This document shows positions 1 through 64,000 of a stretch of 64,000 bases of DNA, piece by piece. The first letter of the stretch is position 1. Each line of letters opens with the position of its first letter. Position numbers and translations under genes: made by a program. The DNA comes from Octopus sinensis. Its lineage: Eukaryota. The stretch covers positions 28,396,001 to 28,460,000 of the forward strand of contig NC_043010.1 in the NCBI RefSeq assembly GCF_006345805.1. The letters run 5' to 3'. Under the pieces are notes generated by a model, which ran no database searches, had not been told where the DNA came from, and saw nothing but the letters and a program-made list of their open reading frames with translations.

Positions 1-112
1 CGGATGTGTAAACAAACAGATGTATTAGTTTAACGCTCGGGAAGTGAGAAAGTCTTTTACGTTTCGAGCCTATGCTCTTCGACAGAAAAGAACACAGAAA
101 TAAAAAGGTTTG
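1..112 (-). mobile_element. Penelope-type terminal repeat fragment with a minimal hammerhead variant (54-90); second copy at about 35560-35660
   Basis: Minus strand reads cttttCTGTCGA-A-GAGC-atag-GCTC-GAAA-CGTA-aaag followed by ttcccgagcg..taatac, a motif shared with the 48020-48215 fragment. Confidence 0.6.
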
Positions 113-162
113 GTGGCTAGCGAGCTATCATGGTGAAAGTGTGTTGTGTGGTGTGTGTGTAT

Positions 163-530
163 AGGCGCAGGAGTGAGTGTTTGGTAAGTAGCTTGCTTAC
201 CAACCACATGGTTCTAGGTTCAGTCCCACTGCATGGCACCTTGGACAGGTGCCTTTATAGCCTCGGGCTGATCAAAGCCTTGTGAATGGATTTGATTGAC
301 GGAAACTGAAAGAAGCCTGTCGTATATATATGTGTGTGTGTGTATCTGTCTGTCTGTCCCTCCCCCCATCGCTTGGTGTGCTTATGCCCCCGTAACTTAG
401 CGGTTCAGCAAAAAAAACAACAACAAAAACGATAGAATAAGTACAAGGCTTATAAAGAATAAGTCCTGTTCGCGTAAAGGCGGTGCTCCAGCATGGCTGC
501 AGTCAAATCACTGAAACAAGTAAAAGAATA
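163..530 (+). mobile_element. tRNA-derived SINE family A (about 370-420 bp, central CA/TA microsatellite, AGTAAAAG tail), representative copy
   Basis: A-box-like tggctgtgtggt and B-box-like ggttcagtccc. About 25 full or partial copies, e.g. 1316-1724(-), 2100-2420(+), 2623-3030(+), 3150-3310(-), 6320-6700(-), 20745-20915(-), 21490-21862(+), 35340-35510(+), 38920-39080(-), 45470-45635(-), 50378-50545(+), 50950-51200(+), 52950-53125(+), 56505-56735(-), 57285-57415(-). Confidence 0.85.
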
Positions 531-825
531 ACATGTGGCTTTTAGCTATTCGATATCGATCTCGGCCAAAAACTGTCAGGTGACTGTATCTGCTACACTC
601 TTATGTTCTTTGCCTTGCTCCACCAACAGACCTGTGACTCTCGGCAAGTTATTTTGTAGAAATTCCCAGCTGTCCTCTATTTCAACTTTGAGCTCATCAT
701 ATACAACGGAAACTTCTTTCGGATTCCCTTTCTTTCTCTTCCAATTTGTCTTCCGCGTTTCTCAATTAGGGTTCACATGACCCTTGAGGTTCCATATGAG
801 ATTTTGCTATTAAAAATCTTATCGT

Positions 826-1295
826 TTAACATCCATTTTCCATGCTGGCACGGGCTGGATGGTTTGACTGTGATCTGGAAATCCAGGAGGCTGCACCAGG
901 CCCCAGTCTGATCTGGCAATGTTTCTACAGCTGGATGCCCTTCCTAACGCCAACCACTCAGAGAGTGTAGTGGTGTTTTTTTACATGCCACCGGCACAGG
1001 GACCAGGCATCGACCATGATCAGATGGTGCTTTTTACGTGCCACCGGCACGGGAGCCACTCAAGGCGGTGCTGGCATCGGCTACGCTCGGATGGTGTTTT
1101 TTATGTGCCACCGCCACAGAAGCCAGTCGGGGGAGGGCTCTGGCATCGATCATGTTCGGATGGTACTTTTTAGGTACCACAACTACAATTTCCATTTGAT
1201 TGTGATTTGATTTCATTTTGTTGATGTATTTGACTCAATAGGTCTCAAGCACGGCATGTCACCCTATGATCCAAGGGTACTTTGAGTTGGGTTAT
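826..1295 (-). mobile_element. 5'-truncated RTE LINE 3' UTR fragment, representative copy
   Basis: Same sequence as the 3' end of the long RTE copies (ccaacccatgccagcatggaaa...(gat)n). Others at about 3460-3905, 13180-13550, 18400-18620, 19700-19925, 20100-20445, 24605-24770, 26865-27025, 35790-36000, 37200-37440, 52445-52920, 57740-58055. Confidence 0.8.
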
Positions 1296-4132
1296 ACTTT
1301 TACAATTCTATTATTCTTGTACTTGTTTCTGTCATCTGACTGTGGCCATGCTGGAGCACCACCTTTAGTTAAATAAGTCGATCCCAGGGCTTATTCTTTG
1401 TAAGCCTGGAACTTATTCTATCGGCATCTTTTGCCAAACTGCTAAGTTACAGGGGACGTAAACACACCAACATCAGTTGTCAAGTGATGGAGGGTGGGGA
1501 CAAACACAAAGACACACACATACGCGTGCATGCATATATATATATATATATATATATAAATGACGGGCTTCTTTCAGTTTCCGCCTACCAAATCCACTCA
1601 CAAGGCTTTGGTTGGTCCGAGGCTATAGTAGAAGACACTTACCCAAGATGCCACGCAGTGGGACTGAACCCAGAACCATGTGGTTGGGAAGCAAGCTTCT
1701 TACCACACAGTTACACCTGTGCCTATAATACACAAAACATTTGAACAATTGTTTTTATACAATTCCTAATAATATATAATTATAAATTCTTAGACATTGA
1801 ATGGGTATGAGGATTGAGCAGAATAAAACAGGGATCAAAGGGGCCCATAAGCAAAACATGGTCAAGAACCATTGGTCTAACTTTTTTTCACTTGTAGCCA
1901 GTGATGTTGATGGTATAATCTTCCCCAGGGAAAGACCAGTATTCACATGAACTCACGTTGGCTTGCTTATTTGAATTCTTGGCAAGTATAAAGTCTGTAT
2001 GGATGGCTTGCATCTCTGCCCAAATGGCAGGCGAGCACAAAGTTTTTGGTTTTGTGATTTGTATTGACCAAATGGCTGGGGCATTAGCGTATCAGAATTT
2101 AGTTCCAGTGTGGCACCATGGGCAAGTGTCTTCTAGTATGGCCTCGGGTCGACCACTGCTTTGTGAGTGGATTTGGTAGACAGAAACTGGAAGAAGCATG
2201 TTGTATATATATGTGTGTGTTTGTCCCCCCACCACCACATGACAACCGGCGTTGGCATGTTTGCATTTCTGTAACCTAGCGGTTCAGCAAAAGAGACCGA
2301 TAGATTAAGTATCAGGCTTTTAAAAGAATAAGTACTGGGATCAATTCATTTGACTAAAAATTATTCAAGACAATGCTCCAGTATGACCACAGTCTGTTAA
2401 ATGAACCAAATAAAAGGTAAAAGAACACTTAGCTGCTTCAATATGTGGAGTATGGCCATGCTGGGACACTGCCATTTGTTGTTGCTAAGCTTTTGCTAAC
2501 CTTCCCTCTGGTCGGTTTTTTTGGTGAATGTGGGAATTAAAAACAATTTGTCATAAGTTTTAAAATTCAATTTTTCATGCTTGTCAGGGTTGCACAAAAC
2601 TTGTTGCAGAAAATTTCTCAAGTATAGGCGGAGGAGTGGCTGTGTGGTAAGTAGCTTGCTTACCAACCACATGGTTCCAGGTTCAGTCCCACTGCATGGC
2701 ACTTTGGGCAAGTGTCTTCTACTATAGCCTCAGACCAACCAAAGCCTTGTGAGTGGATTTGGTAGTCAGAAACTGAAAGCCCATCATATATATGTATATA
2801 TATGTGTGTGTGTGTTTGTGTATCTCTGTTTGTCCCCCCCCCCACCCCAACATTGTTTGACAACCAATGCTGGTGTTTACATCCCCGTAACTCAGCGGTT
2901 TGGTAAGAGAGACCGATAGAATAAGTACTAGGCTTACAAAGAATAAGTCCTGGGGTCGATTTGCTCAACTAAAGGCGGTGCTCAAGCATGGCCACAGTCA
3001 AATGACTGAAACAAGTAAAAGAGAGTAAGGTAATACCCCACCCCACCCCGCCAAGTCACATGGTTCTACAGAAGATTGGAAATAAAAGACATTGCTTTTA
3101 TGATGGTGACACTTGTTTACAACTATTATCAAATGTAAAGAGGAGACACTAACACACACAAGCTTCTTTCAGTTTCCATTTAACAAATTCATTCATAAGG
3201 CTTTGGTTGGCCTAGAGTGATAGAAGACATTTGCCCAAGGTGCCATGCAGTGGGACTGAACCTGAAATCTTGGGAAGCAAGATTCGTAACCGCACAACCG
3301 TGTCTACACTTTCTAAATAAAAAAAAAAAAAAGTTAAAAAATACAAATCCAAGCTACATCGATCAGCCCACCCTAAATTCTCTTAACTGACACAAAGCCA
3401 CACAACCCTAACCCTAATCCACTAGTTGAAAGGTTTTTATCTTGCAAGGTGCTTGGTGACCCTGTTGGTGCTGCTGCCACATAAAAGCACCCAATACACT
3501 CTGTAGAGTGGTTGGGGTTAGGAAGGGCAGCCAGTTGTAGACAACCATGCCAAAAGAGACAATGGGATGTGGTGCATCATCATCATTTAACGTCCGTTGT
3601 TCATGCTGTGCCAGACTCCGGTCTGATTTGGCATGGTTTTCTACAGCTGGATGCCCTTCCTAATGCCAACCAATCCGAGCATATAATGGATGCTCTTATG
3701 TGCCAGCAGCATGGGTATCATTTACGTGACACCAGTATCTGCCACGACTGCAATTTTGCTCAACTTGATGGGTTTTCTTCTCAAACATGACGCAATGTTA
3801 AAGGTCTTGGTCACTGCCTCCATGAAGCCTAACACTCAAAAAGTAAACCTCACCCACCAACCCATGCCAGCATGGAAAAATGGATGTTAAACAATAATGA
3901 TGACGATGTAATGGTAGAGACAATAAAATGAAGAAGCCATTGCTGAAAGAAAAATACTGATGAACAACAAAACGGTTGGTATGGTTTTTTTTCCAAATTT
4001 TATTGTATAATTTTGTCTCTAGCAACCAAACCAGTAAATAGTTTTTTGAGGTTTTTTTCTTTTTTTTTTTTTGGCAAACCAGTTAAAATTTGTGTTTTTA
4101 TTATTTTTTTTAACCTATGCTTCACCTGAACC

Positions 4133-4163
<31 letters not shown>

Positions 4164-5779
4164 TAGAATTATTATTTTAATTTTTTTTTTCTTTAATATT
4201 TACAAGAAACTGCTAAGCTGGCTGGTTCCTGTAAGCTCCCAGAGTACAAGATTTATTTCAGCATAGACGACATATGCTTAAGTGAGACAGTATTAAAAGT
4301 GGAAGGTAATAATACTGTTAGTGATAAAAGTAGAAGCAGTAGCAGCAGCAGCAGCAGAGGTAGGAATTCAAAGAATTGAAAGGTAAGAGAAAGAACCATA
4401 GAAAATTAAAAACAAAAAGGTGAGTAGTAGTAGTAGTAGTAGCAGTAGTAATATTAATAATGGCATAAAATTTTGGCACGAGGCCGGCAATTTTAGGTGG
4501 AGGTGGGGAGGGGATTAGTTGATGGCAACAACCCCAGCACTTGACTAGACTGGTGCTTTTATTTTATCAACCCTGATGAAAGGCAACGTTGACCCTTGCT
4601 GTATTTGTACTTGAGTAATATTTTAATAATGATTAAAATAATTAGTTGTGATAACAATTGGAAGAGTGTAGAAACAACAGTATTATTTATGTGTCTTGAA
4701 ACGGTTGTACTGATTAAAAAATTATTATTATTAGGGAGAGAGAACAGTGCATAGCATCTAAGTGACACTGGGGTGTCACGTATGAAGTTTAACTTATCCA
4801 TCATGACTACCCGTATGATGAGGGTACACCAGGCACATGCATCACAACCCTATGTGCACAACATAGTGATCTCATATCAAGATAAACAGCACCTGATCTT
4901 GCAGGTGGGGCCCAGTTACAATTTTCTCCAGGTCAAGTAGCCCATCCTGTTCGAGAGGTCTCGGAATAAGAGCTGTTTAAGGCTGATGTACAAAACACCC
5001 ATGTTTTCAGAGGTGAATTATTATTAACGACACTGTTGCACCCCCAAAAGGCTTGGTTGTCGGGTTTATTTTCGTGCAATATTCCCTGGTAAATGATTGG
5101 TGCTTAATTTGTCTCCAGGTCTTTCTGGGTACTAAAAACCATTCCCCCACCCCTCTTATTTGTTGACAGAATGCGGAGAAAAACAAAAATTTACAGATAT
5201 TACTGAAAACGAGAGGTAACAATATCAGTAACAATGTTTACTGCTGTTCTTTGAACTTCTAAAACTTAAAACTGATCAGATAAGCAGTAAATAATAATAA
5301 TAAAGTGGAGTGATAGTAGTGGTGGTGGTGGTGGAAGAGGGTCAGCAAACTTGGATTCCCTGCCTAACCCTGACTGTGCGGTCAGCACAAATTGAAGAGG
5401 ACAAATTATATGACACATCATCGCATTGTACAGTGTATGTGTGTGTGTGGGGGGGGGGGTGACAGTTCTGAGACCAGCCAGTAAGTTCTTAACTAGTTTC
5501 TACAGGGTCGGGTCATTCGGAAGATGAGAGAAATCTCTCTCCACTCCGACAAAACAAGACAAGACAAGACAAGACAGGATAGGATATCAGTCTATCACAG
5601 GTAATTTCCCCATCCACTTCACTTCCCTAGAGAAATAACTTCTTAACACAAGCACAATGTCATGTCTAATATCCAAACAGCCATAGTTACTCCACTCTCC
5701 AACACCTTCCTTCCAAACCCTTTCCTTGTTCACTTTCATTAAGCTGTTCGAACCAAACATTTACACAGTTAAAGTGCGT

Positions 5780-6045
5780 GTGTAAGGATATATATATATA
5801 TATACATACACACGCATATGCAAACACATATACGTATATACACACACACGTATACATATATATATATATACGCACACACACACGCACGTATACACATACA
5901 TATGTATGTGTATATACACACACACATGTATACACATACATATATATACACATGTATACATACACATACACACATATAGATATACACACATAAACATATA
6001 TGCACATATAGATACATGTGTATGCATATAATGTATGCAGCAGAT
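5780..6045. repeat. Compound (TA)/(CA) microsatellite
   Basis: Direct inspection. Confidence 0.95.
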
Positions 6046-6277
6046 ATAGGAACAGAGCAAATTTGAGCATTTCTCTGTCAACTGATTAAAGAAATGGCAA
6101 ACAGCTTCCATTGATTTTTGAAGCTTCTTGGTTTTCGTTGTCACTTAACCAACCCCAGACAAATGAGGCTATTAATTTTGCAGACTGCAAGTATCTAACA
6201 TCTTATTCAATATTTTATTTTATTTAATATCCAGTCAAATCCAGTCGTGCAGTAGATATATAAACAGGGGATAAATA

Positions 6278-6322
<45 letters not shown>

Positions 6323-6821
6323 TTTTATTTGTTTCAGACATTTGATCATGGCCATACTGGGGCACTGCCTTTAGTTGAACAAATAAACCCTAGGACTTAT
6401 TCTTTGTAAGCCTAGTACTTATTCTATCGGTCACATTTGCTAAACTGCTAATTTATGGGAACATAAACACACCAGCATTGGTTGTCAAGCAAAGGTGGGG
6501 TGGGGGTCGGGGACAAACAGACACACAAACATACGCACTTACATATATATATATATATATACAAACACACACACATGACAGGCTTCTTTCAGTTTCCGTC
6601 TACCAAATTCACTCACAAGGCTTTGGTCGGCCCGAGGCCATAGTAGAAGGCACTTGCCCAAGATGCCATGCAGTGGGACTCACAGCCACTCTTGCACCTA
6701 TGTGTGTGTGTGTATGTATATATATATATATATATATAATATATATATATATATATAAGCAATTATTGGGATAAGCAAATCAGACACATCAAATGCAAAA
6801 TATGTGTCTACCCTAACCCAA

Positions 6822-6902
6822 TGCTATGATGGACCGTGAAGTCTGGCGTAGCATGGTAAATTCCATTGTCTCGACCACAGTCGAACAATGATGATGATGA
6901 TG
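6822..6902 (+). mobile_element. 3' end of a second RTE-type LINE (…MMDREVWRSMVNSIVSTTVEQ* plus (GAT)n tail)
   Basis: DRxxWR C-terminal RTE motif followed by a trinucleotide tail. Confidence 0.5.
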
Positions 6903-6999
6903 TATACAAGCAAAACGAGAGAAAGCAAACGGTGCATTTATATAAGTGAGTTCAACTTAAACAGAGAACAAGTTTATGGGAGCACTACGTTGGTTACAA

Positions 7000-7292
7000 C
7001 AATGAGGGTCCCAGCTGATACGATCAACGGAACAGTTTGCCCATGAAATTAATGTGCGAGTGGCTGAGCACTCCACAGACACGTGTACCCTTAATGTAGT
7101 TCTCAGGGAGATTCAGCGTGATGAGGCCGGCCCTCTGAAATACAGCTACTACACATTTTTGCCAGCTGAGTAGACTGGTGCAAAGTGAAATAAAGTGTCT
7201 TGCACAAGGACACCATGCGTTGCCGGGAATTGAACTCACAACATTACGATCGTGAGCCGAATGCCCAAACCAATAAGCCACGAGCCTTCACA
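7000..7292 (-). mobile_element. tRNA-derived SINE family B (V/Meta-like core ccttgagcaagacactttatttcac), representative copy
   Basis: tRNA head ggcttagtggtt...gagttc. Related copies at about 8278-8600(+), 9720-10020(+), 17505-17735(-), 22163-22414(+), 28930-29110(+), 36072-36370(+), and one split by the piggyBac (31160-31318 plus 33965-34120, -). Confidence 0.8.
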
Positions 7293-7554
7293 TAAGTTTA
7301 TACAAATACATCCTTCAACATCTACAAGTTTCCACATTTTGCATGTGTACCAACATTTATATTTTGTATTGATGTATTAATATATTTAATACATTTGATG
7401 TGCCTAATTTTCTTATCTGCATAATTGTCTCTGTACCTGCTCAACCTGATCCCTGTTATTAATCCCCTGTAAAGACATCGGAGTCTAAGCTTGAATCTTT
7501 TAAGCACTACAAAGTGTTTTCTTTACACAGAATATCTGAATCTCATCTTAGAAC

Positions 7555-7597
<43 letters not shown>

Positions 7598-7599
<2 letters not shown>

Positions 7600-7678
7600 G
7601 ATGAGGCCTATGAATATATAAGTATTGACAAGTATAGGCACAAAAAATTACTTTTTTCCATAGGCTGAAACAGCTGCA
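7598..7678 (+). ncRNA. Decayed hammerhead-ribozyme-like motif with extended stem II
   Basis: CTGATGA-GGCCTATG...CATAGGCT-GAAA-CAGCTG. U16.1 and stem I are degenerate. Confidence 0.45.
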
Positions 7679-7866
7679 AATGATTTTAATGATTCTAACA
7701 ATTTAATGTTTTTTTAATATACTACTTGTATTCTTACCTTAAATGTATTGAATTTTATACTCTATATATGTATGTTATTATTGTTGTAATTTTGATAATT
7801 AAATAAGTCAACATTCTAATATCCTAAAGCTGATAAACCAACTGTGTTTCTCCATTTTCTTATTTG

Positions 7867-7908
<42 letters not shown>

Positions 7909-10149
7909 ACACACACACACATATATATACATACACACACACATATGTATATACATACACACACACACCCAAGATGTGGGTTTAGCTGAATAGTTAAGTT
8001 TACAATTAAGAAGTCCTTGGGATTCAATTACACAACATGGTAACTTTTATCATGGCCTTGGGTCCAAATCTTTTGACAGAAATTTTTCCAAATAATTCAA
8101 AGGGTCAATCTTGTTACACACTATGTCATTCTGGTTTGGCTTGAGCATGTCTGTGGAGTACTCAGCCACTTACATGGCTACTCTATGGATCAAATAATTA
8201 GAGCACTCATTGTTAAAACCGACAAATCCAATTTTATATATATATATATATACACACACACAAACACATACATAGACACAGTGCTCAGTGGTTAGAGCAT
8301 CAGGCTCACAATCAAGAGGTAGTGAGTTCAATTCCCAGACCAGGTTGTGTTCTTGAGCAAGACACTTTATTTGACGTTGCTCCAGTTCACTCAGCTGAAG
8401 AAACGAGTCATGATGTCACTGGTACCAAGCTGCAATGGCGGTTTGCCTTTCTCTTGAGATAACACTGAAGATGGGAGGCTGGTACGCAGAGGCAACTGCT
8501 GGTCTTCCATAAACAACCTTGCCTGGACGCGTGCCACGGAGGGTAACTTTCTAGGTGCAATCCCATGGTCATTCATGACCAAAGGGTGTCTTTACCCTTT
8601 TATATATCTACACCTTTTCAACTTATACAACAAGCACTCTTTTTTAAAATGAACTTTATACTTACTGAAATTACTTTCTGAAAAATTAATATAAAGTGTG
8701 GCAGAAAAACCTCCCATATTCTAAATGGCTGTTAGTGTGACACCAATGAAGTTAGTGCAGATGGTAAGGATGCCTTCATACAGCAAATGTTTTACCGTTT
8801 ATTGTATTAGCTACCATCATGATTAGGACTGGTGTACACTGTATTTGTTGTGGAAACGTTCCATGAAGAATAGTGAATCTGGATTTTTTGGCCCCACCTT
8901 GAACTATCCACGGAGAAAGGAAATAAGCAACCCCCACCTCCCCTTTAATCACACACCCAGCAGAAAGACACAGTTAACAGAACTGTTCCATGGTGATGTG
9001 ATTAAGCAGGGGCTCTTCTAATAACAGAATGGTTAGATTGGTTAGAATTAAGTACAAGACGGCATAGTAAGCCTAGTTAAGTTGACTGAAGATGCTAATC
9101 AGACATTCAACATTAGTTGAGTAAAGAAGGGGGAAAGACAGAGATTTGAACCAAGAATCTATGATGTAGTGGACTGGAAGAGACAAAATGAAAATTCAGT
9201 CCAGGTTGCTAATCTTTGTCTTCATCTGAGTGGCCTCCAAATCTTGAGCGAACTGTTCAAAATCATTTGGGACAGTTTACATAGGTTGGAACTAATGGAT
9301 TAACAGGATTCTCTTTAATTTCTCTTGCAAGTCACCAATACTGTCTCAGTTGGTTTTGAAAATGATGAAGAATTTAGTAAAATAACTGTTCTTATTAAGC
9401 TGGGGTTTGAAACCTGAATTAACATGGAATTTTAACGGAAGGTTTTAATTTAGGTCACTATAAAAAGAGCTTTGATTTTAGAACCTGGAGCTGCCTTGGT
9501 CAGGTGAGTGTGAAAGTGTTAATTTTCTATTAGCTCGATAACAGCTCCAGAATAATTCCGCTATCAAACATAGCAGGAGACATGTTTCTATGTCAGTCGG
9601 TCTCTGTTCAGACAGTATCATATGTGCCACTATGACTAATCTATCCAATATCTTGCATCATGCATGGGAATTTCTCCTCACCTTGCCACCACCCCAAGAT
9701 ATGCAAACTAAGGCAACATAGTGAAAGGCATGTGGCTTGATGGTTTGGCCGTTTTGGCTCATGACTGTTAGGACATGGGTTCGATATCCAGCAGTAAAGT
9801 TGTGTCCTTGAGCAAGACACTTTATTTCACGTTGTTCCAGTTCACTCAGCAGGCAAAAATTAGTAGTACCTCAGGTCACATGTTGAAACTCGCTGAGAAC
9901 TATGTTAAAGGTACACATGTCTATAGAGTGCTCACCTGCTTGCACATTAACTTCACGAGCAGGCTGTTCTGGTGATCGGAACAACTGGAACCCTCGTTGT
10001 TGTAATCGATGGAGAGCCACTAACACAGAAATACAGTATTTTGTCCAAAGGTGCCAAAAAAACTGCCAGCAGATATATGAACCTACAAACACTGAACTGA
10101 ATAGCACAGTACTTATCCAATCAGCCTAACTGCATCAATTTTTTTAATT

Positions 10150-10801
10150 TATAATACACGCACAGTTCATTTATTCAATGCTGAACTTTCACTGTCACAA
10201 TTCAGCATGGCACAACAAACCTCAGGTAGAAACCAATGTTTGAATAAACTCTACATGTATAAAACATTCGTTTTCACTCACACACACACGTCTTACATAT
10301 GAATAAACACAAGACAACACACTTAACCTAAGTCCATACTGAGCATTTTTATGTTTTTGTGTCACAAAATAAACAAAAAACCATTTGCAGTAATTGATGT
10401 CAAGGAATTGTTTTCACATAATTAGAGAAGAAAAAAAAATTTAAATCTTACTCTGAAGCAATTATGGAATAAATACTGAAGGAAGGAAGGAGTATGGAGA
10501 TAAAAAGATAAGAAAATATATGCTCAAAGCTACTGATAAGATAGTGTAGGGGAATGGTGGTGGTGGTAATTTGAGGTTGAGATGTGGTTCATGAGAGGGA
10601 GGGAGGAGGTGGAGAGTACCTGAAACCAAAGCTGTTTGAACGAAGGTGGTGGTGGTGGTGATAGCAAGAGTATCACTCAAAGTAAGGTGTTGGATAGAAG
10701 ACCGACAAAAGACAGCATGAAGCAGAGCAGGAACAAAACACTGAAAACTGACAAGCCACAGTGGACATACAGGTCAAGAAGAGTAAGGGGAAAAACAAGA
10801 C

Positions 10802-10840
<39 letters not shown>

Positions 10841-11735
10841 TCAACAAAAGAGAAGAAATAGGACAAAATAGAGGAGGAAGAAGAGAAAGAGAGAGATGCA
10901 GCAATAGACATGATGTAATGAACAAAAGCCAATGTAAATGATGATGATGGTGGTGATGGTATAACTAGGAAAGATGAATGATGTTGCTAGTCTCAAGCCA
11001 AGCCTGACTGAGCAGACCTCCAATGGAGCAAAAGACAATCAAGCCATGACCATCCTCTTCTTTACTTGGGCATTACATATTTCAAATGATCCTACCCAGT
11101 GCTTTGCTCTGTTTCCAAGATGGTAATGTGTGATTTGAAAGAGAGATTTTGCTGCTACTTTGAGCAGGCATGGGCAAGCTGTTTTGAGAAGCTGTCCACG
11201 TGAGACCAAACCCATCACTGGGCTGGCCACACTGCTAAAAACAAACCGAAGCTACTTTTTCATTAGGCATGTTATTCAGAAAGTCCCACAGGTTGCAGGT
11301 TTATACTGACTAGTATAAAGGTTCTCTCGACACACAGGAGGACGTACACACATTTTTCTGTGTGGTTCAGAGAGTGACATAGCTGGAAGAGAGAGAGATT
11401 GTAGTCATTAGTTGTGGAGTGGAGCATATATTAAATTGGTAATAAGTGGGTAGCTGGGTGGGAAGGCAGATGTGTGGGACTGGAGAAAAGGAAGATCAGA
11501 GGATGTGGAATACCTGTCAAAGAAAAGAAACGAGAGAGAGAGGAATCAGCACTGAGGAAGGATTAGAAGAAAATGGCAACAATGAAAACTGAAAGGAAAA
11601 AAATAAATAACAAAAATATAGAGATGAGAGAAGGGAAATGAGATGATATATATATATATATATATATATATCATCATCTTCCTTCTACATAATATTTTCC
11701 TTTAGTTTTAAGTGATATATATACACACACATATA

Positions 11736-11769
<34 letters not shown>

Positions 11770-11771
11770 TT

Positions 11772-11803
<32 letters not shown>

Positions 11804-12274
11804 ATAATTATATATATATTATATGTACTATTATATATAATATAATGTAACATATATTGGTTTCAAATTTTGACACAATGCCAGCAATTTCAGAGGATGG
11901 ACTAAGTCAATTACATCACCCCACTACCCCAGTGCTCAACTGGTACTTATCTTATTGACCCCAAAAGGATGAAAGGCAAAGCTGACCTCAGTGGAATTTG
12001 AACTCAGAACATAAAGACTGACCAATGGCCACTAAGCATTTTGCCCAGCGTGCTAAAGGTTCTGCCAGCTTGCAACCTTAGAATATATATATACATATTA
12101 CATATATATTATATGTAATATATTCAATAATATGTAACATATATATAGATATATATAACATAAATATGAGAATATAATAAATAGATTAAGAAAAGACCAA
12201 TCAATCAAAAATCAATCAAAAGAGAATGGGAAATGTTAATACAGGAAACAAAAAAAATGCAAAATACAGATAAT

Positions 12275-12307
<33 letters not shown>

Positions 12308-12865
12308 CAACAGTGGGTGTAGCAAGCTTTTTGATAATTTGTTTTTGTTTTTTTTTTCTTTTTCCAGTTTTGTTTTGTAAACATTTGCTAATTAATAAAT
12401 CTGTAACTTGCATCAATTAATTCTACAGGATGCAGCAAAACAACCTCCTAGATTCACCGTTCTTGACAAACGATTGAACCAGAGGAGGTCTTTCTGCCAC
12501 ACCTCGTAATAAGGTGTTGTTGGAGCTGTAACAGCAGAAGCAAGATTAAAGTGTAACATTTTACTGATCTGTCTGTGTGTCCAGCCATTTGTTTCTTTCT
12601 TTTTGGTTATCCTTGCAAGGCACCATCCTATACTGTTGTTACTGCCATCATCATCATCATCATAAACTGCTGTAGCATGGAAGAAACTGGGGCAAGGGGA
12701 GAGGGTAAAAACTAAAGTACAGGTGCAATCAAAACCTCCAGGGGCAGGGGAAAGGTTAATTAGTTTTTTTTTTACCTTTTGTTTTCTTTTTCCAGTTTTT
12801 TATTTCAACTAAATTTGTATTTTTTATTCTTTTTATTTTATTGCCTGTGGTTATTATTATTGTCA

Positions 12866-12902
<37 letters not shown>

Positions 12903-12931
12903 AACAGATCAGAGAAATTTGAAAGCACAAC
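10150..12931 (-). other. Probable long 3' UTR of the Arkadia-like gene; candidate AATAAA near 10170-10175
   Basis: Mostly unique, simple-repeat-rich sequence downstream of the stop. Plus-strand tttatt at about 10170. The end is not verifiable. Confidence 0.3.
11870..12080 (-). mobile_element. Deu/Nin-domain-like tRNA SINE; others at 16470-16665(-) and 31050-31160(-)
   Basis: Core gtcgactttgcctttcatcc...ggtcgataaattaagtacc, matching the intact copy at 37544-37775. Confidence 0.7.
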
Positions 12932-13147
<216 letters not shown>

Positions 13148-13199
13148 TCACTACATCATAAGTGATGTCATTTAACATCCAGTCTTACTTGGTAACCCT

Positions 13200-13420
13200 G
13201 TTAATGCTGGTGCCACGTAGAACAGCACTGATGCTGGGACCATGTAAAACAGCACTGATGCTGGGACCACGTAAACAACACTGATGCTGGGACCACGTAA
13301 AAGGCACTGATGCTGGCACCACGTAAAAGGCACTGATGCTGGTGCCATGTAAACGACATTGATGCTGGTTCCATGCAAAAGGCACTAATTCTGGTACCAT
13401 GTAAATGACATCCAGGACAC
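13200..13420. repeat. About 26-bp tandem repeat (gcactgatgctgggaccacgtaaaag) inside an RTE 3' UTR variant
   Basis: About 7 degenerate units, directly followed by RTE 3' UTR sequence. Confidence 0.75.
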
Positions 13421-13733
13421 ACTGTAATGTGGCTGGCATTAAGAATGGCATCCAGCCATAGAAACCATGCCAAAATAGACAATGGAGCCTGACGTGGCCC
13501 CTGGCCTTTCCAGCCCTTGGCATACCATCCAACCCATGCCAGCATGGAAAAACAGAAGATGATTTCCTCTGCTTGCATGGATGAGATGGAATTTTGTTGA
13601 AACAGATCTTTCTACAGCTGGATGCCCTTCCCGTTGCTGACCCTTACCTGTTCCCAAGCCAGGTATTATTTCTCACCCCATGGCCAAACATGTTTTAAAC
13701 AGAAGACTAGAAACAAATAACATCCCTTGTACA

Positions 13734-14184
13734 CAGGGCCAGATTAAGACCCATAGAGGCCTTCACCACTTAAAAGGCTTTGGTGCCCTCAAGTATATAT
13801 AAAGGGTGTAAAATGTAAACAAAATAAATTTAAAATGTAAACAATAGTAAACCATAAAATAAATTTTTATTCTTTAAAATGCAACAAAATTCACAGTAAG
13901 ATGGAAAATAATATTTAATTTTGTATGCTTCCATTTTATTTATATTTGAAAAGTCTTCTCTGATTTTTTTTTTAAATTGCAAAATGTTTGATGATATCAT
14001 AAAAAATCAATTTACATAAACCTTCTGCTTCTATACTTAGTAGAGATAAGGCATTACGAATATTATTTTAGCAAGTTTAAACTGATTTCTTTCACGCCTT
14101 AAATTATTTTGATTTCTGTGGTGCCCCTGTCTCTTGATGCCCTAAGCATGAGCTTATCTTGCTTAATGGGTTAATCCAGCGCTG
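13734..14184. mobile_element. hAT-type MITE
   Basis: Ends CAGGGCCAGATTAA / TTAATCCAGCGCTG, with 8-bp TSD CTTGTACA / CTTGTGCA. Confidence 0.75.
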
Positions 14185-14707
14185 CTTGTGCAACAGTGAT
14201 ACCCATTTATAATCATTGAGTGATGCCAAGACAAAAATACACACAAACACACGTGTGTATAAAAAAAACCCCAGCAAAGAGAAATAACTTGAAGTGGCCT
14301 GTGGCATATATTTGAACAATATAGATAAATATTGCATTGTTAAATAATACCTCACAACAAAAATTCTCGATTCATTAAAATTATCTCTGCCTCTAAAGGA
14401 AGGTGAAATAATTACCAAATAGCAATTAAGACAAATGCCATTTGGGAAGGGGAGATAATCTCAAGATTCAAATATTCTCCAAAACTAACATGCCATAAAG
14501 GAACGGGACAGATTTATTGTTTAAAGTGGACAGCTGTGGACGTGTTTCTAGATCAATATTTTTCATCAGCACAACAACTGTCTGACCTTATCTACGGTAG
14601 CTAAAGGACTTGGACTTATTCAAAATAGTAAAGAATGGCATTAATGTGTTTGTGTACATTTAAACTAATTAAATATTATTTTACAGAATAGAATTAAAAT
14701 TTCTTTG

Positions 14708-15711
14708 AAGGTTCTTCTTTCTATTTGGTGGGATTGCAAAGAGGTAATTTATTTTGAATTGTTACTACCCTTTCTAACATGGAAGTATCCAAAGAGCATT
14801 TGAGGCACATAATGCTTTATGAGTACAAAACAGGAAACTCTGCAGCCAAAGTGACTCGAAACATACACTCAGTTTACGGGAAAGAATGCTTGAATGAAAG
14901 AACTTGCAGAAGATGGCTTGCAAAATTCAGAAGTTGAGATTTCAGCCTTGAAGATGAAGATCAAACAGGACATCCAGTTGAGTTTGATAAGCTCCTTGAA
15001 GCATTACTTGAAGAATTGGCAATAAAGCTTAGTTCAAACCATACAACTGTTCATCATCTTCAACAACTTGGAAAGTTTCCTAAACTTGGAAAATGGATGC
15101 CTCATGAATTGTCCAAAAGCAAGCACAAATCCCAAGTCGACATCTACTCTTCTCTCCATTCTCACGAACTCTTTTTTTGATAGACATGTGACTGGTGATG
15201 AAAAATGGATCTTCTATCGAAATGTTAAACGTCGTAAACAGTGGCTTGGTAAAAGAGAAAAAGGTTCTTCTCTCTATTTGGTGGGATTGCAAAGGGGTAA
15301 TTTATTTTGAATTGTTACTACCTAATGCAACAATCAATGCTCAAGTCTACTGTCAGCAATTAGAGCATTTGAAGCAAGCTTTGAAGAAAAAAAGACCCGC
15401 TTTAGTGAATCGTAAAGGAGTGATGTTTCATCAGGACAATGCGCAACTCCACACAGTAAATATCACATCACATCACAGAAGATCGAAGAGCATTGTTGGG
15501 AAAAAATTCATCATCCACCTTATTCTCCCGACCTTGCTCCTTCAGATTACCATTTGTTTCGTAGTTTATAGAATCATTTGGGGGACATTAGATGGAAGGA
15601 AGTCATAGATAATCAGGGAAAGTACATTGATGATTAAATTTCAATTAAATATAACATTTGATCACTTGTTTTCTTTATTCAAAATTCGGACAGAACTTAT
15701 GGGATGACCTG

Positions 15712-15714
<3 letters not shown>
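14708..15714 (+). pseudogene. Decayed mariner (DD34D) transposon; right TIR present, left TIR missing
   Basis: ATG at 14779 (MEVSKEHLRHIML). Motifs TGDEKWIFY, LLSIWWDCKGVIYFELL, FHQDNA, HPPYSPDLAPSDYHLF in shifting frames. TIR cagaacttatgggatgacctga-TA at 15691-15714. Confidence 0.9.
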
Positions 15715-15754
<40 letters not shown>

Positions 15755-16304
15755 TATATATATTTATAAATATACATACACATGATAGATTTCTTTCAGA
15801 CGGAACCTAAATCCATGCAAGCTTCTTAATCACATAGCCATACAATTGTCACTGATATATCTACATTACAACTGCCAGAAATGGTGCAATGATCCAGATA
15901 TGAGAATAGCACAAAGCCTGTTCTCTACATCTAGTTATTTCTTTTATATAGCAACAAAAATGGGTTACAGAATTTATTTTGAGATGCTCTATGTTTCTTT
16001 CAATTACTTTAAATATAACAAAAGAATTTAGTAAAATAACTTAGTTATCATTCAGCTAGTGTTAGGATCATAAATTGTGACTAAGGTTTGGTGGAAGATT
16101 TTAATTTAAAACTTATGAAAACAAAACATTTGTACTCAGAGCCAGAGCCGGTTTCAGCTGGGTTGGTAACGAAAAGGTTTAATGTTATCAGCACAAATCA
16201 ATGAATAAAAAAAAAAATTAGTGCACTCTGAGAAGCAACACAGGCACATTAATACACGCCACTTGATTATAATTCCTGTCTAGCAACCATTTTTTAAGAC
16301 TTAC

Positions 16305-16381
16305 CGTATATCTTCTCCATGTTCAAATTCACAAAGACATATAATACATTTTTCGTTTTCTTCCTCAACACTGCGCTTTAC
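16305..16381 (-). CDS. RNF111: Arkadia-like exon I, first half of RING-H2 (VKRSVEEENEKCIICLCEFEHGEDIR)
   Basis: Acceptor ttccttaatag, donor CG|gtaagt, 77 nt. Carries the CxxC of the RING. Confidence 0.95.
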
Positions 16382-16882
16382 CTATTAAGGAAAAATCAAG
16401 AAAGCAATGAAGAAAATGATCTCCCAAAAGGCAGAAACATAAATATTGGTTTCACATTTTGGCACAAGGCCAGTAATTTTGAGGTAGGGGACGAATCAGT
16501 TACATTGACCCCAGTGCTTGACTGCTACTTATTTTACTGACCCTGAAAGAATGAAAGGCAAAGCCAGCTTTGGCAGAATCTGAACTCAAGAATGCAAAGA
16601 TGGTTGAAGTGCCGCTAAACATTTTGTTCGGCACGCTAACAATTCTGCCAACTCACCGCTTTCAGACAGGACATAATATTGATGCTATTGGGTTGGTCCC
16701 AGGATCACAAAAAGATTGTTTATTAATTGCTTAGTTCAATCAAAATAGTAATGATATGGACTGTCAGGCAATAGTAAACAAACCAAGAAGATAATTTTAT
16801 AAATTCTTGAATACAGCCATGGTTCTCAGAGTCTCTGTGTAGTAGAAGCAGAATGCAAGAGCTTATCTCAAATTTCACAACA

Positions 16883-17055
16883 TTAACCCATTAGCATTTA
16901 AGTCAGCCATATCCAGCACCTCACACATAACCTACAATGTCATTCTAAAAATAAACAATCACATTATTGAAATCTCAAAGTTATGAGAAAATGCATAATT
17001 AATTCAAAACAATGTGAATGAATAAACATTACATTTGACAATCTGAATGCTGAGG
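16883..17055. mobile_element. piggyBac-type MITE (TTAA-CCCATTAGCATT...AATGCTGAGG); related copy at 29722-29861 in opposite orientation
   Basis: TTAA flank and short TIR. The internal sequence is shared in reverse with 29722-29861. Confidence 0.6.
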
Positions 17056-17856
17056 AGGGGGGGGGGGGTAAGCTGTTGAGACACTGCTCCTATTTGGGTT
17101 ATGAAACCCAATCTATAGCAAAGATTTGTCCATGTGAGGATCAGAACTCAGCTTTGCAAATATTTACCACTGCCACAATGCTGTTGCTAATAAGTGCAAG
17201 TTAAGCTGCTTGCTTCAATGATATGCAGACGAATTTGGTTAGAGACAACTATCTGTTTAATTAGTGTCAGAGAAAGTATTTGATAGTAGACTGCAGTTCA
17301 GGGGTCAGCACCCTTCTTATATCACTGAGCCTTTCATGGAATCACTAATAACTCATGGACCCCATCCACATCCATCATTTCTGAAATAAAATTAAACATT
17401 TCTTGGTTTAAAAATGATAATTCATTATTTTGTCATTTACGTCATTTCTGCTCTTCAACAAAATTGAATGAAAATACTTTACTAAAGTTATTATAAAATA
17501 ATATAAAAATAAATGCGCCCTTTTTAAAGCCTAGCCAGGCTCACAGGCCCGGTTTCCCAGTTTCTATGGCATGTGTGTTCCCCAGCTGGACAGGACGCCA
17601 GTCCATCGCAGCATTACTCATTTTTGCCAAATGAAGTGTTTTGCTCAAGAACACAATGCATCGCCCGGTCCAGGAATCGAAGCTACAATCATGATCATGG
17701 TGCTGACACCCTAACCACTAAGCCACGCACTTCCACTAGTTATTAGGAACAATAAAAATTCAGCCATATTTATTATATAATCAGAATATCTAAAGTAAAA
17801 TTCATATAATACTAATTAATATTACATTGATATTTGGCTGGAAATTACTGAGTTTC

Positions 17857-18195
17857 ATTACCTCTGCCTTAGTGAAAGTGAAGGTATTGTTTTCAGTTGT
17901 GTTTGTTTGTTTGGACAAGATATTTCAAAAACTGCTGGATGGATTTGGATGAAACTTTCAGGAATGTTTGGCCTCATGACAAGGACAAGGATTCTGGTCA
18001 AGGATATTGGATTATTTTCCTGTTTTTTTAAAGTTAATTTTTGAGAGCGATCAGTTTCATTTTTAGTATTCCTGTTTATAAGAGCAGTCGAGTCTATTTA
18101 AGAAATTTTCATTTAAAAAAATCATCTCCGGCTAATCGTTGGGAGGACGTTGGTGTTCCTTGGCAGAGGTTTGCACTCTCTGAGTGCTCTTGTTT
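17857..18195 (+). mobile_element. DINE-1/Helentron-associated (HINE)-like element; second copy at 42651-42995(-)
   Basis: Subterminal inverted repeats ttacctctgcc / ggcagaggt, internal (GTTT)n, and 3' hairpin GCACTC-tct-GAGTGC. Two copies in the window. Confidence 0.7.
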
Positions 18196-19257
18196 AGCCT
18201 TAAATTACTACACTCTTTCAGATTTAGTTTACTAATAATCCAGCTCTCAAAATCATTTCAGATATTTATTGATCCCTTGGATAGCCATACTGACCACTTT
18301 ACCAACTCCTCCTCTAACTGGTCAGCTGACACTCTAAATGACTGACATTCGTTCTATTGTCTCTCCTACAAGTACTTTTAGGGTCGCCATCATCATCATA
18401 AGTTAATATCCATCTTCCATAGTTCAACAGGATCCAGTGGATCCAAGGACAGCATCATGCTCCAATGTCTGCTCTGTTATGGCTTCTACAGCTGGATGCC
18501 CTTCCTAACACCAACCACGTTACAGAGTGTACAAGGGGTTCTCTTTGTGACACCAGCACTAGTGACGTCGCCAAAGAACTCACAACATTAAGATCCCCCG
18601 TATTTGAGTGGGGTTACAGTAGAAAGAGAGGCGGCTTTATGTTAGTATATGAAAAAAGGGGCCAAAACAGAACAGATTTCTGGCTGTAGAGGAGATATAT
18701 AGCAATTCACACTGTAGAAGTGGGTGGGATTAACTGGGATAGAGGTGGAAAGGAGATAAAACAGTGGACACAAAGTGTCAAGGCAGACCCTTATAGTACA
18801 AGGAGAGTTGAATTGAGTAGGGGCAGAAGAAAGGAGTGTGGGTGGGTACAGGTTGCTAAAATGTATGGGAGGAGTGAGGGATGGTTAGAGATGTACTTTT
18901 TTCTTCTTTTTTTTGCTTAGAAAAACAGATTGTTTTATGAAAATAGATCAAGTAACTTGCTAGAGAATTACAAATGATTATTAATCAACACTGGAGGTTC
19001 TGCACAGTGACACAGCTTGCTACAAACAGCAGCAAAATAGCCCTCAAATCACACTGCACTGGAATAATCTGATAATGTGCTTGCTGGGTGCACTGTGCAT
19101 AGGAAACAGATGGAATGGTCAGTATCATTACAACTGATCTCCAGAGCTAGACAACAAAACAAAACAAAACAGATCGGAAAAGACGCAAGAGTACACATAA
19201 ATTGATCATTGGCAAAAAAAAAATTTTTTTTAAAAGGGTAAATCTGGCCATACTTAC

Positions 19258-19350
19258 TTTCGTATATTTATGTGGCAAGGTGTTCTGGTCAATAACTGCC
19301 TGGCTAGCCCCTCGTGTTATTCCTGACATATGATTGTCCAAGTTGCTCCC
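19258..19350 (-). CDS. RNF111: Arkadia-like exon H (GSNLDNHMSGITRGASQAVIDQNTLPHKYTK)
   Basis: Matches the family motif RGASQ..I...T.PHKY.K. Tandem tag-cag acceptor, AAA|gtaagt donor, phase 0/0. Confidence 0.9.
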
Positions 19351-22300
19351 CTGCTAGAATAAAGATATTAAATTACTTCAATACATGGAATTACAACAAA
19401 CAAACAAAACTTAGAATTTATTGACCTCCTGTGTCAGGAGTTCAAATCTGCCACACATTTTGATATGTTTCAAATTAAAGCCCTTCATTTTAAGCTGACT
19501 CAGATCACCAGAGATCACATACCCCTCTCTCCTCACTCCTGGCAGCTCATCACTCTTTCATCACTTTCCAGCTCAGCCACCTACCCACCATCTCTTTGAA
19601 AATGTGAGTAGTTGTGTGACCCTTCGACAGCACAGAATCCGTTCTGCTCTGGCTCTTTCCCTGTATACTTTACCCCTTTCTATTCTTTATTGTCTAAGCA
19701 TGAAGCTACCCAAAATCCTCAGGGTTTGTGGTCTTGAAAGCTGCTGGTACCGGAGATAAAGCACCCAGTACACTCTGTAAAGTGGTTGGTATGAGGAAAG
19801 GCATCCAGCTGTAGAGATCATGCCAAAACAGATATTGGAGTACAGGGCAGTCTTTGGACCCAATGGATACTATCAGCCTGTCCAATCCATGACAGCAAGG
19901 GACAAAAGACATTAAATGACAATGATATGATAATGATAAAATACATTGGACACAATTTTCTTGGTATTCCAAGTGCCAGATAACATATATGAAAATGGAT
20001 AGTTTGGATAGTTCAAACAAAAAAACTGGTTCCATGCTGTTGCTTTACCAATTTTGTTTTTAGTTACCAAAGGCTACAGCAGAGCACTAAATGGCTGAGC
20101 CCCTTTCGAGTGTTGCGCCTCACAGAGGCAATGACCAAGATCTTTGGCATTATGTCAAACTTAAGAAGAGTCATCAAGCCAAGCAAAATCAGTCGTGGTA
20201 GACACTGGTGTCACACAAATTGGCACCTGTGCTGGTGGCAGGTAAAATACTCAAATGTCATGCAAATGGCATGTAAAAGCACTCATTACACTCTGAGAGT
20301 GGTTGGAATTAGGAAGGACATCCAGCCGTAGAAAACCATGCTAAATCAGATTGGAGTCTGGCGCAACCTTCAATGTGCCAGCTCAGTCAAACCATCCAAC
20401 CCATGCCAGCATGGACAAAGGGCATTAGATGATGATGATGATGATAAGCAGCTTTTTTTACACATTAGAATTTCACAGATGCTCTAGACAAGATGCTTTA
20501 TATGTTGTTAGTGCATACAGAATCATCATCATTTTATGTCTACTTTTCCATGCTCACATAATTCAGATAAAATTTGTCAAAGATTTTCTGCAGCTGGGTG
20601 CATTTCCTGTCACAAAACCTCACTTGTTTCAAGGCAAGAAAATATTTTCGTGTAGCCAGACATGGTTTTCACAGAAAAACAAACAACATTGCGTGTATGA
20701 GTGAAGCTCCTTCACAACCATTGCATGATGTCAAGACAAAGGTACACACACATGATGGGCTTCTTTCAGTTTCCGTTGACCAACTCCAGTTACAATGTTT
20801 TGGTTGGCCCAGGCTACAGTGGAAAACATTAACCCAAAGTGCCATGCAGTGGGATAGAATAAGACCATATGATTGGGAAGCAAGCTTCTTAACCACACAC
20901 TCCTGCCTGTGTCTATAGCAGATTTTACATTATACATGGTTTACTTTTTAAAGAATTATCTCTACAAATCTGTAGAGATAAACTTAAAAAATGATTGAAT
21001 TGCCCTGCTAGCACAAGAAAGTAGGACACAGTACTGACTTATAAATCCTTTAATACACTTGGTAGCATATTACAGGGTTGTAAAATACAGTGTCCCCCAT
21101 CAACAATTTTGAAACTAAAACGTGGTGGTGTTAATAAACCTGACTCGAATCCAAAACAAATATTGCAGTGAAGCAGAAGAAAGACGACACATACCAATTA
21201 GCATGGCAAATCAATTAAATGCACAGCAACTCATTGCTTGCTACAGAAAATATTAAAGTATTTTCCCTGTTGAACAGTAACTGAAATGTCTGTGCATTTC
21301 AGGATTGAAATCAACATGAACCAAGAGCCAGGAAAGACAGTGGATTATATTGTCGTACTTCAAAATGTACTTTTTTACTTTTGTGTCTATAATTATAGTA
21401 GTGTCTAAGAATACTGGTGTGTAATGAGAAATTTGTGCAATAAAAACATTGTATGGCTGTTTTGACAAAAAGGAAAAAAAAAAAAGGGTGGAGGTGCAGG
21501 CTTTACTGTGTGGTAAGAAGCTTGCTCCCCAACCACATAGTTCCAAGTTCAGTCCCACCGCATGGTAACTTAAGCATCTTATACTGTAACCTTGAGACCA
21601 AAGCTTTGTAAGTGGATTTGGTAGACAGAAACAGAAAGAAGCCCATTGTGTGTGTGTGTGGCCCCTATTACTGCTTGACAACTGGTGTTGGTGTGTTTAC
21701 ATCCCTATAACTTAGCAGTTCAGCAACGAGACCAGTAAAGTAAGTACCAGTTTAAAGAGAAAAAATAAATAAAATACTGGTGTTGATTCGACTAAAAAAA
21801 AATTTCTTCAAGGCAGTGCCCCAGCATGGCCACAACCTAATGATTGAAGCAAGTAAAAGATAATTTCATGGCCAAACAGAAGACACAGAATGAAGTGAGT
21901 GAGTTTAACTAATAACCCACAAGCTGACACTGGTACTCTAGAGTACCTAATCATCACCATGTCAATTGTTTGCCTTTTAATCACTGTTTATTTACCAAAA
22001 TTGAAACGATTATTTCATTTGGCAGCCAGCATCAATTCCCCTCCACTTCATCTGAACAACCGTCTGTATTGAGTGTCTTATTACAGAAGCAGGCATGGCT
22101 GTGTGGTTAAGAAGCCTGCTTCCTACCGATGTAATTTTGGGTTCAGTCTCACAGCACAGTGTGGAGGCGCGTGGCTTAGTGGTTAGGGTATCAGCATCAT
22201 GATAGTAAGATTGTGGTTTCGATTCCTGGACCGGGCGACACGTTGTGTTCTTGAGCAAAACACTTCATTTCACATTGCTCCAGTCCACTCAGCTGGCAAA

Positions 22301-23238
22301 AATGAGTAACGCTGCGATGGACTGGCGTCCCGTCTAGCTGGGGAACACATACACCATTGAAACTGGGAAACCTGGCTAGGCTTTAAAAGAGCGCATTTAT
22401 TTATTTATTTATTTACAGCACGGTAACATAGACAAACTTCCACTATAGCTCAGAGCTGACCAAAGCTTTGTCAGAAACTGAAAGAAAGCTGTCATACATA
22501 CATACATACATACATACACATATTTATTATTCTTATACAAGAATGTTGTTCAGTGGTGGTTGGCTCTGAGTACATACAAAAATAGGACCATGTACTAACC
22601 TTCCACAGAAAGATTATAATCAACTTGCGTTAAGAAACTACTGTATCAATAACCATGTATTGCCCTCTTCAAATTTTCTGTTGCTGCAACTAATATTCAT
22701 GTAAACTGAACGGATGAGGAAAAACAAACAAACAAACAAACAAACAAACAAAAAGACTTCCCTCCACACTTCACCAATCAGCTTAATTTAAATATCTTTA
22801 TACATTACCTACCCAAGTGATTTTTTACTGTATCCTCTGGCATGCCTTTTATATAAACAACATGGTGTTGATTTTTGCTGTTGCCTTCCAGCAAAAGATA
22901 TTTATAAATTTACTGACATACCTTTACTCAGGCTATTGTTAACTAAATATTACAATGAAAACACAATTTTCCTCTTTTTTGCCTGTTCATGTCATAACCT
23001 AGTTTGTTTTTTTTTACTCTGTTAACCTAAAAGTCATGCTTAAACCAATGGCTTTGTTCGTCCTTCACCCAACAAGTACCTCAGCTCACATTATGGAGAT
23101 TTTCATTTTTCATCCTTGTCACCATTTTTGCTATAATTCAGCAATTCTTCTCCATTCTAATCCATCTCCAAAACTAACCAGCTCAAAAGCACACCAAATG
23201 GACAATGTCACACATACAAAAGCTGCTTGTTCATTCAA

Positions 23239-23278
<40 letters not shown>

Positions 23279-23314
23279 ATATATATATGTATATATATAT
23301 GTATATATATATAT

Positions 23315-23675
23315 ATTCTTTTATTTCTTTCAGTCATTGGACTGCGGCCATGTTGGAGCACCACCTTAAATCGAACGAATCAACTCTAGGACTTATTCTT
23401 TTGGTCTCTTTTGCTAAACCGCTAAGTTATGGGAGTGTAAACACACCAACATCGGTTGTCAAATGATGGTGAGGGGACAGACAGACAGAGACACACACAC
23501 ACAAACACACAATAGGCTTCTTTCAGTTTTGACCCCAGGACTTATTCTTTGTAAGCCTAGTACTTATTCTATCGGTCTCTTTTGCTGAACCACTGAATTA
23601 CAGGGACATAAACACACCAGCATCGGTTGTCAAGTGATGTTGGGGAGACAAACAGTGGCACACAAACACACACAC

Positions 23676-23726
<51 letters not shown>

Positions 23727-24515
23727 TACATATACATATATATATATATACACACACACACATACATATACATATATATGACAGGCTTCGTTCAGTTTCC
23801 GTCTACCAAATCCACTCACACGGCTTTGTTGGCCCGAGGCTAGAGTAGAAGATACTTGCCCATGGTGCCATGCAATGGGACTGAACCTGGAACCATGTGG
23901 TTGGGAAGAAAGCTTCTTACCACACACCACACCTGAGCCTATATATATTAACTCTTACTTGTTTCGGTCATTAGACAGTGGCCATGTTGGAGCACTATCT
24001 TGAATAATTTTCAATCAAATAAATTGACCCTGGTACTTATTTCTTTTATTCTATCAATCTCTTTTGTTGAACTGCTAAGTTATGGAAATGCAAACACACC
24101 AACACTAGTAGTCTCTCTCACACACACACACACACACACGATGGGCTTCTTTTCAGTTTCCATCTGCCAAATTCACTCAAGGCTTTAGTTAGTCCTAAGA
24201 TGTTGTAAAACACACTTGTCCAAGGTTCTACACAGTGGGACTGAACTCAGAACTATGTGGTTGGGAAGCAAGCTTCTTAACACACAGCCATGCCTGCACT
24301 TGAAAACGTGTGTGTGTGTGTATGAGCTGATGTTTGTTTTCCATCACCACTTGACAACCGGTGTTGGTGTGCTTACATCCCCCATAACTTAGCAGTTGGC
24401 AAAAATGATCGAAACAAGTACAAGGCTTTAAAAAAAAAGTCCTGGGGATAATTTATTTGACTAAAAATTCAACTAGGTGCCCCAGTATGATCACAGTCTA
24501 ATGACTGAAACAAGA
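23315..24515. mobile_element. Cluster of SINE family A copies (three minus-strand, one plus-strand tail)
   Basis: Repeated gacttattctttgtaagcc and ttctttcagtttccgtctaccaaatcc blocks. Confidence 0.8.
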
Positions 24516-24941
24516 TGGCTGTATGTATAAGATCATGTATAGGTTAGGCAGGAATCTGGATAATTAAAATATAAAAATGCAGTGATGTCACAAATATTTG
24601 TTGGGACATAAAAAGCACTTACTATACTCTTGGAGTGGTTGGCGTTAGGAAGGGCATCCAGCTGTAGAAAAAATTGGAGCCTGGTGCAGCCTCCTGGCTT
24701 GCCAGACCCCAGTCAAACCGTCCAACCCATGCCAGCATGGAAAACGGACGTTAAACGACGATGATGATGATGAATGAATTGTAAGGTAGATACTGCAATA
24801 CACATTTAATTGGGTGCACCTTAGAAGCAATCTAATAATAAGGACAAAAATAAAGACCAATTCCATATGCCGCAGCTGTTTTTAATGGCACAAATTCATT
24901 GGTAACAGGATAGTATTTAGAGGAACAAGAAGAATACTCAC

Positions 24942-25101
24942 CGATAATGGCGCACCCATTCCTAAAAGACGAGGCAAGAGCAATTCTCGAGTTCGTAAAC
25001 TATTGGCTGACAGTAAGGAGAAATGGCTCGGATGGTGAAAATGGTGATGAAGATGTTGGTGTAATGAGGGAGCAACACAGTTTGACATAGGCTCTGTCAG
25101 C
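24942..25101 (-). CDS. RNF111: Arkadia-like exon G (LTEPMSNCVAPSLHQHLHHHFHH...RELLLPRLLGMGAPLS)
   Basis: Acceptor tttctccctacag|G, donor TCG|gtgagt, 160 nt, phase 2 to 0. Confidence 0.75.
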
Positions 25102-25698
25102 CTGTAGGGAGAAATAAGAATTAAAAGAAAAAAATGAAATAAAAAACAACACTGGAATTAAAAAAGCAGATAATAAAATAACATATTTAGGTTCTTTGCA
25201 GCTTGCATGCTCTGTTCTCTTTGCACTAACTATTTATAAGCACCCTTATAATGTGGGACAATGAAAGAGCTCCTTCTACAAGATTCACCGGATAACTGAA
25301 GAGATGGCGATGTGGGTTTCTGCCCTGACATCCAGGACTCGGAGTTTTATCATGGCTACCGAATAATTGTCACATATTATATTTACAGAGGCCTTAGGAT
25401 ATTTCTGTAAATGTCTCATTTATACCTACGAGACATACTTATCTGCATGGCCGAAACAGCTGTAAGATGTAGTCTATATCTATAATTATATTTACTTATT
25501 TTTATATTATCTTATACATATTGTACTTACTGTATAACATTACTCCTTTATGTACACTCCTTTATGTACACTATGTTGTTATACTTTATTATGTTTGTCC
25601 TTACAGTTTCTTATGTGGTGGTTTAATAAAGTATATGATTGAGTATTATCTGGTAATCGATATTTGATTTAGATGTTTTTCTCCATTTTCTTATTTTG

Positions 25699-25753
<55 letters not shown>

Positions 25754-26115
25754 ATAATAATAATATGAGGGAATATTATTCCAAACTTACAGGGAAAAAT
25801 TCTACCAAATATATACGTTTTATTTATTATTTTGCACATTACTTAATCATCGTTACATGTTTTATCTTATATTTAATCCTTCTATAATATGTAATTTTCT
25901 AGATGGTATAATTTAATTTTTCATTATTGAATTGATAAAAGGGTTTTTTTTTCTAATTTATATATATATATATATATATGAATGAGCAAAAGATTTAGTA
26001 ACTGGGTCATGTAGTCAAATTCTGCTATTCTGTAATAGAAAGTTGCAAGATAAAAAAAAAAAAGGAATGCTTTATTTAAAGAAAATCCAAATTAAAAAAA
26101 AAGGTGAAAACTTAC

Positions 26116-26710
26116 AAAAGAGCTGGCATATCGACAGGTCTGCGCGAATGTCCAGAGGAAGAAGCGGAAGATGAGGTTGACCTCTCGTTAAGGCTTCTGA
26201 GATAGCTGTTGAAGGTACCACTTTGACGAGTATAGGAATCGTCCTCCTCTCCGCTGCCGTCGACTGCTTCGTTGGAGGAGACCGACATCGAAGACGATGC
26301 GTTGTGGATGGCATGGGGACCAACAGCCGTTGAGGCGGTCGTATTAGTGCAGCTGCTGTTACCAGCAGAGTTGTTGCTGTCGGAATAGTTAGTCTCTGCA
26401 ATAGCAAAGAGCACAGCGGAGGAGAGCCTCATGTTCAGCAGGTCTGGCAAAGGACCTGGAGTGTGGGGTGGGGGAGGCGGCGGCGGCGGAGGTGCCAATG
26501 TACTTTGGGCTGATGCTTGCTGTGGAGGCGGCGGAGGCGGGGGTGGCGGAGGGGGAGGAGGAGGCGGTGGAGGAGGAGGCAGAGGGGGTAGATGGAGGGA
26601 GTGTGGTATCGACACAAGAGCCGAGTGGTAATGGTGATGGTGAATGTGAGCAGGTGGCGGTCGGGAACGGTAAGGATTGTGATACATATGGCTGTTGTGG
26701 GCACACATAC
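26116..26710 (-). CDS. RNF111: Arkadia-like exon F (His-rich, poly-Pro)
   Basis: ORF 26112-26708. Acceptor ctccttttcag|GT, donor TT|gtaagt, 595 nt, phase 1 to 2. Confidence 0.8.
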
Positions 26711-27059
26711 CTGAAAAGGAGCATTTAGGGGAAAATGAGAGAGAGAGAATAAGCGAAATTCATTAAATAATAAGGTGAAATGAAAAAGTTAATGAGAACA
26801 ACAATAATAAAAATTAACACATATTAAAAAAATACAAACAATAACAGTTGTATAAACAATAAGATGCGTAAAAATCACTGTAAAGTGGTTGGTGCTATGA
26901 AGGGCATCAAGGTTATGGTAAAACAGACAATTGGAGGCTGGTGCAGCCCCCCAGCTTGCTGGCTCCTGTTGGACAATCCAACCCATTCCAGTATGGAAAA
27001 GGGATAATAAATGATGATGATGACAACATGTATTATTGTAATGAATAAATAAAGAAAAT

Positions 27060-27284
27060 TAAAGATTATTTGCCAACATAACATGGCATTTGTGGTTTAG
27101 GACGAATGTTGCTGTAATTTAGCTCCAGGAGACATCGTCTCTAGTTGGCTATATGACACAATCTGTGTCCTTATATTTTTGATCATGTTGTATAGCCAGC
27201 TGGAGACGATGTCTCCTCGGGCTAAATTACAGCAACATTCATCCTAAACCAGGAATGCCATGCTATGTTGGCAAATAATCTTTA
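27060..27284. mobile_element. Fold-back MITE: 94-bp inverted arms, 37-bp spacer, TA flanks
   Basis: Arms 27060-27153 and 27191-27284 with about 9 mismatches. An arm-like fragment also occurs at about 30427-30478. Confidence 0.8.
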
Positions 27285-27789
27285 CTCCAAAGTACTGAAT
27301 ATCTCTTGTGAAATTTACAAATAGTAATTTTCTAAAGAAAATTAACTTCAAGAAACTGGCCATTCTCCTTGATCATCAACCTCTTGGGGAAAATATGCAA
27401 TCTTTATACTCAGCAAGTCATCAAGAAGTGGAACAGACTGACGGTCATGGATACAAAATGTTTCCCAGGCAAGAAAAAAAAAAAAGCACCGCACAACATA
27501 GACTAGTGATTGGTAACCTTGGATAATAACCAGATGGTCTAAAAAATAAAAGACTATCAATCTGGAAATAGAAGGTGATACCTATATTGAAAATGGAGGA
27601 GACAGAGACCAATATCACAGAAGACTACAGGGAGTTTCTATGGGAGAATCTGTTGATGGGACACGGTTAGGGCCAGACAGAAAGTGATAAGGCAGTGGAA
27701 TGGAATGGCAGACAAATGGTATATTCAGCATGAAGAGAAGCAAAAAGTAAGATGTTTGTCAACGCTCAATGATTTAAGAATCAGACAAC

Positions 27790-28250
27790 AATCCAGTCAC
27801 CCAATATTCCTAGCGGGGTTGCTGGAGTAGTGCCCTGCCTCCACTCAGAGACTTCCTCCATAGGGTCCTATCAGAAGCCACTATCATTACATTTCCCAGC
27901 TGGATTACCAAGGGTGACCAACTGAGGTCATGAATATTATCCAACCATCTTGATCTTGCTCTACCCCATGGTCATCTACTTGTTGGCTTGGCCTGAAGAA
28001 TTTGTGATTCTTTCCTGCAATATTCTAATCACATGTCTGTAGCAGAGGAGCTGTGACACTCTGATCTCTAAGTTATGCACCCTGTTGAGTAACGTTACTC
28101 CAAAAATTCTTCAGAGGAACCCCCATTTCGTTCACTTGTAGTCATGATCTTACTCCTTCAGTCATTACCCGACATTCATGACCAAAGGTGAGGAGAGCCA
28201 TCAAAGCCTAACTGATGAGACATGCTTTTTCAGATTGCAAACAAGGGAGT
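27790..28250 (-). pseudogene. Highly decayed LINE (RTE-like) C-terminal remnant
   Basis: Minus-strand ...PWGRARSRWLD-like motif resembling the RTE RPRGRPxxRW motif; many stops. Confidence 0.35.
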
Positions 28251-28751
28251 CAGTATGAATAAAACAGTAAGTGCATAGCGACAGCAGCCCATTCGCCCTC
28301 TCTAATGCAAGGAAAGACAAAGGTTACTGAAATACCACAACAGGGTTGACTGATGAGCATCAATGAGAAACAGGAACTTGAATTAAACCAACAGAGGGGC
28401 CAACTATTGAAACTGGCAACAGTCATATATATACATAGACATGCACATAGAAACACAGATATATATTCAGATAGACACACACAGATAGACAGATAGATAG
28501 ATACATACATACATACATACATACATACGATATCCAGATAGACACATGGACACACACACACACACATACAGACAGACATTCAAATAGACACATGGACATA
28601 CACACACACACACACATACAAACACACAGAGACAGAAATATATTCAGATAGACACATGGATACACACACAGATATATATTCAGACAGAAACACACAGATG
28701 GCTACGTATTCAGACAGACACACAGACTGGCAAACAGTTACAAATACTTAC

Positions 28752-28851
28752 AGCCATGTGTATATGCACTTGAGTGAATGTGAGCTTGTGGTGGAACAGA
28801 AGACTGTGGAATGTTGTCATGGAACATACATCTCCTCATAGTGTCTGGTTG
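28752..28851 (-). CDS. RNF111: Arkadia-like exon E (QPDTMRRCMFHDNIPQSSVPPQAHIHSSAYTHG)
   Basis: Acceptor ttttcatctgcag, donor T|gtaagt, 100 nt. It supplies exactly the phase 0 to 1 shift needed between exons D and F. Confidence 0.7.
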
Positions 28852-30589
28852 CTGCAGATGAAAACACATACAAATTTATATCAACTTATATCGACACAAT
28901 GTTTAAATTTAATTACTATAAGGTCTCATGTCAAAGCGCATGGTTTAGTTGGTTAGGCATGTTGTACTCACAATCGCTAGATCGTGGGTTCAATTCCCAG
29001 ACCAGGTGGCATGTTGTGTTCTTGAGCAAAACACTTTATTTTACATTGTTCCAGTCCACCCAGCTGTAAACGAGTAACCCAGTGATGGAATAACCTTCCA
29101 ATCAAGAGGCATGTTGGCTTGCTCGCATTCCAGTCTCCTTCCAGAAAGATTTACTGACGTGTAATATAAAATGTTTTGCCAACTTAACCCTTTCGATACC
29201 ATATTTCTGTTGAAATACACTGACTGTTTCAATTGATTTAAATCATTTTAAAGCAGGAAGTTTGTATCATAGTGTTGTGGAAGGATTCCAACCATCCCCA
29301 TGTGACTAAAAATGGACTGACATATTGCTATAGAATAAAGAACTGTGAGCAATAGATTCTAAGTAGTTCACTGTGAGCCGTAAGCAGGGAGCGTTTAACT
29401 TTGTGTAACAGTAATTATAGTGTGTTGTGTGAATACTTTCTTTCCGCCTGCTTCGTTAAATTATTTATCCAACACCAAGATATAAAACAGAGAACCAGGC
29501 AAGTTGGTATAAAAACGGTTAAGACATCTGAAATGACTTTGTATAAGAAACAAAAAGTTTTGCTTTAACTAGGAGTGATTTTAAACTAGTTAAAAGGAGG
29601 TGAAATAACTGACAGTATTGCCTGGAAAATAGTACAAGTGAATCGAATGATATCTAACAAAGTATAGATTTAATCCAAGCTGTTTTTGTGCATACCTCAG
29701 AAAAATTGATAAAGCAAAGCATTAAGCCTTTAGCATTTAGATTACTCTGTTAAATGTAAAATGCTTATTGACTCACATTGTTTTGAATTAATTATCATGC
29801 ATTATCTTGTAGCATTGAATAGAATATTTTGGCCAGATACAGCCAAATGCTAAGGGATTAATACATACTCTCTCTCTGTTCATTATTATAGCCGCTGTTG
29901 TTCTTCTTCTTCTTCCAATCAGGACTCGTGTCATTAGCCACGAAGAATAATCTCTAATTCGAGCCTACTCTGAGCTACTAAGAATACGTGTGGCAACTTG
30001 AAGATCCACCCACCACACGTGATAGACTGGCGGTTGTACGGGCGCGAAAGCTACGTTGTTATCCTCATTCCATAAACGGTGGCTTTTAATGGGTGGAGAG
30101 CTGAACCATCCTGGGGTACAGAGGATTCGCAATCTAGACTAGGGTCTGAAAGTTTACCACACCATAGTGGGTTACACCATGGTTCCTCTGCTTTTGGCAG
30201 AAGTAGGAAGAAAGAGGGAGAGAAAGTTGTGGTGAAAGAATAAAGCGTCACTGGAAAAAGGACATATGTATTTGCATTGGGACCCCTTCGCATCGAAGAC
30301 CGATGATTGTCGTGTGCTGACGACGAGTAAATACCCAGAAACCCGGGGCCATGTGTATCACGTCAAGTTGATGATGGGAAGGATGGCTTCCCTTTGCAAA
30401 TACTGATAGGGCACAGAAAGTGTGTCAATAGCCAACTGGAGAAGATGTTCTCCTGGGGCTACAAGCTACAGCAGCATCCACCCTTAGTGGTTAGCCACAT
30501 TTAAGTGGCAAATATACTTCACATTGTCGTACAGCTACTGTTTATACCTCGTTCAGAGATTTATTATTGTATTCATTTTGTTTGTTGTT

Positions 30590-30635
30590 AACACAACGTT
30601 TCGGCTGATATACCCTCCAGCCTTCATCAGGTGTC
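30590..30635 (-). ncRNA. Minimal type I hammerhead ribozyme, intact consensus, sense to the Arkadia pre-mRNA
   Basis: GACAC-CUGAUGA-A-GGCUG-gagggu auau-CAGCC-GAAA-CGUU-GUGUU. Stem I GACAC/GUGUU, stem II GGCUG/CAGCC, palindromic ACGU stem III, GUU cleavage triplet. Confidence 0.75.
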
Positions 30636-30843
30636 TTGGGGAAATTTCGAACCTGGGTTCTCATTCCTAAGGTTTATTATTATTAAGGTCACTCCCTGGA
30701 ATCGAACTCAGAATCTTGGGGTTAGTAGCCCATGCTCTTAACCCCAAGATTCCAAGTTTGATTCCAGGCAGTGACCTTAATAATAATAATATAAAAAAAA
30801 AAAGTACCTTAGGAATGAGAACTCGGGTTCAAAATTTCCCCAA

Positions 30844-30889
30844 GACACCTGATGAAGGCTGGAGGGTGTATCATCCGAAACGTTGTGTT
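30844..30889 (+). ncRNA. Minimal type I hammerhead ribozyme, right arm (one stem II mismatch)
   Basis: gacac-CTGATGA-A-ggctg...catcc-GAAA-CGTT-gtgtt. Confidence 0.65.
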
Positions 30890-31318
30890 AACACAAACAA
30901 AATGAGGACAAATATCCGTCAAATGTAAATAATGTACATAATTCCTCATCTCTTAAATATAGAACGACACTATTTCAGTTAATTAATGGGTTATAATTTA
31001 GCCAGAAAGCCAACAATTTCTGGGAGAAGGGGCTTAGTTGGTACCACCAGCCCTTGTGTTTAACTAGCATTTCATTTTATCAATTTTGAAAGGATAAAAA
31101 GAAAAGCCAAGCTTGGCTAGATTTTGAACTTAGAACATAAGTAACTGGCATTCTGTCAATTACAATGACAAGGGTTCCAGTTGACCCAATGGATGGAACA
31201 GCCTGCTTATGAAATTACCGTGCAAGTGGCTGAGTACTCCACAGACACATATAGCCTTAATGTATTTCTCAGGGAGATTCAGTGTGACACAAGAGTGTGA
31301 CAAAGGTTGGACCTTTAA

Positions 31319-33964
31319 CCCTTTCGTTACTATATTTCTGACCAAAATACACCCCTTATGTGTTTCAATTAATTTCTAACATAATCATAAATTTAGTCTG
31401 GTTTCATTAAACAACTATAATTTTTTATTTATTGATATATTAATGTGATTTTTGGAAGATAATTTAATGAAAGGTTCTCAACCAATTCTATACCATAACT
31501 TTTGTCACAAAGTGACTCTAACTGCAGGTAGATACAGGTAAATACAGGTAAATTCAACAAAATATAAAATTATTAAAATTTTTGTTCAAACATCGCTATA
31601 GAAAATGGGTTATTAGCTAATATTCAATTGGGTATACAACAAAATTTTACTATAGAAGAGTTGTGCACATTACTGGATTCATCAGGTGAATTTAAACACA
31701 CAAAAGACAGGTGTACCATGAAGGTATAAGTAAAACGAAAGACTGGAATTTGTCTGTGAAGAAAACTAGAAAACAAAATAGACACACACCATCAACTAGA
31801 TTAAATAAGCTCTCCCATATACATAGATACAATAATGCATAGATACATACATAGATACAATAATGCATAGATACATACATAGATACAATAATGATTTACA
31901 AAAGAAATTAATCAAAATTCGTCACTCACCTTACAGGTAAATTAAAATAACAAGTAAATTAAAATTACACAAAGAAAAATAAAAACGAAGTAAATTTGAA
32001 AATATTTATAAAATCAAATCACACATATATACAAATCAAACAATATTCCTATCGTGAAAATTTGTAAAGCACCCTGCTCTATATAATGCAACCTTGCAGA
32101 ATGCACATTGGAAAGTTGTTTCAACAGCCCTTCCACTAGGAGCTTTCCTTTTTTGATGAAGGCATTCACGACACTGCTTTTTGCGACCCTCGATTTTTTT
32201 CTAATTTATGGAGATCGGCTGAATTCAGAGGGATATCCCTCTGGCAGGCTTTGCTTTTTCTCCCTACAGTTTTTTTTTTTTGAGGAATAACCAGCTCTTA
32301 GTTGCGTTGCTACATCTGCTCGGAACTGCAGATGGTCACATCGCTTCCGAGCTGGTCCCGATTAGTAATACTCATGTTTACTATATACCAAACCAGGTAT
32401 CGCCACCATTTATTCCCTGGTCTGCCAACTGGATAGTAAAACATCATCTGATTCAGCCGATCTACACCACCCATGTACCTGTTATAATCGAGTGTTCACA
32501 AACGGCGTGCCATTTTCATCCACATGTGGCCATGCACAGGTAGACAGAAAATTGATCTGCCTCTTATCTCTGTATGCAGTCGCTAGCAAATTTCCTTTCT
32601 GCCGTTGAATTATTTCACCTTTTTTTTTTTAATTTTGCTTTTTTTATATTCAATGGCAGTCCTTTTCTACTAGCGATCACTGTAGCACATGTATGTGTTG
32701 CCACAGTATCTAAATTCTCCGCAAGTTTGACCGAACTGAAAAATCGGTCAAAAAATAATATACGGCCCTGGTTATGGTATGGAAGTGATAAATTCCAGAC
32801 CACATCATAACCTAGGCCATGCTGACTTACATGATTGTCTCTTTTGCCTGTATAAAATTCAAATCCTGAGCAGTACCCAGTATTTGATTCGCAAATCTTC
32901 CAAACTTTGATCCCCCATTTTGTGGACTTTCCGGGCATATACTGTCGAAAACGTACTCGGCCTTTATAGCCCACCATACCCTCATCAATTGATAAACATC
33001 TCCCCGGTTTATAAACAGTTTTATGTGTTTTGAACACAGTCAATAATGGGTCTTATTTTAAATAAGGGATCAAAGCCTGGTTCTCCACGTACTGGTGTAC
33101 TGCTCGTGTCTCTTACATGCAAATATTGGGTCAATTTTAAAAATCGTGTCCTCATCATTATACTTGACACATACTCGTCTCCAAAGGGCTCATCGCTACT
33201 CCAGTAATTTGTTATTCTGGGTAACTTCCTGATACCCATAATAATATTAATGGCAAAATAGGCCTTCATTTCATTTAATGTTGTGGGAAACCACAAACTA
33301 TCTTTTCTTTCACTTTGTTTATATTTAGCGTAACGGTTCGTTTCCGCCATAATGAGTTCAAATAGACTCATTGGAAATAGTAAAAAAAATAGTCTATCGC
33401 TTTACTCTCCTGGGAAAGACTGTGGCTTGGTCCAGTTTCTTCAGAAAAATCACTAGAAGAAACAGTTTTTAAATTTTCACTCCATTCAGGAGCCAATACA
33501 TTTTCTTCATCGCTGTCGGAGCTCTCGGAATCACTGCTCTCACTTTCGGAAAATGAAACATCGGATTCATTTTCAAATATCACGTGCTTTTTTTTTTCAG
33601 TCATAGAGTGAGATTTATCAAGGTCTTCAGTAGAAAATCCTTTGAATTCTGACTCGCTGCTTGACAGAACGAAATTTGTATCCATTTTTTGTCAGAATTA
33701 CAAATTTTGAAAATACAACAGGAACAAATTTGGAAAAAAATCTCCAAAAATTCACGGAATCAAAATTACACCTCGATCGTTGATCAAAACTGTAGATGAA
33801 CTGTTTACGAAGTATAATCACGTGTTTTCACGAATGTACTAACGAGATTTGCTCTGATATTCTCATTTAAATATGAATAGTTGATTACAGGCGGTTTTGG
33901 GCAGCTTGGTCACATGAACCAAAAATTTTTTCGGGTGGCTTTGGGCGGTTTGGTAATGAAAGGG
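31319..33964 (-). mobile_element. Full-length (2646 bp) but frameshifted piggyBac transposon (DDE_Tnp_1_7 / PGBD4-like) inserted in a SINE
   Basis: TTAA-CCCTTTCGTTAC ... GTAATGAAAGGG-TTAA. ORFs 33368-33685, 33021-33371 and 32615-33043 carry SIDEGMV, FFDRFFSS and YNRYMGGVD, with a Cys-rich C-terminal region (CREC...FQCAFC). Confidence 0.92.
31818..31892. repeat. 28-bp tandem repeat (atacatagatacaataatgcatagatac) x about 2.7 inside the piggyBac
   Basis: Direct inspection. Confidence 0.8.
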
Positions 33965-34149
33965 TTAAAAGACAGATACAACCCATTTTTGCCAGTTGAG
34001 CAGACTAGAGCAACATGAAATAAAGTGTCTTGCTCAAGGACATGATGTGTCACCAGGAACGAAATTCATGGCCTAACGATCGAGAGCTGAATATCTTAAC
34101 CACTGAGCCAAGCGCCTTCACAATGTAAAGAACTGGAAATTGCATGTAA

Positions 34150-34555
34150 TCTCTATATATATAAAGCTGAAGTTGTCTGTGTGTGTGTGTGTGTGTGGCA
34201 GGTTTGGTAATCTTCAACTAACACTATCTCCTCCGAGACGCTGCGGCGCAAGTTGACCAAAATTGAGAGTATGATAGAAGAAGGCTTGCTCTTCATTTTG
34301 TAGAAGAAAAAATTTAAATTTGACCATGTAAAGACCAAAAATTATTTACATCAAAAAGGTGCTTTTTTCTATGAAAATCCCTATTTTTTACGATCTTTTG
34401 ACTGCTGTGTTGCCATTTTTCAGTGTATTTCAACCAGAAAAATGTTCACTTAAAGAGAATAAGCTACATAATGCAAAATTTTTACTTTTCAAAAATTCCA
34501 ATTCTAAAGGATCGAAAAGAAAACAAACCCGAGCAATGCCAGGTGATACTGCTAG
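34150..34555 (+). mobile_element. Non-autonomous Helitron; second copy at about 48218-48613
   Basis: 5' TC, 3' CTAG, inserted between A and T, subterminal hairpin acccgagcaatgccaggt. The two copies are closely similar. Confidence 0.8.
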
Positions 34556-34581
34556 TTAATGAAATAGATAACATTACTCAC

Positions 34582-35195
34582 CCATCCATTGACTGGTATA
34601 CAGCTGTATGTATGGTCTGAGCATGACTGACGGTTCGTAAAGTAGCAAGGTGATGAAAAGGTTGGTATGGGCATCAGGTGAGCAGGTAACGGTTGTAGAG
34701 ATTGCTGGTGTTGATGATGCTGGTGCTGGTGTTGATGTTGATGTTGGTGTTGGTGCTGGTGTTGGCGTTGATGCTGGTGGTGCTGGTGATGCTGAGATTG
34801 GTGGTGTTGGTGTTGATGTTGGTGATGGTGCTGAGACTGATGTTGATGTTGGTGGTGGTGCTGGTGTTGGTGCTGGTGTTGATGTGGTGGCTGGGGGGAC
34901 ACAGCTGATGCCATTGTGGGTGTGTGGTAGTGGTGTTGGTGTCGGTGATGTCCAGAGTTTGTTGGCAACGGACTGTAACCAGACAGCATGCACGACGGCA
35001 TGTTGTGCGAGGAAGATTGCCCCACGGAAGGCGACGTGGTCATCCGTGAGGCCGAAGCAGCTGCTGCTGATGCAGACGAGGAAATGACCGTAGAAAACAC
35101 CGGCCAAGCTGATGAACTGGTTGTCGATGTTGTAAGAGAGGTAGGTACAGTTGAAGGTTGCTGGCACAGCATTGCATAAGATCTTAAAAGGGGTT
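34582..35195 (-). CDS. RNF111: Arkadia-like exon D (Ser-rich, long His/Gln repeat)
   Basis: In frame with ORF 34552-35172. Acceptor ttttgtttcag|AA, donor TGG|gtgagt, 614 nt, phase 1 to 0. Confidence 0.8.
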
Positions 35196-37543
35196 CTGAA
35201 ACAAAATAAAACCAAAAGATTTTAACATTACAAAGCTATGAAATGCACAGACGAGGACATTTCTTTTAATAAACAAACAAACAAACAAACAAACAGTCAA
35301 TGACAAATGCAATCTACTGCTTGGTTTTTTTTTCTTTGGCAATGACTGCATGGTTAAGAAGCTGCCAACCAAGTAGTTTTGGGTTCAGTCCCACTGTGCA
35401 TCATCTTGGGCAAAGCATCTACTACTACTACAGCCCCAAGGCTAACTTTAGGTTTCTAAGTGAATTTGGTAGATGGAAACTGAAAGAAGCCTGCTCTGTG
35501 TGTGTGTGTAGTTGAAATTTATAGAAAAACAAAAGATGAAGATAGGTGTATGAACAACAAGTAGGTATATTAGTCTGACGCTCGAGAAAGTGAGAAAGTC
35601 TTTTATGTTTCGAGTGTATGCTCTTCAACAGAAAAGCATAAGAGAAAATAAACAGAGAGAGAATAAAAAAACTTTTAGATTTCAACGATACACATACACA
35701 CAAACAGTAAAAAAAAATTGTGGCCACCCATACATACAGGCATGTTCTTTATGGTCACCCATCCCTCTAATTATTCTTTCAGTTGAGAGGTCCATGGCTG
35801 CTGGTGCCACAGAAAAGCCCCGGTGCCAGAATCACGTATAAGCACCTGTGTTGCTGCTAATGCACCAGTTCTGGTGCTACATATCAAGCCATAGAGACCA
35901 TGCCAAAACAGACAAGGAGCCAGGGCAGCTCATCAGCTGGAACTGTTCCTGTCAACCATCCAACCCATGCCAGCATGGAAAACAGATGTTAAACAATGAT
36001 GGTGATTTTATGTGTGTGTGTATGTATGTTGACATGGTATGATGGTTGTAAACAAGAAAGAACAAACAAAGGTGGAGGCACATGGCCTAGTGGTTAGAGC
36101 AGCAGACTCGCGGTCGAGGGATCGCGGGTTTGAATCTCAGCCAGGGCGATTTGTGCATTTATGAGCAAAACACTTAAGCTCCACGTGGCTCCGGCAGAAG
36201 ATGATGGTGAACCTCTGCTGACTCTTTTACCATAACTTTCTCTCACTCTTTCCTCCTGCATCTTGCAGCTCACCTGCGACGGACTGGTGTCCTGTCCAGA
36301 TGGGGAACCTATACGCCAAGGAAACTGGGAAACCGGCCCTTATAAGCCAGGGATGGCTCAAGAAGGAAGGTTGTAAACAAGAATCATTTGTTTTGTTTCC
36401 AATCTTCCGCTATAAAAATGTCTGGTCACAAGAAAATATTACTTCACTTAGAAATAGGTGAGTGTTGGTGACAAGATGGACGAGTGTCCTCTAGTATTCC
36501 AGGGACAACCAACGCCTTGTGAGTAGATTTGGTAAATGCAAACTGAATGTTTGTGTGTGTGTGTGTGTATTTTGCTTTGATGGCTCTAAGCCAGTGTTAC
36601 TGGAAAATTAGCTGTATCAAACATTTCAGATCTTCTGGGGAAACGTGTCTGGCCATGAGGAAACATTAACTTGCTTGGAAGCGAGTGAGGATTGGCAAAA
36701 ATATTTGCTCCAATGAATTCAGTCTAACCCATGGAAACATGGAAAAGTGGACATTCAAATGATGATGAGAAAATGGAAATCCACTAACGTGTTGTTGACC
36801 ATTGAGTAGAACTGCTCTTACATGCAATACTGGCCACAGGATTTGAGCTCAACAAAAGCAGGTCAATTCAAAAATGGACATGCTGAAATGCTTTGCACCT
36901 CTCCAAAGACAAACCATCACTCCATTTCCAACATCTCAAAAAGTGAAGTTGTAAGTCATCGCTTTAATGTCCACTTTCTCATGCTAGTTTAGGTCAAATG
37001 GAATTTGGTGAGGCAGATTGTTTTCTATAGCAGGATGCCCTTCCTGTCACCAGCCCTACCTGTTTCCAAACAAGGTAGTATTTCTCCATGGCTGGATATT
37101 TTATGTAAGATTGGGAAAAAATAATACCGCTTGTATGACACTTGTTTACAACTATCATGTGATGTCAAGACTCAAACATACACACACCCCTTGGTTCCAC
37201 TCACTGAGAGGTCTTCATCTTGCAAAATACTTGACAACACTGCTGTTGTTAACACCAAGTGAAAAGCACCAGTGCTAGTGCCACATAAAATGAATCCAGT
37301 CCACTCTGTAAAGAGGCATCCAGCCATAGAAACCATGCAAAAGCAGGCAGTGGTGCTTTGTGCAACTCTCTGACTTACTGCTGTCAAACTGTCCAATCCA
37401 TGCCAGCATGGAAGAGGGATGTGTTAAATGAAGAATGATGATAACACACACACACACAAACAGACTATGTGCTCACACACGCACACAAACAACAAGCTTC
37501 TTCAGTTTCCATCTACCACCTTTATTCATAAGGTATTGATTGA

Positions 37544-37775
37544 TAAGACGGCGAGCTGGCAGAAACGTTAGCACGCCGGGCGAAATGCTTAGCGGTATTT
37601 CGTCTGCGTTACGTTGTGAGTTCAAATTCCGCCGAGGTCGACTTTGCCTTTCATCCTTTCGGGGTCGATAAATTAAGTACCAGTTATGCACTGGGGTCGA
37701 TATAATCGACTTAATCCGTTTGTCTGTCCTTGTTTGTCCTCTCTCTGTTTAGCCCCTTGTGGGTAATAAAGAAAT
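37544..37775 (+). mobile_element. Young Deu/Nin-domain-like tRNA SINE nested in a family A SINE
   Basis: Perfect 13-bp TSD AGGTATTGATTGA (37531-37543 and 37776-37788); CpGs retained. Confidence 0.85.
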
Positions 37776-38285
37776 AGGTATTGATTGACTATTAGATATA
37801 GTATAGGACCTTAAGGAACAACATCCATATAGTGGGACCAAACCCATAACAATGTGGTTTGAAAGCAAACTTCTTAACCACACAGCCATTTTTTAATAAT
37901 ATGAATTATTAGATTTTATTACAAGAAACCTTATCTTGCAGATACCCCAGGAATTTTTTGCAAAAACCTTAAGACCCTTGGAACCTATATTGAAGAACGC
38001 TATTGGTCTAGAGCAAGCAAGACCATGCACCCTACACAAGGCTAAAATATCCTGACTTCATGGCCGAGTCATAAATGATGGCTATATTAATCATAGCTTT
38101 TCTCTATATTTCTAGAGTTTGGATTAAAAAGAAAGTGTAGACATGCTTAAAGTATGCAATTAATTCCGTTAGACTACTCTTGTATTTTAGAGCAACATGA
38201 CACGTGAATTTGGTCGGTGTTAATTAGGACAAGGATCAATTAATACAAAGTTAATTTGAGAAAGCTGAAAAATGTTTTATGTTAC

Positions 38286-38350
38286 CATCATCAGATTCTG
38301 TAAGGTCAACGACGACTGTGGTCCTGCCATCAGCTCCATTTGGAGGACGT
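38286..38350 (-). CDS. RNF111: Arkadia-like exon C (RPPNGADGRTTVVVDLTESDD), SIM VVDLT
   Basis: Acceptor ctcttgcattgcag|A, donor G|gtaac, 65 nt, phase 2 to 1. VVDLT plus acidic tail equals human Arkadia SIM3 (VVDLTVDEDE). Too short for the ORF track. Confidence 0.85.
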
Positions 38351-39187
38351 CTGCAATGCAAGAGGAATAATAAAGTTCAGAGACATTATAAAAAGAAAAG
38401 AGGCCAGGAGAAAGGATAGAGATAGAAAAGAGATAGAGAGATCGATTAAAAGAGAAAGTGGGAGATGCTTACTGGTGACAGTTAACTCTTTATTGAACTG
38501 CCATTGAATTATCTCCCTTTAATACGTCTGCCTCACCCTTTTTTTTTTTGAAACAGGAAAGCTGTGTGGGTGTTTGTGATGCTCCTTGTTTTAACGTTCA
38601 CTTCTCCATAATTACATGGACCAGACGAAATTTGGCTGAAGTAGATTTTTTACAGGAGGGTTACCCTTCCTGTTCACAGCCCTTAACTATTTCCAAGCAA
38701 GGTAATATTTCACCCTGGCCTGACATCTTTTCACCGAGTTTGGAAATGAAGGACACCACTTGTATGCTGGTTGGCAATGCTCATTTACAGCTATTAAGCA
38801 AATGTCAACACAAGGAAGCACAAACGCATGTGTGCCCCATCAACACCATCAATACTATATCTGCCAGCCAACAAATTACCTTGTAAGTAAAATTGGTAAA
38901 TGGAAACTAAAAAAAGCATGCTGTGAGTTTTACACAATAGGGTTCTTTTGGTTTCTGTTTACCAAATCCACTACAAGGATTTGGTCAGCACAGGACTACA
39001 GTAGAAAACACTTGCTTAAAGTGTCACACAATGGGACCAAACCCAAAACCATGTGGCCGAGAAGTAAACTTCTAAACCATATATGAAATATCAAAACACA
39101 AAAACTTCCACCTGGAAGAATTTATCATATATATATGCTTTCACTGTGAATGGTTTTGTTAAGCAGAGTTGAGTTTTGCAATTCTGT

Positions 39188-39370
39188 AAATAATAATAGT
39201 ATTTTATAAGCTTAAAGCTTATAGTGATCATCATGCAATGACTAAGGAAAATAGTCGACAGAAAAAAGGTTGTCCTGTGCATATCACATATGCCCCATTC
39301 TAAGACTATTTTCCTTAGTCATTGCATGATGATTGCTATAGGCTTTAAGCTTATAAAATACTATTATTTA
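39188..39370. repeat. Fold-back element: about 65-bp inverted arms (3 mismatches), 47-bp spacer
   Basis: 39192-39256 is the reverse complement of 39304-39368. Confidence 0.85.
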
Positions 39371-39397
39371 TTTATATATATATATATACATACATAA

Positions 39398-41203
39398 AAC
39401 TAATTAGAGAGAGAGTTAGTTTAGATGAGATGCAGTTTGGGTTCGTGCCAGGGAAAAGCACCACTGATGCCATATTCCTGGTAAGACAGCTGCAGGAGAA
39501 ATACCTAGCCAAAGATAAGCCCCTGTACCTGGCTTTCGTTGACATGGAGAAAGCCTTCGACAGGGTCCCCCAATCCCTTATCTGGTGGTCAATGAGGAAA
39601 CTAGGGATAGATGAATGGTTAGTGAGAGGTGTGCAAGCCATGTACAGGGACGCTGCTAATAAGGTGAGGGTTGGCAACAAGTACAGTGAAGAATTCCGGG
39701 TAGAGGTAGGGGTCCAGCAAGGTTCAGTCCTCAGCCCCCTCCTATTTATCATAGTCCTCCAGGCAATAACGAAGGAATTCAAGACAGGATGCCCCTGGGA
39801 GCTCCTCTACGCTGATGACCTTGCTCTAATTGCTGAGTCACTATCAGAACTGGAGGAGAAGTTTCAGGTGTGGAAGCAAGGATTAGAATCGAAGGGCCTT
39901 AGAGTCAACCTAGCTAAAACCAAAGTCCTAATAAGTAGGAAGGTAGACAAGTCACAAACGCCTTCAGGTAGATGACCCTGCTTGGTCTGTAGAAAAGGCG
40001 TAGGTAGGAACTCTATAAGATGTACCAAGTGTAAGCTATGGACACATATAAGGTGCAGCAACGTCAAAAGAAGGCTAACTAGGAAGATAGTTTTTGTATA
40101 TGGCAGATGTTCAGGAACAATAAACACTGAAAATGCACAGAGACCAACTTCCGCCACATTCCAGGGAGAAAAACTAGAAATAGTTGATAGCTTCCGTTAT
40201 CTAGGTGAACAAGTCAGTGTGTTGAAAGTGTAACTGTTAGAGTAAGAATAGCCTGGGCAAAGTTCAGAGAGCTCTTACCTCTGCTAAGGACAAAAGGCCT
40301 CTCACTCAGAGTAAAAGGCAGACTGTAGGACGCATGTGTACAAACAGCCATGCTACATGGCAGTGAAACATGGGCCGTGACTGCTGAGGATATGCGTAAG
40401 CTCGCAAGAAATGAAGCCAGTATGCTCCAATGGATGTGTAATGTCAGTACTCATACTCGACAGAGTGTAAGTACCTTAAGAGGTAAGTTTCACCTAAGAA
40501 GCATCAGTTGTGGTGTGCAAGAGAGACGTTTGCGCTGGTATGGTCATGTGGCGAGAATGGATGAAGATAGTTGTGTGAAAAAGTGCCACACCCTAGCAGT
40601 TGAGGGAACCTGTGGAAGAGGTAGACCCAGGAAAACCTGGGACGAGGTGGTGAAGCACGACCTTTGAACTTTAGGTCTCACCGAGGAATTGACTAGAGAC
40701 CAAGACCTTTGGAAGTATGCTGTGCGTGAGAAGACCTGGCAGGACAAGTGAGACCATAACCCATGGCCTCTACCTGGGATGTAGCTAGTCCACCTATGCA
40801 TACCTTTCCTTCTTGGGACACAAAACTCTACTTGTGAAGACCTGTTGAGGCAAGTGAAAATCAAAATCAATCAACAAATGGAAATTGTAGCTGTGATACC
40901 AGTGCCGGTGGCACATAAGAGAACCATCCGAACGTGGCCATTGCCAGCGCCGCCCCGACTGGCCTCCATGCTGGTGGCACGTAAAAATCACCATCCAATC
41001 GTGGCCGTTTGCCAGCCTTGTCTGGCACGTAAAAAGCACCCACTACACTCATGGAGTGGTTGGCGTTAGGAAGGGTATCCAGCCGTAAAAACATTGCCAG
41101 ATCAGACTGGGCCTGGTGCAGCCTTCTGGCTTCCCAGACCCCAGTTGAACCGTCCAACCCATGCCAGCATGGAAAGCGGACGCTAAACGATGATGATGAT
41201 GAT
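39398..41203 (+). mobile_element. 5'-truncated RTE LINE, copy 1 (RT core, PHD-like finger, 3' UTR, (GAT)n tail), with stops
   Basis: ORF 39430-39975 has FVDMEKAFDRVP, QGSVLSP and YADD; ORF 40350-40667 has RWYGHV and RGRPRKTW. Confidence 0.93.
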
Positions 41204-43049
41204 AAAACAACAGACGGATAATGTGCCGATGTGTCAATTCACTACAGCTGTTTCCAACAGATACAATCTCGAAGGTGCACATGCTGTTGGCTTTTGAATG
41301 TTGCGATTCCCGTATTCACCAGATGAAAATGGTTTCTTCTTTTTTTTTGTAATGATGTCTCCATTACTCAATTAAAAATTTGTTGGAAACAGTTGACACA
41401 TTAACCATCTGCTGTTATCTATTTATTTATTGTTCCCCTCATTTGGAACCTGCTCCTTGCCTAGATCCGAAGTATATTATGGACCGTACATTTATTGCAA
41501 CGTGTGTTTCTTGATTAGCCTCAGGGCTATTGATATGCTCGGTCAAGTACAGTTAATCGCATACAAAACCTGAATATCGTTCTGCCTGCACTTTGGTACC
41601 CACTTATTTATTCCTCTAATTTCGTTGTGTACACATTTTACTTTCCGACCCAACCAAGTACCTTACCATTTCAGTACCTGATTCACTTGAATCCTGATCT
41701 ATTTATATATCAATAGCTTCCATATCCTTATTTTTAAATTCAATTGAATTTATAGAGAACATTGATTTTCATGTTTTGTAATGCTGTGTTACTTCCCTTG
41801 GAGATTTCCTTTAACCTGGTTGTTACCGTATTTCAATTAATCAAGAAAAAAAAAAATGAAATACACAATTTAGTAAAATAAGTGCCACTATTAAGCCGTT
41901 TATAGGGTGGTGAGAAAGCAGACTCATTACTTCAGCAAACAAAAATGTTTAGTGGCATTTCTTCCAGATCCCCCAAGGCTGACTGTCTTCTATCATTTTG
42001 GGATGGATAAAGTACCTGTTAAATACTTTCTCCTTCCATCAAAATTGTGCCAAAAATAGAATTAAGCTTAGTGTTTGGAACATAAATTAACATGAAATTT
42101 TAATTTAGATCAGTTTAAAATAGGAAATCTATACCACAGAACCAAGGGCAGTCTCAGGCAGGTTGGCATCATAAAGGTTAACAACTTTGAAGAATTATTA
42201 AGCCTCGAGATTATCTCCCTTCCTCATAGAGCTGACCTTAATTGCCATTTGGTAATTATGACACATCCTTTGGAAGCAGGGATAATTTCAATAATCACAA
42301 CTTTATTTTGTGTGGTCTTTGATACTTGTCTATTTATAAAAAAAAAAAAAGGTAACATAATACAGAGCAACTTTAACCCTTAATAATATTTAATTATAAA
42401 AACATACTAGGAATTTGTAAACATCAAATGGCTAAGAGGGTCCACCTAAGTACAATAGGAATCAAAGAGGGTTCCATAGGTATAAAATGGTTGAGAACCA
42501 TTGCCTCCACATGAATTGTTGAAATGGACTAAAAGTTGTCCGTTTGGTTACACTCGGTAATATTCCCCTCACCTTTACACACTCTGCTGGCTGTATTGAA
42601 AAAACACTTGTCTTACTGTCCACTTGACCGTAATATCCAAAGGAATAAATAAACAAGAGCACAAACCTCCACCAAGGCAACACCAATGTCCTCTCAACGA
42701 TTAGCTGGAGATGGTTTTTAAAATGAGAAGATCTAAAAAAACTTGAGTGCTCTCACAAATTAGAATACTAAAAATGAGCCCAATGGCTCTCAAAAGTTAA
42801 GTAAAAAAACGGGAAAAATAATCCAGAATCCTAGTCCGGTACTGGATTGATCCCAAAATCTAATCAGTTTGTGCCAGTCATGAGGCCAAACATCTCTGAA
42901 AGTTTCATCAAAAATCTATCCAGCAGTTCTTGAGATATCTTGTCCAAACACAACTGAAAACAATACCTTCACCTTTGCTAAGGTGGAGGTAATAAATGAA
43001 GAGCGGAGGGAAGAGAGAAAAACAAAACGACACTGGCCGGCATACATAC

Positions 43050-44859
43050 CTGCTGTTGAGTGTTTCTACTTTGACAACTTCAATATCACTGTCGTCAGAA
43101 TCGGAAGATAGTTGCACGTCGGGTATAACAGGAAATGGTTCCTGCCAGTCACCGTGTGTGCTTGACAGAGATGACAGTCTCGAAGATGACGATGAGGATG
43201 AAGATGATGACGATGAAGATGAGGATGATGTAGAAGGGGAAGAAGAAGAGGATGATAAAGGCGACTGCGACTGACCGTCACCATTTTGCGTGCTGCCACT
43301 GGTCTCATCTCCTGTGGAGTTGTCAGTGTTAGAACTAACGCTGCTTTCTCCGGTTGTGTTGTTAATGTTTGTGGCCACAGTCAAGAGTTTCGAGAGTAAA
43401 CTTCCAGAGGTCTGACTCAGACTGCTGCCACAGCTACTAGAGTTACTCAACTCAGATTGAGGGTCATTCCTCTGGTCACAGTCAATCGGTTCTGTCGTAT
43501 TGTCGGTCCTGCTGTGTTGGATACAAGAACTGCGGGTTGCATCACTCCGGGGTGTTATGCACAGTTCGCAGTCGACGTAGGAGCTACTGCAGTTATCAGT
43601 ACTGCTGCCGGCAGCAAATTGACCACTGCTAGTATTTAGAGAGGTTGGGATGGTGTTGTGGCCAGTGCAACTATGGCCCGTCTCTTGGTTAGCGTTACGT
43701 GTTCCAACACGACATGGCTTGGGTGAGCAGACAGATGTCAACTGGTTTTCTACACTTGCTAAACATTCACTGCTATTGTTGTTGTTGTTGTTGCTGCTGC
43801 TGTTGTATCTTCTCGTTGGAGGAGGATGTGTGATCAACTGTTCATTAGAAGTTTCACCTGTGTTTCCACCACAACAAGAAAGGAGATTTATACCGTCATT
43901 ACCACCACTATTACTACCACCAACGCTACTACTACTACTACTACTGCTGCTGCTGCTACTGTTGCTGCTGTGCGCAGAAGGACTGTGGCTGGTGGAATGA
44001 CTGCGAGAAGCCGTTCGGCTGGCACTTGAGTTTAAATCAACATGAGAACCAGTTGGTAAATTTAGTACATCGATATCAGAAGCCGAGCTGCTACTGCTGC
44101 TGCTGTTGCTGTTTCTACGCTCACGTGGTCTTAGATCTGAACCTGTACACAGTGAATTGGCGCCGTGCATATGCTGGCGCTTGAAACAATGGTTATGGTG
44201 CAATGATGTGAAGTCCTTGTCCTCGCCTGCCGACTTGGAGACGACCGAAGAAGACTGGTGATGGTGGTGGTGTCGATGTGGGTGATGATGGTGATGATGA
44301 TGGTGATGACGGCGGTGATGATGGTGATTGCTGGATGCACTGTTGCTGCTGCCACTTGCACCAGCATTCGACCATGTGTTAGGGTAAGGAGAGTCTGCAC
44401 GGAGCAGAGTGCAGCGGTAACGTGACCTACTAGAGCTGGGACGAGGTAGATTAAAGAGGGTATAAGGATTTAACGAGTCCATTATATTATTAGAGTGTCC
44501 AGAAGAAGTAGCCCCTCGTCTACCACTTCCATTTGAACTGCTGCTTGCACGCGATCGGGATATTCCGGTCACATGGTCTGAGGTTTCGGTAGGCTCATCC
44601 ATACTAGAATTATATTCCAAAGCAGAACTAATGCTGGTTTGTGACCAGCTGCAAGGAGATTCTTTCTGCTCTTCAGATGCCAGCGACGAGTTATTACAAT
44701 AGGGGTCATCTTGAGCTAAGTTTGATAAGTGGTCCATATAGTGGCGAAAATTTTTGGCCAGGTCACCGAGCAATCTTAGTTGACCCTCATTGCTATTACT
44801 GTTAATGTTGCGAAATTGGGAAAAGTAACCAAAGTGATCGGAATCCAAAAGAACAGACT
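43050..44859 (-). CDS. RNF111: Arkadia-like exon B (1810 nt; Ser/His/Asn low-complexity; SIM-like SDIDVLNL and SDSDDSDIEVVKVE)
   Basis: Lies inside ORF 42908-44902. Acceptor ttttgtttccag|AG, donor AG|gtatgt. Length 2+602x3+2. Confidence 0.9.
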
Positions 44860-45649
44860 CTGGAAACAAAAAACGGAAAGCATTAGTAAAAGAGGTGCAC
44901 ATGGATTAGGCAAACACACACACACAACCCTCCCCCACAAAAAAAATACACAAATATTGTGTTTAGAATAATTAGCTTAAAAGATTTTATTCCCAATGCA
45001 AATGGCTATAATGAACTTATCTAATATCCTTCTGGCATAGTATCTATCTACATATGTTTGTTTGGTGTTGTCCGTTGGGAAAAAACAGCATTCAAAACCA
45101 TAGTAGAAATTAATGATATATTTTATTTTGGTCGAGTCAGGATCTTCGGTCACAACTTGTCTGAAAACCCTGTGCACACACAGGTGAAACTCAGAGAACA
45201 AGAGACTGACTTGATCAAAATAAAATCCAATAATATATATTCTTCATTCGTTTTATATCCATTTTCCCATGCTAGCATGGTTTGCACATCAAGGAATCGT
45301 TTTAGTCAGATGCCTTTCCTGTCACTAACCCTTCTTTTTCAAGTAAGGGAGCTCTTACATCACATATTTTTTAAAGGTATGAAGCTAGCAGGTAATTTAT
45401 TGGTGTAAGAAATGACAATAATGTCACTTGTAGCTCACAACGTTCACAGAGCTCAAATGTAAACAAACACTAACACACACAATGGACTTCTTTCAGTTTC
45501 CATTGACCAAATTCACTCCCAAAGGTTTTGGAAGGCCTGGGACTATAGTAGAAGACTCAACTGATGTGCAGTGACAGTGAACTCAAGACATGAAGTTGGG
45601 AAGCAAACTTCCAAACCACACAGCCATACCTGTGCTTTATAGCTAGCTG

Positions 45650-46030
45650 TCTGTCTATCTATCCAGCTACTTCAGTCTTCGACTGCCTAGCTATCTATCC
45701 AGCTATGTATCTTTGATTGGCTATCTATCTATCCTGCTATGTATGTCTTTGACTGTCTATCTCTCCTGCTATGTCTGCCTTTGACTGTCTATCTATCCAG
45801 CTATGTCTTTCTCTGTCTAGCTATCTATCCCGTTACGCCTGTCTTTGACTGTCTATCTATCCAGCTATGTCTTTCTCTGTCTAGCTATCTATCCCGCTAC
45901 GCCTGTCTTTGACTGTCTATCTATCCATCCATGAGTATCTATCTATCCCTCTATGTCTATCCATCTATCAACCTACCTGTCTATCTAAGCATCCACCTAT
46001 CAGTCTGTCTATCCATCCATCCATCCTTCC
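45650..46030. repeat. ATCT/GTCT-derived minisatellite including a 64-bp unit repeated about 2.3 times (45783-45926)
   Basis: Direct inspection. Confidence 0.8.
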
Positions 46031-46439
46031 ATCCATGTACCAACTTATCTATTTCATGAGTGTGTATGAATATATATCCATGTGTGTGTCACTCTTTCTA
46101 TCCCATGTCTTCACACAAAAATGTTTGAGTGAAAACAGTGACAGTCCCTTCTTCAAGTCTCCATCTACAAAATCCATTTACCCAAGGTGCCATGCAGTGG
46201 AGCTGAATCCAAAAGTATGTAGTCGGAAGTAATGGTTGTGTATATGCATACATATTTATAGATGTATACACACAATCATATTTACTTGAACATAATGGAA
46301 TCTTAGAAATAATAGGACCTCCAATTTTTGGCATCTAAGATCGGTAAGATTTGTTAACCTTTCATCTGATTTTACACTAGAGTATATTGTTACTCTCCTT
46401 CATTTTGACACTATCGCTTTGTATTAAATTCCTCTTACT

Positions 46440-46939
46440 ATAAACACACACACACGTGTATTTGTATATACTTATGCATATATATGCACATACATGTATA
46501 CCTATTTACACATACATATCCAAATATATAGATATATATATATATACATATACACACACACATATATATACATATACACACACACACATATATATACATA
46601 TAGACACACACACATATATATACATATACACACACACACACACATACATACATATACACACACACACACACATATATATACATACACACACACACACATA
46701 TATATACACACACACACACACACATATATATACACACATACATACATATATATACATATACACACATACATATATATATATATATACATATACACACATA
46801 CATAATATATATATACTATACACACATACATATATATATTATATACATATACACACATACATATATATATATACATATACACACATACATATATATATAT
46901 AACATATACACACATACATATATATATATATATACATAT

Positions 46940-46970
<31 letters not shown>

Positions 46971-47026
46971 CCACATACATAATATATATACATATACACA
47001 CATACAATATATATATATATACATAT

Positions 47027-47057
<31 letters not shown>

Positions 47058-47408
47058 CATATACACATACATATATATATATACATACACACATATATAT
47101 ATATACATACATATACACACATATATATATATATACATACATATACACACATATATATATATATATACATATACACACATATATATATATATACATATAC
47201 ACACACACATATATATATACATATACACACACACATATATATACATATATATATACATATACACACACATATATATATATATATACATATACACACACAC
47301 ACATATATATATACATATGCACATATATATATATACATATACACACACATATATATATACACACACACATATATATATACATATACACACACACATATAT
47401 ATACATAT

Positions 47409-47441
<33 letters not shown>

Positions 47442-47650
47442 CATATACACACATATATATACATATACACACACACATAGACACATATATATACATACAC
47501 ACAGACACACATATATATACATACACACACATATATATACATACACACACACACATATATACATACACACACACACACACACACAGATACACACATACAC
47601 ACACACACACAGATACACACAGACATATATATATACACACACATACATAT
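46440..47650. repeat. 1.2-kb compound (TA)n/(CA)n microsatellite array in the exon A-B intron
   Basis: Direct inspection; source of the long Y/I/V/C/H/T ORFs. Confidence 0.97.
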
Positions 47651-47766
47651 TCATGTATAAATAAATATACAGTAAATCACAGTCAGATGTTCTTAGGACA
47701 AAGCTCCAAAGAGTAAACGAAAGTGGAGTGTTCAGGAGAGTATGGGCTGAGTTGAGTGTAGCTTAC

Positions 47767-47844
47767 CAGAAGTGGCACCATTGGCACTGTTTTCAACTGA
47801 TACAACATCAATATCTTCTTCTGTGGAATGCCACATATCAGAAC
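47767..47844 (-). CDS. RNF111: Arkadia-like exon A (SDMWHSTEEDIDVVSVENSANGATS), candidate start ATG at 47836, SIM-like EEDIDVVSVE
   Basis: Polypyrimidine tract plus cag acceptor, G|gtaagc donor. Ends in phase 1, matching the next exon. The acceptor implies an unseen upstream exon. Confidence 0.7.
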
Positions 47845-48019
47845 CTGAAGAAAGCACAGAAAAGAGATTAGCTGAGGATACAATCAATGATGATGGATAT
47901 GGATGTGCATGCATGTGCGTCCGTGTGGTTAAGAAGTTCGTTATGCAGTCATATGGTTTAGAGTTCAGTCCTACAGTGGAGCACTTTGAGCAAGTGCCTA
48001 CCATAGTATTGGCTGACTA

Positions 48020-48215
48020 ATGACCGCGTGTGTACCGTTGGCGATTTTTTTTCCTTTGTCTTCCCTTCTCTGGATCTTTCCTTTTCCTATGTTTCCGACG
48101 AAGAGCTCTCCTCGAAACATTAAACCCTCCTTCTTTCCTGAGCGTCCAATAATACTATATTTGTTCCACGTCCTCGCGTTGTTGTGTTTTTTTGTGCTTT
48201 CTTGTTTGGATTAAC
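48020..48215 (+). mobile_element. Penelope-type terminal repeat fragment with a hammerhead variant at 48091-48125
   Basis: GTTT-CCGACGA-A-GAG-ctctc-CTC-GAAA-CATT-AAAC, followed by ttcctgagcg..taatac. Confidence 0.65.
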
Positions 48216-48819
48216 TTTATATAAAGCTGAAGTTGTCTGTGTGTATGTGTGTGTGTGGCAGGTTTGGTAGCCTTCAACTAACACTATCTCCTCCGAGACC
48301 CTGTGCTGCAAGTTGACCAAAACTGAGAGTATGATAGAAGAAGGGTTGCTCTTCATTTTGTAGAAGAAAAAATTCAAATCGGACCATGTTAACACCAAAA
48401 ATTATTTACATCAAAAAGGTGCTTTTTTTCTATGAAAATCCTTATTTTTTACGATTTTTTGACTGCTGTGTCACCATTTTTCAGTGTATTTCAACCAGGT
48501 AAATGTTCACTTAAAGAGAATAACAAGCTACATAATGCAAAATTTTTACTTTTCAAAAATTCCAATTCTAAAGGGTTGAAACAAACCCGAGCAACACCAG
48601 GTGATACTGCTAGTGTATGTATATATATATATTATATATATATATATATATATATCAGCCCAGATATGCTTTCGCAGGGGACTGTAAACAAACATCACCT
48701 CTTGCATGAATGGTGGCGCTTTGTTTACAAGTTTGCTTCTCAACCACATAGTTTTGGATATAGTTCCACTTCATGGCACCTTGACCAAATGTCTTCTACC
48801 ATAGACTTGGGCTGACCAA

Positions 48820-50245
48820 ACACACTACAAACACACAGACTCATACCTAAACTTCTCTTCCTCCCATCCCAAACACACCAAGCTTTCCATCCCCTGTTCC
48901 CAATTCCTCCGTCTACGTAGGCTCTGTAGTGACGACCATGACTTTGAGACTCAATCTCAACTCATGGCTCGCCACTTCATCCTACATGGATACCCACTCA
49001 CCACTATCCACACCGCCCTTGCTAGAGCACGTTCCGTAGACCGTGCATCTGCTCTCTCCCCCCCAAAACCGCCCTGCAGTCTCCCGCCTCCCTTTTCCCT
49101 TCACTTACCACCCCACCACTCCAACACACCATTCTTCGAGCTTTCCGGCATCTCCAGTCCAACCCGTCCACTTCACACCTCTTCCCTAACCGACTCCCCT
49201 CCTTCCAACGAGCCCATAACCTACAAGACCTCTTGGTCCACAGCTTCTTCCCCAACCCTACCTCCCAACCTGACTCGTTCCCCTGCTTCCGCCCACGCTG
49301 CCGCAAGTGCCCTTACCTCTCCAACACCACCCTCCTCACCGGCACCCATCATCGACCCTATCACATCATCGATTCCTTCACCTGCACCTCCAGCAATATC
49401 ATCTATTGCATCTCCTGCTCTCTCTGCCATTCCCTGTACATTGGACAAATGGGACGCCGCTTGGCTGACCAGTTCGCGGAACACCTCCAAGACATCCGCC
49501 TCGCCAATGACACTCCAGTCTCACGCCATTTCCGCTCCACTGGTCACTCCTTGCAACACCTCTCTCTTTTTACTCTTTTACTCTTTTACTTGTTTCAGTC
49601 ATTTGACTGCGGCCATGCTGGAGCACCGCCTTTAGTCGAGCAAATCGACCCCGGGACTTATTCTTTGTAAGCCCAGTACTTATTCTATCGGTCTCTTTTG
49701 CCGCCGCTAAGTGACGGGGACGTAACACACCAGCATCGGTTGTCAAGCGATTTGGGGGGGACAAACACAGACACACAAACACATATACATATATACGACG
49801 GGCTTCTTTCAGTTCCGTCTACCAAATCCACTCACAAGGCATTGGTCGGCCCGGGGCTGTAGCAGAAGACACTTGCCCAAGATGCCACGCAGTGAGACTG
49901 AACCCAGAACCATGTGGTTGGTTAGCAAGCTACTTACCACACAGCCACTCCTGTCTGTTTTCGGATTGTCCTTGCACAGAGGCCATCCGGATTCCCGCAT
50001 GCGCCGTGAACAGGGATTAATCTTCTCTCTTCGCTCTTTTACGCCATTTGGGCTCAACTCTCCCCCCTTTTCATCTAACCTCCTCCCCGACTCCTACTTC
50101 TCTTCACTTCTACATCTTTTCACCCTTACTCGCTTCCCCTTCCCTCTTCCCCTCTACTCTCTTTCCCTCTTCTCCCCTACTCTCTTTCCCTCTGCTCCCT
50201 CACTCCCCTCCTCTCCTCTCTCTTCTCCTCCTCCTCCCCACTCTT
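48820..50245 (+). mobile_element. Penelope-like element 3' fragment (RT thumb plus GIY-YIG endonuclease), frameshifted and split by a SINE
   Basis: YLNFSSSHPKHTKLSIPCSQFLRLRRLCS, then CRKCPY..FTCTSSNIIYCISCSLCHSLYIGQ..R.LADQFAEH..PVSRHF..GHSLQHL. It resumes after the SINE as SVFGL..RREQGLIFSLRSFTPFGLN. Confidence 0.9.
49561..49952 (-). mobile_element. Young family A SINE inserted into the GIY-YIG coding region
   Basis: Complete head-to-tail copy with CpGs retained. The Penelope reading frame rejoins across it (cctctct / cctgtct duplication). Confidence 0.85.
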
Positions 50246-50345
50246 NNNNNNNNNNNNNNNNNNNNNNNNNNNNNNNNNNNNNNNNNNNNNNNNNNNNNNN
50301 NNNNNNNNNNNNNNNNNNNNNNNNNNNNNNNNNNNNNNNNNNNNN
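50246..50345. other. Assembly gap (100 N)
   Basis: Direct inspection. Confidence 1.
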
Positions 50346-50541
50346 AAATGAATTATTGATGAGTGTATGATATAGATGCAGGCATGGCCACGTGTGTGTG
50401 TGTGTGCTTAAGCAGTTCGTTTTGCAACTGCATGTTTTCCAGTTCAGTCCACTGCATGGCACCTTGGGCAAGTGTGTCTTCTATTATAACCTCGGGCCAA
50501 CCAAACCCTTGTGAGTGGTAGATGGAAACTGAAAGAAGCTC

Positions 50542-50609
<68 letters not shown>

Positions 50610-50731
50610 ATATATATATATGTATATAAAGGTGAATGTAAACAAACAAACAAACAAAGTTGGCTTTAGAAGTGTTGAGATGTCCTAGAAAGTTAAAGAA
50701 GTGATTTTAAATTCTGAAACGCAGGATAATG

Positions 50732-50950
50732 CTAATAATATAGCCTGAACATAAGCTACCCCTATTTGGCAGAAAAATGTGTTGGCAGCCAGCTATGAGA
50801 CTCGAACTCATACCTCCATGATTACGCGTCATGGTACTCTGAACCATTAAGCTAAACCGCCCACACCTCACGGAGTTCGAGTCTCATAGCTGGCCGCCAA
50901 CACTTTCTACAAAATAGGGGTAACTTATCTTGTTCAGGTTATATTATTAG
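50732..50950. mobile_element. Fold-back element with about 78-bp inverted arms around a tRNA-like core
   Basis: 50732-50809 is the reverse complement of 50873-50950 with a few mismatches and indels. Confidence 0.8.
50787..50861 (-). pseudogene. tRNA-like cloverleaf (Thr-CGT-like pseudogene or SINE head)
   Basis: GGCGGTT-TA-GCTT-AATGGTTCA-GAGT-A-CCATGA-CGCGTAA-TCATGG-AGGT-ATGAG-TTCGAGT-CTCAT-AGCTGGC-T. A and B boxes intact; U33 absent; G2:G71 mismatch. Confidence 0.65.
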
Positions 50951-50964
50951 TGTGTGTATGTGTG

Positions 50965-51012
<48 letters not shown>

Positions 51013-51618
51013 TGTGTGTGTATGTTTGTGTGTTTGTGTTTGTCCCCCCACCCAAACAACCAATATTGGTGTATTTACGTCCCCATAACTTAGCAGTTAG
51101 GCAAGAGACCAATAGAATAAGTACTAGGGTCAATTTGTTTGACTAAAGGCGGTGCTCCAGCATGACCGCAGTCAAATGACTGAAGTTAAAAAATATAATA
51201 CTAAAAGATATATGACAGGCTATATGCATGTGTGTGTGTGTGTATACATGTGCATGTATATGTACTCCACCGCTTGGTAATGTGATGGTTTGTTTATGTC
51301 CTCATGACTCTGGTTTGGTAAAAGAAACCAACAGAATATAAACCAGACTTAAAACAGTGCTGGAATCGATTTCTTTGACTAACACTATAATGCAGTGCTC
51401 CCGTATGGTAGTAGTCCAGTGTAGGTGTACTTACATCCTGTAACTTAGCGGTTCAGAAAAAGAGAGACTGATAGAATAAGTACCAGGATTTTAAAAAAAA
51501 GGCGGGGTGTCAAGTCATTTGACCAAAATTCTTCAAAGCAGTGCCCAAGCATGGTCACAGTTGAATGACTGAAACAAATAATAGATATATAACCACACAC
51601 ATACATCTACATACATAC

Positions 51619-52036
51619 ACATTATTTACATTTGACGGATATTTGTCCTCACAACATTTCGGCTGATATACCCTCCAGCCTTCATCAGGTGTCTTGGGGA
51701 AATTTTGAACTTGGGTTCTCATTCTTACGGTATTTTTCAATGTTATTATCATTATTATTCAGGTCACTGCCTGGAATTGAACTCAGAATCTTGGAGTTAG
51801 TAGGCCACACTCTTAACCCCAAGATTCGAAGTTTGATTCAGTGACCTGAATAATAATAAGAAGAAGAAGAAGAATAACAACAACATTGAAAAATACCTTA
51901 GGAATGAGAACCCAGGCTCAAAATTTCCCCAAGACACCTGATGAAGGCTGGAGGGTGTTAACTGTGTTAACAACAAACAAGATGAGGACAAATATCCATC
52001 AAATGTAAATATGTTTTCATCTCTTAAATATAGAAC
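51619..52036. mobile_element. Palindromic tRNA/hammerhead composite element, copy 2 (left-arm hammerhead 51650-51693 degenerate, right-arm hammerhead deleted)
   Basis: Same centre (gttagtaggccacactcttaacccc), arms and right end as 30574-30965. Confidence 0.85.
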
Positions 52037-53311
52037 TGTATTACATACATACACATTGTATGGAAGGTCATAAAGAAATAACGTGAAGTGTTAATTTATC
52101 AATGCAGCCACTCTTCTCAACTTTGGCACGAATGCAGAACTATATAACCACCAAGATTTACACATCAAATCATAGAACAATCTATCTTGTGTTAGGTGCA
52201 GAAATTAAATCACAGGAAATATGATTTTTGCATGTTTGAACTGAAAATTTCATATAAATGTTATCAGACGTAATTATGAAAATACAGACAAGCCTTCAGG
52301 GAGACTGCACTGGTTGACTTTGATGTATCAAGCTTACAAAACAACACAGAGAGATCTTAGGAAGCTGCTTGTTAGGCTTGTTATGAAGTAAAGAGAATGC
52401 AGTTTTTCTGTTAATCGTGTGTGTGTGTGTGTGTGTATATATATATGTCCGTTTTCCATGCTAGCATGGGTTGGACAGTTCGACCGGGGTCTGGGAAGCC
52501 AGGAGGCTGCACCAGGCTCCAGTCTGATCTAGCAGAGTTTCTACAGCTGGATGCCCTTCCTAACGCCAACCACTCTGTGAGTGTAGTGGGTGCTTTTTAC
52601 ATGCCACTGGCACAGGGGCCAGAGCACAGCCATGATCGGTTGGTGCTTTTACGTGTCACCGACATGGACGCCAGTCAGGTGGCGCTGGCATCGGCCACGT
52701 TCGGACGGTGCTTTTTACGTGTCACCAGCATGGGTATCTTAACTACAATTTCCATTTGATTTTTATTTTGATGTTAGTGTTGACGTACTTGACTCAATAG
52801 GTCTTCTCAAGAACAGCGGGTCACTCTACGACCCAAGGTTAGCACAGCAGGCCATCGGGCCTTCAGTCACAGCATATCTCAGTCTTTGTCATTTCCTCTG
52901 TGAGGCCCTACATGCCATATATATATATATATATGTATATATAATCATAGAAACAGGTATGGCTGTGTGGTTAAGAAGCTGCCATCTCAACAATCTGGTC
53001 TGGGGTTCAGTTCCACTGTCCAGCTCCTTGGGCATGTGTCCCGTATGTTGTAATATAGCTCTGGGTTGATCGAAGCCTTATGAGTGGATTTGGTAGAGGC
53101 TGAGACTGAAAGAAGGCAGCTGTGTGTGAGTGTGTGTGCTTGTGTATAGATGTATGAATACGTGTGTGTATATATATGTAAATATATACGTATGTGCACA
53201 TGTATACACATACGTGTACATATATAAGTATTACATCTGACAGAGTAATATGAATGCTAAATGGTTAAAACCATCGTGTGATGACAAAAAAAGGGGACAT
53301 ATATCTATCTA

Positions 53312-53346
<35 letters not shown>

Positions 53347-53456
53347 ACATATATACACATAAATACATATGTACACATATATAAACACATATATACACAT
53401 AAATACATATATACACATAAATACATATATACACACATATATACATATAAACACAT

Positions 53457-56296
53457 TATCATCATCATCATCGTTTAGCGTCCATTTTCCATGCTAGCAT
53501 GGGTTGGACGGTTCTACTGGGGTCTGTGAAGCCAGAAGGCTTCATCAGGCCCAGTCAAATCTGGCAGTGTTTCTACGGCTGGATGCCCTTCCTAACGCCA
53601 ACCACTCCGTGAGTGTAGTGGGTGCTTTTTACGTGCCACCCGCACTGGTGCCAGACAGAGCTGGCAAACGGCCACGAACGGATGGTGCTTTTTATGTGCC
53701 ACCGGCATGAGGGCCAGGCGAGGCTGGCAACGGACACGAAACGGGGCGGTGCTGGCAACGGTCGCGAAACGGAAAGTTCTCTTACATGCCACCGGCACTG
53801 GTAACACATCTGCAATTTCCATTGATCGATTTCGATTCTGATCGTCACTTGCCTCAACGGGTCTTCACAAGCAGAGTTTTGACATGCCACCGGCACTGGT
53901 AGCACATCCGCAATTTCCATTGATCGATTTCGATTCTGATCCTCACTTGCCTCATCACGTCTTCACAAGTAGAGTTTTGTGTCCCAAGAAGGGAAGGTAT
54001 GCATACGTAGGCTGGCTCCATCCCATGTAGAAGGCCACGGGTTATGGACTCACTTGTCCTGCCGGGTCTTCTCGCGCACAGCACACTTCCAGAGGTCTCG
54101 GTCTCTAGTCATTTCCTCAGTGAGACCTAAAGTTCGAAGGTCGTGCTTCACCACCTCGTCCCAGGTTTTCCTGGGTCTGCCTCTTCCACAGGTTCCCTCA
54201 ACCGCTAGGGTGTGGCACTTTTTCACACAACTATCTTCATCCATTCTCGCCACATGACCATACCAGCGCAAACGTCTCTCTTGCACACCACAACTGATGC
54301 TTCTTAGGTCCAGCTTTTTTCTCAAGGTACTTACACTCTGCCGAGTGTGAGTACCGGCATTACACATCCATCGGAGCATACTGGCTTCATTTCTAGCGAG
54401 CTTACGCATATCCTCAGCAGTCACGGCCCATGTTTCACTGCCATGTAGCATGGCTGTTCGTACACACGCATCATACAGTCTGCCTTTCACTCTGTGCGAG
54501 AGGCCTTTTGTCACCAGCAGAGGTAAGAGCTCTCTGAACTTTGCCCAAGCTATTCTTACTCTAGCAGTTACACTTTCAGCACACCCGCCCCCGCTGCTGA
54601 CTTGGTCACCTAGGTAATGGAAACTATCAACTATTTCTAGTTTTTCTCCCTGGAAAGTGACGGAAGTTGGTCTCAGAGCATTTTCAGTGTTTATTGTTCC
54701 TGAGCATCTGCCACATACAAAAACCATCTTCCTAGTTAGCCTTCCTTTGACATTGCTGCATCTCTTATGTGTCCATAGCTTACACTTGGTGCATCTTATA
54801 GAGTTTCTACCTACACCTTTTCTACAGATCGAGCAGGGCCATCTACCTGAAGGTGTTTGTGATTTGTCTACCTTCCTACTGATTACGACTTTGGTTTTAG
54901 CTAGATTGACTCTGAGGCCCTTCGATTCTAATCCTTGTTTCCACACCTGGAACTTCTCCAGTTCTGATAGCGACTCAGCAATTAGAGCAAGGTCATCAGC
55001 ATAGAGGAGCTCCCAAGGGCATCCTGTCTTGAATTCCTCCGTTATTGCCTGGAGGACTATGATAAATAGGAGGGGGCTGAGTACTGAGCCTTGGTGGACT
55101 CCTACCTCTACCCGGAATTCTTCACTGTACACATTTCCAACCCTCACCCTACTAGCGGCGTCCCTGTACATGGCCCGCACAGCTCTCACTAACCATTCAT
55201 CTATCCCTAGTTTCCTCATTGCCCACCAGATAAGGGATCGGGGGACCCTGTCGAAGGCTTTCTCCATGTCAACAAAAGCCAGGTACAGGGGCTTATCTTT
55301 GGCTAGGTATTTCTCCTGCAGCTGCCTTACCAGGATATAGCATCAGTAGTACTTTTCCCTGGCACAAACCCAAACTGCATCTCATCTAAACTAACTCTCT
55401 CTCTAATTAGTTGGGCTATGACCCTCTCCGTAACCTTCATCACCTGGTCCAACAGCTTGATACCTCTGTAGTTATTTGTATCTAGGGCATCACCTTTACC
55501 TTTGTAGCAGTTGACTATTATACTGCTACACCAGTCATTGGGTATGACCCTTTGTGTATCACCTGATTAACTATACGGTGACTAGGCTATAGCTGACACT
55601 ACCAGACATTTTGAGCATCTCTGCAGTGATTCCTGATGGGCCTGGGGCTTTCCCTGTCTTCATGCTTCTAATTGCCTTAGCTACCACGGAACTATCAACT
55701 CGGATAGCTGGTCCCTCTGTTGGGTCAACATTCGGCAGACTCTCTTTATCCCATTCATTTTCTTCATTCAGCAACCTTTCATAGTGGCATCTCCAAACCT
55801 CTCTCTTTGCATCCTCATTTAGCGCAAGTGAACCATCTTCCATGCGAACACACTTCTCTCCTACCACATCACGATTCTCTCTCACACACTGTCTTGCAAC
55901 ACGAAACACCTCCAGTCTTTGGTCCTCACGGCGCAGAACATTGGCAAATTTTTTCTTATCTGCTTCCCCTCTGGCTAAATAAACCTGTCTCCTAGCTTCT
56001 CTTTTGGCAGTCTGATACAATCCCCTGCTACCCCCATTTTTCCAGACCTTCCAAGCCTGTCTCTTTTCTCTAATAGCCCTGTCTACAATATTGTTCCACC
56101 ACCACGTTATTCTAGGTCGAGAGGGGACTTTGCACCAGCCACAGATCTGGTCAGTGGCTCTCAGCAGGTTGTCCCTTAGAAACGTCCAGCTGTCTTCTAC
56201 CCCCTGTGATGCTCTATCCCCTTCTACTTCGTCAGAGGCTTCAAGTAATATGTCCCTAAATCTCTGTCCATTTGCAGGATCTTTAAGCTTCCAGAT
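53457..56296 (-). mobile_element. 5'-truncated RTE LINE, copy 2 (pre-RT region, RT, PHD-like finger, 3' UTR with an about 98-bp tandem duplication)
   Basis: ORFs 55571-56392 ([12 protein letters not shown]) and 54050-55267 (KAFDRVP, QGSVLSP, YADD); (GAT)n tail; no APE domain present. Confidence 0.95.
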
Positions 56297-56299
56297 GCA

Positions 56300-56505
56300 T
56301 ATAAACACATATATACATATAAACACGTATATACATATAAACATATATATACATATAAACATATATATATACATATAAACATATATATACATATAAATAT
56401 ATATATACAGATATAAATATATATATACAGATATAAATATATATATACACAGATATAAATATATATATACATATAAATATATATATACAGATATAAATAT
56501 ATATT
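56300..56505. repeat. AT-rich minisatellite (acatataaac/atatatat units)
   Basis: Direct inspection. Confidence 0.85.
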
Positions 56506-56738
56506 CCTTTTACTCTCTTTTACTTGTTTCAGTCATTTGACTGCGGCCATGCTGGAGCACCGCCTTTAGTTGAGCAGATCGACCCCGGGACTTATTCTTT
56601 GTAAGCCTAGTACTTATTCTATCGGTCTCTTTTTGCCGAACCGCTAAGTGACGGGGACGTAAACACACCAGCATTGGTTGTGAAGCAATGCTAGGGGGAC
56701 AAACACAGGCACACAAACACACACACACACATACATAT

Positions 56739-57190
56739 CTCTATATTATAAATCTGAAATGCGAAAAGTTTGTCTGGTTTTGGCATTGAGAATGGGTTAA
56801 AGGCCACTAGATCCCGTCGGATTGACTCCAAAATTTACAGGGACATGTAAAATGAGGTGAGGATGCCAGTGGGCTAGGTTAGAAATCCCTATCTTAAAAG
56901 GTGTCGTTGCTAGGGCCAAAAATGCACTTTGACAAGTCTACTCTCATTCTTTTATGTATCTGGCTTCCTCCGTCACTCACTCTCTTTCCATCACTTTCTA
57001 TATATAACGTTGTTTAATAGCGTCTAACTCCCCTGCACTTTCTCTTTATAACGTCGTCAAACAGCGTTCTATATCTCCCCCTCACCGCCTTCGACAGCAC
57101 TTTCACACACTCTCTCTCTCTCTCTCTCTACGTCTGTCTGCATTCATAGACAGAATTATCATCGCCACCACCACCACACAATCATGAGAA
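56739..57190 (+). mobile_element. 5' part of another Helitron/DINE-like non-autonomous element
   Basis: Starts TCTCTATATTATAAA; no 3' CTAG or hairpin found. Confidence 0.4.
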
Positions 57191-57429
57191 CAAATATTAT
57201 GAATCAGATATTTATTGGGTTAATTTATATGTGTGTGTGTGTGTGTGTTCTATATATATAAATATGTATATTAAACTTTTTAATCTACCAAATCCACTCA
57301 CAAGGCTTTAGTTGGCCCAAGACTATAGTAGAAGACACTTGCCCAAGGCACCACACAGCGGGACTGAACCCAGAACCAAGTGGTTGGGAAGCAAACTTTT
57401 TACTATACAGCCATGTATGTAAAAACTCT

Positions 57430-58116
57430 TGTCTAACCGTTTTCTATATTACACCTGGTCCTTGATACAAACACTTCCAGTTTTAAAATGATCTAAATTA
57501 AAGCCTTCCCTTACATTCTTAATTTATTTCAAACATTAGCTTAATAACGACAAAGTTCAAGGAATAAGGACGAAGTTGTGCATTGATAACCAGTTGGAAA
57601 GAGGTTTTCCTGGGGCTAAAAAAAAAGTTATAACACCATCCTAATCAGGACTGCCACTTTACGTTGGCAAATAGACTTTATTCTGTAGCACTGTTACTAC
57701 CTCTTTCTAGTTCAGAGATTTAAAACTAATTATTTTACTATAGTGGCACATAAAAAGCACCATTTGAGCATGATCATTGCCAGTGCTGCTTCACCGGCTC
57801 CTGTGCCAGTGGCATGTAAAATGTACCATTCAAGAATGGTTGATGCCAGTGCAGCCAGACTGGCCCTCGTGCTGGTGGCACATACAAAGCACCCACTACA
57901 CTCTCGGGGTGATTGGCATTAGGAAGGGCATCCAGCTGTAGAAACTTTGCCAGATCAGATTGGTGCCTGGTGCAGTCCCCTGGCTTGCCAGTCCTCAGTT
58001 AAACCGTCCAACCCATGCCAATATGAAAAGCAGACATTAAACGACGATGATGATGTTCAAAATTAATCAAAACGAAGGCAGTGTATTTCAATAGGAATAT
58101 GGCAATGAAAGGGTTA
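57430..58116. mobile_element. piggyBac-type MITE with nested RTE tail; TIR-bearing relatives at about 15910-16160, 29185-29245 and 42060-42180
   Basis: Right end ggcaatgaaagggTTAA resembles the TIR of the 31319-33964 element. Confidence 0.5.
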
Positions 58117-58259
58117 ATATATCAATAGATAAACAAGCCAACAAGGGAGACCTTAAGCAAAACACCTTTGATCATGTCTGCCAGATCAACAATCCCTAGT
58201 ACTGGTACTTATTTCATCAATTTAGGAAGAGGAGGATGAGATCAATCAATCCTCTAAAC

Positions 58260-58569
58260 CAGTGCTGCACAAAGTGGTGGTCCGTGGACTGGCTCCGGTC
58301 TGTGAGCCATCAGCTGCCTGTACGTGGCAAGTTTCCAGAAAAGAAAGAAACAATAACATAATTTCAGTAATTTTTCCTTATGCACTGTAATATTACAGCT
58401 TATGTAATATTGTATCATTTGTTTACAAAATAATATAAGATAAAAAGAAATTGTCAACTTTCATTATATATATTGTTTCTGATATAAATAAATATTACCG
58501 GTCCCTGACACATTGAGGGAAAAAATAAAAACTGCCAATATGCCACATCAGATAGTTTGAGAAGAACTG
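58260..58569. mobile_element. hAT MITE 1
   Basis: CAGTGCTGCACAAA / TTTGAGAAGAACTG with 8-bp TSD CTCTAAAC. Confidence 0.75.
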
Positions 58570-58577
58570 CTCTAAAC

Positions 58578-58905
58578 CATTGATTCTCAACCGGATTCCA
58601 TATGACACCTGAGGGTTCATGTAAGAAAATAGTAAATTGGGAATCCACAACAGTATTTTAACAGTCACTGGAAAAATTTTGCTTTAGATGTATGTATTGG
58701 TATATATTGCAAGAAACAGCATGGTTTCTTTCTCCAACGGTTTACATAGTTCAACTGAAACAAGTCAATTTGTGGAAAACAAAATAGTAATTTTGAAAGA
58801 AGTTTCTATAAAACTAGGTTTTAAACATCAGATAGCTACAAGGAGTCCACTAGAATAAAGTAAATATTAAAGGCGTCCACAGATGAAAAATGGTTAGAAT
58901 CCCTG
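58578..58905. mobile_element. hAT MITE 2
   Basis: CATTGATTCTCAACC / GGTTAGAATCCCTG with 8-bp TSD CTCTAAAC. Confidence 0.75.
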
Positions 58906-60384
58906 CTCTAAACCATTTTGGAAGGGAAAGTTGACCAAATGAAAGCTGAACTTTACATAAAAATTTGTAACTATCTCAAGATATTTTGTCTGATGCCCCA
59001 CTGATTTTGTTAATCAACTGACCTAACAATAAGAACAATAGAAATAATTTTTTAATTAGCCACAAAGCAAAGTGCAAAACACAGTCAGCCATTTTGCTTA
59101 CAGACAACATAGGACAATACTTGCAGTGAAATACATGGAGAAATTATGATTTGCCTCAAATACAGTAGCAAATACCAACTTCATCATTATCTATTCACTA
59201 AAAGAAATTTGTCATATCATACTTGACAGGACTATCAAAGACTATAGCAAAATAAATAAAAATATAAATTTTAAAAATGCAGTTTTAGAAGTAGAGACCT
59301 GCAAATGTAAGCCACAGCACACAAAGCATGAGAAAGGCAAAAAAAAGAATCAATAAAAAAAAATAAATGCATATGTGCAGGTCTAGTTCAAAAATTGCTT
59401 ATATACATATATAAAGAGAGATAACAGTGAATGTGTGGGAGTGAGAGAGTGTGTGAGAGAGAGAGAGAGAGAGGAAACCAGGATAAGAAAGTGTATTTAA
59501 TCTTGGCAAACAGTTCTGAGGTATGACCTCTTTACAGCAAACCTAAATATACTCAGTTAATGCAGAATTTCTAAATATACTTGGTTATGCAGAATTAATT
59601 TAATTACTGCACAGTAGTATATTCATTAATAATTGAATGTATGCGTTTGCATTCGTCCTCGTGCCCCCAAAGACAGAGAGAAGGAGGGAGGGAGGAGGAG
59701 TAGGGAGAGAGAGAATGATGAAGGAAAAGAAAGCTACAGAGACGAAAAGAGAGCCATAGAGAAAATACTGGAAGAGTTTCATTGGATGCAAAGCCACAGA
59801 AGTTATATTTCTTGTAAGACAACTAACTGCAGCAGAAATACTAACTTAAGATTATACAAGGACTCTTAAGAAACAAACTGGGAAAACAAATATAGCAAGG
59901 AAAAAAAAAAAGACATTGACACTAAATATTGCTTTGAGTCTTTCAGAAAGTACAGGGAGACAACTTTGGATATGTTCTAGTCTTATTGGACCTCTACAGC
60001 AAACCACAAATGTTACTGTACTTACAGAAATAGTGATGAGAAGACTACTTAGCGCAAAGGTGGCAAATTCATTTGGCTTTCAGAGCTGGAATTGAAGCAT
60101 AAATTAGGTTACATGGTTTGCAATGAAGCATAAATTAGGTCTTGCTGGCTAGAATGGAACATAAATTAAATCTTGCAAGCCAGAGGAACATTTCCTCCTA
60201 ATATTCCCTATTTTTGATGTTGGCCAAATTAAATGGACAAAGGGATCACTAAACATTATAACAACTAATATTAACAGGAAGGGAAGAATATGATGAGTTG
60301 GCAGAGTCTGTGTGCAGAGATGCAGGGAAATAACTCATCCACATAGCGTTTGTGTGTGTGTATTTATGTATACACATACAATTC

Positions 60385-60700
60385 CCAAAGAGACCGTCTT
60401 ACAGTGAACTGGTAGAAAGCAAGTGCATACATAGTGGACTGAAAAAGTGCTTCAAGATCAACACCGACATCTGGGAAACGCAAGCACAAGACCACCCTGT
60501 CTGGTGAATCTGCACCAACAGAAGTGCTACCACCTACAAACAGAAGGGAATTGCTGGGGTAGAAGAACATGCAAACTGTGCCAGTCCAGAGCTAAAGCCA
60601 CACCTCCACTCCCAGCAGACCACCAGTGCCCAAACTGCAGCAGAGCCTTTCTGAGCAAGCACTGGACTGATTGGCCATAGCCAGACACCCTGTGCCCTGT
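60385..60700 (+). pseudogene. RTE-BovB-like LINE 3' coding remnant
   Basis: YSELVE..., INTDIWETQAQDHPVW, RAKAT...HQCPNCSRAF in broken frames. Confidence 0.55.
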
Positions 60701-60994
60701 CTTCTCCCATTTGATGTCCTTGGTCATTGTCAGCAACAACATATGAACTAATAATACACACACACACACTTCTATTAAACAAGGATTCTCAGAATGAGAA
60801 GCGAGGCAGAAACTGTTCTAATGAATGCATACAGTTCTTGAGAAAACCAACGCAAGATTAAAAGCTTGCAGCATTTCAGCTGCGAAACCTTTCAATATTG
60901 TTCATGTCAATGGAATACATTCAGATGGACATTGTGTAAATTGGGGAAGGCTCAGTGATTACAGACAAAGTGGAAAAAGGTCAAATCTTTTAGC

Positions 60995-63960
60995 ATATAG
61001 TTAAGTTAGTGATGTTAATTTTTTGGCTCAAAAAGCGAAAAGCAAGGCCATGTAGGGGGACATGGAGTTATGTACAGAGCGGGTGTTCATGCAAAGAGCT
61101 CAGGCCATTTCTGGTCAAGAGAGACTTTGAACCGAGCAGTCGTCGGCATATTCACTATCTCATCCGGCAGCTTATTCCACGGACCGCAACCCGGACAGAG
61201 AAAGCCCCTCTCCTTCAATTGAGATGAAATCGTCGCAGATAGAGCTTTTCGGAGTGACCCCGCAGCCGACGCTCTGGAGCAGGAGTGAAGAACAGCTCTT
61301 TCGAGAGGTTACACTTTCCGCTTATGATATTGTGAGCGAGAATGAGATCACCACGGCTTCGTCGTTTTCTAGAGAATAAAGGTCGAGCGTCTTCAGCCTT
61401 TCTTCATAAGACAAATGCTTGAGGCCAAGAACCATGCGGGTAGCTAGCTTCTGGACTCTTTCGAGATGATGTATGTCTTTGAGGAGATAAGGAGAAGAGG
61501 CTTGAATCCCGTACCCCAATATGGGTCTCACCAGCGTGACATAGAGCGGTAAGAATATGGCTGCTGTGAGCATTCCAAATGACCGTCGAATCAAAAACAG
61601 AACTCCGCGTGCTTTGTTGGCAGCATGGACGCACTGGGCTGAAGGCGAAAAGGAAGAATCCACCAAGATACCCAGGTCCTTTACCTGGTCGGTTCTCTCC
61701 AGCAGCAGATGACCCGGCTCAAAATCAAGTTGAGTTGCAGGAGAGGAGCCAACAGGCAGATGACAGCACTTTGACACGTTCAGACACATGTCCCATTCAT
61801 TAGACCATCTCCAAACTTGGTGGAGGCATCGACGAAGATCATCTATATCACTGCGAGGAGCAACCAGTTTGACATCATCGGCAAATAGAAGGGTGTGTTG
61901 CGTGAGGTCGTCGGGCAAGTCATTTATGAAGACTAAAAACATTAAGGGCCCAAGCACTGAACCTTGAGGCACGCCACTGCTCGCACTGGAGACGTCGGAC
62001 AGCGAACCATTAACTTGGACTTGGAAGGAGCGATCTGAGAGGAAGGCACCAACCCATTGTACAATAATCCGGATGGAAACTATATGCTTGAAGCTTGACA
62101 AGTAATAGGCGGTGGTTAACCGAGTCAAAAGCTTTGGAAAAGTCCAATAAAACGATCTCAACAGCATCACCATCATCCAGGATACGCGTCACCAATTCTT
62201 CCATTACCAGTAAGTTGGTCAAGCATGATCTCTTCGGCATGAAGTCGTGAAGGGAATCAGAGATAGAGGCTGTGTTTTGGAGGTGGAGCAACATACTTTT
62301 CTTAAGGATGGTTTCGAACATCTTGCTGATTATTGAAGTAAGGGAAACCGGCCGGTAGTTAAGCAGGTCTTCGCGGCTCCCTTTCTTGAAAATCGGGCAG
62401 ATTATCACTGTTCTCCAGTCCGCAGGTATAACACCCGTCGCAAATGACATATTGAATAGAAGTGTTAAAGGTTCACAGATGACCAGAGCCAACGCTTTGA
62501 TAACCTGTGGGTGTATGCCATCAGGGCCATGACCCTTGTTGACATTGAAGCCTTGAATAACGCGTTCGACTTCGTCCCGAGTGATGACCAATCTAGGCAT
62601 TGGAGGTACCGATTTATCAAATGGAAGGGGTTCACGACCATCATCTTGTTTGAAAATTAAATAACTGACTCTGCTGATAAGGGTCCTCAATCGATACGCC
62701 TGTTGAGTTTACCAACGTTGCAATTTGGTTGTTCAAGTGGGAATTCCATTGGACATGGGCAAAGAAGGTTTTTGGATTACGACTGGCATTTGCTGCAATT
62801 CTGTATTCATATCTGAAGCGTACTTCCTTTTCAATTTTCACGGCTCGGTCTCGTTGAGTTTTGTACACCTCAAAAGCTGCAGTCGAATCTAGATTTTTGA
62901 ATTCAGCCCAAGCAATATCTCTGAGTCGAAGTTCTTGTTTAACCTTCTTCGTCACCCAGGGCTTGTGTTTCTTCTTCTTGGGAAGCCCAACGGGAACTGC
63001 TTGGTCAGTCAACCAGATTACATATGCTTTGAGGGACGACCATAGTTCGTCAACTGAGGACATCGTCATCAGGGATCGCCAGTCCAGACTCGGTAAGAAT
63101 TTCAAGATTGATTGCAGAGAAGACTCTACATGACAGCGAAGTAGTTGTAGGTGTAGAAAAAGTTGTGTGCATGTCGAACTTCAGGACTGCGTGATCACTC
63201 TTGGCAAGAGGGGCGCACACAGATAAGCCTGACACTGATCTTGGATAGCGGGAGAATACCAGATCCAGCACAGATGACTGCTGCCCAGACCGATGCCTTG
63301 TCGGAGATTCAACATGTTGCAATAGAAAACAATCTTCAGCCACGTCAAGAAGGGGCTGGCCAAACCGGGAGGATGATGTACAAATTGATGCAGGCCAGTC
63401 GATCGTGGGAGCATTGAAGTCTCCTAATATCAAACATTCATGAGAAGCTGAAACGAATCTTATCACTTCAAGTAAATGAGAATCGTCCTGGGGGTCACCA
63501 AGAGGTGGCCTGTAGACAGCTAACACAGGCAGGCAAAACCCGGATAGGCTCAGCTTGCAATAGACGGCATCAAAGTTTGTTGTAGGTTGAGCATTAGCGG
63601 GTAGAATACCACTGGACGGTTTGAGATCAGATTTAACATACACAGCAACACCTCCACCTCGCCTTTTTTCTGTCACATCTGAAGAGGGCGTAGCCCTGAA
63701 GGTGGTTTTCCGAGTCCTTTACTGCTGGAGTCAGCCAAGTCTCGGTGATAGCTATCACATCTGGGGAATCACGCATGGCCAGTGTAAAAAATTCGCTGAA
63801 CTTTGGAAATAAGGAGCATGAGTTGGTATAGACGATGCTGAGCTGTGAAGTTTGAGGGGCGGGAATTAGGGAACAAGCAGAATAAGGGGTATCAGAGATA
63901 GCATCGTTGTCGGGGGTATCTACTTTACTTCGATTCGCCCTCAATTCACTTTCCCTGTCA
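60995..63960 (-). mobile_element. CR1-clade LINE ORF2 (APE endonuclease plus RT), near full-length, several frameshifts; may continue beyond the window
   Basis: IAITETWL, RRGGGVAVYV, LILGDFNAP, SDH, GPDGIHP, NYRPVSLTS, LDFSKAFD, GVPQGSVLGP, LFADDVKL, ERVQKLATRMV across ORFs 63633-63944, 63050-63676, 62641-63105, 62010-62690 and 61322-62176; short AACT-type tail. Confidence 0.93.
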
Positions 63961-64000
63961 GCACTACAGCATGCAACCAGAGGTAGGACTTGATTATGTG

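What the first reader, a model, noticed from the sequence alone, without database searches (positions are those of the whole stretch)
50732..50950. Second, unrelated fold-back element built around a near-complete tRNA cloverleaf
Seen: 78-bp inverted arms enclose a 63-nt spacer. On the minus strand the spacer plus one arm folds into a 75-nt cloverleaf with perfect T-arm (ATGAG/CTCAT, TTCGA), 6-bp anticodon stem, loop CGCGTAA (CGT = Thr, U33 missing) and intact A and B boxes. The other arm is an inverted copy of the T-arm, acceptor 3' strand and downstream tail. Inference: as in the 30574 family, a tRNA-like gene is capped by an inverted duplicate of its own 3' portion. Two sequence-unrelated families sharing this design suggests a recurrent mechanism (snap-back priming during reverse transcription) or a class of tRNA-centred fold-back mobile elements.
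Basis: partly seen in the sequence, partly recalled or inferred. Interest (0 to 1): 0.7.

Follow-up and report, generated by a model that had tools for sequence, protein, structure and literature searches.

The report
Fold-back built on a tRNA-like repeat
A decayed tRNA-Thr-like unit carries an upside-down copy of its own last 78 bases, forming a 219-bp hairpin-capable element inside an older repeat; it is real, but here it is single-copy, shows no sign of function, and fold-backs of this shape are common in this genome.

Summary
Two 78-nt inverted arms (50732-50809 and 50873-50950; 93% identical, two 3-nt indels) enclose a 63-nt spacer. Spacer plus left arm form a tRNA-Thr(CGT)-like cloverleaf on the minus strand (Rfam 38.5 bits, threshold 29), the only tRNA match in the 64 kb.

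- The element lies at one end of a ~325-bp foreign block interrupting the internal microsatellite of an older SINE-like repeat.
- No second copy exists in the window, and no searchable collection holds this genome, so mobility as a family is untested.
- A systematic scan finds six fold-backs of similar geometry in 64 kb, from five unrelated families. Only this one passes a tRNA model. The '30574 family' is multi-copy but has no tRNA hit, only a B-box-like motif.

Best reading (0.45): a dispersed tRNA-derived copy gained an inverted duplicate of its own 3' part in one strand-switch event and is decaying neutrally. Main rival (0.35): a TA-bounded MITE-like element carrying a tRNA-derived core.

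A copy census in the source genome and an empty orthologous site would decide. Interest is modest.

The parts
50787..50861 (-). tRNA-Thr(CGT)-like cloverleaf (75 nt), degenerate: 1 acceptor mismatch, 4 G.U pairs, G33, near-consensus A and B boxes
   Evidence: ARAGORN; Rfam RF00005 38.5 bits against gathering 29; pair-by-pair check
50732..50809 (-). Left arm = 3' part of the direct unit ('unit A'): T arm from its third base, acceptor 3' strand, trailer and ~45 nt more, ending ...TATATTATTAG
   Evidence: Inverted-repeat search and arm alignment
50773..50777 (-). T5 run (Pol III terminator-like) 10 nt after the tRNA-like 3' end; unit A only, the other arm has T3 because of a 3-nt indel
   Evidence: Sequence and T-run scan
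50862..50872 (-). 11-nt junction (CGTGAGGTGTG in sense) between the inverted arm and the tRNA-like 5' end; no significant similarity to the rest of the unit
   Evidence: best local score reached by 40% of shuffles
50873..50950 (+). Right arm = inverted partial copy ('unit B') of the T arm, acceptor 3' strand and tail, ending at the same ...TATATTATTAG as unit A
   Evidence: nhmmer arm profile hits only these two places
50627..50731 (.). 105 nt of non-palindromic, non-host sequence adjoining the left arm, with (AAAC)4 at 50640-50655; together with the fold-back it forms the ~325-bp foreign block
   Evidence: Absent from five paralogous SINE copies (alignment A1); no other copy in the window
50380..50626 (+). 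5' part of the host SINE-like repeat, ending in its internal (TA)n microsatellite
   Evidence: Flank blastn and alignment A1
50951..51200 (+). 3' part of the same host SINE-like repeat, starting in (TG)n(TA)n(TG)n; contiguous with the 5' part in other copies

Best explanation
A dispersed, degenerate copy of a tRNA-Thr-type Pol III unit lies on the minus strand. It consists of the tRNA-like 75 nt, a short trailer and further downstream sequence. It sits inside a ~325-bp block of foreign DNA that split the internal (TA)n/(TG)n microsatellite of an older SINE-like repeat.

In one event a polymerase left its template near the 5' end of this unit and copied 78 nt of the opposite strand, from the tail inward to the T arm, before resuming or being joined. 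That placed an inverted duplicate of the unit's 3' part 11 nt upstream of the tRNA-like 5' end.

The polymerase could have been a DNA polymerase during replication or break repair, which I favour (about 0.3 of the 0.45). It could also have been a reverse transcriptase during integration, in a twin-priming-like event (about 0.15).

The resulting fold-back has no demonstrated function and has since decayed neutrally.

Shown: the anatomy, the insertion into the host repeat, the relative age, and the lack of a second copy in 64 kb. Inferred: the one-step strand switch, which polymerase did it, and the absence of function.
For: 1. The host repeat's two halves are contiguous in five paralogs. The extra DNA runs from ~50627 to 50950, with the fold-back at one extreme end abutting the host (TG)n. 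That fits one inserted block whose end was rearranged better than a palindromic transposon that happened to land exactly at a pre-existing junction.
2. There is no other copy of the arms, the unit or the 105-nt segment in the window. Two independent insertions 11 nt apart are therefore implausible, and the arms must share a single origin.
3. The arms differ by 5 substitutions (4 of them transitions) and two 3-nt indels, and every difference breaks pairing. JC distance is 0.035 per arm against 0.155 for the host copy from its consensus. The duplication is younger than the host repeat and shows no maintenance of the hairpin.
4. The T5 in unit A lies where a tRNA-gene terminator would be, and the arms extend 45 nt past it. 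This argues against copying from a Pol III transcript and for DNA-level copying.
5. One-step creation of hairpins by template switching is documented (PMC8794818), and so are inverted, partly overlapping cDNAs at retro-insertions (PMC12016303).
6. Dispersed tRNA-derived loci are very numerous in cephalopod genomes (~17,000 in giant squid; PMC6962438). This applies only if my recollection that the host SINE is an octopus repeat is right; that was not tested.
Against: - The palindrome ends in C-TA...TA-G, and three other palindromic element families in the window end exactly in TA...TA. One of them is proven multi-copy, with the fold-back as a family trait. By analogy the target could be an ordinary TA-targeting MITE.
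- Documented template-switch patterns reached 59 bp in the study read, and twin-priming overlaps have a median of 12 bp and are very rare for SINEs (Alu 0.02%). A 78-nt inverted duplicate with a 63-nt spacer is at or beyond those ranges.
- No microhomology is visible at either junction.
- No ancestral, arm-less state could be examined.
- The direction of the indel that creates the T5 is unknown.
Confidence: 0.45

Rival explanations
1. A MITE-like non-autonomous DNA transposon. The 78-nt arms would be long terminal inverted repeats, the element would move as a 215-219-bp unit into TA sites by borrowing a Tc1/mariner-type transposase, and its core would derive from a tRNA gene or SINE head. This would be a SINE-to-MITE conversion, as the 30574 family may also be.
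For: - Size, AT-rich ends, lack of coding capacity and strong hairpin potential all fit.
- The ends read C-TA|ATAATATAG...CTATATTAT|TA-G.
- Three other palindromic element families in the same 64 kb end exactly in TA...TA with similar arm and spacer geometry. One of them has two copies that share the whole palindrome.
- A mariner-type transposase fragment is present in the window.
- Tc1-Mariner is the most active TIR group reported for Octopus vulgaris, and MITE families are annotated there (PMC13282606).
Against: - No second copy exists in the window.
- TA is self-complementary, so it cannot be told apart from the palindrome itself, and the palindrome runs one base beyond it.
- On the left, non-host DNA continues for 105 nt beyond the supposed TIR end, while the right end abuts the host microsatellite. 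A MITE would have had to land within 1-2 nt of a pre-existing junction, although dozens of TA sites lie in the adjacent (TA)n.
- The terminal 19-mer matches no other transposon end in the window.
Confidence: 0.35
2. A Pol III transcript of a tRNA-derived SINE is reverse-transcribed, and the cDNA snaps back on itself (or a second cDNA is primed from the tail on the other target strand). This would yield a head-to-head pair: one full-length unit and one unit truncated in the T arm.
For: - Geometry fits. The inverted piece is on the 5' side of the tRNA-like unit, both units end at the same ...TATATTATTAG, which looks like a short (ATT)n-type tail, and the inverted unit looks 5'-truncated.
- A snap-back with a 63-nt loop reproduces the observed order of parts.
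- LINE reverse transcriptases are present in the window.
- The 30574 core, with its 4-nt centre, is what a tight snap-back would give.
Against: - The T5 10 nt after the tRNA-like 3' end should stop Pol III before the rest of the arm.
- If the unit ends at ...TTATTAG, the 105 nt beyond it is unexplained. If the unit includes the 105 nt, the second cDNA was primed internally and overlaps the first by 78 nt, against a documented median of 12 bp, and twin priming is nearly absent for SINEs in the one data set read.
- There is no recognisable target-site duplication outside the microsatellite.
Confidence: 0.12
3. A functional locus: either a working tRNA or tRNA-like Pol III gene whose flanking hairpin regulates it, or a hairpin precursor of small RNAs.
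For: It is the best-preserved tRNA-like sequence in the window. It has near-consensus A and B boxes and a correctly placed T5, and the hairpin is very stable.
Against: - G33, an acceptor mismatch, four G.U pairs and a score only 9.5 bits above threshold.
- The cloverleaf is not the preferred fold.
- A transcript starting at the tRNA-like promoter and ending at the T5 would not include the upstream arm, so no RNA hairpin would form.
- All arm differences disrupt pairing.
- The element sits inside a decayed repeat.
Confidence: 0.05
4. An artefact or coincidence: an assembly-made palindrome next to the nearby 100-N gap, or two unrelated insertions that happen to be adjacent.
For: A gap of 100 N lies about 390 bp upstream (50246-50345). 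Palindromic chimeras are a known library artefact (general knowledge).
Against: The arms differ by 5 substitutions and two 3-nt indels, whereas an artefactual fold-back of one molecule would be near-identical. With no other copy of the family in 64 kb, two independent hits 11 nt apart are very unlikely.
Confidence: 0.03

Closest known systems
Miniature inverted-repeat transposable elements with long arms (near-palindromic MITEs such as human MADE1 derived from Hsmar1; named from general knowledge, not tested here)
   Same: Short, non-coding, AT-rich ends, long inverted arms able to form a hairpin, possible TA flanks. The element sits among other TA-bounded palindromic elements in the same window.
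   Different: No second copy could be found. The arms are not related to any transposon end in the window. The core is a complete tRNA-like unit with its own terminator-like run. Foreign DNA continues beyond one arm.
5' inversions of LINE-mediated insertions (twin priming; PMC12016303)
   Same: An inverted segment sits on the 5' side of a retro-type copy, and the two segments can share sequence.
   Different: The documented overlap is about 12 bp (quartiles 4-17), whereas here the whole inverted segment (78 nt) duplicates sequence kept in the direct unit. Twin priming is nearly absent in SINEs (Alu 0.02%). No poly-A or clear target-site duplication is present.
Template-switch mutations that create hairpins in one step (PMC8794818; also PMC5453318 and the de novo miRNA study, bioRxiv 10.1101/2023.04.19.537475, both listed but not read)
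   Same: An inverted copy of adjacent sequence in cis with a unique spacer between source and copy. The model makes no assumption about which side of an element is affected.
   Different: The arm length (78 nt) exceeds the largest pattern reported in the study read (59 bp), and the ancestral state is not available to prove a single event.
tRNA-derived SINEs of cephalopods and other molluscs (Ohshima & Okada 1994, cited in PMC10886601; PMC4758252; PMC6962438)
   Same: A tRNA-related head with A and B boxes, dispersed location inside other repeats, and simple-repeat-like ends.
   Different: A T5 lies right after the tRNA-like part. No family copies could be examined, and the inverted cap is not a SINE feature.
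The '30574' fold-back family in this same window (30567-30929 and 51623-52011)
   Same: A fold-back whose centre carries tRNA/SINE-head-like sequence (B-box-like GTTCGATTCC) followed by a trinucleotide AT-rich repeat, with TA at the element ends.
   Different: It is unrelated in sequence and is a complete palindrome with a 4-nt centre and ~190-nt arms. It has no covariance-model tRNA hit, and it is demonstrably multi-copy with the palindrome as a family trait.

Membership tests
Functional tRNA gene | Covariance-model score above the curated threshold | tested here: met
   RF00005 38.5 bits against gathering 29; ARAGORN Thr(cgt). This is low for a working nuclear tRNA (general knowledge).
Functional tRNA gene | Canonical 7-nt anticodon loop with U33 and a fully paired acceptor stem | tested here: not met
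   Loop CGCGTAA has G33 (or a 9-nt loop in the Rfam alignment). G-G mismatch at pair 2-73 (75-mer numbering; the 2-71 pair of a standard tRNA) and 4 G.U pairs.
Functional tRNA gene | Pol III terminator (T run) shortly downstream | tested here: met
   T5 at 50777-50773 on the minus strand, 10 nt after the 3' end; absent from the inverted copy.
tRNA-derived SINE | tRNA-related head with internal A and B boxes | tested here: met
   TAGCTTAATGG and AGTTCGAGTCT are near consensus.
tRNA-derived SINE | Many dispersed copies sharing head, body and tail | tested here: inconclusive
   No other copy in 64 kb.
tRNA-derived SINE | No Pol III terminator inside the transcribed unit; target-site duplications | tested here: inconclusive
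   T5 is present in unit A but is T3 in unit B, and the direction of change is unknown. The only flanking direct repeats are the microsatellite.
MITE | Terminal inverted repeats, small size, no coding capacity | tested here: met
   78-nt arms, 219 bp, only spurious short ORFs.
MITE | Target-site duplication of fixed length flanking the inverted repeats | tested here: inconclusive
   TA is present at both ends but is self-complementary and lies inside the palindrome (C-TA...TA-G).
MITE | Inserted segment coincides with the inverted-repeat ends | tested here: not met
   Compared with five paralogous host-repeat copies, the foreign DNA extends 105 nt beyond the left arm. A nested earlier insertion could still explain this.
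MITE | Multi-copy family with conserved ends | tested here: inconclusive
Twin-priming 5' inversion | Inverted segment on the 5' side, joined to the direct 3' segment with little or no shared sequence | tested here: not met
   The position fits, but the whole 78-nt inverted segment duplicates sequence retained in the direct unit. The published overlap has a median of 12 bp.
Template-switch hairpin mutation | Inverted copy of nearby sequence in cis, with the ancestral sequence lacking it | not testable with these tools
   The cis inverted copy is shown. No ortholog or paralog of the locus was available to show the ancestral state.

The most novel reading that the evidence does not exclude
The element is a member of a real, mobile family of fold-back elements whose core is a Pol III-type tRNA-like unit with its own terminator. 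A tRNA/SINE-derived sequence would have been converted by inverted duplication into a palindromic, transposase- or hairpin-mobilised element. The 30574 family would be a second, independent instance in the same genome, which would make this a recurrent SINE-to-fold-back route that disperses Pol III units.
Probability: 0.2. Interest if true: 0.6.

Novelty: new member of a known kind. Interest (0 to 1): 0.3.

Why it matters
If the element is a one-off, it is a clean natural example of how a single strand-switch can turn part of a tRNA-derived repeat into a 78-bp-stem hairpin. That is raw material for new inverted-repeat elements or small-RNA loci, but it is otherwise ordinary repeat decay.

If it proves to be a family, it would link two classes of mobile DNA that are usually kept apart (Pol III-driven SINEs and inverted-repeat DNA elements). 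It would also show a route by which tRNA-like Pol III units are spread as palindromes.

The density of fold-backs here, six in 64 kb, is worth a genome-wide look in its own right.

Tried and rejected
1. Reaching other genomic copies through the protein collections. I queried the 54-aa ORF over the element and a six-frame concatenation of the whole insertion with X at stops, and found no relatives. Ten window ORFs are absent from the collection by exact look-up, so these nulls say nothing about copy number.
2. Orthologous site through the nearby 664-aa ORF. There was only one distant homologue (47% identity), on an unrelated ENA contig, and the exact look-up failed.
3. DNA scans. The element 22-mer was not found in the metagenome contigs or the 19-mer in the viral contigs. 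Host-SINE positive controls gave nothing in the viral set, one chance hit in the metagenomes and 15 chance hits in GC-rich bacteria. The collections therefore hold no DNA of this organism.
4. Literature search for host-SINE sequence strings to pin down the organism found nothing. The octopus attribution rests on my memory of that repeat and is untested.
5. An apparent similarity between the 11-nt junction and the anticodon-stem/variable region was reached by 40% of shuffles and was dropped.
6. I considered P3469 (3469-3711) as proof of recurrent in-situ inverted duplication and rejected it as evidence. Its arms are only 73% identical, as diverged as unrelated family copies, so it may be two insertions.
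7. An encoded CCA after the acceptor stem, as a mark of retroposed mature tRNA, is present only in ARAGORN's shifted register. It is one base off in the register that matches tRNA-Thr, so I treat it as chance.
8. The assembly-artefact and two-independent-insertion readings were rejected on arm divergence and on the absence of other copies.

Full report
WHAT IS THERE

The window is eukaryotic. It has LINE reverse-transcriptase and endonuclease ORFs, mariner-type and piggyBac-type transposase fragments, dense microsatellites and a 100-N gap.

At 50732-50950 there is a 219-bp fold-back. Its arms are 50732-50809 and 50873-50950 (78 nt each) and its spacer is 50810-50872 (63 nt). The arms align with 70 matches, 5 mismatches and two 3-nt indels, which is 93% identity without gaps. 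As single-stranded DNA the element folds at -70.3 kcal/mol, against -20.2 +/- 3.3 for shuffles (z = -15.3).

On the minus strand, spacer plus left arm contain a tRNA-like 75-mer at 50861->50787.
- ARAGORN calls it tRNA-Thr(cgt).
- Rfam's tRNA model scores 38.5 bits against a gathering score of 29.
- In a permissive scan of all 64 kb it is the only tRNA match at E <= 1, although the window holds dozens of SINE copies.
- The cloverleaf has 22 pairs with one mismatch and four G.U, a perfect T arm, and a 6-bp anticodon stem with loop CGCGTAA (G33). The A and B boxes are near-consensus.
- The 75-mer does not prefer this fold thermodynamically.

It is a degenerate tRNA-derived sequence. From memory, its D loop, anticodon loop, G4.U69 pair and U73 discriminator resemble metazoan tRNA-Thr. 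That comparison was not tested.

HOW THE PARTS RELATE

Read in the sense of the tRNA, the structure has three parts in order:
1. An inverted copy of T arm + acceptor 3' strand + ~55 nt, at 50950->50873.
2. An 11-nt junction.
3. The tRNA-like unit followed by the same ~55 nt, at 50861->50732.

Put another way, a full unit A and a unit B truncated in the T arm lie head to head. Both end at the same ...TATATTATTAG.

A T5 run lies 10 nt after the tRNA-like 3' end in unit A, at 50777-50773. Unit B has T3 at that place because of one of the two indels. The junction has no significant similarity to the unit.

CONTEXT

The flanks belong to a dispersed SINE-like repeat with an internal (TA)n(TG)n tract, which has a dozen or so copies in the window. 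In five paralogs the left and right flanks are contiguous, so the host copy carries an insertion (alignment A1).

The foreign DNA is larger than the fold-back. It runs from about 50627 to 50950. It includes 105 nt of non-palindromic sequence with (AAAC)4 next to the left arm, while the right arm abuts the host (TG)n directly.

The host copy is 0.155 (JC) from its family consensus and the arms are 0.035 each from their common ancestor. The arm duplication is therefore several-fold younger than the host repeat.

COPY NUMBER

Neither blastn nor nhmmer with filters off finds another copy of the arms, the unit or the 105-nt segment in the window.

Every route to other genomes failed for lack of coverage rather than through a meaningful negative:
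- Protein-collection tricks found nothing.
- Exact look-ups of eleven window ORFs failed.
- The one homologue of a neighbouring exon lies on an unrelated contig.
- Scans of viral, metagenome and prokaryote contigs missed even the very abundant host SINE, apart from chance matches.

Whether this is a family is therefore untested.

HOW UNUSUAL THE ARCHITECTURE IS

A systematic scan for non-microsatellite inverted repeats finds six self-palindromic elements in 64 kb:
- the target;
- the two copies of the '30574 family' (30567-30929 and 51623-52011);
- 27060-27284;
- 39187-39374;
- 3469-3711.

Arms are 70-190 nt and spacers 4-63 nt, and the six belong to five unrelated sequence families.

The 30574 family is a nested, nearly complete palindrome with a 4-nt centre. 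Its two copies share the whole structure and a terminal 24-mer found nowhere else, so there the fold-back is a family trait and was amplified as a unit. Its core carries a B-box-like GTTCGATTCC followed by (TAA)n, but no tRNA hit even at E <= 10.

Three of these families end exactly in TA...TA, and the target ends in C-TA...TA-G.

The 3469 element is a (GAT)n-tailed SINE-like copy with an inverted partial second copy just beyond its tail. Its arms are only 73% identical, so it may be two separate insertions.

Fold-backs are thus a common feature of this genome and are not specifically centred on tRNA.

MECHANISM

Three readings fit the anatomy.

(a) A one-off strand switch on a dispersed tRNA-derived copy.
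- It explains why the fold-back sits at one extreme end of a larger foreign block.
- It explains why the arms decay without any compensatory pattern.
- It explains why no relatives are seen nearby.
- If the T5 is ancestral, it also explains why the arms include 45 nt beyond a Pol III stop, which favours DNA-level copying in replication or repair over copying from a Pol III transcript.
- One-step hairpin creation by template switching is documented, although the largest pattern in the study read was 59 bp (PMC8794818).

It gives the right order of parts. However, published inverted and direct cDNA overlaps have a median of 12 bp, and the phenomenon is nearly absent for SINEs (PMC12016303).

(c) A TA-targeting MITE-like element. 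It is supported by the TA ends, by the company of other TA-bounded palindromes including a proven family, and by the presence of mariner-type elements (for octopus, PMC13282606). It requires the element to have landed within a base or two of a pre-existing junction, even though long (TA)n tracts lie next to it.

I put (a) and (b) together at 0.45, favouring the DNA-level version, and (c) at 0.35. A functional locus gets 0.05 and an artefact or coincidence 0.03.

The description is accurate, and the tRNA resemblance passes covariance-model scoring.

The claim of a 'second family with the same design' is weakened on both sides. The target has no demonstrated relatives, and the 30574 family has no demonstrated tRNA.

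The idea of a recurrent process that makes fold-backs in this genome is reasonable given six in 64 kb. The evidence does not tie that process to tRNA or to reverse transcription.

VERDICT

This is a real and well-described structure. Most likely it is an ordinary by-product of repeat turnover or a low-copy MITE-like element. Interest is modest unless a copy census shows a family. The census and an empty orthologous site are simple and decisive, but they need the source genome.

Noticed in passing
30567-30929 and 51623-52011: The '30574 family': two copies (79% identical) of a ~390-bp nested palindrome with a 4-nt centre. Its termini are TA|TTTACATTTGACGGATATTTGTCC, a 24-mer found only at these element ends. 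The core has a B-box-like GTTCGATTCC plus (TAA)n, with no Rfam tRNA hit at E <= 10. The fold-back is a family trait, so it was amplified as a unit. The left outer ~25 nt are missing or diverged in the 30567 copy.
   Followed up: partly
27060-27284 and 39187-39374: Two more palindromic elements bounded exactly by TA...TA. Arms are ~94 and ~70 nt, spacers ~37 and ~47 nt, and arm identity is 83% and 80%. Each is single-copy in the window, apart from a 71-nt fragment of the first at 30408-30477. They are candidate Tc1/mariner-type MITEs.
   Followed up: partly
3469-3711 (family copies also near 890, 13391, 18462, 19758, 20267, 24599, 41022, 52506, 53463, 57870): An abundant SINE-like repeat with a (GAT)n tail. 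At 3469-3711 a canonical minus-strand copy is followed, just 3' of its tail, by an inverted partial second copy. The arms are only 73% identical, so this is either an old inverted duplication or two adjacent insertions.
   Followed up: partly
50380-50626 + 50951-51200, and a dozen or so other places (e.g. 23320-23950, 1320-1725, 2625-3015, 6400-6690, 49570-49915): The host SINE-like repeat, with an internal (TA)n(TG)n microsatellite and a (GTAAAAGA)n-like end. From memory it matches a very abundant octopus repeat, but no tool or paper search could confirm the organism.
   Followed up: partly
46438-47654 (also 5750-6070, 53120-53450): Long compound TG/TA microsatellites. They generate spurious ORFs of up to 380 aa rich in Cys, Tyr, Val and Ile, and many sub-threshold mir-297/mir-466-type Rfam matches.
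   Followed up: no
54050-55267(-), 55571-56392(-), 61322-63676(-), 39430-39975(+), 15195-15608(+), 32615-33043(-): Transposable-element coding remnants: reverse transcriptase with a weak, sub-threshold PHD-finger match, an endonuclease plus RT of a second LINE, an RT fragment closely related to the first, a mariner-type DDE fragment and a piggyBac-type DDE fragment.
   Followed up: partly
42908-44902(-), 26112-26708(-), 34552-35172(-): Long ORFs rich in Ser, His, Pro and Gln runs with no Pfam domain. They are possibly exons of a real low-complexity protein gene. The 664-aa ORF has a single distant homologue (47% identity over 34% of its length) on ENA contig ERZ21867824 ctg99394l.
   Followed up: partly
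50246-50345: An assembly gap of 100 N about 390 bp upstream of the fold-back. The divergence between the arms argues that the palindrome is not an assembly artefact.
   Followed up: yes
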